64,000 bases of DNA from Nemertoderma westbladi. Its lineage: Eukaryota > Animalia > Xenacoelomorpha. Location of the stretch: NCBI GenBank assembly GCA_032718475.1, contig JAUCBJ010007419.1:1-64000 (forward strand), given 5' to 3'. The translations under genes were made by a program, and so were the position numbers. Positions 1 to 64,000 of this stretch are shown piece after piece; the stretch's first letter is position 1; the number at the start of each line of letters is the position of its first letter. The notes under the pieces were generated by a model, which saw only the letters and a list, made by a program, of their open reading frames with translations, ran no database searches and was not told the DNA's origin.

Positions 1-758
1 TCACAATTAATTAATCAATCAAATCGAAAGACAGCATTAACTCACTTAATTTAATTGCATTAATCATATTGTTTGTACTGTTATTTTACCGTCAGTTATT
101 AATTGTACCTATTTGTTGATGGAAATATTGCTATTTGGATAATACGGATAAATCACCCAATTCCCAATTTTCTTGATAACACTACAGGTTAGAGAGACCG
201 GCTATACATAACAATTGCGATTTATATTAATGTGGTGTGTATTGAATCCAATGTTATTTAGCAGACCCTACGTGAGTCAATTACTGCTCTCTTTATGTGT
301 GATCAAATGTACTGACTGTCGGCAGAATAGTGTGTATGATTGTGATTGGTAACAAAGTATTTCCTAAAGAATACGCTTTATACTTCAATCCCAAGCAGTA
401 TCGTTGCGTTTAGTATAAGTCTTAGTTCTGTTTAAATAGATAAAGCGCCACGTCCTAAAGGAACTGTTAATATTTCCCGAAAGCCAATAATACCTGTCAG
501 AGATTAATTAATAACGATCTATCGAATAATACATTAGGTATACACTGCAACCTTACACTGTAATAATACAATTCAAGCATCCGAATTCAGTCTCCCGGGT
601 GTAGATCCATCGGGTGAATGATCGCGCATGGGCTGACTTCGGCTAATGTTTTGCGTATTAGCATAAATTATTGTCGTATGCTAAAGTGGTTTTAATTAAC
701 GAAAAGACATATAAATTTTGGCAGGTTAAACTGCTAAAGGTCTTCGAAAGCGCGAACA
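1..758 (+). mobile_element. Right part of a BEL/Pao-family LTR (3' or solo LTR, runs off the window edge), related to the LTRs at 11299/25962
   Basis: Ends ...AAAGGTCTTCGAAAGCGCGAACA(758), matching the reverse complement of the 11299 LTR terminus TGTTCGCGCTTTCAGACCTTTGGCAGTTTAACC. Internal blocks are shared (GCGCCACGTCCTAAAGGAACTGTTAATATTTCCCGAA; CGGGTGAATGATCGCGCA). Confidence 0.85.
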
Positions 759-1730
759 CAATATATTCCAAAATGAAAATAAACAATATTGAAAAGCACA
801 CAATAAAAATAAATATAATAAGAAATCGCATTTCAAAGCAAAAATATGTTATGTATAGTTTTCAAAACCCGAGCTCCCTAGTACAGATCCCCTTGCCTTC
901 ATTGCATAGAATATATACAATGCTATTCCGAAAACTATGTTATTGTCGACCGCGCACATCAATTTGTTGAATTTGAAAATGGACGGGTACCGAGAAAAGA
1001 ACCGACCAAGATAATTACAACGTAAAGAATTATATTTCTCGCATACCAGAAGGAAATGGTACTCGTCCTCCACATCTCCGTTGCCACAAACAATACAAAG
1101 ACGTTGATCCCGAGGAATGTTATACCATCTACCGGTTTCGATTGCAAGATAGTGGGAACTACAACGGAAGCGCGCAAAGGACTGTCTTAGACTCAAATGA
1201 TTGTGCAGAAGTTGAATATATGAAGATGTCCTGAAGGTTTCCTTAATGTAAAAAAACTCCCTTTGGTGATTCGACAATATCCTGTCTCCATCTCTGTTTA
1301 AATTGATCTCTGATGCGAACTTTTACTGATGCAAGGAACTGCGTTCTGGACTGTATTAATTCACTCTGGGTGGACCACACATTACTGTAACCGAGGCTGT
1401 TCAATAAATCTCTCACCTTGGTTGCCCAATTAACTACGGAAGGGTCCTGGACAGAGTCGTCAAGCATCATTGAATATGCTCTCTTCAATAGACGAGTTTT
1501 GGGCAGTGCCACTACCTTCAACCAATACTTAATAATGCTTTGATACCTGCCTGTATAAAGTGGAAACTGTCCAGTCTCACCATAAACGACGAAATTGGGA
1601 GAATTACTAATAATTACTAATAAACTTTTTAAAAATTTCAGATTGACGCGTTCTATATCAATTGCTTCTTGGAATCCCCATACTTCGCTACCGTATTTTA
1701 ATATCGGTTTAATAAGTGCATTAATTGTTA
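759..1730 (-). pseudogene. 5'-truncated non-LTR retrotransposon (RTEX-like) ORF2 C-terminus plus 3' UTR, frameshifted
   Basis: Minus-strand translation gives PILKYGSEVWG...NFVVYGETGQFPL...KYWLKV and the C-terminal Zn knuckle RCSSHYLAIETGRW...CIVC...EDEYHFLLVC. A frameshift near 1250 joins ORFs 1243-1521 and 849-1277. Confidence 0.8.
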
Positions 1731-4700
1731 GAAAGTGGATCCTATAGTCGAAGTAGATTGATTTCTCTTCAAAACAAATACAATCAAACCCTCATGGTTC
1801 AGAGTAGTAAACTTGGAGAACTTGTAGATGAGGCAGAGTCACTTCAAGATTCTAGGAATCTTACAATGCTATTTGATAAATTACGAAATGTTCGGGTAAA
1901 TTATCTGCGTGTATCTGCACTGTTTGATATACATAGATCTAAGTTGAAGGATGAATTGATTGGTGAATCCGCATCGCAGATTGAAATTAGAGACGAAGAA
2001 GGAGAGTTAGGAGAATGGAGACGAGTCTTTATTGAATCATTGGAGCGGTATTTATTAATTAAGGGGGTAGTTATTCCCGGACTACCATTACCAACCACTG
2101 CAAATATGCAAGTAGCAGCCGTATCTGAAGGAAATATTTGGAGAAGGAAGTCTGAAGAAAGCAGACAAATACCTGTTAACTCAAGAAGAGCTCGATTTGT
2201 AGCAGGAAGCGAGATATCTATGGCATCATCTCAAATAGCACAATTGCGTAGGTTAGAGTGTGAGCAGGCTAGGCTCATTGCTGAGCAGAAGGAAGCAGAT
2301 CGTTCCCAATTAGCAGATCAACACTTATCAGAAGAAGTAGAAGAGGTGTTAAACTTAACCCGAGATATTCAACAGATGAACTTGGAGGAAATAAACCAAC
2401 AGACTGCTGAAACGAATACAAATCGGATTGAGCGTGAATGTGTAGCTGAACTGGAGTGCTTGCGTATAGAAGCAGAGTTAGAAACTGTCCGTCGAGATCG
2501 CGAAGCAAATGAGAAGCGATTAGAGCGAGAAGAAGAAATTGCACGCTTAAAGCGCGAAGATGAACGGGCTGAACGGGAACGTGTCACCAAACGCATTCAA
2601 GATGCTTATTTATTGGAGCTGGCGCGTTTAAGAGTAAAACGAGCTGCAGATGATGAGTGAGATCGGAATGCAGATAAATTAAGGCAAGCAGAGCGGGAGA
2701 AGCTAATTGCAAATAAGCGCGAACATTTAGAAGCGCGAAAGGCGACAATGGTTCTTCTAGAACAGCAAAGAAGACAGCAAATTTTAGAATATCAGCGTAA
2801 GCAAGACGCTATTGCTGATGTTCAAAGACGTATCATTTCAGAGAAAGAAGATTTGGAAACCTCAAAGGGACTGGAAAGGGCACAGTCTTTTTTAAAAAGA
2901 TTCGATAAGTTTGAATCTTCAGTCATTAGATTTAATACTACGGCTGACCAACATATGATGACGTCATTTAAGACTCATTTTCACGATATGATGGCCAAGG
3001 GTGCTCAAATTACTGATCCAGCGGAGATAGCACTTCAAGATTATCAGAAAAGACATGATGACATCAAATTAAGAAATAACATTAAGTTAAGAAGAAATCG
3101 AATAGGTCTAAATACGGAACAACCAAACATAGCCAATAAGATGAAGTCAACTCCAGTGAACCCGGAAGAAAGGGAAACTAGTGTTAGAGTGCCATTGTTC
3201 CCTATGGGAGTGGAGCGATCCACACATTCAATAGAAAACTTTATAACAAAGGAGGAGGGGGAACATTATGCATCTGGGGAGTTATACCCCAAAGATGTTA
3301 GTCATATTCAACCAAATCCCGATACACCTATAGAACCAAAGTTTCCCATTGGACAAGTAGTACAGGAAGCGATTGCGAAGGGTAACGAGCCTGTAATGAG
3401 GATTGTAAGAGAAGTTCAAGGAGCTATACAGCGTGTTGACGATCGAGTTACTCGATCTGAAGAACGAATAGAACGACAACGGATAGCAGCTCGACGAAAT
3501 GCGAATGCTGAGTACAATGAATATGATAATGTAGATGAAGAAGGAGATTATATGCCGACTAATCCTAAGGTGATATTTATTGACAATAACTTCAGGACGG
3601 ACAGTGAGGACAGCATAACCAAGGTAGAAAAGAGGCATAGTAAACTGGGGAATATTTCGAGAAATCGACTAAGTCACACGAGACAAACTGTAGACTTTGA
3701 ACCAGTACAAACTGAGCCAATGGTAGCTTATAAGGTAAAACCAGATATTGCTGAGGAAATAGCGCGCTTTGCTGCAAGGCAAGGATTGCCGCCACAGAAG
3801 CCACCAAGATTTACTGGTAATGCAAAGTATTGGCGTACTTTTAGTAACTATGTGGAGACACAAATAGCGGCACAAGACTTTACTCCGACAGAAAAGTTTA
3901 ATTATTTGTTCCAGTTGCTTGACAAAGAACCATGTATTTTAGCAGACACCTACACAGGCAATCCTAGGGCATTTCAACTTGCTTACGATAGATTAACAAA
4001 GGTCTATGGTGGGAGCACTAAAATGGCTAGATCTATAGCAGATGAGTTAACAAGTGGTAATCCAGCCACAGATAGTGCTGGTTTATTAAAATTAGCAGAT
4101 GAGATCAATATTGCGCTGCAGGTTTGGCCCACACTTGGATGCGAGTCTTATGGTGACAGGCCAGACATACTAAAGGAAGTAGTTAAGCGGCTGAGTATTA
4201 GACACCGTCAGAAGTGGAGAAAGTTAGAGGGTAAGATTGAGGACAGAGGAGAAAAGGTGTCTTCATATCTACGACATTATAAAGATAGAAGCAGAGTCTG
4301 AGCTGCGGTCTAACTATTCTATTCTGAAGAATATTTGCACAGAGATCAGAAAGTTTCAGTTTTAAAATCGAAAGTGGCTTTCTCAGCAGAACAACCTAGG
4401 ACTTATAACTCTCTGGGAAGCACTAGAGACGACACACTCAAGGTAGCTGCACCCATAGGATCAATTCCAGCACAATCTCAGACATTATCGGCAGATTTTA
4501 GAGGGTGCCAATATTGTCACCAACAATTTCAGAAATACAACGATCACAAATTGGGCAATTGTAATCTATTTTGTAAACTAGATGTCGAAAAACGTCGTTT
4601 GGCAATTAGAAGTTTAGATGCTTGTTGGAAGTGCCTAGGTGTGGGTCACAAACGTAGAGCATGCACAGCTAGTGCTACAACGAAGGGGTGTCCAGACTGT

Positions 4701-7700
4701 GGCAGACTGCACCACAGACTCCTACATACTCGACAGCATACCCCTACTAAACAATACCTAGCTGAACATCCCAACTACAAGAGTATAACTTCAACCGAGC
4801 CAAATAGAAATGTGACATTTACTGGAATAGGACCTGATGAGTATGATAATCAATCTGGATCTTTGTGCGAAGAAGGATATTTAGGTGTACCAAGTGATGT
4901 TGGGACTGGTGTCTCTGAATACGATACCACTCACAATGCTACATTTCTTACTCGAGCACAAACAAGTTCGTTCAGTGTGGTTCCGATCAGAATTAGTCGT
5001 GAGTTAGGATCAAAACAGATATATTTCCTTATGGATCCGGCTTCTAGTCCATGTGGATGAAGAAATTGCCAGTGTGGTAACAAATATCCGAAATGCAAGA
5101 TCAGATATGATGGACATCGGGTCTCTTCATGGTAGGAAATTAGTATCGATTAAACATGTGACGCTAACATTGGACTCACTGTTACCTAGACAACACCATA
5201 GCGCCAGGGAACTCAATTATCTTCCATTGTAGGACGTTCAGTTTGCAGCTATAAGAGATTTTACACAATTATTAGGATCGGTATCCTTACCAAACAAATT
5301 TGAAAGAGAATATATTTCACAGTTAGATATTCCAGAATGTAGAGTAAATTATCGCAATATTGCGATGATCATTGGAACCGATATATTCACAGCCCATCAG
5401 GTTTGGGAAACTAGACCTGTAGAATTTATGCCTGGTGAACCATATGCAAACAGAACAATATTAGAGTGGTGTGGTATACTAGGTTTCCAAATAAATGGAG
5501 ACAACAACGACGTCGCTATGTGTAATATGTTGCCTAGCAAGGAAGTTGGAATCTTAGCAACTGATACCAAATCGGAGGTAAGTGAACCAAGTGATTTAGA
5601 AAGTGAGTTTTGCATCAGTGAAATTAGCTCTACCGACTCTAGGAAAATGGATGGCATCTTCCATTTTAACTACCCAGAACAATACCAAGATGTGGATTTC
5701 ACTGCAGACCAAAACAAACCTATATGTATGGAGCCTGGATCTAGCGAATATGTAGAGACTACATCGTTTTTTGCAAATTGCAATGTATTGACCAGACAAA
5801 ACGCATTAAAATGTATTGACAGCAATGAGATAGAAGAAGAAGCATTGAGAGAAGCTTACGATTTAATTGAAATAGATAGACAAATGGACCTCAAAACTTT
5901 AAACTGGTTAGAACAAGATGCAGTTGAGCCAAATAGTTACGACCTCTCTATGTCTGCCAATGAAAGAAGGTCTTTAGATATCATGGACAAAACTCTCAAG
6001 AAGCTTCCAAACGGACACTTTGAAGTTGGCATGCTGTGGCGGAATGAAAGGCCCAAGTTGAGAAACAATTATTCACTAGCATTGAAACGACTCAAATCAG
6101 TTAGACAGCGCCTCCCAAGGAATGAGACGGTACATCAACAATACCGTACACAAATAAATAAATATCTAGGAAATGGATATGCAAGGAAAATGGAGCATCC
6201 TGAGATTACTACAGATCAGACCTACTATTTACCTCACCATTACGTGACACATCCCGAAAAACCTGGACAGGTAAGAGTAGTAAACGACTGTAGTTTACTA
6301 TACTTAGGACAGTCACTTAATACAGAATTGATGGACGGCCCAAATCAGAATAATTCATTGATTGGCATACTAATGCGGTTTCGACAGAACACTGTGGCAT
6401 TCATGTGTGATGTGGAAGCCATGTTCCACCAGGTACAGGCATTAGAATGCGACCGGGACAGCTTACGGTTTTTATGGTATCCCAATGAAGACTTATCAGG
6501 AGACCCAGTGATTTACCAAATGTTGGTAAGAATATTTGGGGCCCGGGACAGTCCAAATGGGTGCTTATACGTTATGAAACAGTGTGCAAAGAAACAGATA
6601 GGTAATTTTAATTACGCTGTTATCTTAGCCGTGATTAGAGATTTTTACATGGATGATGGACTGGTGAGTTGCGATTCCGTAGACAATGCAATAGAGATCG
6701 CACATGGACTACAGAAATGCTTAGCAACTGGAGGATTTCGACTGACCAAGTTCAAGTCGAATTCACCTGAACTATTAGCCTCTTTCCCGGTCGAAGATCG
6801 TGGGAGCGGTCCGATTGAGTTGGGATCAGATCCTATTCCAGTTGCTAAGGTACTTGGTCTTTTGTGGGACCCAAATACTGATAATTTTCAGGTACGTGTT
6901 CGAACCTTGTCACAAAACAAGATGCTCACCAAGCGCATCTGTTTATCAACAATGAGTCGATTATTTGACCTGCTATGTTTTATAAGTCCTGTTGTACTCC
7001 AAGCGAGGATTTACCTACGTAAAATTTGGATGAGTGGAGTACAGTGGGATGAGCCAATCGATTCAAATGTGGCAATAGAGTGGCGAAAGTGGGAGGATCA
7101 GTTACCCGAACTAAGGAATTTGAACATTCCCAGAGTTTACTTCCCCAGACAAGCCACATTTCCATCTACTTTAGAGCTTCACTGTTTTAGTGATGCAAGC
7201 GAAAACGGACTAGGTATGGTAGCATATATTAGAAGAGAGGTAAACCCTGGAGTTTTCGAAACCTCATTCGTTAACTCTAGAGCAAAAACTCGACCTACAA
7301 AATATATGAACAACCCTAGAGCCGAGTTACAAGCTGCCACTATATCAGTAGGAGTCGCCAGGACAATCAAGCGAGAGTTGGACACTAACTTGAAGACATT
7401 TTTTTGGACTGATGCGACGCTAGTACTGATCTATATAAATAGAGATGACGTTCAGTTTAAGACTTTTATAACAAATAGAACGGCTGAGATTCTTGACTCA
7501 TCACTCAAAGAAGACTGGAGACACTGTCCTGGCAATATAAACCCAGCGGATATGACATCTTGAGGTATGATGCCAAGAGATTTTGTACAATCGGATGTTA
7601 GAGAATTTTGGTTACATGGTCCAGTTTTCTTGTCAAGACCAATCGATTGTTGGCCACGTATTTTCGACTGCCAATCGGGCACCCTACCCAATGATGCTGA

Positions 7701-9792
7701 GATCAAGGTCGAGAAGATTACAAAATCTAAAGCTAAGGCTTCAGCAGATTTTCTCAGTCGGGAAACAGGAATAGTAACAAAGAAAGAAACAGTTATAGAC
7801 TTAGAGATGGACAACATTTTAGATAAAGGGTTAGAGCAGAGTTGTTTTATGCAAACTACCCCAAATGATCTTTGGCGTGGCAGGTTACGAAACCGACCAT
7901 TAATGGATAACGACCTCCCCTCAGTAATAATAGACCTAAACAACTCGGTACAGCTTACACCAAATGTACCCACCGCCACTCCAGTAGATCTTAACATTCA
8001 TATAGATGATCCAAGTAGAAATATTAAACCTACAGAAATTAATATAAATACTATAGACAAGAAGAAACTAAATTTCGATGGTGCACAACCTTTGGAAGTT
8101 AATCCAAATGTAGATCTGGTAAGTAAACACCAGAAAAATAAAGATGAGAGTGGTATTTTGGAACCAGATAAATCTAAAGTAATACCTCGGCCGATAGACC
8201 TTCCTGCAGACACAAAAGGATGGGTCTACGATCAGATAATTAATCCCACATCTTCTTGGACAGACGCTTGTCGTAAGATGGCCTGGTTACGCCGTTATAT
8301 AATTTTTCTAGCTGACAGACAAGCATACCTAAGTAAACATAAAACATTTGTTAAACGATTGAGTATAGAGGAAGTAGACAGATCGGAATTGGATATAATC
8401 AAACATTTTCAGCAACGTGAATTTAGTCGCGAATATCAGTTAATCGCTAGTAGACGACCTGTGACGTCATCACCCCTTACAAAGTGGAGTCCCACTATTC
8501 ATAGAGGTCTTATTTGCCACAAATCCCGCCTCCAAGCGGCAGATCTAAGAACTGATTACTTGTATCCAATCATAATTCCACACCATTTGGAATTACAGAG
8601 TTCAATGATTCTCGATGCTCACATGAAACTCAAACACTCTGGTAGATCTCATTGTTTGTCGCAGGTAAGACAGCGTTTTGTGTCATTGAAACCAAATAAC
8701 GCACTCAAGTCTGTACTAGATCATTGTATAACTTGTAAGAAACTACAAGCCAGAGTTGGGAAACAGGAGATGAGCGACTTACCATTAGCGCGCGTACAGA
8801 GCCATCAACCACCATTCACACACACTGGCCTAGACTGTTTTGGTCCCATCGAAACAAAAAGGGGTCGCAGTATGATAAAGAGGTGGGGAGTTATTTTTAT
8901 ATGTATGGCGAGTCGAGCCATACATATAGAGCGAGTAGCCGACATGTCTACCAACTCATTCATATTAGCATTACGTAGATTTATTGCTAGAAGAGGATTG
9001 GTCAAGGCATTCTATTCTGACAAAGGGTCAAACTTTGTTGGTGGAAACAATGAAATAAATAGATCGTTAAACAAAATCGATAACGAGCAGATTGAGAAAG
9101 AGTTGCTACCTCGACGAATTGCATGGAGATTTAACCCACCAGACGGCCCATGGAGGGGCGGTAGCTGGGAGCGTCTAATACGCTCAATAAAACTGGCCAT
9201 GCATAAGACTATACCGGAGAATAAAACACTCAACGACGACGAATTAGTTACCCTCTTTATAGAAATTGAGGCCATACTTAACTCCAGACCTATCGCTTTA
9301 GTGACAGACAAAAATGACAATGTCATTGCTTTAACTCCGAACCATGTGTTAATGCAAGCTCCAGCCAATTTAGTTCCTATTTCCATCCCTGAGGACGACG
9401 ACATTCACTGCCGCAAGAGTTGGAAGATAACCCAACTTTTGGCAGATACATTCTGGAACTGTTGGCGAAAATATTACCTCCCAACAATTTCAGCAAGATC
9501 TAAGTGGTATCACAATACGCATAACCTATGCAAGGGAGATTACGTATTATTAGCCGAAGCTAATCTGAAGCGTCGCCATTGGGTTACAGGTGTGGTCGTA
9601 AAAACACACCCAGCAGCCGACGGCAGCGTGAGGACTGTTTCTGTACGCACATTAGATCAACATGTTATTATCCGACCAGTTCAACAACTGGTCTTACTAG
9701 AAACTTTTCGAGATGAAACTGGAGACTACAAGGTCTTGAAGAGGTCTCATGGTAAAAAACAGACAGTCTACAAAGTAGGTGCAATATTATAG
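1725..9792 (+). pseudogene. BEL/Pao LTR retrotransposon gag-pol (element 1), disrupted by stops and frameshifts
   Basis: Coiled-coil gag, DUF1759-like PPRFTG..W..F, triple Cys/His knuckles (CQYC..H..C, CWKC..H..C, CPDC..HH.LLH), protease FLMDPAS, RT DFYMDD, Pao RNase H FSDAS/PRAEL/FWTDA, integrase H..HSG..C..C, GLDCFGP, SDKGSNF, GGSWERL. Stops at 2658, 4299, 7561; frameshift near 5050. Confidence 0.93.
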
Positions 9793-11298
9793 AATGTTGG
9801 AGTTTTAATAGTGGGTGTAAATTCGGTGTTTGTAAACGTTACCTGTTCGCCGATAACGTTTGGGAGCGGATTATTGGTGACTTAGTTACACACCCACTAC
9901 ACAGAAAAATGTTTTGTTTTAAAAAATTGTAACAATCGCAAAACAAATGGTTTTTAATAAAAATATAAGTAGTTGTGGGAACGAAATTAAAATAATTTTG
10001 AAAAATTCAAGATATTTTATCACAAATCTCACGAGTACATTGGATTAGCGATAAAACTGGCAAAGAAACGTTAAGCTGTTCAGTGCGTGAACCCAGACAG
10101 GCAAATTATTTTCATCTGATTCAACTTCATAGTTCATACCTTGACTATTTCCATTTTCATTTCCAGTTCCTAATTTTCATTTTCATTTTGTTTAATTTTG
10201 AATGTTATATTCATTTCATTATATTAATTCATACTTCATACATCAGTTTGTGCAATCATATTCATTGGGCGTAGTTTTGGAATTATTAAAAGCGAATTTA
10301 TTCGCGGCAAGTTTACTCTCGAAAAAATAAATTTAAAAATTTGAAAATTTAAATAGGTATTTATACTGATATTAAAAGGAAATTGGTATTAATCCGATAT
10401 ATTGAAACTTGGCCTACCTAATAGGTTGTTAAGTTCTATTTAAGCAGCTGGAAATTCCTACCGAACCCCGCGACGAACCCGATACAAAAGAGGTGTTCAT
10501 AAACCCCTAATATAGAGAATTCGCACCTCACAGCATTATACTGCGACGAGTTGTGACATCGCTGAGGTCACAACTGTAACTATCATTAATCGCCGTGAAG
10601 ATTGGATTGAGACGTTTTCCGGTCGAATTCGTCTAGAAACTTCGTCTAATCAACCCGTGAGTAAATCCGAGGTCGATGGATATTCGCGCCCATCTGAAGA
10701 CATCTAGATTTACCGATTTTAGAGTTTGGAAAACCAAAGGAAGGGGAAGAGGTCGAGTAGTTCCCGCTGAATTAGTTGGAGCCACTCGTAGTTTCAGTAT
10801 CGTAGACTTTGATAACCCGGAGATGGAAGAGGTAAAGCAATATCGTATCGAAGGGGATATAGACTTGAATTTGTTCCCAAGATATTAATAATATTAGCTA
10901 TTAAAATGTTGTAGTTTAGCTATTATTTAGTATATTATAAAGTCCCTTCACACGGAGCAACTATGTTGCTACAAATTATTATCGTGTTATATTTGTGATT
11001 GAAAGACAGTCACTGATTAATTGTCCGACTTACTCAATTTATATTTAATTTAATATGGAAATTGAATTAATTTGTATTATTCGATCGAAGAATCTTTCGT
11101 ATTTATGTAAAAGATTAAACTCATTATAATAATGGAAATTTATTGTGAAATGATAATGGTAAGCGAAATTAATATTGTTTTTTTTTGTAAATATAAATAT
11201 TTGGTAAGCATTAGTACACAACAATTTATTGCTAAGATATTTTCTTTTCAATGATGGATAAATAATACTAGTTACGCAAAAATGTATGAAGAATGTTT

Positions 11299-12472
11299 TG
11301 TTCGCGCTTTCAGACCTTTGGCAGTTTAACCCGCCAAATTAGGATGTCTTTTAGATAATAAATCACTTTTAGCCTATGACAAGTATTTGATTCACTACAC
11401 TAGTCGAAACCAATCTGTGCGCGATCATTCACCCGCTGGATATACCCGGGAGATTGGGTTCGATGGCTTAATCTTATTGCTATGTAAGCCTAATGTATTA
11501 TTCGACTGACAGTATTATATAATCTCTGACAATATTATTCACCTTCGGGAAATATTAACAGTTCCTTTAGGACGTGGCGCTCTATCTATATAAACAGAGT
11601 TATGACTTAAACTACTCACAACGATATGGCTTAGTTATAATTCACATATATGGCGCATTCTTTAGGAAATGCTTCGTTATCAGTCTCACTCATACACAAT
11701 GCTGCACAATACTGCACACTAATCTGCCGATCTTCACTGATTTTAGTCACATATAAAAGGAACACAGACTGACTCATGTAGGGTCTATCAAATAACATTA
11801 GATTCACTTCAAACCACTTTAACATAAGTCACAATCGTTATATGTAACCTTTCTCTCTTACCTTCGGTATATCAAGAATATTGGGTTTCGGGGTTATTTA
11901 TCGTTATTCCAAATATAATAATTCATCAACCATATTATGAAGGACCGACAGTAAATAGCAGTATAACAATATAAAGTATGCACAGTGTTTGATTAGGTAT
12001 GGTATGTTATGATTTGAGTTGAGTTGTTATGCAGTTTGCAGTCAGTTTTGTTATGATAACGGATATATGTCCTTATAATTAAGCCTACTAGTGTAAGGCA
12101 GAGCCGTTCTTCCGGGCTTAGAATCACCAACAACACTAAAAACTGATAAGAATAACCTTATTTACAAAAGCTTCCACCCACCACAGAGAATGAGCATACA
12201 GATAGGAAAATTAAGTTCAGTAGATCTGTGATAGGTCGAAATCAAAACCAACTCAAATCCTATTGGCAGATACAGAAAGCAGGGCTGTGGGGCAACCTTC
12301 CCAAGCTGGTTGGACGATCAAACGTAGCCCAGATCCCTTCATACAGCAAATCAGCCAATCAGCCGGTAGCTTGCACTATTCGAGCTAGAGATCCCTTTTA
12401 GAGTATTCCAGCGCCTTGGGGGGAACTGGTTAGCAAAGCAAACGAATCAGTTATCCCACAAAAGCTTTTACA
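11299..12472 (-). repeat. 3' LTR of element 2
   Basis: Near-identical to 25962-27135 (about 6 substitutions by eye); preceded on the minus strand by a purine tract. Confidence 0.97.
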
Positions 12473-12480
12473 CCGCTCCC
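12473..12480 (-). promoter_or_regulatory. Polypurine tract (GGGAGCGG) of element 2
   Basis: Minus strand reads ...CTGGGAGCGG|TGTAAAAGC, directly abutting the 3' LTR. Confidence 0.75.
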
Positions 12481-15400
12481 AGAAAATGGGATTTAAGTCT
12501 ATAAAATATACAAAATCACAGTTTCTAAAATACGAGAATACTCTAAACAGTTAGTCTTTCTTGCGCAGACGGCGTTTACGCAGTTTTTTAAAGCTAGCAA
12601 GAGTCTTTTTCTCTTTGGGGCGAGCCACTTTACAAGGAGGGCTATAACTCCTGGGTGAAGGGTGCAATATGATTGCATCAGAAGGTGTGGGATTATAGTC
12701 GGGGTATCCGCCGTTTCAATATGTTTCTCCTCGAGCTGATTTTCCTCCGCTCATCGTTGGATACGTTCGTCTAAAACTCTCGCCGAGAATAGGGTCGTCT
12801 AAGTTCAATATCGTCTTAGAGACTATGGATTTCCCAATCGAACTGGGATAAAGCCAATCCGTTTACCGCTTGGACTTGCTGTTATAATTTAGGTTTATCT
12901 GAGCAAACGTAGATTTCTTTTCTGATCTTTGTAGAATAGCGTCTATCTCTTTTCGTACAACGCCCTCCTCCACCTTGATGACAGGTGGTATCGTGTTAAA
13001 CGGGAACGATTCCGATTATACGATTGAATGGCGATATCGGGTGCCCGTGCCCCAATCCGGCCAGGTAAGATGGGCGGATATTTAGGGAGCCCACAACCTG
13101 AGTGCCACCGACTAACGGTTGGGGTAACACTGGATCTCTGAACGGTAAGTACAGTTCGTGATAATCCGTGATACTGTTAGGATCAAGAGTCTGAGGTCTA
13201 ACTAAGGAATGAGGAGGTCTGACCGAGCATTCCGGAACTCAGATCATAGGTCTACTCAAGGATCGCCTGAGTCGAGAGAGCGTGGGTAACACATCGAACA
13301 AGTTTCTCCCGAAACTCCCGCAAACACAGCGAGCAAACCGCGTTCAAAGCAACGTCTCCACTGGTGTTCATGTCTTTCCGTTTGTTGGTTGGTCTAGGGC
13401 ATTTATCGTAATAATACCAAAGACGCACGTCTTGTAGGGGAAACGCGGATGATATTTATTTGTTGTTACAATGCTTCTATCAAGAATTCCAAATATATGT
13501 TGGAGTTACCGCGTTTATTTGTTTCTTTAATGTCTTTTCTTTCGAGTCGATTTCGAATAGGATTTTCGCATTAGAATTTTGGTTTATCGTTTCGACTCCT
13601 CTGGGTAGGATATGTTCGACATAGTCCGTATCGTGTAAATCGATAGAATGGCCAATGGTTAAGAAGTCCATATACATACCATTACAATGCGTGTAGCGAG
13701 CGGTGAATTTTCCATAGCCCAATTCACGCGTAAGTTACTTCCATGAAATCGTAGGCTCGATATAACGACCATCATCCTTCGTAGTAGTTGGACTAGTATC
13801 ACCGCGTATCAAGCTATCAACAAACGCTTGAAAGTAGAGTATATCGCTCCCTGATACCAAGACCATCTTCTATCAACTCCGTCATATCTGCTATATATGA
13901 GTTTATTAATATTATAATGAGTTTATATTTAGGCTAGCGAGCGTCGCTGCCTACCCCAATCAGCCCCCGGACAGTGCGAGATCCTCAGCACCGATGTGTC
14001 GTCGCCGCTGTACTTTCGCCAACGACGTAGCCGCACAACGACAACGACAACCGGTACAAGTCACTCGACTGTCCGTCCCAAAGGCTTAGATACACCTCAG
14101 GTTCTTACTGGAGAGTTAGGGTTACTTTCACAATTGCGACTCGCTACTGTAAACACACCTTAGTAGTAACATTCGCCTATAAACTCACAAATACCACACA
14201 CACAACTTGTCACAAATTACACACACTCGGGTCACTTGTCCGTTAGTCAATGCCTTCCAGAATGTCACTGTATTATTATGTATCCTTGGATACTATCAGT
14301 GCACTATTTATTCCCTATGCTATTCAAGGGGACAAGCTTTCTATTGTTCTTTTAACTCAATTCTAATTCTAGCATGGTTGTTGCTATGGTGACATTATGC
14401 AAAGCTAGCGGTAGAATTAGGGTAATTCCAATGCATACAGATCTGGGATGTTATTTAATAGTAATTCTTTAATGGTCAATGTCCTGTTTTACATATGGCT
14501 TTATGAATTTTATCGGCTATTGACTATGTTTGGGAGACTTTCGCACATTCATACGCATAATAAGATAATCTCCGCTCCCTTGATCTATTAATTAATGGAA
14601 TTTTGGGAATGTTATAAATTGCGCAAAATGGCAATTTATTAAATTCATTAAAAGGCATGAATTTAAATTTATTCCCTGAAATTTTATTATTTGATAATTA
14701 AATTGACATGTTTTGATTCTAGAACATGTCTGGGGACACAAGATCCTTAATTCTATGAAAATTGTCTTTTTAAGAATATCGGTAAATGCTACGATGTCTT
14801 AATTGACTAGAATTGTTGAAGGATCTGAATTTTACAGATTTTGATTTATTAGATTTGCAAATATTAAATTATTAATATTTGAGATGGGCACCGATTTATT
14901 CCAGAACTTGTCTGGGGACGTTAACCACTGATTCTAGAATTTGTCTTTCAAGTATATCGGTGGGTGCCGCGATATCTTAATCGACTAGAATTACAGATGG
15001 TCAAAGGGTTTAACAGATTTATTTTGCGTTATACGCTACTGTTAAAGGGACATCACGCTACTATATGTATTATTTAATATACGGTATGAGAGCAATATCG
15101 CACGAAGCAATGTCAGTGTGAAGAGGCAAGTCGTTTCCAAGGTCTACCCAGAGCTTGGTTTAGCTGAGACACGAGGATCTGAACTTTGCATTCCTAATAC
15201 TCTGCCTACCAATAATACTTGAATATAGTAGTGGCTTTATTGTACTTTAATAAGTACGGACATTTCATCTTACTGTAGTTACGTATATATAATATAATAC
15301 GAACAGTAAGGAAAGAGAAAAAGAATTATTTCTCGCCGTCGCACTAAATATAATATAAGTAATTACGTACGCAATAACATGAACATATTGCACTATTCTA

Positions 15401-15535
15401 CTAAATAATCGCTAAATAATATTCTACTAAATTAAATAAAACGATTATAATAAAATTACATAGTAATACATACATAAATATAAAAATAATAAAATAATAT
15501 AAAATAATAGAGTCACACGCCCACTCCGAACGATA

Positions 15536-18500
15536 TTAAGTTGGGGAGTCCCTAGATGTCGGTTGGATTAGGGAAGTGGTCGTGGGAAGAGTTTCTTGCC
15601 TTCCATAGTTTCCGGAGAGCTCTCTGTCTCTTTCCAGTAAACATAAACGACCCACTGGGCGATTGAGCTGTTGAGTCTCAAAGACTATCCCTGGTTTCTT
15701 AAAGTTACGGCGCATGATGACGAGTTCTACTGATCGCACCAAACCATCGCTCGAGATATGAGTCTCGATGATACGTCCTGTTTGCCATCGCTTACGTGGG
15801 AGATCGGGGTCCACAATAAGCACCATGTCTCCAGCGCTGACGTTTTCTTGCTGAGCAAACCACTTAGTTCGAAGTTGTAGAGTGGGCAGGTAATGTTTCT
15901 CGAAATGGTCAGCGAAACGACGGGATAGCAACTGCATAAGTTGCCAGGTTCGACGGCAGTACTCGTCTCCGTCTGTGATCTCCGATCGTGGGAGCATGGC
16001 TACGGGTTTCTTCAGTAGAAAGTGCGCGGGTGTTAGCGCTTCCAGGGAATCAGGACTTGAAGAGACTGGCATAAGCGGTCTTTCGTTGAGATAGGCGGCG
16101 ATTTCCTCCATTAACGCCCGCAATAGTTCGTCGGTGAGATAAGCGCGACAAGGCACAATAAAGTGGAACGCAGTCTTCACGCTCCTAATCAATCTCTCCC
16201 AACTTCCTCCCCACCAAGGGGCGTCGGCGGCGTTGAAGGTCCAGCTAGACGCTGTTATCCTTAGCTGATCGTCCACCTGTCTTTTGTTCCAGTCCTTTAC
16301 GTAAGCTTGAATTTCGTTGTTGGCGCCAATGAAGTTCGTTCCCTTATCTGATCTCATCGTGTTACTGGTTCTGAAACGAGCAATCTGTCATCGTAAACTC
16401 AACACGAAGCTGTTGGTGGATAGATCGTTTACCATATCGAGATGGATAGCTCTACAAGTCATACAAACGAAGATGACACACCATCTCTTGACTATAGTCC
16501 GGGCACGATATACTTCAATAGGGCCAAATAAATCCACACCGGTATTAGTAAAGGGTGGTTCATAAAAGCTTACTCTTTCCCTAGGTAATTCTGCCTCTCG
16601 CTGTGTCAAAGGCCTACTGAATGCTTTCCTACAGGGTATGCAGTTCCTAAGGACTTGGTTCAGAGCCCTACGGGGTTTATAAAAATAGTAGCGAGTTCGA
16701 ATTTCGCTCAGAACTCGTTCTCTTCCAGCATGATACAGTTTGCTATGAACATCTACAATCATCTTGATTTGTATGTCAAGATTTCTAATAAGTATGGGAA
16801 ATTTAGTGTCAAAGGATAATGGGGCGTTGGTGAGCCTGCCTCCAACACGTATTAACCCATCTATCATGGTACTAGAGAAGCGATCCCTTAAGCGCATCTG
16901 CGGATTTCTTAACAACAGGAAATACTTATCGGGATCCTCATAGCATTGTAGGAGTCTCAGCATCTGTTTGTTGGTTTCATCATGCTCCTGGTAACTGATC
17001 TTCTCCTTTAGAAACCTGTCGGATATCTTGTATTGGGGAAGATCTTTAACAACATGGACTCGTGCAGATGTTGATGGAGCATCATCACTATTGGTCTTTG
17101 TCCCGGAGTAACGATGATGAAAACATCGTTTTAAATAGGTGACGGCTTTACAGAGCCGATTCCAGGAGCTGTAGTGACATATCGCTCTCTGCAAGAGGGG
17201 TGAGAGTCCTTGCGCGATATCTGGTATTCCGGATTTCCAATCCTTGTCACGGATTTCCAAGACTTCTTTAGTCGTGGCGGTGGGTTTCTGATCCAAAGCA
17301 TCCTCTCCAGAAGTAAATAACACAGATAGATCAACCGTAGGTTTAAACAACTTCGATTTACTCGCTCGAGTTTTGGGTTTAACTTTCTCCGCTCCCTTGG
17401 CCTGTCTGATCTCTGCTGTTGTGAGATGGGGAGGCCATTCTTCTTCTTCTCTGTAGAGAAAGTCAGGTCCTCCTAACCATTCGGGAGTATTTACCAATTC
17501 CTTTGGAGTCGCTCCCCTGGAAGCGATGTCTGCTGGATTAATCGTTCCGGGGCAATGTCTCCATTGATCCATCGTCGTGCGACTAAGTATGATGGCTACT
17601 CTGTTGGTAACGAAGACGCTGAACTGACAGACTTCATTGGTTATATACTCTAACACGAGTAAAGCGTCGGTCCAATAGACCGTTTTCTCTAATGGATAGT
17701 CAATCTGTTCTGTTACATTCCGGCCGATGGCTGTAGCGTATAGAGCCGCCTTTAACTCCGCTCGAGGAACTTTCAACTTGTTGTTGATTAATGCCTTAGA
17801 AGTAACCAAGGCGACTTTGATTCCATCCGGAGTTTCCACTCTTAGGTAGGCTACTATACCTATTCCCATATCGCTGGCGTCTCCAAACACATGGAGTTGA
17901 TAGGAATACGTAGGGAGAACATGACCAAAATATGAACGGGAAATTATAAAATCCTCGATAGCTGGCAGAGAATCTTCCCATTTCATCCACTTCTTTAATA
18001 ATTCTCCCTTAAGTGGATCATCCCATGAGTGGTTTTCAAGCCACATTTGCTGTACCAAACTCCGAGCAATCAATATAACTGGGCTAATAAATCCCAATGG
18101 ATCGAAATAAGTGCTCAGTATACTTAAGCAAATCCGTTTGGTTCGAACTGGATTATCTCGCTGTTTTAGCTGGAAAAACAGGATATCTCGCTCTGTGTCC
18201 CATTTCAAGCCGAGTGTCTTGGTTTCTGGCAGATCATCTTTGATCAAATCGAGATCTTTCGCTCCTCGATCTTCCGCAGGGATCGACTCCAGAAACTCAC
18301 GGGAGTTGCTGGTGAATTTCGTTAATCGAAACCCACCTCTTTTTAAGCACTCTACCGTTCCTTTAGCGACCTCAATGGCTTCCTCAACTGATGGAAGGGA
18401 CTTCAGATTGTCGTCCATGTATATGTCTCTCTTGATGTTGTCGATCACTTCCTTAGAGAAGGCCTCTCGGTTGTCCTCTGCAGTGGTACGCACTACCGAA

Positions 18501-21500
18501 CAGGCGTTGGAAGGGCTTGAGATTATCCCAAAGGCCTGGATGGTCATCCAATACTCCACCGGTTTCTGGTTGAGGTCTCCTTCGGGCCACCACAGAAATC
18601 GTAGACTATCTCGATCCCTATCTAGTACCTTGACTTGTAAGAACATGCCTTCTATATCGGAGGCGAAAGCAATCGAATATTGTCTCAATCTTAAAAGAAT
18701 TCCCAACAAAGATTGAAGTAAGTTGGGTCCGGGTAACAATTCAGAGTTAAGGGATTGACCCATGTAAAGAGCGGAGCCATCAAACACTACTCTCACTTCA
18801 TGTGGTTTACCGGGTTTAGGAACGTAATGGTGAGTTAAGTAATACGTTCTTTCAGTCACAGGTGTTTCTTCCGGTACTCTCTCCGCGTATCCCTTACTAA
18901 TAAATTTCTCCAGCTGTGTTTGATACATTGCTTTAGCTGAAGAATTAGCCGTAAGGCATCGATGGAGTTGTGCGATTCTTTTTTCCGCCAAGGGTCTGTT
19001 ATTGATGAACTTCGGTTCTCTCTTGCGGAAAGGTAGACCGACTTCATACCTACCTTGATCTTTGAGGAAACGTGTAGTTGTCTCTTGGATCTGCTTGGCC
19101 CTTTCCTCTTCCACTGACAAGGCTTTATCGTAGGAATTGGGCTCTACCGCCTCTTGCGTAAAGAATCGTACGGCATGTTCATCTCGAGTCTTGGCATTAC
19201 AACGCTCAATGACATCATTTAGCTCGTCGTTATAAGCTTCTCGTTCAGATGGATAAAGAAGTTGACATAAGTTCACTTGGTTTTGCCAAGCCTCGTTTTC
19301 CTTAAGGAGGTCGATGGTATTTTCCTCATCAAAAAGCTGGTGCACGTCGTCGTTATCTGAGGAGTATGGGGTTCCCTCAGTTAAATCGTCTCCCTCACTA
19401 GTATCATCTTCCCATTCACTCACCTGGTAGACGCGCTCTTGCGGTAGTCTTTCTCTGAGTGTTCTACGGGAAGGGCCAGTAAAGTACCAACCTACTCTAG
19501 TTCTTACCGCATAGGTCTGTAGTGGCTGCGGTTGAGCAGGCCGTTTCTCCAATGTCTCCAGCGCCTCATGCGCGTTTTGGCCGATGAGTATTTGCACTCC
19601 AGGATAATCAGTCTGGAATCGAGGTATGTTAAGATGTTGGATGCTCTCATCCTCGTCCCAATTATAAAGGTCTGCTTGAGTAGTAGCGAAGTTCTTTATA
19701 GCCACCATTTTCACTGACCTTATGCTATGTTCTCCTAGTTCGTCCTGGGGGGTGGACAATGCTCCTACATAATAATCCGCGGTTATTGTAGATTTCCAAA
19801 CTTGCATAATGCCGGACATGTTGAGCTTAGTTTGGAACTTGGGTTGTTCAGCAAATATATCTTCGGCTAGCTCTTTGTCGATGAATGTTCCTGTACTACC
19901 GGAGTCAAGGAGGGCGTTCACTACATAACTCCTCTTAGGTCCGTGAACCCTTACTTGCACCACAGGAAACTCTCGGATCCCTACATTGGAAGATGGCTCT
20001 TTCCAAGATGGTTGTCGTTCAGAAGTGGTTAGAGTGAAGTCGCTGTCTGTATCCTTTTCATATGTGAGTGCTCGATACACTGCGATATTTATCATATAAC
20101 AGGATTCGTTTTCGTCGGAGAACTCGTCCGTATAGAATCCTTCCATGTCAGATTGATCAGTGTCGTTCACATCACTGAATTGGACATGTAGTTCGGAATC
20201 ACTTACCTGATTAGGACTATTTCGATCGAATTCAGCGTGCAACAAGATATGATGTTTCGCACCACACTTTGCACACCTTATGTCTGAGTAACAGGTTCGC
20301 CGTTGATGTCCTTGTCTGAGGCAATTATAACACAACCGCTTGTCCCACATGACTTCACGTCTCTCAGTTAATGATTTCTTTAGAAATTCATCACACATAT
20401 TCAAGCGATGGGTCCCATCACATAGCGCACATTTTGGTTTGATGTTACTCACCTTAATCTGAGTCACATTGTGTACACTTGCCTTTTCTTCGGGCTTTCT
20501 CACCGGAATTCTCTTGGGAGACGTGGGAGGAGTTTTTCTTACCTGTTCTCTCCTGTCATTTGCTCGAGACTTGAATTTACTTACCTGATCTTTAGGCATT
20601 TTATTGACATAATAAGATCTATCAGTGTCTTTCCCGCTATCTTCTCCTTGAGAAGTCTGGCTTTCGCCGTCGTCTGTATAACACACTGGTGTTACCTTTC
20701 TCCTAGAGACGGGTTTTTCACTTACCTTGTTTTCCGGTGTCTTCTCTCTGGACAGTTTCAGGAGCTGTAATTTCACTTCTCCATCTAGGAATGACATGAG
20801 ATCAGCCATGGTAGGGTCTCGTCGTTGTTGTTCCATCATATATAACACTTTCTTATCCCAGCGTGTACCTACTCCACCCTTCGGTAAAGTAGAAGCCACT
20901 GCTCTAATAACCATAGCATTCTGATACTCCTGAGACTTACCTAGCCAATCTAATTGTCTACAGATCTCATGAATCTCATCGGAAAACTCGATAATTCCGC
21001 TGCTAATAAACTTTTGGGGCGCTACCAACTTTGCGTACAAATACCCAGCGATGTTATTCCTATTACCATACCTGATGTTTAGTGTATCCCAAACTTGTCT
21101 TAATCCGTCTGGATGTCCAATAAACTTTAACGCCATTAACTTGGGAGATCCTTCCAAGCACTCGATGAGGTATCTAAGTTTTTCTCCATTAGATAGTACA
21201 GAATTCTGTATGTTATCTTTGTAATATTCATTAAAAGGTAACCATTTCATCTCATCTCCATTGAACTTGACAATCTCTCCCACCTTCACCGCTTGCCGGG
21301 CTTCGGTTCTAGCCATTTGACGCGTAAAACTTTCTTGGGCCATCGTCTTATTTAATATCGAGTTATCGGTATATAAATTTCTCGGATTATGATCAGGTCT
21401 ATAGGGAATGTCATTATCAACAGGTCTATAATTACCCTTAATAGGGTTCACTATAGGAGTTTCTACTTCGCTAGCAGTATATATGCGTGTAGGCTCCACA

Positions 21501-23701
21501 CCTTGCGCATGAGATACTTCAGACCTAACAGGTTGACACATTGTTACCGAGGGTGGTGGTATTTGTGTATTTACTAATTTATCGCGTTCTAGCGCGATAC
21601 TTTGCTGCACTTCTTGCAACTCTAGCCTACTTTCCCTTACTGTGCCCTTGAATTGCTGAACAGTCTCCTGCATCTGCCCGAGCAGGAGATCCATCCCCCG
21701 CCGTCTCTCGTCCACCCATTCGACCGCCGAAGCGGGAGTCGCTAACGTTGTAGCGGGCGGACGAGGGACAACGGGCGACAAATCATGAATATTTCGCTCG
21801 GGGTCCAGGACTTGAACTGTCTCCTGGGCAGTTCTACTGGGCACAGGTAGCTTAGTGCTATGCAGAGGGAATTTAGAGGTAGCTTCAGGGAGCACAGGTG
21901 TATCTATCACCGAAGGGGTGATTTCAAGAACAGGCCTAATTATTTCAGGCTCATCTACTATAGTAGGGAGTCTTTCTATTTTAATTATTTGGTCTGTGGG
22001 CTCTGTACTACCTAAGTTGGTGTTATTTAGTTGCCTTCTAACAGCTGGAGGCAAATCAGGCAATTTCTGACGGTGGAATGTTCTTTTACGTCTGCTTAGA
22101 CGAGATCTATTTCCTTTGCCTTCAGTATCGGTGGTATCGCCTTCCTCAGATGATGTATATCCCTGTCTTTTGGGAGTAGATCGATTCATCATCTGCATAT
22201 TACTAGCTGTTAACTGTTTATTTATGCAGTCTTGATTCTCCTGAATGTTTTCCAATTCTAATTGGATGGTTTCTTCAGCCGCTCTCCGTTCTGCTTCTGC
22301 CACTGCCTCTGCCGCTTTTCTTTCCGCTTCGGCCGCTGCCATTGCCGCCTTTCTTTCTGCTTCTGCCGCTGCCATTGCCGCCTTTCTTTCTGCTTCTGCC
22401 GCTTTTGCCTCTGCCGCTGCCTTTGCCGCTGCCGCTGCCGCTTTTCTTTCAGCTTCGGCCGCTTTTGCCTCTGCCGCTGCCGCTGCCGCTTTTCTTTCTG
22501 CTTCTGCAGCTACCACTGCTGCTTTCTTTCTGTCTTCTATGCGTTTTTTCTTTACTTGTTCTTCTTGGACTCGTGTCAGGCGGAGTTGTTCATCAAATTT
22601 AGCCTGATTCGCAGCCCTCATTTCCACATCGATGGCATCCAACACAAGCTTGGTTCCTTCACTATTAGGGCTAAGTCCCTCTAACCTTCTCCTCAACTCG
22701 TCATCACCTAAAAAACGTTGATAGTCTGACAGATAGATGTCAATGGCATCCCTCTTATGCGGTTTCTCTGCCGTCGCTTCACTTTCCACTTGGGAAAAAG
22801 TAGCTTCTGTTGATTCTCCATGGGTTGAGCGCTCCTCCAGCTGAGCTTTCCACTGAGCTGTTCCTTGAACCTGGAGACTCACCCTTTGAAACCAAGTCTT
22901 TACGGCAACTTGCAACGACGTGTCTTGCCTTCGTTTAGAAGCCTCCTCAAAGGCCGATAATATTAGCCTGATTCGTAGAATTCTTTCTCTAACTTGATAA
23001 AGCAGTTGTCCCTGCTCTTGAGGTCCTTGTGGTTGTTGAAACAGTTGTCCTTTTACTCGCTCCATAGAGCTGAAGAATCCCTGTGCGTATCCGGCTGCGG
23101 ACCTCTTCCACACAGCTGGATCGATGGTTTCCTTGGCTACTCCCATCCGGTGTATGTCTTCCCAGGCAGCTTCTGATAAATCAAACGGGAGTCCGGGTCT
23201 GGGGAAGTTCCATTGCGACTCGACCATGGACTTCAGTTCTTCCCTTGTGTATCCAGCATAACTATCTCTAGTTGAACGCTGGCTTCTCGCCCAATCGATC
23301 TGGTGTTCTTCCACAGCGATCAATAACCTAGTGAGTACGGCTGCAGGAAGGATGAGAAGGGGATCCGAATAAACCGCATCCATCATCTTTGCTCCGCGTT
23401 CTGGTGTCAGTTCTACAGTATCCTCACTACTGGAGCTGTTGGGCCGTTGAGAAGTAAGTTCTTGGCTCGCGGGTTGTTGCTGTTCCGCTGCTTCTTGGTC
23501 CCGCTTGACCTGAGCTCGAGTGCCTATGATAGACCTACGATGTTGGACCAGCCTAGGTTCTTTTATTACTACTGGAGGGATGACCTTCCTCACCGTGGGA
23601 GGTGAACTGAACTTACGACTAGACGGTTCTACACCTTTATCTGAGTCGCAGATAGTTACATCTAATAAACTGTCTGACAGGTTCTGCTTAGTATCAGACA
23701 T
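15536..23701 (-). CDS. BEL/Pao Gag-Pol polyprotein (~2720 aa) with a single in-frame TGA at 16388-16390 inside integrase
   Basis: The 2437-aa and 273-aa ORFs are in the same frame. Motifs: CALC..H..C/CYNC..H..C/CAKC..HH.LLH, ALLDSGS, IYMDD, FGDAS, PRAEL, YWTDA, NPADIASRG, HAG..CIPC, GVDLFGP, SDKGTNF, GGSWERL. Ala/Glu-rich AEAERKAA repeats in Gag (22260-22520). Confidence 0.95.
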
Positions 23702-25078
23702 GTTTATGTGTACAGTTGAATGTCTACTGCTGTATTACAGTCTGAGCAAGTCTAGTAACTCAGTATTAACTGATAGCCTAGTAATTAATTACCGGTACTG
23801 CTACTCAGTGTAGCGTTATATATATAATATATTAGAATACCGGTATGCTTAGAGTATATATAACTATTATTACAGACTAGGTTTATCACAGAATACCGGT
23901 ATAATTTTAGCACAAATATATATAAATATATAATAGGCCTATCGGGAATACCGGTATACAACTTACAGTTTTGTAGTATATATAATTATAATTCTGGACT
24001 AGAATTAATTATAAAGTACCGGTATAGTTTCAGCCTAAATTTATAGAAATAAAGATAATAGGCCTATCGTAAATACCGGTATATCAATTATTTTAAATAA
24101 TTGAATTTCTGAATTTTTGGGTTACTTGGTTACTTTACTTACTTTATTACCGTTATTTGAGCAGTAATCCAACTGATATTGAGACCTAATGGTTGTATGG
24201 TAGGCCTACTATTTATAAATCGTTAGATTTGATTTATAATATATATATACCCGTTTTAATGGGTTTTTTCAATGTTTGAAATAAATGTTATTATTTCTGG
24301 GGAGTAATTACTACACAAAGCGGTACGCTTTCAGTGAAGTGTTACTTATAGGACACTAAAACAAATAATGCTAATTTACCTAAGTTACTTAATACTACAA
24401 ATTACGTACGATTCGGGTTGAGATTACAATCTCTAAATAAACACAAAAATTTACAAAAACACAAAATACGAATTTTTAGGGTAATTTTACAAGAAGTCTA
24501 CAAACCAGCCTAACAAAGGGTTAGAATTCTGGTTATTACAACGGACAGGGTACTGCGGTATTTGAAAATAATACGTAGTAGTAAATACACTGCGTTGTCC
24601 AGATAGGAAAATACCACCGCCTGACGACCTATAGCCGTATCGCTATAGGTACTACATTATGTATCACGGAGTGTTCCCACCTAGAAGTTAATAGAGCTAA
24701 TCGAATGTGCCTATCAACCACTTTACAACACAAATATAATGTCTACACTAATTACTTTCGGAAAGCACTGTACACTAAACCCTAAATTAGGTACGAGTAC
24801 TTGTACAACATATAATCAGTAGTTAAATATACTTGAACAGTTAAAAGAACCACGGCATCTGCTGGAGTGACCAGTGCACAAAATCACCAGTCTTTACCTA
24901 CGCCAAGCAGCCCGTATAGTACCGGGGTTAATTTAACTATAACGGTATGTATAACAAACACAATTATTGTAGGAACAAACTTGGGGAATGAATGTTGCGA
25001 ATAATCGCATAAACTCTGAATAATAAATATTACGCTACGCGTACAAACCACTCAAACAAAATGCAGACCAAATACTGA

Positions 25079-25595
25079 CAGACTACCATCAAGCCTAAAT
25101 AAACTACAGGACATGCAGACTCCGAAATGATTAGGTAGTATGCGTTCTAACCCAGTAGTACGACTTATTCTTTAGTTGGGGGTTTACCTTACAGCATTGG
25201 CTGCCCCTACTTCCTAACCGTTCTTTATCGGACAGAGGCTCTACACACACTGCAATCCGTTCAGACCTAATAACAGCCAGACAACTATCCAGCCTACAAA
25301 TTATCTAAATAAATATTATACGCTACCAGTACAGACTTACACAAACAAAGTACAGACTCAACGATGGCAGACTACTCTCAAGCCTAAATAAACTACAGGA
25401 CATGCAGACTCCGAAATGATTAGGTAGTATGCGTTCTAACCCAGTAGTACGACTTATTCTTTAGTTGGGGGTTTACCTTACAGCATTTGCTGCCCCTACT
25501 TCCTAACCGTTCTTTATCGGACAGGTGATCTACACACACTGTAATCCGTTCAGACTTAACAGCAATCAGACAACAGCCCAGCCTACAAATTGTCT
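25079..25595. repeat. ~225-bp direct repeat pair (289-bp spacing) in the long 5' UTR of element 2
   Basis: AAGCCTAAATAAACTACAGGACATGCAGACTCCG...CCAGCCTACAAATT occurs at ~25091 and ~25380. Confidence 0.9.
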
Positions 25596-25948
25596 GTACA
25601 ATATGATCAGGCTTACACGCCTTCTGTTCAATACTGGCCTACAAACAAATAAAACTGACAGAAATAAGTAAGCTCCAAAAGAAACAAGGGGTGTACAGTC
25701 CCTAATCTCTTAAACAGCCTACCGGTATACAACAATCAAATCGAATAATACTAATGTACTTATACGGGAAGTACCGGTTAGGACAGTTAGGCCTACAGAC
25801 CTACAGAAGTACCGGTTCTGGCAGTTGGACCTACGGACCTACGGCAGTACCGGTTCTGGCAGTTGGGCCTACTGACCTACAGATGGACCGTTCAGGTTTA
25901 CCGGTTGACCGGTACTTTCAACTTTATTGCTTACTGCAATAAAGAAGT

Positions 25949-25961
25949 ATATATCCGTTAT
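25949..25961 (-). promoter_or_regulatory. Primer-binding-site position of element 2: non-tRNA sequence ATAACGGATATAT, complementary to its own LTR
   Basis: Directly follows the 5' LTR end on the minus strand and lacks TGG. Perfect 13-nt complement at 26719-26731 (and 12056-12068). Confidence 0.7.
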
Positions 25962-27135
25962 TGTTCGCGCTTTCAGACCTTTGGCAGTTTAACCCGCCAA
26001 ATTAGGATGTCTTTTAGATAATAAATCACTTTTAGCCTATGACAAGTATTTGATTCACTACACTAGTCGAAACCAATCTGTGCGCGATCATTCACCCGCT
26101 GGATATACCCGGGAGATTGGGTTCGACGGCTTAATCTTATTGCTATGTAAGCCTAATGTATTATTCGACTGACAGTATTATATAATCTCTGACAATATTA
26201 TTCACCTTCGGGAAATATTAACAGTCCCTTTAGGACGTGGCGCTCTATCTATATAAACAGAGTTATGACTTAAACTACTCACAACGATATGGCTTAGTTA
26301 TAATTCACATATATGGCGCATTCTTTAGGAAATGCTTCGTTATCAGTCTCACTCATACACAATGCTGCACAATACTGCACACTAATCTGCCGATCTTCAC
26401 TGATTTTAGTCACATATAAAAGGAACACGGACCGACTCATGTAGGGTCTATCAAATAACATTAGATTCACTTCAAACCACTTTAACATAAGTCACAATCG
26501 TTATATATAACCTTTCTCTCTTACCTTCGGTATATCAAGAATATTGGGTTTCGGGGTTATTTATCGTTATTCCAAATATAATAATTCATCAACCATATTA
26601 TGAAGGACCGACAGTAAATAGCAGTATAACAATATAAAGTATGCACAGTGTTTGATTAGGTATGGTATGTTATGATTTGAGTTGAGTTGTTATGCAGTTT
26701 GCAGTCAGTTTTGTTATGATAACGGATATATGTCCTTATAATTAAGCCTACTAGTGTAAGGCAGAGCCGTTCTTCCGGGCTTAGAATCACCAACAACACT
26801 AAAAACTGATAAGAATAACCTTATTTACAAAAGCTTCCACCCACCACAGAGAATGAGCATACAGATAGGAAAATTCAGTTCAGTAGATCTGTGATAGGTC
26901 GAAATCAAAACCAACTCAAATCCTATTGGCAGATACAGAAAGCAGGGCTGTGGGGCAACCTTCCCAAGCTGGTTGGACGATCAAACGTAGCCCAGATCCC
27001 TTCATACAGCAAATCAGCCAATCAGCCGGTAGCTTGCACTATTCGAGCTAGAGATCCCTTTTAGAGTATTCCAGCGCCTTGGGGGGAACTGGTTAGCAAA
27101 GCAAACGAATCAGTTATCCCACAAAAGCTTTTACA
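25962..27135 (-). repeat. 5' LTR of element 2
   Basis: Copy of 11299-12472; upstream of gag on the minus strand. Confidence 0.97.
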
Positions 27136-27308
27136 TGTTTTATTTGCTAATTTTGCGTATTGTGCATTATTCAATCTTTATTTGACTATTAATATGTGTC
27201 TATTTTAGTTTATAGAAGTATAGAAGTATAATTGTGAGACATTAGAAACTACGTTATGCCGGTGTTTGTAAACGTTATCCTTTAGACGATAACGTTTAGG
27301 AGCGGTAT

Positions 27309-28900
27309 AAAATGCTATGGCTACTAAATTTCAAATTTTTTAATATCTATAGTAAACAAGTTTTTGAAATATAAATTGAACTTATATTTGTATTTTAGAT
27401 AGATGATTTAGTTACTATGGTCCATTTTTGCATATCATTGCGGTGAATCAACCTGTTATTTCTATTTGCAAGTAAAGTTATTGTTGTTAAGGGTTGCTAA
27501 GTGATCTACATTAAATTTAGAGTACTTTTATTAGTATTTTAAATAGAAGTTGACAACTACCTGTTAATGGCTTTAGGCCTGGCAGCTGTTATATAAACCA
27601 CGCCATATGAGTGGAGCGTTTTCTGTGTGCTGGCCCAATGAGGATCGAGCAGCAATGTCCTCTAAGCATTACCCGTAGTAATACATTGCAGCTAACCTCA
27701 GCTCAATAGAAATTGTGAGTTTATATATATTAGTTTTGGGGCCCAAATCCCATTATTATCTCAACTGAACTCTAGCTTGATTCTTCCTTAGTTAATTTCT
27801 TTTCATTTATATTAGTTTCGAGTTTGAGCAATATGTTTTGTGTATATTAGTATAGAAATTGTCCTTGTAATAATATGTCCTAAATTATATTATATTTGAA
27901 AGTCAGTTTAATGTTTTAATGGATTAATGTTTTGGAAACGCTACAGCTTACAGCGGCCATGTTGGGGCGTATAGGGTAATTTGGCGAAGGGATGAGACGC
28001 CTCAACGCACATTGGAAATAGTCAAGGGAAGTATGGGGCTTATTTTGGGCTAACAGATCGGTTTTGGGGTGCTAAATGGGTTTCCTTACGTCCTAAAGAT
28101 ATAGTACTGCTTCATAGGTAACAGTATAATAAATTGGGAAGGAATGAATAAATTTAGTTGTATTTCCCGTTTTGAACCTGACTTGTTTGTAAATAAATTA
28201 TATACCGCAAGTCAATCGGAGATTAAACTAAATTGGGGGGATACGCGAGTAAAAATAGGTCTTGCTTGTATACGTTTTCGGGGCAAATGTTTTGGGTTAG
28301 TTAGGTATCGTCCTTCATTGGTCCATTTAGAAAACTACGGGATATTTGTAATATGTGCGAAGTTTAGCCATTGGGCATAACCTATAGATAAGAAAATTGT
28401 ATTTAGATAATTTGTACTATTCTAGAACGAGAGTGTAGTTACAGTACAGATCATTCATTCTAGAACTGTGAAATCGGTTTTCTAAGGAGGGATGGAATCC
28501 TGGTGAGTCTCAAACATTTCTGGCCTATTTTAAATTTAGGTTTATATTTTAATGCGGTAACAATCTGTAGTCAGGATTTTTCGGCTTATAAAATAGATAT
28601 TTCGCATCTACAATTACTGTAAATTATAAAGGTGATAGTAACAGGTGCTATTACATTGAAGTCCTGGACCAGCGTTTTCCTTTGCTTGCGATAGATAATT
28701 AGTTTTCCCTGGCGGGGGAGTTTTTATTTCGAAATAAATTATATATTTTGCTGGAGGAATTTGAGATCGCAATTTTAGTTTATACTAAGATTGTGGATCG
28801 AAGATTCGTTGGATATTACTTGGTTCCTACGAATTCTACACAGTCTGATTGTCGGAAACTAGAAAATATAAATATAAAAATTATATATTAAATGGGGAAT
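27309..28900 (+). mobile_element. Candidate degenerate 3' LTR of element 1 (right boundary uncertain)
   Basis: Follows AGGAGCGG|TATAAAATGC, comparable to element 2's GGGAGCGG|TGTAAAAGC. TATATAAA at ~27590; shares ACGTCCTAAAG with the other LTRs. No second copy is available to confirm it. Confidence 0.35.
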
Positions 28901-28916
28901 CTTTTAGGAACGTTAA

Positions 28917-29860
28917 GCCAAGGAATGCCTGTTCACCACCATGGGTGATCTTCCACAGTAAACCCTTCCACTCTGTTTCCTAAAGGAATGCCTGTTCACC
29001 ACCATGGGTGATCTTCCACAGTAAACCCTTCCACTCTGTTTCCTAAAAGGAATGCCTGTTCACCACCATGGGTGATTTTCCACAGTAAACCCTTCCACTC
29101 TGTTTCCTAAAGGAATGCCTGTTCACCACCATGGGTTACCTTCCACAGTAAACCCTTCCACTCTGTTTCCTAAAGGAATGCCGGTTCACCACCATGGGTG
29201 ATCTTCCACAGTAAACCCTTCCACTCTGTTTCCTAAAGGAATGCCTGTTCACCACCATGGGTGATCTTCCACAGTAAACCCTTCCACTCTGTTTCCTAAA
29301 GGAATGCCTGTTCACCACCATGGGTGATCTTCCACAGTAAACCCTTCCACTCTGTTTCCTAAAGGAAAGCCTGTTCACCACCATGGGTGATCTTCCATAG
29401 TAAACCCTTCCACTCTGTTTCCTAAAGGAATGCCTGTTCACCACCATGGGTGATCTTCCACAGTAAACCCTTCCACTCTGTTTCCTAAAGGAATGCCTGT
29501 TCACCACCATGGGTGATCTTCCACAGTAAACCCTTCCACTCTGTTTCCTAAACGAATGCCTGTTCACCACCATGGGTGATCTTCCACAGTAAACCCTTCC
29601 ACTCTGTTTCCTAAAGGAATGCCTGTTCACCACCATGGGTTATTTTCCACAGTAAACCCTTCCACTCTGTTTCCTAAAGGAATGCCTGTTCACCACCATG
29701 GGTGATCTTCCATAGTAAACCCTTCCACTCTGTTTCCTAAAGGAATGCCTGTTCACCACCATGGGTGATCTTCCACAGTAAACCCTTCCACTCTGTTTCC
29801 TAAAGGAATGCCTGTTCACCACCATGGGTGATTTTCCACAGTAAACCCTTCCGCTCTGAT
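28917..29860. repeat. 63-bp tandem array (~15 copies) derived from the adjacent SINE tail
   Basis: Unit AAGGAATGCCTGTTCACCACCATGGGTGATCTTCCACAGTAAACCCTTCCACTCTGTTTCCTA. Confidence 0.95.
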
Positions 29861-30037
29861 TCCCAAGTTGCCTTGCTTCCCATTCATCGACCACTGAAGG
29901 GTGAAGGCCAGGGTTGGGCTAGGCTGCAGCATTTAAAGCACTGTGACCGAACAGTGCTGACCACTCTAGCCTAGGGGTCGAACCAGTGCCTCTTGATTGG
30001 AAGCCCGGGAGTGGCACCACTAGACCAAGCTGCTGCT
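29861..30037 (-). mobile_element. tRNA-derived SINE head and body
   Basis: Minus strand has A box TGGTCTAGTGG (30027-30017) and B box GGTTCGACCCC (29984-29974), then a central CCAACCTGGCCTTCACCCTTCAGTGGTCGATGAATG segment resembling conserved metazoan SINE central domains (from memory). Confidence 0.75.
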
Positions 30038-30138
30038 TTTTGTATATTATAAATTTAATAAAAATTAATACGATTAAATACATTATATTATTAACTTATT
30101 AAGTGTAAATATTATTTATTATACTATATTTTATACAG

Positions 30139-30566
30139 TTGTTGGGAGATACAATAGGAATCCGAAGATTCACAATCGCAGGAAGAGGTTATTAATTTAA
30201 CAAATGATTAAAAGAGACCCAACCAAAAAGAGAAAGACAACAACTAAACAAGGAATTCTAAAATCGGCAATGAAAATATTACAAGAGCCCATTAAAGCCC
30301 GTGACGAACATGAGATTTTTGGCGAACATGTAGCGGGCGAGTTACATGGACTCCAAAGTACGGCCATTCGTCGTAAATTGAAGAGGGCGATCACTTTGGC
30401 CATTATCGAAGCCCAAGATGAGGATGAGGTACTACGGCACACCATCCCACCACCACTACCACCACCAATTTGGTATATTACAGAAGATGGTATATCAATA
30501 TCCTCACCTAATGGTACTCAGTACCCATTAAATGGACGAGTGGATGGGTCAGGGGACAGCGCCTGA
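30139..30566 (+). pseudogene. Last exon of a PIF/Harbinger accessory (MADF/Myb-type, BESS-like C-terminus) gene
   Basis: Acceptor TTTATACAG at 30138. Motif DEHEIFGEHVAGELHGL...RRKLKRAI. Convergent with a Harbinger transposase exon. Confidence 0.6.
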
Positions 30567-30706
30567 GACATCGAACATTTGATTAACATTTTTACACTTT
30601 AATTTATACGGTTTATCTTCTAATTTAATTTTAGTTATCGTTAATATCAATTATATATTTATTATATACAATTATTTTAAATTATTTTAAAAAATTTATT
30701 ACAAAC

Positions 30707-30819
30707 CGTGATCTGTCCCTTCATTTCATTAGCGATTGCACGGCAGACTATGGGTACAATTCCCGAAATAGTATTGGATGGTATGCGAAATAAATAGGAT
30801 AAACTTTCGTAGGAGTCAC
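30707..30819 (-). pseudogene. Exon of a PIF/Harbinger transposase (HTH region)
   Basis: AG/GT-bounded exon translating to GDSYESLSYLFRIPSNTISGIVPIVCRAIANEMKGQIT, the typical (LAT)GDSY.SL.Y.FRI...TIS.IV..VC.AI motif. Not in the ORF track. Confidence 0.8.
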
Positions 30820-31052
30820 CTGTGATGAAAAATAATTTACCGGCTGACCGGTGGCAACTAGCACTTCAGCACTTGCACAGCAACAGCACTACCGGCGATA
30901 CACAGGTTGGAATTTATGTAGAGTTTGCTCAACAGTACAGATATAAAATAGTTATCTAAATTATATATATTACTATTGACAAGTATTGAAATATATACCG
31001 TTATTCGTGTTATCAGTATTTGCAACATCTGACATTGAAGAGGTGAGAGAAG

Positions 31053-31390
31053 ATGAATACCGGCACTCAACAAAACCAACGCTTATCACAGGTCGGTATG
31101 GTTACCTCGAAATCGGCGCGACTGTCCACTCGAATACAACTTCAAAACACAAACGCCAACAATAAACTGAAAGCGAATCGAACGTCTTCAGAAGAATCTG
31201 TCATTGGGACGAAGAAAAGGAAGCCGAAACCACGGGAATGGACCACAGCTAAGATTGAATGCTCCCATTGTCAGAGTTCCTGGACCGAAATTGAAACACC
31301 AATTGCCGATGGGCTTGATCTCTCAAACCAAAACTTCCTCTGCGGGGTTTGCACGGCAGTAAAGATTGAAAGTCTGGAAGCTGGCATCCC
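31053..31390 (+). pseudogene. Probable LINE ORF1 N-terminal fragment (CxxC...CxxC zinc finger)
   Basis: Basic N-terminus, then IECSHC...FLCGVC and the start of a coiled coil; coding-like character is lost after ~31390. Confidence 0.4.
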
Positions 31391-32520
31391 TAGGTATTAT
31401 TATTATAAAGAGCGTCAGCCTGCGTTTAATAAATATATTTTAATACAAAACAGGTCGAACGCAAAGAGGCTTATAATGAAGACGAGTACTGCATTGATTA
31501 TATTCCTATAAACCACCTGGCTTTGCATATTGAACGTGCGTTTGGAAATAGGTTCGTGCTACCCTTCCGTGGGTGGTAGATGTCGCGGTTATGTATTGGT
31601 GGGTGGGAAGGGAGGGGGGGGGGGGTGCAGATTAAAAGGGGTGAACACGTACTGTCCCCCTTTCTTAGATTAATTGGTGGTGTGGGTTAATCTCTCATAA
31701 CCTGATTTTGTGATACAGTCGCACAATTTTAATTTGTATCTCATAACTGGGCCTCGTGCTGCGCGAAGGCCCCACGAACGTGTAACTCGTAACTCAACCA
31801 ATTGGTCCTTTATCGAAGAAATCCTACATGGGCATTTTGGAGCTAACCCGCCACTACTGCTTGGCTCACTGGAAGTGTATTTAGGTAAAGCTCTATTGTA
31901 GGCTGTGGCTCTGTTTAAGCTTAGCTGAGCCATGACGACAGACATTAGGATGGGAACACGAACACACCATATTATCCTTCCCATATATCCTTCCCATATT
32001 CATTTCAATGGTAGCCAGCTTGTCTTTCCCGCACTGGGGGTAGACCATTGCCATTGGTTAGCTGTATGCTATTGTAATACAAAGAGAGCGGCAGGATAAA
32101 GAGAAATGCCGACCTCACTAATAATGGGCTGGGCCCACAGGTCACTTTAAGGTAGGTGAGGTACAGTATAGGTACTATAGTTTACATGTTCAAGGGCGCC
32201 AGTCCCTAGTCGCTAGCCCATAGTCTGTCATGGAGTTCCTGTAGTAGTTTCAGACGCTTTTACCGATTGCTGCCGATTTTCTTACCAACCCACCGCCTCG
32301 CACACTGCATACACATTTTCTTTTTATTCCATTACAACTAAATTGTGCTTTGGTGATGGTTCTAATTATAACATTTTCCTATAAATAACAATAAACTTAA
32401 ACTTAATAATAAAAACTTAATAACTTAATAATAAACTTTTACTCAGTATCCTAGTGTCCAGGAAGTTGGGAGTTGAGTGTGGGTGGGTGGATTGGTGGCC
32501 CCCACGCAACACCGCAGTGT

Positions 32521-32930
32521 CGGGTGACTACAAAACAAATACCAACGACCCAAATAATAAAGACCTGTACAAATACAAAACACATGTGTTAACTCTCGTT
32601 TATTGTTTTGGTTCCCCAACAAGCCTCTGTAACCTGCTTCTTTACTAACCTGCTCCTTTAAATGGCAATGTGACCTCACGCTCTCTGGCAATGGGACCTA
32701 AAGCTCTTTGGAACCTAATGCTCTTTGGGACGTAACGCGACTTTACCTCTTTGTTTTGTACAGGTCACAAAGAGCGTTATGTACCATTGCCATTTAAAGG
32801 AGCAGGTTAGTAAAGGAGCAAGTTACAGAGGCGTGACGGGGGATTCAAAACAATTAACGAAAGTTAACACATGTACTGTAACAAGATTATGCAGGTCTTT
32901 ATAATTGGGTCTTTGTTTTGTAGTCACCCG
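32521..32930. mobile_element. Fold-back MITE (possibly Mutator-like)
   Basis: Termini CGGGTGACTACAAAACAAA / TTTGTTTTGTAGTCACCCG, long imperfect inverted arms, flanked both sides by GCAGTGT(C). Confidence 0.8.
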
Positions 32931-32999
32931 GCAGTGTCCGCGAATTATACATTGTAAAAAAAATATTAAAAAAAAATTTTATTATAAAAAAAAATATTA

Positions 33000-33170
33000 T
33001 TGAAATTAATTTCCGAAATTAACATCCCGAAATTAATTTATGGACGTCCATTAATTAGTTATTTCATTACGATTCTGATTGGTTGATAGATTAATTTCGG
33101 GACGTCCATAAATTAATTTCGGGACGTCCATAAGTTAATTTCGGGACGTCCATAAATTAATTTCGGGACT
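33000..33170. repeat. ~22-bp subterminal-type repeats TTAATTTCGGGACGTCCATAAA in both orientations (MITE remnant)
   Basis: Three to four direct copies at 33090-33170 and an inverted copy at 33025-33050. Confidence 0.65.
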
Positions 33171-33819
33171 TTCAGATTATTATACATACTCCTCCTTTAA
33201 CGAAGCCCCTTTCAACTCCTTTTATAAGACTGTGTACTCTATCAATGCCTCAGTGGGCGGACTCCAGTACTGCAAGGCTCTGCGCCGGGTAAGTTAACAA
33301 TATGTCAATAATAAAAATGAAAGCGAGCCGACATTTAGTCAGATCGACCAAATGGATGGCCAAGGAGACAGACTGTCTGGATTGAGCTGATTCGAGTTAA
33401 ATGGCTTCGCCAAAACGACCAAGTAGCCCATAGAAATACACTACATTTTTTTGGTGATTTTGGCCGCCAAAACGACCAAGTTAATGTTTATTGGGAGTGG
33501 GACTGTATTCCCAATTATGTAATTAAGAAAGCGAAAACTTGAAAAAGGTGGACAAACCAATCGCTACAAACTGCTTTGCTTAATACGTTTCTGATTGGTC
33601 TGTCCGTTGTCCATGTTTTCTGTGTCCAATCCACCTTTTTCAAACACCCCTGCTGATATCGGTATTTGCTGACATAATTAGATAATGTAAAAAATCAGAT
33701 AGAAACTGATAAAAATTGGTACCGGTACCGGTATACTGGTATACAGTATAGCAGTAATGTGCGCCATCTTGAGGATAATACAGATAGTCTTATACTGTTA
33801 ATACAGTATTGTATTATTA

Positions 33820-35540
33820 TTTTATTCCAAAATTGTAACATTAATCAACGCCGTTTGTATTAACAGCGAGTTGTTACTTAACACCTTACAACTTTAGAGG
33901 ACATTACATCATTGTATTGGCCTGTACATTTAGTATTGTATTTGGTGTTATTGTTTACGTGGTAACCATGACGGCATTCCAAAATTAAAATTGTAACATT
34001 ACTCAACGCCGTTAGTATTAACAGCGAGTTGTTATTTAGCACTTCACAACTTTAGAGGATATTACAGCATTGTATTGGCCTGTACAATTAGTATTGTACA
34101 GTATTTGGATTTTATTTACGTGGTAACCATAGTTTTTTTTTTAAGTAATGTCCCCCTTGTGGGCATTACTTAACACCGTCATGGTAAACAATACACGTAA
34201 ACAATAGGTGGAGATTTGCCTGACAGCCAGATAAGCCTTCTGCATTACTTACCGGTAGCGGTAGGCGGGGTATAGCTACTGTATTAATAACCAGTAAGCC
34301 TAGCTATATTATTATAACATGGCTCCAAACGCCACAATAAATATAAGCTAACTTATTTATAACATCCTGTAATTTATGTCATTTTGACATTTATTTATAG
34401 AGCAACTAATATAGTTTGTGCATGTATATGTACAATCATTTCGTGATGTTAAAATTTTGGAATAAAACTATATACATACTTGTTGCAAAGTACTTTACAG
34501 TGTTTCCTCGTGGCTTTATTTTCACCCACTCACTAACGTTCGTTCGTGTAACAAAGCCACTCAGATCATCACACTGTAAAGTGCTACTTTACACACAAGT
34601 ATGTAAATAGTTAATAAATTATAGCAGCTACTACAGTATATAACATTTATGTTATATACTTAACCTTTAAAGTTAGAAGCAGTCTTGCATAGTCCGATAT
34701 AGACTTCCTCCATTTGCTTTCTCTCTCTCTATATATATATATAGGGTTCTATAGATGAGAGTAATTCATCAAAGGATGAAATTGACATTCTCGTACTGTA
34801 TATGTAATTATTAAAAAATTTCATTTATTTATTTTATAACATCTGCCCGCAATTCTTGATAAAGTTTTCCGATAACGCAGTACAACAACCTTTTTTGATT
34901 GATCGGGTGAACCCAATATCTGCGTTTATTTCGCCGCCTATGTAAGGCATTATGCTAATATTACATCATCGATTTAGTTATCCATATTAATAACTATCTA
35001 CATACTTGTGTGTAAAGTAGCACTTTACAGTGTTATGATCCGTGTGGCTTTGTTACACGAACGAACGTTAGTGAGTGAGTGAAAATAAATCAACGAGGAT
35101 CAGAACACTGTAAAGTACTTTATTCCAAAATTGTAACATTACTCAACGCCGTTAGTATTAACAACGTGTTGTTATTTAGCACTTTACAACTTTAGAGGAC
35201 ATTACAGCATTGTATTGGCCTGTACATTTAGTATTGTATTTGGTGATATTGTTTACATGATAACCATTGACGGCATTAAGTAATGTCCACTAAAGGGACA
35301 ATACTTAACGCCGTCAATGGTTACCACGTAAACAATAGGTGAAAATTTGCCTCACAGCCAGATAGGCCAACTGCATTACCTACCGATAGGCGGGGTATAG
35401 CTAAATAACCAGTAGGGCCTAGCCATATTATTATAACATGGCTCCAAACTCCGCGATAAATATAAGCTAACTTATTTATAACATAATTTATGTCATTTTT
35501 ACATTTATTTGTACAGCAACTAATTTAATTTGTGCAGCTT
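33820..35540. repeat. Duplicated ~420-bp dispersed repeat flanking a palindromic element (34487-35120)
   Basis: TTCCAAAATTGTAACATTA.TCAACGCCG.. starts at ~33824, ~33977 and ~35123. ~120-bp inverted arms at 34487-34607 and 34999-35120. Confidence 0.75.
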
Positions 35541-36406
35541 CTATCACTTATAATGTATATGTACAATCAATCAAGAGGTTCAACTACGTACGTTTCTTCA
35601 CCCTGAAATTAATGATTACACTTTATTGGTCGCTGTGTTGTAGGTTTATGACTTGCTAAGGTTATTGTATAATAGTGTTAGTGTAAAGGCCTACCCGGTT
35701 GACAAAACGTTTAAAATTTAGAAAAAACTTATCAAGCCATAGTTGCTAATTGTGTTGTCAGTACTTGCCAAAACTTAGTATGATTATCAAGTTTCTAATA
35801 AAATTTGTTAGGATCATCAAGTTTCTAATAAAATTTGTTAGGATCATCAAGTTTCTAATAAAACTTGTCAAGTTGTTTCATATTGTTAGAACGTACATGA
35901 TAAATTATTGGAGGTGGTTCGAAATAACTTGCAAGTTACTTGACAACTTTCAAACAAGTTATTTACTTCTGACAAGCAAATTTTTAATACAATTCAGATT
36001 TTTCATAAAGAAATATATATACTGATTATCGTACAGGATTACGCTGATTAGTAAGGTAACAGAACAGGACTAGTTAGATTAACGACGGATAAAACAAAAA
36101 CAATAACGGAAAGTTTTACACAATAATGGACAATAGGGTAACATAACTGTTAAGTGTTACATGTGTGGACGCCAGACGGGGTGGTGTGGTGGTAGGGCGG
36201 GTGGGGAGGGGGGGGGGGGGTGGGGGGGGGGGGTGGGGGGAAATATGTAATTAGAGGAGGTACCATGAAAACATAATACATTAAAGATATATTTTTATAA
36301 TAAGATGAATCATATAATTATCACTGCTATAATCTAATTATCACTACTAATATAAACCACTAACTACTAAATATAATCATCGAAATCAAACCCAAATAAT
36401 CATTAA

Positions 36407-38761
36407 TCAATCATGTTCTGTAAATTTAATACACGGGACACCATAAAGATGATCGCTTTTAGTTAAAGCAACAAAATTATTTGTGAGTCTGGAACATTCC
36501 AAAACAAGCTTACCAGAATGCGATAGTAAAAATAAAGGACAATAACTGGACAAACACCGTTTTACATCACTTGAAACAGAAACGCTATCTAATATATCAA
36601 TGACACGTTTACCAGAAAATAATGAGCAAAGGCAATATAACAAACCGTCATTTAGTAAAACAATGTGTTCAATCTTTAAAAACCTAATATCCAATCCTGT
36701 AACAGAAACGGCGAAGTATGATGTTGATAACATCTTACGCTTGTAATTAAAAGAATGAAAAACAATGTTATTCACAAGTACCCGATATGCCACGCTTACA
36801 ATTTCAGACACTTGAATACCATATAAATCTTCTAAATTACTCGGGAGAACCTTTGGGGAATCTAGTTTACCAATATGCTTAATTTGAGAAACGCTTGACG
36901 CAGTACCTTTATGTTCCATGTAGAGTTTCTTTCTTAAAAACCGTTTAATAATAATACTTGCTTCATTTCGGTTTCCTGAAACAAGGCATTTTAAATGATG
37001 AAAGGCACTCTCAAACATTGCGGCTGATGAGGATTGCAAAGGACCTAACAATTCGACTTGCTTGGGAAGATGAGACAACACATGTAGGGACAATGTTTGA
37101 GAACCTTCACCAAATAATACTGGAATAAATTGTCGCACAAATCTTATTAAAATACTGCTGTCCTTGATCTGCTCCTTTGTTATCGTATCACTTAAAAGTA
37201 AATGAAAAATAATAGAAAAACCAGTAATCAAAACAGTAACTCTCTTATCAGCAGCAGTTATATAGCACAAAAATATTGAATAATACAAGTAAAATGATTT
37301 AAACTCGGTTGCCTTCCAGAATCGGAAGAGTTCTAATGCACGTGGTTTTCTAGAAAATGATATAGGCAAATTTATACTTTTGAGGTGTCGAGAGATTTCG
37401 TCTTGATTTATAAGTTTGTGGAGTACTAAATGACGTAGCAAAGTTTTGCCAATACCTAGATAGAGTAGGTGCATTGGATCAAAGGGAGCACTGAACGGTA
37501 AATTATCTATAATCTGAGCAAGTGGAGTAATACCCTTTACACCATACTGTATCTCACCCAATCTTACCGCATCTTTTGCAAATGAGTCATGGTCATCAAC
37601 GCTTCTCAATGCAGACGGAAAAGTCTCATAAGGAAATATCATTTTACGTAAAGCTGTATTATATGTACCCCTTATCAAACACCATGGACATCCATAATAA
37701 CCATTATGATGTGATATGTTTAGTGCATCAGATTTCGCTGGCATATCAGCGATAAGGATGACTGTCTTCAGTTGCACTACTAAACCATGATAATCAAGAT
37801 AAAATTGTTTTATATTTGCGGTAGCTAGATCAACTAATTTTAAGACATCTGGTTTTTCACTACCATGATACAAGGAAATTAAAATTAAATTCTCAAATCT
37901 TAGCCTTAAATGTAAAGGTAGATTTACTACACAGGCCATAAGAGGCCATAAACAGAAACCTTTTGATTTATGGACAGGAACAACTCCATCTGTATTTATA
38001 CATATATAAATATACCGTTCAATGGGTGTATCGAGTAAAGTGAATAAAGTACCATCAGTAATATCTGAATAACCGGTGTTAAGTATCGGAGGTGAGAAAT
38101 TTAAAAGAGAGGGATGCAATCTTAACAAGGCTTCTATTTGCTCCTCTAACTCAACAGTGTAGTAAGTATTTGAACCTTTTTGGTTAATCACAGTCGATGA
38201 AACTACACAGCACTCTGAAAGCTCTTGTCCTTTAAGTTCTGAATAGTGTGGTATACAATTTGGAATTGGTAAGATATCAGAAAAAAAATCCAGCAATGCT
38301 TTAGCAGCAGCATCAGTAATATGATGTTGCATAACAATGCCCATAAATCTACTTTTAAAATCCTCCTGAGACACATGGGAACCACAATAAAGAAACTCAA
38401 CATCGCTGTCATTATCTGTATCGGGTAGGCTGCTGCTTGCATTACTGCAGTCAAATGGTATTGGAGAAGACGTAATTTGATTACCAAAACACAATAAGCC
38501 CGAAAATCTCCCATAATCTACATTATTGCCACCATCAAAACAGTCTGACAAAATACTTTCCTCAACAGGATCGTCTGGTACACTGGGAATATAATTAGAT
38601 GAGTGTGAGAGAGTTTGATGTGTTCCGAATAAATTATGTATTTCATCACTAGAAGAAGACGATGTAGATGGTAATCGTTTTCTCACATTAGATTTGGCGT
38701 ACGTAACAACACGATTTAACTTTCTTGATTTACGACAATAAGGTTTCTTTCTCCCACTCAT
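36407..38761 (-). CDS. EnSpm/CACTA-type DDE transposase, 784 aa, intact
   Basis: INTDGV...LWP...NLP..LR...N.IL; ADMPAK...HNGYYGCPWC; FDPMHLLYLG; RKPR...WKATEF; HVLSHL..QV..LGPL...SA..FES. Confidence 0.92.
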   Translation of the reverse strand: MSGRKKPYCRKSRKLNRVVTYAKSNVRKRLPSTSSSSSDEIHNLFGTHQTLSHSSNYIPSVPDDPVEESILSDCFDGGNNVDYGRFSGLLCFGNQITSSPIPFDCSNASSSLPDTDNDSDVEFLYCGSHVSQEDFKSRFMGIVMQHHITDAAAKALLDFFSDILPIPNCIPHYSELKGQELSECCVVSSTVINQKGSNTYYTVELEEQIEALLRLHPSLLNFSPPILNTGYSDITDGTLFTLLDTPIERYIYICINTDGVVPVHKSKGFCLWPLMACVVNLPLHLRLRFENLILISLYHGSEKPDVLKLVDLATANIKQFYLDYHGLVVQLKTVILIADMPAKSDALNISHHNGYYGCPWCLIRGTYNTALRKMIFPYETFPSALRSVDDHDSFAKDAVRLGEIQYGVKGITPLAQIIDNLPFSAPFDPMHLLYLGIGKTLLRHLVLHKLINQDEISRHLKSINLPISFSRKPRALELFRFWKATEFKSFYLYYSIFLCYITAADKRVTVLITGFSIIFHLLLSDTITKEQIKDSSILIRFVRQFIPVLFGEGSQTLSLHVLSHLPKQVELLGPLQSSSAAMFESAFHHLKCLVSGNRNEASIIIKRFLRKKLYMEHKGTASSVSQIKHIGKLDSPKVLPSNLEDLYGIQVSEIVSVAYRVLVNNIVFHSFNYKRKMLSTSYFAVSVTGLDIRFLKIEHIVLLNDGLLYCLCSLFSGKRVIDILDSVSVSSDVKRCLSSYCPLFLLSHSGKLVLECSRLTNNFVALTKSDHLYGVPCIKFTEHD

Positions 38762-39158
38762 ACTGAATTAAATGTTAACGAAATTATTACATATTTACAG
38801 ACAAAAAATATACTGAAAAACATACTAAAAAATAAAATTCAGAAAAGATGTGCTAACACTACTCTAATTTTATATAAGTGGCAGGGGCTGGTAGGCCTAT
38901 CATATGGAAAAAAATAACAAAATTATATATTTTCCAAATTACGATGAGTTTAAATGCAATCTATAAAATAGGAAAGATATGTACAAATAATAAAAAATAT
39001 TCCAACCAAGACCTGACATACTTATTAAGGTTTAAAACATCAAATCGAGTTACTCATATGAACGGGTGGCGATTAGTAATATTAATATATGTAGAAAGAA
39101 AGTACTGCATAGAAGTGCTACATAACAATTACAAACAATTTTGCACTGCAATCCTAAC

Positions 39159-39615
39159 TAGGGATGACGAAACGAAGCATATGTGGCAATAACGAGACGA
39201 AAAAATATTAAACAAAACGAAACATTAACGAAATCCTTTAAGTGTTTTGTTCCGTTAATTTTTAGTTTTGTTTCGTTAAATTAAAAAGTAATTAATCATT
39301 ATGATATAAATTTAATAACAAATAATTGAACAATTTTAAGTAATAATAATATTGATATTGATATTCTCCATATATAATTGTTGTAAAGTTTAAAGTTCAT
39401 AGAAAGGCGCGATATAATTATATTATTAGTATTATACAGTATTGAGTAAATTAGTTCCTTCAATTCTGCAACCTTTTTGCCTACAAGTTACCGGTACCAC
39501 TGCAATACAACTTAAAAAATTTTGAATCAATTTTTCTAAATTTTTTAAAACAAAACAAAACAAAACAAAACGAAATTAAATTTTTATTTTTTTTCGTTTC
39601 GTTATGCCATCCCTG
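39159..39615. mobile_element. hAT-type MITE nested in the EnSpm element
   Basis: Termini TAGGGATG...CATCCCTG, AACGAAA subterminal motifs, perfect 8-bp TSD ATCCTAAC (39151-39158, 39616-39623). Confidence 0.9.
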
Positions 39616-39899
39616 ATCCTAACTATAGTATTGAGTACAATAAAAAATCATTTATTTATGGTTGGTTAAAATATATGTTGTAGACATGTAGAGTAGGCAA
39701 TATAACATTACATATTGCTAAATAGTGTATTGCTATCTATTGCATTGAGCATGAAAACAGTTCAAAAAATAATCTAACAATAAATTGCAGAAGATCCAGC
39801 AAGCATAATGATTAGTATTTAACAACAAAACGAGTTAATATAATTTACAGACAGACCGATAATGTAATAATTATTATTAACATTGTCCAGTTACCACCA

Positions 39900-41105
39900 T
39901 CAAACAGTATCACAACAACTAGTGGGAGTGCGAGCAACATTATCCCCATTAGGCCTGCCATCGCTAGTAGCAGTCACAGAACCAGGTGTACAGCTACGAA
40001 GGCGTTTTCCGTGAGAGATATCGTTTCCCAGCTGGTTTACTGCTACGATCACCGAGCGTATAACATCGCTATCAATTGCTGCATCTAAACCGAAACGGCT
40101 AGTCAAGGCATCGAGAAAAAGTTGAGATTTCTCAGGGCACATAGCTGTCCGCTTGGTTGAGTTGGTGCGAAGAGGAAACAAGATGCCGTTAGCCAGTTCT
40201 TCGTCGTTCCAAAGCTCTCGGGCCAATAACTCCCCGTAATTAGTAGGTCCAAGATTGCGGCTTCCCAACGTAATTAGATTACGACCTTCAAAGCAAACTG
40301 GCGATAGATTTATGAGAGCCTCATTAGTGGTACCCCCGCACCCAACAACACTGGCTATACCGGTACCATTGTTGTTGCCCATAACCTTGATGATGTACTT
40401 GAATGATTTGTTAATTTGATTCGATCTCTTATACTGTTTCTCATTGAGTGAGACAATTTTCCGCAGCAGTTTATTCTGAACTTTAAGCTCACGAACAACG
40501 CCTTCATCCTTGTTGGGAGTAGTTGAAGTACCAGTATCATCATTAAATGAAGACAGATCTCCATTAGCACTGGATGAAGAAGATATGTCATTTTCAGCCT
40601 CACATTGCGCTAACAGAGGGAGCTCTGGAGCATCCTCATCCACAACCTGACTCTCGGGTTCATCTACAGGATTAAGGAAGCTTGAAACATCGAAACGTTC
40701 TACAGCTGAAGAAATATTACGGCTCTCATTCAAAAATCCAAAGCTTGTATTTTCGCTCAATGAACGCAAATTCACTTCGCGCTGAAGTCGGCGTTCTTTG
40801 GCACGTATAACTTCCTCAGATTCCGATGAAGTTACATAAATCGCTGTTACGAAACCGGTGGCACTCTCACGATCCTTCAACTTTATGGAATCTCCAACTT
40901 TAATATTACCAAAATGTATATCCTTAGGTAATAACATTGAGTGGCTCGTTATGGATGTATATCTGTTTTCCTCTGGGAAAGAAAGCAATATGTACAATGT
41001 ACCACGGGAAACTCTGTCATTAAGATCACGCCTAGGACGAGAAGCTGATATTGTTTCCACAGTGTTCATTTTGGATATATCCTCTAATGTCGATGTATAA
41101 ATCAT
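39900..41105 (-). CDS. EnSpm accessory protein with coiled coil and C-terminal BEN-like domain, 401 aa
   Basis: PTNYGELLARELWNDEELANGIL...KRTAM.PEK..LF..AL...AVNQLG resembles a BEN fold. Co-oriented upstream of the transposase, inside the TIRs. Confidence 0.65.
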   Translation of the reverse strand: MIYTSTLEDISKMNTVETISASRPRRDLNDRVSRGTLYILLSFPEENRYTSITSHSMLLPKDIHFGNIKVGDSIKLKDRESATGFVTAIYVTSSESEEVIRAKERRLQREVNLRSLSENTSFGFLNESRNISSAVERFDVSSFLNPVDEPESQVVDEDAPELPLLAQCEAENDISSSSSANGDLSSFNDDTGTSTTPNKDEGVVRELKVQNKLLRKIVSLNEKQYKRSNQINKSFKYIIKVMGNNNGTGIASVVGCGGTTNEALINLSPVCFEGRNLITLGSRNLGPTNYGELLARELWNDEELANGILFPLRTNSTKRTAMCPEKSQLFLDALTSRFGLDAAIDSDVIRSVIVAVNQLGNDISHGKRLRSCTPGSVTATSDGRPNGDNVARTPTSCCDTV

Positions 41106-42862
41106 TTAGGCCTACCGATACAGCATAGAAACTGACTGAAACAGACATGCAGACAGATACCTAGAGGGCACATTGACACCATGAACATGAACCATGAGCA
41201 TGCCACTTTTAATTTTTTAATTAGGGTTGGAAGCAATACTGCAGTAATCTAAGGGATTATCCCATCTCAGCATCTGAGGCTGAGGGACCACATTCTGACA
41301 TTTCAGCATTTGCAATTTTTTTATTAATTTTTAAATGCATAAATCACCATGCAAGCACTTAAATGAAAGGGTCCTACTACAGTACTATACACTGTATCTT
41401 ACTGCAGGATTTAACTGCTTAATTACAGAACGACCATAACAGCATAAACCAGCACGCAGGACCACACCGGTGCGGTGACCTGGTTCCCTGCAGCCCGGTG
41501 TAACAGAAAATTCGACATAAATCCACAGTTAACAGACGGCCACAGACAGTCGGGGAGAAGTTCAAATTTCAACTGAGTTGAAATTTAAAACCTTTTTTTA
41601 AAATTCAACTTTTAAGTTGTAAATTCAACTCTAAAATGGCGGGTGACCGAACGTAATCAGGATTGAAAGTAACATAGTTTTTATGAATCAGGATTGAATG
41701 TAACATAGTTTTTATGAATCGAATGTAACCTCAATTATGTTACGCATGTCTGTTGTCGTGCTGTCTCAGTCTCACTGTCTGCCTGGCAGCCTGGTGCTAG
41801 GTTCGGCTGATTTCTGCGCCAGGCAGCCAGGCAAATATGTACGCCGGGTGTGCTGGGCTGATTCCTGCTCCAGCATCCGGCGCCGGGCACCGGGTTAATT
41901 TCTGCAGCGACGACGCCGGGAATATTTCGACGCCTGTTGCGCCGAGCGCAGCATCTCTATCATTGCAGCATTGCCAGTGCTCCGCCGGCTGCGCCAGCTC
42001 CCGGCAGCCCGGCGCAAGTTCTAGTGCTGCGCCGAACGTCATGCAGTCATGAACGTGCTCGGCTGCTCGGCGTACATTCAGACATTTAAAACTTTTCAAT
42101 AGGGCCTATACCTACCTACACTGATACAGATATAGGCCTATCTACTGTATCTTATAGGCCTATTTAATAAAAAACCTTAAAAAACCTAAAAAACTTTTAG
42201 GTTTCTTTAAAATACCTAAGCAAAAAACCTAAACCAGTTTTTTTTCTTTAAAAAACCTAGGTTTTTTCCACCCCTGGTGCCTGGTATATTATATATACAT
42301 CTGTACATATCAGCATATACTGCTGTACTGATATATGGTAACGGTACCGTACATACTCCAATACTGTACCATACCATACCGGTACTACCTTACTACTGTA
42401 CTACAGTACAGCAGTACAGTAGTACAGAGTACAGTATACTCAGCTCAGACGTCAGATACCAGATACTAAGGAAAGCTAGCAGGCTAGTGCAGCTTGCAGT
42501 GCAGTGGTGTAAGTGAATGGAAAACGAAAAGTGTTGCAATCTATCTGCGTATGACAGTATGACTCACTCTGAGTCATACACACCAAACTTGCAAAGTCCA
42601 ACATGAAAATTTGCAAGAAATTTGCCAAAAGTGGGAATTTGTGGGGTAACTGTACAATTTTGACAAATGTTCATAATCTGTCCTGGCCTTTCAAAAACTT
42701 TCAAGTTTTAATGGATTATTTACAAATCAGTGCCTGAAAAAGTTAATAAGCATGGTTGTCCCTATAACTTTATAAAAATGTACAACAAAACTTTCAACAC
42801 ATTAAATCGCATAGCATATTGTTTGGAAGTTTTGACAAATAATCAACGTTTTTCGAACAGGG

Positions 42863-43065
42863 TATAACCTACAATCTGCTTTTACTACATTTTTACTAAT
42901 TTCCTAAGGAGTTAGTTGTACTGTATTGTAAACTTGCCTTATAACCTACAATCTGCTTTTACTACATTTTTACTAATTTCCTAAGGAGTTAGTTGTACTG
43001 TATTGTAAACTTGCCTTATAACCTACAATCTGCTTTTACTAGTACATTTTTACTAATTTCCTAAA
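42863..43065. repeat. 77-bp tandem repeat (~2.6 copies)
   Basis: TATAACCTACAATCTGCTTTTACT at 42863, 42940 and 43017. Confidence 0.9.
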
Positions 43066-43282
43066 ATTTTAATGGACTATCTGACAGCTCAAACGCCATT
43101 TACATAGCTACATGTAGCTATGGTACTGTAGCTTTCGTGCTGTGGTCCTAGTATTAGGATAGTAACCCGCCGGACGCGGACAGAGTAGCACCCCGGGATT
43201 TTATATCACAGAAATTCCAGAATATAATATGTTTTTTTGGTATTGGTGATTATTCTAGAATAGTAGTAGATAAGTTTTTGTA

Positions 43283-44285
43283 TGATAGCTAGTTTTTTAC
43301 AATCAGTGTAACGAAAACTGAAATGGATCAGTTTTTTACAACAGTGTAACGCAAACTGAAATGGATCAGATTTTTTACTATCAGTGTAACGCAAACTGAA
43401 ATGGATCTGTTTTTTTACTATCAGTGTAACGCAAACTGAAATGGATCAGTTTTTTACAACAGTGTAACGAAAACTGAAATGGATCAGTTTTTTTTGCTAT
43501 CAGTGTAACGCAAACTGAAATGAATCAGTTTTTTTTACTATCAGTGTAACACAAACTGAAATGAATCAGTTTTTTTTACTATCAGTGTAACACAAACTGA
43601 AATGAATCAGTTTTCTACTATTAGTGTAACGCAAACTGAAATGGATCAGTTTTTTTACTATCAGTGTAACACAAACTGAAATGAATCAGTTTTTTACTAT
43701 TAGGGTAACGCAAACTGAAATGGATCAGTTTTTTTACTATCAGTGTAACGCAAACTGAAATGGATCAGTTTTTTTACTATCAGTGTAACACAAACTGAAA
43801 TGGATCAGATTTGTTACTAACAGTGTAACACAAACTGAAATGGATCAGTTTTTTACTATCAGTGTAACGCAAACTGAAATGGATCAGTTTTTTTACTATC
43901 AGTGTAACACAAACTGAAATGGATCAGATTTGTTACTAACAGTGTAACACAAACTGAAATGGATCAGTTTTTTTTGCTATCAGTGTAACACAAACTGAAA
44001 TGGATCAGTTTTTTTTGCTATCAGTGTAACGCAAACTGAAATGGATCCGTTTTTTTTACTATCAGTGTAACGCAAACTGAAATGGATCCGTTTTTTTTAC
44101 TATCAGTGTAACACAAACTGAAATGAATCAGTTTTTTTTACTATCAGTGTAACACAAACTGAAATGAATCAGTTTTTTTTACTATCAGTGTAACACAAAC
44201 TGAAATGAATCAGTTTTTTACAACAGTGTAACGCAAACTGAAATGGATCAGTTTTTTAACTAACATTGTAACGCAAACTGAACGC
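43283..44285. repeat. ~41-bp minisatellite (~24 copies)
   Basis: Unit TCAGTGTAACRCAAACTGAAATGRATCAGTTTTTTTACTA with a variable T run. Confidence 0.95.
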
Positions 44286-44539
44286 ATCACTCTGCTTTCC
44301 TTAAAGCTGATAGAGAAAAAACTCACGTTACATCCTGACCTGTGTTAACAGCTGGATAAACATATACTGTACAATATTTTACATTGCAGAACTGCCGGTA
44401 ACTACTACCAGAGGCTACAATAGGCCTACTGAACCAGACAGGGATTGGACTACCATACGGTACCGACCATAATGTGTGATATACCCAGAGAACGTATGAA
44501 CTGCTAGTGCATACCATAAACGCAATACAAACGACTTGC

Positions 44540-44740
44540 GGTCGCCTTTACTAGTTAGGATTAACTCTTATTGTAATTCTTTTCTGCCCTCTACCGTCCA
44601 ATTATGGAACATCCTTTCGGGGGAAACTCACCAAGCCACTTCCATAAAGTTGTTAAGCGTCTTGCAATGGAGTCCATAGCAGTTACTACAATACCAATAG
44701 TTCCCTATTACTATAATTTAGGAACACCTACAATAAACAG
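44540..44740 (+). pseudogene. Decayed LINE (CR1/L2-like) ORF2 end
   Basis: Translates to NSFLPSTVQLWNILS (SFFP.T...WN.LP motif), followed by AATAAA. Confidence 0.45.
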
Positions 44741-45276
44741 TGCTTTTGCACGCATTATTTAACATACTGTAATGGTAGGCCTATTAATTAGGCTTAATCT
44801 GATCTACAAAAATCTCTTGGAAATAATTATATTCGTAGGAACTAGAGACCCATAGATGATCTTAACTGGGAATATAAGTCATTATTCTAGAATGCGACAA
44901 TGTTGCACACAATTCTGTTCTATTTAATCAGTCTGGGTTTTCTGGCATTTTAAATCAGTATGGGGATTTCATTGGTTTATAACGTGTGAAAACAGGTATA
45001 TTGGTATAATTAAAAATGGTGATAAAAGCTTTACATTTTTAGTATGAATTTTTCTAGTTCCGCTAAATTTATTTGAGTTTTTTTTTAATTTAACGCTAAA
45101 TTAAAAACACCGGTTTACTGTAGTTATTAATGTTTGTGGAAATCTAGCCGTTGAGTAACATTTTGACATTTTGTGACCTTCTTATATTTAATGCAATTAA
45201 ATAAACCAGTTTTTACATTGTTTTCTTTATTATTATAAATGATATAAAATAACATTTGTAAAAGCTATTTTAATAA

Positions 45277-46679
45277 CTATTTCCATATAACTATAACGTT
45301 TTCTTCGGAATCCATAATGGCCATTAACTGCGCGAAACTTAACCCATGACGACAAGACAATGCGTCGCTATGGCTACCCCCATCGCAGTCAGCCAACACA
45401 TTATTCCGTAAATCTTCTTTTAGTTTAATAACTCCGAATGGGATGGAATGCTGGAGTTCCCTTGGAGACTCCGGCACATAGATGGGATACATATAGACCC
45501 GCCGTATGTACTTGTGTAGTACAGAGTGCTGCACTAACAGACGCAAGTCAACACTAGCTGCTGCTTCCGGTTGCCGTTCTAGAACGTGTTGCATAGTAAC
45601 ACCATGACGCATCTCGGATAGAAGGACACGTATCTAGGGGAACATATGAAATGTTTCGGTATTGTATTATATATGTATGAAGATTAAAACTGAAAGTAAT
45701 TTATAATTATTCGGTGAGATTTAAATACCTGTAATTAATTAATTAAGATTAATTAATATCTGAAAATTTTATCGTAATATTTAGCGGCTGTAACTAATTT
45801 TACCTGTCTGAATGTTGGCGGCTGTTTTCTAAATCTACATGCGTATTCAATGACGTCATTATGTAGTTCGGGGTTGCTATGCAACTCGGCGATCCCGACT
45901 TCAGCGCAATAAACGTTGGAGAACTGGAACGCGTCTATAATACCGACGACGTTGCTGTACATAAGATTCCGGATGGCGGCGAGAACTAACTTAATTTCCG
46001 AATCGGTTTCCAAGGCGATCTTAGCGATGTGTTTAACCCCGTCGATGTCTCTGTAGATTCTCTTCACCGTGAGTTCCCGACATTCCTCGATAAACCGCTC
46101 CTTGCCTCTGAGGATCACCGGGACAGCGTGTTCGGCGACGTGGGGCGGGTCCGGGACGGAAGGGTTCGCGAACAAGTTAATGACGATCTGGGACCCCGAT
46201 ATCGGTATGGTGCACCACGCGGTGGACCACAGCTGCGCGAGGACTTCCTCCAACAGACCCGGAAGGTTGGCGAGTTTATTGGCGTCGAACAAATAGGATT
46301 CCGAGAGTTCTAGATCGCGAAGATACCGCGCCAACTTCATAACAACTCGTCGATATTTATCGCAATCCGTCTCAGTTTCATCGCAAACAAAAACCAAATT
46401 AAACTGCAGGTAATTTCTGTTATCTTTGTATTTCTTTGTATCTTTTATATAAATAGGACAGCCGATAAAATGGAATCCTTGCGATCTTATCGAGACATAT
46501 CGACTCTCCAACTCGAGTTTAGGTATCAGATAACATCGAACGCAATCGAATACATCTTTAGTGATGACGTCACTGGGTACCTGAAACCGCAGTGTTGGTC
46601 CTTCCAGTTTATGAAATTCGGTGTAAAGCAGACACAGAAGTTTATCGCAGTAGTTCCTATGTGAAGAGATATGACTCAT
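45277..46679 (-). CDS. NPRL2: GATOR1 complex subunit NPRL2; exons 46679-45804 and 45633-45277, ~410 aa
   Basis: LYTEFHKLEGPTLRFQVP...YLIPKLEL...IGCP..I...KY..NY..FNL.FV; IDGVKHIAKIA..D; FQFSNVY; C-terminal DG.HS.D.L.C...NVIVIWK. A 170-bp GT-AG intron (CAG|GTAAAA...CCCTAG|ATA) keeps the frame. Confidence 0.93.
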
Positions 46680-46936
46680 CGCAGACCACAGCAAAATATA
46701 GGCGACATTTTAAAATGTGGAAAATAAAAACCAAATTTGGTACAAAAAGATAAATTAATTTCAAAACATATTTATTTTCCTTATTTATTAAGCCAATTAA
46801 AGCAATAAATCGTAACGGTAAATTTTATATGCTTTAAAGAATATTAAATCCTATTAAACATCTACAAACTGAAACTAATTAATGTGGACTGTCAGAAAAA
46901 CGAAGTTCAAAAATAAGGTTCAGATGTCGCACGTGA

Positions 46937-49840
46937 AGTCAGACAGGGCGGTGTCCATGGTTACTGGGATGGAGGCCGTCTGACAGGGCGGGGTCCATGG
47001 TTACGGAGATGGAGACAGTCAGGCAGGGCGGGTCTATGGTTACTGGGATGGAGGCCGTCAGACAGGGCGGGGTCCATGGTTACGGAGATGGAGACAGTCA
47101 GGCAGGGCGGGTCTATGGTTACTGGGATGGAGGCCGTCAGACAGGGCGGGGTCCATGGTTCCGGGGATGGAGACAGTCAGACAGGGCGGGGTCCATGGTT
47201 CCGGGGATGGAGGCCGTCAGACAGGATGGGGTCCATGGTTCCGGGGATGGAGACAGTCAGACAGGGCGGGGTCCATTGTTACTGGGATGGAGGCCGTCAG
47301 ACAGGGCGGGGCGGGGTCCATGGTTCCGGGGATGGAGGCCGTCAGACAGGGCGGGGTCCATGGTTACAGGGATGGAGGCCGTCAGACAGGGCGGGGCGGG
47401 GTCCATGGTTCCGGGGATGGAGGCAGTCAGACAGGGCGGGGTCCATGGTTCCGGGGTTGGAGACAGTCAGACAGGGCGAGGTCCATGGTTACTGGGATGG
47501 AGGCCGTCAGACAGGGCGTGGTTCATGGTTCCGAAGATGGAGACAGGGAGGGGTCTATGGTTCTGGGGATGGAGGCCATCAGACACGGCGGGGCGGGGTC
47601 CATGGTTCCGGGGATGGAGGCCGTCAGACAGGGCGGTGTCCATGGTTCCGGGGATGGAGACAGTCAGACGGGGCGGCCTCCATGGTTCCGGGGATAGAGG
47701 CCGTCAGACAGGGCGGCCTCCATGGTTCCGGGGATGGAGGCAGTCAGACAGGGCGGCCTCCATGGTTCCGGGAATGGAGACAGTCAGACAGGCCGTGTCT
47801 ATGGTTCCGGGGATGGAGACAGTCAGACAGGGCGGCCTCCATGGTTCCGGGGATGGAGGCAGTCAGACAGGGCGGGGTCCATGGTTCCGGGGTTGGAGAC
47901 AGTCAGACAGGGCGGCCTCCATGGTTCCGGGGTTGGAAAAAGTCAGACAGGGCGGCCTCCATGGTTCCGGGGATGGAGACAGTCAGACAGGCCGGGTCTA
48001 TGGTTCCGGGGATGGAGACAGTCAGACAGGGCGGGGTCCATAGTTCCGGGGATGGAGGCCGTCAGACAGGGCGGGATGCATGGTTACTGGGATGGAGGCC
48101 GTCAGACAGGGCGGGTCTATGGTTCCGGGGATGGAGACAGTCAGACAGGGCGGTGTCCATGGTTCCGGGGATGGAGGCCGTCAGACAGGGCGGTGTCCAT
48201 GGTTCCGGGGATGGAGGCCGTCAGAGAGGGCGGTGTCCATGGTTACTGGGATGGAGGCCGTCAGACAGGACGGCGTCCATGGTTACTGGGATGGAGGCAG
48301 TCAGACAGGGTGGGGTCCATGGTTCCGGGGATGGAGGGGTTTGGTGAATTCTTAGCCCGCGAGTTAGTAAAGCAGCAGGTTAGTAAAGGAGCAGGTTTCA
48401 GAGGCTATTGGGGGAAACAAAACAATAAACGTTATTGTTTTGCGGGCTAAGAATGCGCACGGGCTAAGAATATTCGCGGGCTAAGAATACTCGCGGGCTA
48501 AGAATTCCTGAGACCGAAGGAGGCCATCAGCGGGGTCCATGGTTCTGGGGATGGAGGCCGTTAGAAAGGGCGGGATCCATGGTTCCGGGTTCCGGGAATG
48601 GAGACCGTAAGACAGGGCGGGTTTCATGGTTCCGGGAATGGAGACATTCAGACAGGGCGGCCTCCATGGTTCCGGGGATGGAGGCCGTCAGACAGGGCGG
48701 GTCTATGGTTACTGGGATGGAGGCCGTCAGGCAGGGCATGGTTCCGGGAATGGAGACAGTCAGACAGGGCGGCCTCCATGGTTCCGGGGATGGAGGCAGT
48801 CAGACAGGGCAGGGTCCATGGTTCCGGGGATGGAGGCAGTCAGACAGGGCGGCCTCCATGGTTCCGGGGATGGAGGCCGTCAGACAGCGAGTGTTCCATG
48901 GTTCCGGGAATGGAGACAGTCAGACAGGCCGGGTCTATGGTTCCGGGGATGGAGGCAGTCAGACAGGGCGGCCTCCATGGTTCCGGGGATGGAGGCCGTC
49001 AGACAGGGCGGGGCGGGGTCCATGGTTCCGGGGATGGAGGCAGTCAGACAGGGCGGGGTCCATGGTTCCGGGGATGGAGACAGTCAGACAGGCCGGGTCT
49101 ATGGTTCCGGGGATGGAGACAGTCAGACAGGCCGGGTCTATGGTTCCGGGGATGGAGACAGTCTGACAGGGCAGGGTCCATGGTTCCGGGGATGGCGGCA
49201 GTCAGACAGGGCAGGGTCCATGGTTCCGGGGATGGAGGCAGTCAGATAGGGCGGGGTCCAAGGTTCCGGGGATGGAGACAGTCAGACAGGCCGGGTCCAT
49301 GGTTCAGGGGATGGCGGCAGTCAGTCAGGGCGGCCTCCATGGTTCCGGGGATAGAGGCCGTCAGACAGGGCAGCCTCCATGGTTCCGGGGATGGAGGCAG
49401 TCAGACAGGGCGGCCTCCATTGTTCCGGGGATGGAGGCAGTCAGACAGGGCAGGGTCCATGGTTCCGGGGATGGAGGCAGTCAGATAGGGCGGGGTCCAA
49501 GGTTCCGGGGATGGAGACAGTCAGACAGGCCGGGTCCATGGTTCAGGGGATGGCGGCAGTCAGTCAGGGCGGCCTCCATGGTTCCGGGGATAGAGGCCGT
49601 CAGACAGGGCAGCCTCCATGGTTCCGGGGATGGAGGCAGTCAGACAGGGCGGGGTCCATGGTTCCGGGGATGGAGACAGTCAGACAGGCCGGGTCTATGG
49701 TTCCGGGGATGGAGACAGTCAGACAGGGCGGGGTCCATGGTTCCGGGGATGGAGACAGTCAGACAGGCCGGGTCTATGGTTCAGGGAATGGAGACAGTCA
49801 GACAGGCCGGGTCTATGGTTCCGGGGATAGAGGCCGTCAG
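46937..49840. repeat. GC-rich 39-40-bp minisatellite (~68 copies) interrupted by a MITE
   Basis: Unit GTCAGACAGGGCGGGGTCCATGGTTCCGGGGATGGAGRCM; the overlapping ORFs are repeat artefacts. Confidence 0.95.
48338..48515. mobile_element. Small MITE inserted in the minisatellite
   Basis: Inverted ends GG...GAATTCTTAGCCCGCGAGT / ACTCGCGGGCTAAGAATTC...CC, four CGGGCTAAGAAT repeats, near-TSD GATGGAGG/GAAGGAGG. Confidence 0.7.
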
Positions 49841-50729
49841 TTAACGGAATATTACTTTGAAAACATTTACAACATCTAATGAGGGTTTCTGAGTTATAGA
49901 TATTTATTCCTGTATGTTTAGCCTCGATCCATCGATAAAATCTACTGCTGTCACCAATAGATCGCCCTAATATAAAGTCAATGTCAATGAACTTCTAGGC
50001 GCAATAAATGAATTGTCCCGGGTTTACATAGTTTAATATAAGTGTGACCTTGTAAATAGAAATAAATAAAGAAAGAGAAACAATTGAAGAATAACATGTG
50101 AGGTAGACAAAATTACTTTTATATATTATTATATTTGTGACAGCTGTTAGGGACGTTGAACAAGTTGATAAATATAAATATAATTTATTGTTAGATTATA
50201 ATACAAGCGGGCGACCAAGCAGGGTTTGGTTGTAAAGCCATATGGTTCGGCCGGGTGTAACACAAAGAGATGATTGCTTCAATGCTCTCTCAGACTAGGG
50301 CGAACAACCCTCAATACAATTAGTTTACTGTAAATGGCGAAATGATATTGCCTAATACGTTTGTCAACATAAAACTTATAATATCTACGTTATGTACTTT
50401 ATTAAGAGTTCACAGTATTTATTTACTTAGGACGACAATTCACACGCGATAAGCACGACTCATAAAGCGCAATCATTGTGTTCAGGGAACTGGGAATTAT
50501 TGTGCAATATTGTATCAATTCAGTTATCAGTTTTATTATTATTAACATTAATGAATACAACTGCAGTTACAGACTAGAGACACAAATCAATATAAAAAGT
50601 AAACATAACCCACGACAGTGAAGAACTACTAACAATTTATTGTCCTAATATTAATTATGTCCACAATAAACTAACAGCAGTTCTAATATATATATAATGG
50701 CGATATCTAATATTTAATAAACACTATTT

Positions 50730-53700
50730 ACTTCGCTGTATTTTCCCGTTACCTATTTGACCTTTATGTATTTTCCCCCAAACTTCGCTGTATTTTCCCG
50801 TTACCTATTTGACCTTTATGTATTTTCCACCAACCTTCGCTGTATTTTCCCGTTACCTATTTGACCTTTATGTATTTTCCCCCAAACTTCGCTGTATTTT
50901 CCCGTTACCTATTTGACCTTTATGTATTTTCCACCAACCTTCGCTGTATTTTCCCGTTACCTATTTGACCTTTATGTATTTTCCCCCAAACTTCGCTGTA
51001 TTTTCCCGTTACCTATTTGACCTTTATGTATTTTCCACCAAACTTCGCTGTATTTTCCCGTTACCTATTTGACCTTTATGTATTTTCCCCCAAACTTCGC
51101 TGTATTTTCCCGTTACCTATTTGACCTTTATGTATTTTCCACCAACCTTCGCTGTATTTTCCCGTTACCTATTTGACCTTTATGTATTTTCCACCAAACT
51201 TCGCTGTATTTTCCCGTTACCTATTTGACCTTTATGTATTTTCCCCCAAACTTCGCTGTATTTTCCCGTTACCTATTTGACCTTTATGTATTTTCCCCCA
51301 AACTTCGCTGTATTTTCCCGTTACCTATTTGACCTTTATGTATTTTCCCCCAAACTTCGCTGTATTTTCCCGTTACCTATTTGACCTTTATGTATTTTCC
51401 CCCAAACTTCGCTGTATTTTCCCGTTACCTATTTGACCTTTATGTATTTTCCACCAAACTTCGCTGTATTTTCCCGTTACCTATTTGACCTTTATGTATT
51501 TTCCCCAAACTTCGCTGTATTTTCCCGTTACCTATTTGACCTTTATGTATTTTCCCCCAAACTTCGCTGTATTTTCCCGTTACCTATTTGACCTTTATGT
51601 ATTTTCCCCCAAACTTCGCTGTATTTTCCCGTTACCTATTTGACCTTTATGTATTTTCCCCCAAACTTCGCTGTATTTTCCCGTTACCTATTTTACCTTT
51701 ATGTATTTTCCACCAAACTTCGCTGTATTTTCCCGTTACCTATTTGACCTTTATGTATTTTCCCCCAACCTTCGCTCTATTTTCCCGTTACCTATTTTAC
51801 CTTTATGTATTTTCCACCAAACTTCGCTGTATTTTCCCGTTACCTATTTGACCTTTATGTATTTTCCCCAAACTTCGCTGTATTTTCCCGTTACCTATTT
51901 GACCTTTATGTATTTTCCCCCAACCTTCGCTGTATTTTCCCGTTACCTATTTTACCTTTATGTATTTTCCACCAAACTTCGCTCTATTTTCCCGTTACCT
52001 ATTTTACCTTTATGTATTTTCCACCAAACTTCGCTGTATTTTCCCGTTACCTATTTGACCTTTATGTATTTTCCACCAAACTTCGCTGTATTTTCCCGTT
52101 ACCTATTTGACCTTTATGTATTTTCCCCAAACTTCGCTGTATTTTCCCGTTACCTATTTGACCTTTATGTATTTTCCCCCAAACTTCGCTGTATTTTCCC
52201 GTTACCTATTTGACCTTTATGTATTTTCCACCAAACTTCGCTGTATTTTCCCGTTACCTATTTGACCTTTATGTATTTTCCCCCAAACTTCGCTGTATTT
52301 TCCCGTTACCTATTTTACCTTTATGTATTTTCCACCAAACTTCGCTGTATTTTCCCGTTACCTATTTGACCTTTATGTATTTTCCCCCAACCTTCGCTGT
52401 ATTTTCCCGTTACCTATTTTACCTTTATGTATTTTCCACCAAACTTCGCTGTATTTTCCCGTTACCTATTTTACCTTTATGTATTTTCCACCAAACTTCG
52501 CTGTATTTTCCCGTTACCTATTTGACCTTTATGTATTTTCCCCCAAACTTCGCTGTATTTTCCCGTTACCTATTTGACCTTTATGTATTTTCCACCAAAC
52601 TTCGCTGTATTTTCCCGTTACCTATTTGACCTTTATGTATTTTCCACCAAACTTCGCTGTATTTTCCCGTTACCTATTTGACCTTTATGTATTTTCCCCA
52701 AACTTCGCTGTATTTTCCCGTTACCTCAAACTTCGCTGTATTTTCCCGTTACCTATTTGACCTTTATGTATTTTCCACCAACCTTCGCTGTATTTTCCCG
52801 TTACCTATTTGACCTTTATGTATTTTCCCCCAAACTTCGCTGTATTTTCCCGTTACCTATTTGACCTTTATGTATTTTCCACCAAACTTCGCTGTATTTT
52901 CCCGTTACCTATTTGACCTTTATGTATTTTCCCCAAACTTCGCTGTATTTTCCCGTTACCTATTTGACCTTTATGTATTTTCCACCAAACTTCGCTGTAT
53001 TTTCCCGTTACCTATTTGACCTTTATGTATTTTCCCCAAACTTCGCTGTATTTTCCCGTTACCTATTTGACCTTTATGTATTTTCCCCCAACCTTCGCTG
53101 TATTTTCCCGTTACCTATTTTACCTTTATGTATTTTCCACCAAACTTCGCTGTATTTTCCCGTTACCTATTTTACCTTTATGTATTTTCCACCAAACTTC
53201 GCTCTATTTTCCCGTTACCTATTTGACCTTTATGTATTTTCCACCAAACTTCGCTGTATTTTCCCGTTACCTATTTGACCTTTATGTATTTTCCCCAAAC
53301 TTCGCTGTATTTTCCCGTTACCTATTTGACCTTTATGTATTTTCCCCCAAACTTCGCTGTATTTTCCCGTTACCTATTTGACCTTTATGTATTTTCCACC
53401 AAACTTCGCTGTATTTTCCCGTTACCTATTTGACCTTTATGTATTTTCCACCAAACTTCGCTGTATTTTCCCGTTACCTATTTTACCTTTATGTATTTTC
53501 CACCAAACTTCGCTGTATTTTCCCGTTACCTATTTGACCTTTATGTATTTTCCACCAAACTTCGCTGTATTTTCCCGTTACCTATTTTACCTTTATGTAT
53601 TTTCCACCAAACTTCGCTGTATTTTCCCGTTACCTATTTTACCTTTATGTATTTTCCACCAAACTTCGCTGTATTTTCCCGTTACCTATTTGACCTTTAT

Positions 53701-55703
53701 GTATTTTCCACCAAACTTCGCTGTATTTTCCCGTTACCTATTTGACCTTTATGTATTTTCCACCAAACTTCGCTGTATTTTCCCGTTACCTATTTGACCT
53801 TTATGTATTTTCCACCAAACTTCGCTGTATTTTCCCGTTACCTATTTGACCTTTATGTATTTTCCACCAAACTTCGCTGTATTTTCCCGTTACCTATTTG
53901 ACCTTTATGTATTTTCCACCAAACTTCGCTGTATTTTCCCGTTACCTATTTGACCTTTATGTATTTTCCCCCAAACTTCGCTGTATTTTCCCGTTACCTA
54001 TTTGACCTTTATGTATTTTCCACCAAACTTCGCTGTATTTTCCCGTTACCTATTTGACCTTTATGTATTTTCCCCAAACTTCGCTGTATTTTCCCGTTAC
54101 CTATTTGACCTTTATGTATTTTCCACCAAACTTCACTGTATTTTCCCGTTACCTATTTGACCTTTATGTATTTTTCCCCAAACTTCGCTGTATTTTCCCG
54201 TTACCTATTTGACCTTTATGTATTTTCCCCAAACTTCGCTGTATTTTCCCGTTACCTATTTGACCTTTATGTATTTTCCACCAAACTTCGCTGTATTTTC
54301 CCGTTACCTATTTGACCTTTATGTATTTTCCCCCAAACTTCGCTGTATTTTCCCGTTACCTATTTGACCTTTATGTATTTTCCACCAAACTTCGCTGTAT
54401 TTTCCCGTTACCTATTTGACCTTTATGTATTTTCCCCCAAACTTCGCTGTATTTTCCCGTTACCTATTTGACCTTTATGTATTTTCCACCAAACTTCGCT
54501 GTATTTTCCCGTTACCTATTTGACCTTTATGTATTTTCCCCAAACTTCGCTGTATTTTCCCGTTACCTATTTGACCTTTATGTATTTTCCACCAAACTTC
54601 GCTGTATTTTCCCGTTACCTATTTGACCTTTATGTATTTTCCCCCAAACTTCGCTGTATTTTCCCGTTACCTATTTGACCTTTATGTATTTTCCCCCAAA
54701 CTTCGCTGTATTTTCCCGTTACCTATTTGACCTTTATGTATTTTCCACCAAACTTCGCTGTATTTTCCCGTTACCTATTTGACCTTTATGTATTTTCCAC
54801 CAAACTTCGCTGTATTTTCCCGTTACCTATTTGACCTTTATGTATTTTCCACCAAACTTCGCTGTATTTTCCCGTTACCTATTTGACCTTTATGTATTTT
54901 CCACCAACCTTCGCTGTATTTTCCCGTTACCTATTTGACCTTTATGTATTTTCCCCCAAACTTCGCTGTATTTTCCCGTTACCTATTTGACCTTTATGTA
55001 TTTTCCACCAAACTTCGCTGTATTTTCCCGTTACCTATTTGACCTTTATGTATTTTCCACCAAACTTCGCTGTATTTTCCCGTTACCTATTTGACCTTTA
55101 TGTATTTTCCCCCAAACTTCGCTGTATTTTCCCGTTACCTATTTGACCTTTATGTATTTTCCACCAACCTTCGCTGTATTTTCCCGTTACCTATTTGACC
55201 TTTATGTATTTTCCCCCAACCTTCGCTGTATTTTCCCGTTACCTATTTGACCTTTATGTATTTTCCCCAAACTTCGCTGTATTTTCCCGTTACCTATTTG
55301 ACCTTTATGTATTTTCCACCAAACTTCGCTGTATTTTCCTGTTACCTATTTGACCTTTATGTATTTTCCACCAAACTTCGCTCTATTTTCCCGTTACCTA
55401 TTTGACCTTTATGTATTTTCCACCAAACTTCGCTGTATTTTCCCGTTACCTATTTTACCTTTATGTATTTTCCCCCAAACTTCGCTGTATTTTCCCGTTA
55501 CCTATTTTACCTTTATGTATTTTCCCCCCAAACTTCGCTGTATTTTCCCGTTACCTATTTTACCTTTATGTATTTTCCACCAAACTTCGCTGTATTTTCC
55601 CGTTACCTATTTTACCTTTATGTATTTTCCACCAAACTTCGCTGTATTTTCCCGTAATCTACTTGACCTCTATGTATTTTTCCCCATACTTCGCTGTATT
55701 TTC
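50730..55703. repeat. 52-bp tandem array (~95 copies, highly homogeneous) at the 3' end of the CCDC59-like gene
   Basis: Unit CTTCGCTGTATTTTCCCGTTACCTATTTGACCTTTATGTATTTTCCMCCAAA. Confidence 0.97.
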
Positions 55704-58700
55704 TCAAGAATATTCTCCATTTGGTATTTCATAACGGGTTGGCCTTTAGATGTTTTTCTACTAAGCTTCCTGTAAGTTTCTCTCTGTAATGTTTCTCTTT
55801 CTTTTTTTAAACGTTTTCTCTCTTCGGCTTCGGTAAACCTCTGTAATCTCTCATCTTCCCTCCTCTTCATTAATTCCTCTCTCTCCCTAATCGCATTGGC
55901 TATAGAAGTCGTTTTCCCGGCTTTTCTACAAAAAATACCAAAATATTTCATTTGAAAATCTAAACGTGGGCTAGATTTAACTAGGAATATATTTAACTAG
56001 GAAAAGATTTAACAAGCAATAGATTTAACTAGGAATAGATTTAACTAGGAAAAGATTTAACAAGCAATAGATTTAACTAGGAATAGATTTTACTGGGAAT
56101 AAATTTAACTTGGGATAGATTTAACTACGGCTACATTTAACTAGGATTACATTTAACTAGGGCTGTATTTAAATAGGTTAGATTTAACTAGGGAAAAATT
56201 TAACTAGGTCTAGATTTAGCAAGGGTTAGATGTAACTACGGCTAAATTTAACTAGGGCTAGATTTAACTAGTTAGATTTAACTAGGGTTAAATTTAAATA
56301 GTGTTAGACTTAACTTTTTTTTTTCTTATACACCTCCGGTCGAGGTAAATCTATATTAATAATAATTATTGGTTAACAATTAACATTAACAACATATAAA
56401 TAGCACAAAAAGAATTAGAATAGGAGCTCGCTAGGAGGGTATCGACTATTAATTAATATAGTGGGAGTTTAACTAGATGCAAGCTGCGACAATTTCGGGG
56501 CCATCGGACATTCTAGACAGTGATACCGATAAGAGCAGGGTTGATAACAGAATCGACAGATACAGGTCGAGTCTAGATCATGAAAGAGCTGGGTGTTAAC
56601 AAACAGTTTGTGGTGGAATCCATGTGCTGTTGCCCTGGTTACTACATGACGGTTATTCTGTTTGGCTAATTTCCAAGATAAGAGATTCGAACGCTGGACC
56701 GTTACGATACTTCTGCACTTCAAAGTTCAGTTCACGCAGTCGTCTGAATTATTTGTATTGTTCTAGAATTTCGGTGTCTAGAGAGTTTGGGGATTTTTCG
56801 ATTATAATCTTCAATGAAAGTCTTTTCATTAACCTAGTGTAGTGCTAAAGTTGCGGAGGCGGATTTATGTAAACAGAGCATACGTTTTATAAACATTGAT
56901 TTAATTCTATCAAGTTTAGCAGAAACGCCGTCGGCTCTCTTCCGATAACCACGGCCATGAATAGGTTTAGTAAACCGATCATTATCCAGTCCTCCTGTAG
57001 GATATATCTCTTCTGATATATCTTTATCGCTCCTCTTCGGAACTGATACACCTCCTGTTTCCCTGTCTCGCTCCCCATTTCACTGAGTTCGCCAATTCCG
57101 CTCCGTACTCCTCCCGGAACTTACCCCAGTCCATCCGCTTGTGGAAGACAAGGCCCATGAGCTGGCCCATCGCCACTGCTTCACAATGTCCTGTGCCCGC
57201 TCCGTGTTCCTCCCGGAACTTGCCCCAGTCCATCGGCGTGTGGCAGACAAGGCCCATGAGCTGGCCCATCGCCACTGCTTCACAATGTCCTGTGTTCTCT
57301 ACCACCCCCAAAGTGCCAATTTTTCTGTAGTCTTATTTTATTTTTCTTATGTTCCCCCCTGTCTGTATTATCCTATCTACCTTTCTACTTCCTTCTTACT
57401 ATGTACCCTACTACTGCTATGGTATGCCTACATACCCTTTATTTTCTTACTATCTCTTATTTTCTTACCGTTCTGCGGGGCAGTCGTGCTAGTTGCTTTG
57501 GCCGAAGGCCGTTGGGGAAAACAATAAGAGTTTTGTTGTTTCTCAATATTGATAACGCAGATGATAATAGCACGTCGGTAGTGATACAGATGTAATAGCA
57601 GAAAAATACAGGTTAATTGTTAATGGCGGTGACGGTCATTAACTATGACCGGTCTGCACTGACTGAGTAACTGAATCAACTGACCGGTAAATCAGTAATG
57701 TAGGATAATATATGATTAACACACATGAATATTGATTTCACCTCTTACTGTACTTTGGCCCTCTGTACCCAATGGATGCTTTCTTATCTCTAATCACGTG
57801 CTTCCCTCCCCACTATTGGCTAATATACTAATTGTCACTTTGGCACTCCCTGTGAGTGTTTCCCCCCGCTGCTAGCCTCTACTAGCTGTATTCCCTCCGA
57901 GGTGGTTTTACCTCTCACCTCTCTCTGTGGCTTTGGGGCTTGTGTCCCCCCCCCCCCCCCCCCCCCCAATGTTGGTTATGAGACGATATTAATATTGGTA
58001 TATCTCGTATCCCCAACATATTGCTAAAATGCCACTGGTCCCATTTTCTGGTGGGTAATGAAGTGGAATTGAATCCGTTTACATTTTTGATAATTCTTCA
58101 ATTATCCTTCTAAGTGCCAAAATGGGCTCCATGGTCCCACGACCTTTACGGAACCCATTCTGATTTCCACGGAGCAGTCTCTCAATGGGATCCCTGATGC
58201 GATTTAATAGAATTCTATTGTATAGCTTTGCAGCAATCGAGATCAATAATTGATTTAAATAGGGAAAGATTTAACCATGGCTAGATTTAACTAGAGCTAG
58301 ATTTAACTAGGAATATATTTTACTAGGAATAGATTTAACCAGGGCTAGATTTTAACTATGGCAAGATTTAACTAGGAATATAATTAACTTTGGCTACATT
58401 CAACTACGGCTAGATTTAACTAGGGCTAGATTTAACTAGGGTTAGATTTAAATAGGGTTATTTTTAACTAGGGCTGGGTTTGGTTTAACTAGTGTTAGAT
58501 TTAACTGGGGCCAGGGACAGGATACGATACGATTTTTGTATTTTATCTTATTGAATTTCGTATATCAGAAATAGGTTTTCGAATTGTTATAATACGAATA
58601 AAAATTTACGCATTTACGTATTGTATTTTCGTATTTACGCATTTTCGTATCGTTTTTATGTGTCAATGATAACAGTAATCACGCTATTTTATTCATGTTT

Positions 58701-59402
58701 TTTGTAAAATGTCTCTAAATTCAATTCTCATTTGTAATAATAATAACAATAAATTTAATTAAATCAATAAAATAACATGAACCAATAACCTCAGCATAGT
58801 ACGAATATATTTAGAATTATCTCAATACGTGTTACCTGGTAACATTATTTATAGATAGTTGGATGAGATATATTTTATTAAGGTAGCGGATCTATTTTTG
58901 TATTTAAATAATAATAAAATAAATTTCATAGATAGTCCAATGTAATTAAACGTTCTATTTTCGCTAATCCCAAATCGACGAAATAATTAATGTTTGTCTC
59001 ACTCAATGCTAAAACTGTCAATTAATGGAAAAGAGCAGGTTACAGTGATAAAAAGTAAAATTTCAAAATTAGTTCATTTAAAAAGTAATTACTTAAGAAA
59101 AAATACGATACGAATAAAGGTCAACAAATTTATTGGAAAAAAATAAACTTATCTTTGACAAGTTTTGTAAGTCGTTAAATTATTATTTATAAAATGTTTG
59201 GGATACCTGTTGGGTTTTTTGTCTAGGACATTGGTATCCTCTTTATCCTCTACATCCTCAGTGTCACTGTACTCAACTACAGGCACATTCCAGGTTGCTT
59301 TCTTCTTTAATTTCGCGTACTGGCGAATTAATCGGGTTTGCTCTTTAGAGCGAGTGGTCTTCCGGTCTGTCCCTGGGAGGTACGTGAGAATATCATTAAT
59401 AT
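55670..59402 (-). CDS. CCDC59: CCDC59/TAP26 (Fyv7-like rRNA-processing protein); exons ~59402-59207 and 55925-55670, start not resolved
   Basis: The C-terminal YRKLSRKTSKGQPVMKYQMENILEKIQ is the family signature. The upstream exon RLIRQYAKLKKKA...DTEDVEDKED joins in frame via AG|GTATCC...TTTGTAG|A. Confidence 0.7.
55968..56315. repeat. ~20-bp intronic repeat AGATTTAACTAGGRMT (left half)
   Basis: About 17 degenerate copies; the same repeat resumes at 58255-58510. Confidence 0.9.
56460..57080 (-). pseudogene. Non-LTR retrotransposon ORF2 3' fragment
   Basis: LDRIKSMFIKRMLCLHKSAS ... WK...RHVVTRATAHGFHHKL...CICRFC...YHCLECP terminal Zn knuckle. Confidence 0.6.
58079..58243 (-). pseudogene. RTE-clade LINE reverse transcriptase fragment
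   Basis: SIAAKLYNRILLNRIRDPIERLLRGNQNGFRKGRGTMEPILALRRIIEE (RT domains 1-2). Not in the ORF track. Confidence 0.85.
58255..58510. repeat. ~20-bp intronic repeat (right half)
   Basis: AGATTTAACTAGGGCT copies. Confidence 0.9.
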
Positions 59403-60241
59403 CTTAGTGGTTGGTTGGCATGGGCCATATGGGTGGGAGGGACGGTGGCAGTCAAGCAGTGAGAGTGTAATACGTTTATAACTATAAAACAAAAGCTTTG
59501 TGGGATATCTAAATAGACAGCAGTTGGCAGCTACTGTATGTGTGTTATTAGGCCACATACCTCTATTATTATTATTATGATTATTATAGTTACGTATTAC
59601 ATATACTTATTAAACTTAATATCTTTGAGTGGATAAGTCACACCGTCTAAGGAATATCAGACAAGGGGAGGAGGGAATGTTAATGAAATCATTCATTCAA
59701 ACTCAATCAATGCCAAATCATATCAATCATGAAACATTCGATTATAGGAGAACCCATTTGGAGTTATTATATTATAGGAACTTCAAATAGTTGGCCTTTA
59801 GTTTATTATACTAAACACGAAGATAAGGTGCTATCTAATTCTCAGAAAGAATAATTGTGTATATTAATGTATACCGGTACATCACTATTAGATATTGATA
59901 GGAAATAAAATATGACGTGTAAGTATAATATTAATTAAATAATATAATATTTAATACCGCGATAATTGTAAAGTTGTATCTCTCTATATTAATAAAATAT
60001 TGAATCCAAGGAATAATCAATAAAAAAAAAGCTGATCACGAGTAAAAATGAAACTGTAACATACATAACTGTGCAATTGACTTTCGTTTATTGTTTTGGT
60101 TAGAATAGCATGCCAGTGTAACCTGCACCTTCCCCTCCATTGATAATTAACATTGATAATTTGCCGAGATGGATTTTCGAGATAGTATTTATTATAGCAA
60201 ACTCAATTATTGAAGTAACAATCAACTATTTATTCTTACAG

Positions 60242-61277
60242 ATCACGTACTTTTAAACAAATATTTGTGTTTCGACCTGCCATCATTTAATTATCAAACC
60301 ACAATCGCGGGATTTCAGATGAAGATGAGATTTCTGGGCTCGCCAACTCTACTGTTGGACGACACAATTAGTTACCAAGAAGGTTAGAAATATAAAAATT
60401 GGGCATGTCGGGGTCCTGTTAATTGACAATGTCATCGCATAATATATAATCATTTAAAACCTTATGATGAAGCTTTCGAGTAAAATAAAATAGATTTATT
60501 ACTGTAAAAGTAAATTCTTCCAAATTAATTAATATTCAAGTATTAGTCAAGGTAAATGTAATATTTATTTCCTGTTTAATTATCTTTTCTGAACTCATTA
60601 CAGGAATTCAACGATTAAATAATTGGTTGCTTTTCGATATGAAATATTGGTTAAACGACCAATGGGAAATCAGTCTTCAAATACAGGAGGATATAACCAA
60701 TGACTGGAAAGAAATGTGCGCTAACCCAACCAATCACAAACCGGCCTATCAATACAACTTGGAATACACGGGAAACAATAGATTTACTCTCCACAGTAAA
60801 TTAACCTCCTTGTTATCACCCCCAGGTGGTGAACGAAACCAGCGATCTTACAACATACCGGTTGCCAATGACAACGAAACATATGATATCACCCAATATT
60901 CGTACCGATATCGTAACATAGGGGGTCCTAGTTATGATGTCTGTTGCTATGGAGACCAGCCTGATTATAGTGTTTACTTAAACACTGCCCCAGAACCCTT
61001 ATACACGGCCTCAGAGCCCTTATACACGGTCCCAGAGCCCTTATACACGGTTCCAGAGCCCTTATACACAGTCCCAGAGCCCGCCCACATAGCATCAGTA
61101 ACAGAGGAGACAGACACACAAAGATCAGTATCTGCTGGGGATCCGGAGGTATTCGGTGTCAGTAAAGCGGAATCGTTTGAAGAGTTGTCCTCGAAGTACA
61201 AACATATAGGAACCGTTCTTGGGTTCAGTAACCGGGGTGATTGTGAGACAGCAGAAAGCTGTCTTCAGTCCCAATAG
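60242..61277 (+). CDS. Uncharacterised spliced gene, exons 60242-60382 and 60604-61277; 5' part unresolved
   Basis: A phase-1 AG/GT-bounded open exon joins in frame to the 216-aa ORF, which contains a 21-bp repeat encoding (PEPLYTV)x4. Confidence 0.5.
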
Positions 61278-61334
61278 TATTAATACTACCAGTAAGGAGT
61301 AAAGCAAACATACTTGGTTCGGTAACAACAATAA

Positions 61335-64000
61335 TAGATATTGTGTTGCGAGATATTACTGGGTGTAACACTACGCTGATAATAGATATTGTGGTGCGAG
61401 TTATTACTGGGTGTAACGCTACACCAATAATATATATTGTGGTGCGAGTTATTACTGGGTGTAACGCTACACCGATAATATATATTGTGGTGCGAGTTAT
61501 TACTGGGTGTAACGCTACGCCGATAATAGATATTGTGGTGTGAGTTATTACTGGGTGTAACGCTACACCATAATAGATATTGTGGTGCAAGTTATTACTG
61601 GGTGTAATGCTACGCCGATAATATATATTGTGGTGCGAATTATTACTGGGTGTAACGCTACGCCGATAATAGATATTGTGGTGCGAGTTATTACTGGGTG
61701 TAACGCTACACCATAATTGATATTGTGGTGCAAGTTATTACTGGGTGTAATGCTACGCCGTTAATAGATATTGTGGTGAGAGATATTACTGGGTGTAACG
61801 CTACGCCGATAATATATATTGTGGTGCGAGTTATTACTGGGTGTAACGCTACACCGATAATATATATTGTGGTGCGAGTTATTACTGGGTGTAACGCTAC
61901 GCCGATAATAGATATTGTGGTGCGAGTTATTACTGGGTGTAACGCTACACCATAATAGATATTGTGGTGCAAGTTATTACTGGGTGTAATGCTACGCCGA
62001 TAATATATATTGTGGTGCGAATTATTACTGGATGTAACGCTACGCCAATAACAGACATTGTGGTGCGAGTTATTACTGGGTGTAACGAGTTATTACTGGG
62101 TGTAACGCTACGCCAATAATAGATATTGTGGTGCGAGTTATTATTACTGGGTGTAATGCTATGCCGATATTATATATTGTGGTGCGAGTTATTACTGGGA
62201 GTAACGCTACACCGATAATATATATTGTGGTGCGAGTTATTACTGGGTGTAACGCTACACCAATAATAGATATTGTGGTGCGAGTTATTACTGGGTGTAA
62301 CACTACGCCGATAATAGATATTGTGGTGCGAGTTATTATTTCTGGGTGCAATGCTACGCCGATAATATATATTGTGGTGCAAGTTATTACTGGGTGTCAC
62401 GCTACGCCAATAATATATATTGTGGTGCGAGTTATTACTGGGTGTAACGCTACGCCAATAATATATATTGTGGTGCGAGTTATTACTGGGTGTAACGCTA
62501 CACCAATAATATATATTGTGGCGCGAATTATTACTGGGTGTAACGCTACACCGATAATATATATTGTGGTGCGAGTTATTACGGGGTGTAACACTATGCC
62601 AATAATAGATATTGTGGTGTGAGTTATTACTGGGTGTAACGCTATGCCGATAATAGATATTGTGGCGCGAGTTATTACGGGGTGTAATGCTACACTGATA
62701 ATAGATATTGTGGTGCAAGTTATTACTGGGTGTAACGCTACGCTGATAATATTATTGTGGTACATTACTGGGTGTAACGCTACGCTGATAATATTATTGT
62801 GGTGCAAGTAATTACTGGGTGTAACGCTACACCATAATAGATATTGTGGTGCAAGTTATTACTGGGTGTAACGCTACGCCGATAATATATATTGTGGTGC
62901 GAATTATTACTGGGTGTAACGCTACGCCGATAATAGATATTGTGGTGCGAGTTATTACTGGGTGTAACGCTACACCATAATAGATATTGTGGTGCAAGTT
63001 ATTACTGGGTGTAATGCTACGCCGTTAATAGATATTGTGGTGAGAGATATTACTGGGTGTAACGCTACGCCGATAATATATATTGTGGTGCGAGTTATTA
63101 CTGGGTGTAACGCTACACTGATAATATATATTGTGGTGCAAGTTATTACTGGGTGTAACGCTACGCCGATAATAGATATTGAGGTGCGAGTTATTACTGG
63201 GTGTAACGCTACACCATAATAGATATTGTGGTGCAAGTTATTACTGGGTGTAATGCTACGCCGATAATATATATTGTGGTGCGAATTATTACTGGGTGTA
63301 ACGCTACGCCAATAACAGACATTGTGGTGCGAGTTATTACTGGGTGTAACGAGTTATTACTGGGTGTAACGCTACGCAAATAATAGATATTGTGGTGTGA
63401 GTTAATATTACTGGGTGTAATGCTACGCCGATATTATATATTGTGGTGCGAGTTATTACTGGGTGTAACGCTACACCGATAATATATATTGTGGTGCGAG
63501 TTATTACTGGGTGTAACGCTACACCAATAATAGATATTGTGGTGCGAGTTATTACTGGGTGTAACACTACGCCGATAATAGATATTGTGGTGCGAGTTAT
63601 TATTTCTGGGTGTAATGCTACGCTGATAATATATATTGTGGTGCAAGTTATTACTGGGTGTCACGCTACGCCGATAATATATATTGTGGTGCGAGTTATT
63701 ACTGGGTGTAACGCTACGCCAATAATATATATTGTGGTGCGAGTTATTACTGGGTGTAACGCTACACCAATAATATATATTGTGGCACGAATTATTACTG
63801 GGTGTAACGCTACACCGATAATATATATTGTGGTGCGAGTTATTACGGGGTGTAACACTACGCCAATAATAGATATTGTGGTGTGAGTTATTACTGGGTG
63901 TAACGTATGCCGATAATAGATATTGTGGTGCGAGTTATTACTGGGTGTAACGTTACGCCGATAATAGATATTGTGGTGCGAGTTATTACTGGGTGTAACA
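61335..64000. repeat. ~48-bp minisatellite (>55 copies, runs off the window) with a 1264-bp higher-order duplication
   Basis: Unit GTGGTGCGAGTTATTACTGGGTGTAACGCTACGCCGATAATAKATATT; variant patterns recur 1264 bp apart (61706/62970, 61725/62989). Confidence 0.96.

Follow-up and report, generated by a model that had tools for sequence, protein, structure and literature searches.

The stretch of DNA analysed here (the window) comprises 64,000 nt of a Nemertoderma westbladi contig (JAUCBJ010007419.1) and carries on its minus strand a full-length LTR retrotransposon of 15.8 kb, which we call element A (Table 1). Its two LTRs show 6 differences per 1174 nt and are thus 99.5% identical, which indicates that this copy is young. 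The gag-pol reading frame encodes a DUF1759 gag, zinc knuckles, a protease, a reverse transcriptase (RT) with the YMDD motif and then a Pao RNase H (PF05380), which contains what we take to be the usual acidic motifs. Its 3′ part holds the start of an integrase, and the integrase is broken by one stop. The presence of DUF1759, PF05380, Integrase_H2C2 and DUF5641 identifies element A as a member of BEL/Pao; the Pao-type Gag and Pol domains follow the order PR-RT-RH-IN, and the layout of paired TG...CA LTRs, polypurine tract (PPT) and short target-site duplication is also that of the group. A search with the protein returned 775 homologs at E ≤ 1e-50; all 120 matches listed contain PF05380, and the named ones among them belong to echinoderms, cnidarians, molluscs, a nemertean and a hemichordate. 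Scans of viral_contigs found no relatives among viral contigs. The ICTV gives the Belpaoviridae (Semotivirus) a genome size of 4.2-10 kb and an 18-nt primer-binding site (PBS) matched by host tRNA-Arg or tRNA-Gly (PMC8742986). Canonical BEL/Pao elements share with element A the domain content and order, the LTRs, the PPT and the 5-bp target duplication, whereas element A exceeds them in span and has no PBS complementary to the 3′ end of a host tRNA. The tRNA site is a descriptive trait in that profile, whereas Pol proteins are what delimit the group; it is therefore by its proteins that element A is filed under BEL/Pao, with the textbook tRNA trait failing.

Table 1. Positions of the features of element A and of other repeats in the 64,000-nt window.
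Feature	Position	Strand	Description
5′ LTR of A	25962..27135	-	1174 nt, TGT...ACA
3′ LTR of A	11299..12472	-	1174 nt, TGT...ACA; contains the other 13-mer copy (12068-12056)
Target-site duplication AAACA, 5′ side	27136..27140	-	5 bp
Target-site duplication AAACA, 3′ side	11294..11298	-	5 bp
Polypurine tract GGGAGCGG	12473..12480	-	adjoins the 3′ LTR of A
gag-pol ORF of A	16388..23701	-	ended by an in-frame stop inside the integrase
Remaining integrase of A (DUF5641)	15536..16387	-	same frame, past the stop
Candidate tRNA-independent PBS of A	25949..25961	-	directly after the LTR CA, no TGG
Candidate self-primer 13-mer of A	26719..26731	-	LTR positions 405-417, exact PBS complement, intron-free
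TATAA	26736..26740	-	4 nt before the candidate primer of A
Conserved island, about 40-45 nt	26718..26762	-	from the depth profile among divergent A-family copies
U5 hairpin	25980..26001	-	retained, despite letter changes, by the sister LTR at 1-758
Leader hairpin, predicted	25919..25947	-	directly 3′ of the A PBS
Repeats and hairpins of the A leader	25022-25595, 25768-25890, 23853-24083		
Sister-family LTR, 3′ part	1..758	+	about 71% identical to the A LTR; primer position outside the window
Tandem arrays (63, 41/119, 40, 52, 48 nt)	28920-29863, 43293-44282, 46937-49840, 50730-55703, 61331-63999		

Several other features surround these. Within the 2.2-kb leader of element A there are a tandem duplication of 289 nt and several short repeats and hairpins centred on ACCGGT. 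Between its pol and 3′ LTR (12472-15536, minus strand) lie 3 kb with only short frames (80-84 aa) and a PPT-like purine run directly after pol. This segment may be what is left of an additional gene; by tblastx it did not match the 3′ region of a second, broken BEL, element B. The pol of element B runs from 1725 to 9792 on the plus strand, with about 45% RT identity to element A, and B is the nearest row to A on the tree described below. No 5′ LTR or PBS could be assigned to element B, and the window holds no second copy of the conserved island. A hairpin-plus-purine motif located after the pol of B (9824-9869) recurs just to the right of element A (27260-27306), where it is followed by a PPT-like GGAGCGG; this suggests that A inserted in the 3′ region of B and that the 3′ LTR of B starts near 27307. 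The segment at about 930-1720 (minus strand), between the LTR ending at 758 and the gag of B, looks by eye like a fragment of a non-LTR (LINE-type) RT. An ORF at 36407-38767 (minus strand) with weak Transposase_21/DUF1258 matches, near inverted repeats (34505-35337), is probably a CACTA-like DNA transposon, and the window as a whole is rich in satellites.

Directly after the 5′ LTR, the minus strand of element A reads ATAACGGATATAT (25961-25949). A sequence-only reading of this DNA had claimed that no TGG follows the LTR, that the LTR itself contains the exact complement of the adjoining 13 nt in both of its copies, and that pairing would end exactly on the first base after the LTR; all three claims hold, with 13 of 13 nt matching and the coordinates right. 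The 13-mer, which is AT-rich, has no further copies in the window besides those in the two LTRs. Among 20,000 dinucleotide shuffles of the A LTR, none reached a 13-nt match at offsets 0-3 and 8 reached 12 nt, and when 13,459 internal positions of element A were used as anchors, the PBS was the only one with a 13-nt match to the LTR. ARAGORN predicted no tRNA in the window, and an Rfam search gave only one chance match (E = 3). A reading in which the same 13-mer is assembled across a 212-nt GT-AG intron was discarded, as its donor is weak, its acceptor is purine-rich, and the sister LTR at 1-758 lacks its AG. In that sister LTR, the homologous 13-mer does fall just left of the window, as had been anticipated (LTR position 444 corresponds to window position 8). 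The LTR continues for 757 nt past the primer in element A, compared with 67-202 nt in the relatives with split primers. Downstream of the primer, the A LTR also contains a strong donor (AAG/GTAAGA) and a CAG acceptor (26524-26387, minus strand), both with counterparts in the sister LTR; they may delimit a 138-nt 5′-leader intron, which would shorten the long R-U5.

To place this arrangement among its relatives, we used those fetched with the RT-RNase H alignment, 79 loci on metagenome contigs (from the best 80 of 558 confirmed) and 15 on genome contigs, which together make 94 loci that fall into 62 clusters, most of them at 38-45% identity. As many of these loci share a small number of accession series, they probably represent only a few host species, but the families are deeply divergent on the tree. 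The 15 loci L080-L094 are BEL/Pao elements in contigs of prokaryotic MAGs, most likely animal host DNA binned there, and L017, L018 and L019 are tandem BEL copies arranged head-to-tail, with shared LTRs and a 6.1-kb period. The test set consisted of 20 families, element A and 19 clusters in which a direct repeat defines the 5′ LTR end; LTR ends were trimmed by eye by 1-9 nt in L024, L035, L052 and L057, a fixed 600-700 nt was used for L023, L057 and L088, where the LTR start is unclear, and ten clusters without usable upstream DNA fall outside the counts. A TGG after the LTR is missing in element A and in 18 of the 19 relatives. The only TGG-type PBS, that of L039 (843-862), resembles the tRNA-Tyr 12-mer of a published table, and L039 has no self-match with its own LTR. 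In the other relatives, the longest plain complement is often 5-9 nt and lies directly after a pyrimidine tract and an AG, and the match is completed once a single GT-AG intron is allowed.

When the PBS of each family was paired with its own LTR or with those of the others, requiring only GT and AG, a GTRAG donor lay at the best junction in 12/20 own pairs compared with 9/380 swapped pairs, and none of 100,000 permutations reached the observed sum. With strict splice sites and offsets 0-4, a PBS-LTR match of at least 10 nt was found in 16/20 own and 3/380 swapped pairs; these settings were chosen after the data had been seen, offset 4 and one non-GTRAG donor being added then, and two of the three passing swapped pairs join sister families with the same PBS core. 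The match is of the spliced type, forming solely across a predicted GT-AG intron with consensus sites, in 12 of the 16 families (L001, L002, L007, L026, L035, L042, L046, L052, L063, L070, L074 and L088) and unsplit in the remaining four (A, 13 nt; L024, 12; L083, 11; L005, 10). Besides the tRNA-type L039, the misses are L023 (7-8 nt, spliced), L057 (9 nt, spliced) and L080, whose junction, read by eye, has one mismatch. Primer lengths in the passing families are 10-15 nt, most often 11, the PBS starts 0-4 nt after the LTR, and the primer ends 3′ in AC or AT at all 14 listed spliced junctions and in the four unsplit cases. A second set comprised 35 loci with inferred LTR ends, of which 8 were too short and 27 were scanned: 9/27 gave a strict spliced match of 10-14 nt, compared with 1/27 on the reverse strand, and three more (L010, L012 and L072) have plausible unsplit matches. 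The 24-nt contiguous rows of this set (L062, L093 and three controls) were rejected as edge artefacts, L055 and L084 were left unclassified, and an initial scan for junctions that left the LTR ends free gave noisy output and was taken only as a lead. The sequence-only reading had named co-variation between PBS and LTR across related BEL families as the way to check its proposal of a self-priming BEL lineage, and this co-variation is what we found. The proposal is thus partly borne out. Self-priming gains strong support, but it is not peculiar to element A: the pattern runs through a broad BEL/Pao clade at 39-45% RT identity, in which a predicted LTR intron, not visible to that reading, is usual.

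The split primers of the relatives, 9-15 nt long, consist of 3-9 nt and 4-10 nt on either side of a predicted GT-AG intron of 71-426 nt. Splicing raises the predicted probability of the PBS-primer helix in 14/14 relatives, to at least 0.68 in 11 of them, while the predicted fold of L001, L088 and L057 is poor even when spliced (0.01-0.09). On an RT-RNase H tree of 34 rows (another was built with 55), elements A and B belong to a 7-row clade (100/99) together with the spliced L001, L002 and L057, the unsplit L005 and the tRNA-type L039. The position of L039 inside this clade could reflect either a reversion to tRNA priming or a root near there. Unsplit primers occur at no fewer than four places on the tree, with five state changes in all, and the unsplit L012 is sister to the spliced L017. 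Forcing the unsplit rows, along with B, which has no assigned PBS, into a single clade is rejected (p-AU 2e-56). The root rests on divergent rows with no named outgroup and does not settle whether introns were gained or lost; the simplest account is that they were lost repeatedly.

Copies of the A family were compared through contigs of public runs (X1-X5), in which depth does not equal copy number; X1 and X2 represent a single sample, possibly the source of the window, X3 and X5 belong to other studies, and X4, which is only guessed to be RNA, barely covers the region of interest. These contigs represent many divergent copies, among which a conserved island stands out, limited by 26718/26720 and 26757-26763, with loose ends piling up at both limits. 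Depth in X1 is about 490,000 over 26730-26744, at most 1,100 below 26710 and about 14,000 at 26765-26789. The 3′ edge of the island coincides with the 3′ end of the A primer, beyond which the sequence is divergent, and on the 5′ side the island reaches 26-31 nt upstream of the primer. With a transcription start at 26731, it would cover about −31 to +14 and may thus consist of a core promoter and the primer. For an RNA starting at 26731, the 13-bp helix is predicted at about 0.8-1.0 per pair, and the value falls to about 0.53 for a start at 26760, about 0.05 at 26800 and 0 at 27135, folds of long RNAs being only indicative. The predicted fold consists of the central duplex and separate U5 and leader hairpins, with long-range side duplexes at a probability of 0.49 or less. 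Together, the island edges and the folding models point indirectly to a transcription start near 26731.

It is nevertheless conceivable, if unlikely, that transcription starts elsewhere, for example at about 26710, and that the self-encoded primer acts in trans or from the 3′ end of the RNA, the 13-mer being delivered to the PBS either by the 3′ LTR copy or by a short, separate transcript of the LTR. The TATAA just upstream of the 13-mer, which the sequence-only reading had pointed out and which is indeed present, would favor this, since as a TATA box it would place the start site downstream of the A primer. Moreover, promoter signals at the 5′ edge of the primer are weak across families, with YA at the first paired base in 7/30 (background 11%) and TATA near −30 of the primer in 2/30, and complementarity by itself does not separate cis from trans. 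However, the sequence around 26710 is the most variable among A-family copies, the island extends to about −31 from 26731, and L001 and L083 have TATA-like motifs some 30 nt upstream of the primer. Furthermore, since the relatives pass their intron on, the primer-building splice in them would take place on a copy that does not template U3, that is, on the 5′ copy or a separate RNA, with the 3′ copy templating the new LTR, which argues against a start site downstream of the primer.

Still less probable, in our judgement, is that the pairing is a selected RNA structure, such as a translation or packaging switch or a splice sensor, and that a host RNA such as a tRNA half primes reverse transcription. 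Half-tRNA priming does exist in Copia lineages, according to the available text of PMC6317226, and a PBS variant of the A family looks uncompensated. This variant, at 25957 (PBS position 5), accounts for a depth of 103,012/203,554 in X1, 61,756/123,154 in X3 and 16.6/18.8 in X4; a compensating change at 26723 is absent from the two variant positions listed, neither of which is in the 13-mer, and the contigs covering 26720-26757 have 2-3 differences each at positions not given, which limits the reading of 26723. In one X3 contig, primer position 8 is altered in a way that preserves a G-U pair. Against a host primer, the 20 post-LTR sequences differ by family and track their own LTR rather than a common host RNA, the paired stretch stops 0-4 nt from the LTR end and has a fixed AC/AT terminus, the sole relative with a tRNA-Tyr-like PBS is the one that lacks a self-match, and the searches of the region for tRNAs and Rfam RNAs found none. 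Finally, chance complementarity in AT-rich DNA of an element with a decayed PBS, a reading to which the composition of the 13-mer and the broken integrase of this copy might lend some color, is effectively refuted by the shuffle, swap and permutation results, and the conserved island and the youth of the copy also stand against it.

The absence of a tRNA site and a 13-nt PBS complementary to its own LTR make it likely, with a probability of about 0.8 on the sequence comparisons, that element A primes reverse transcription with its own RNA. Weighing against this reading are the common variant at 25957, the TATAA so close to the primer, the weak promoter signals, the lack of confident side duplexes, the long LTR segment after the A primer, and the families whose matches are short, mismatched or poorly folded. 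Under self-priming, transcription would start at or just before 26731, and the first 13 nt or so would pair with the PBS, which in the predicted fold places the 3′ end of the primer on the first base after the LTR. By analogy with Tf1, the RNase H of the element's RT would cut just 3′ of the duplex and free a 3′-OH, from which RT would copy U5 and R back to the cut and then jump to the 3′ R; the primer and U3 would be copied from the 3′ LTR copy. In intron-bearing relatives, the primer would exist only at the 5′ end of the spliced RNA, while the unspliced 3′ LTR copy would transmit the intron. Occasional splicing of the 3′ copy may give rise to intron-less lineages like A, and repeated intron loss is the outcome expected from occasional reverse transcription of a spliced 3′ LTR. 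Element A is thus a probable intron-less representative of a BEL/Pao lineage in which splicing usually puts the primer together, and self-priming would be a trait of the lineage rather than private to A. More generally, we consider it fairly probable that a large and widespread branch of animal BEL/Pao elements has dropped tRNA priming and lets the host spliceosome build its primer through removal of a cap-proximal LTR intron, with intron-less lineages arising repeatedly from reverse-transcribed spliced 3′ LTRs.

The closest known parallel is the Tf1/sushi group of Ty3/gypsy chromoviruses (Tf1, Tf2 and Tj1), in which, as in element A, the PBS after the 5′ LTR complements about 11 nt of the element's own LTR; element A shares with them a non-tRNA PBS that adjoins the 5′ LTR and co-varies with its LTR complement between families. 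In Tf1 the first 11 bases are described as pairing, with an RNase H cut between bases 11 and 12 (PMC7175516), and a three-duplex "pretzel" structure has been described (PMC10085805), whereas the folding models of element A contain no confident side duplexes of that kind. Unlike the Tf1/sushi elements, element A has BEL/Pao proteins, no chromodomain and a much longer R-U5, so it is not a member of the group, and the intron-split primer of most of its relatives is absent from the descriptions of Tf1 available to us. Element A would thus work like Tf1 but outside the Tf1/sushi group. Outside the core Tf1 group, self-priming has also been predicted from sequence for the Tcn1 clade and for the plant Copia TAR lineage (Houba, Osr-1) (PMC6317226), which implies that more than one origin is possible; these belong to other superfamilies than element A, and the available text of that paper does not mention a splice-built primer. 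As for BEL/Pao itself, the available text of a BEL survey does not discuss the PBS (PMC3118150; 0 term matches), that of the Sinbad paper has no matches for PBS, tRNA or priming (PMC554778), that of PMC6238403 has none for PBS, and those of PMC3601003, PMC13524379 and PMC7472051 contain nothing on BEL self-priming. Among titles and the openings of abstracts, a scope with subscription papers and Repbase reports mostly outside it, we found no published report of a self-primed or splice-primed BEL. Within this literature, a primer made by splicing joins two steps of the retroelement cycle in a manner we did not find described.

If this reading is correct, the junction of about 11 nt would be present only at the 5′ end of the RNA, so that splicing would act as a licence for reverse transcription and the 3′ repeat would be protected from cutting. 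Annotation tools based on the PBS would miss or misjudge self-priming families, which would also escape silencing by 3′ tRNA fragments. BEL/Pao is reported to rank second in abundance among LTR element classes in the animal genomes surveyed (PMC3118150), and if a major clade of it self-primes, the official ICTV description of the group as tRNA-primed would be wrong for many of its families. In this context, element A provides the intron-less comparison case for splice-built primers.
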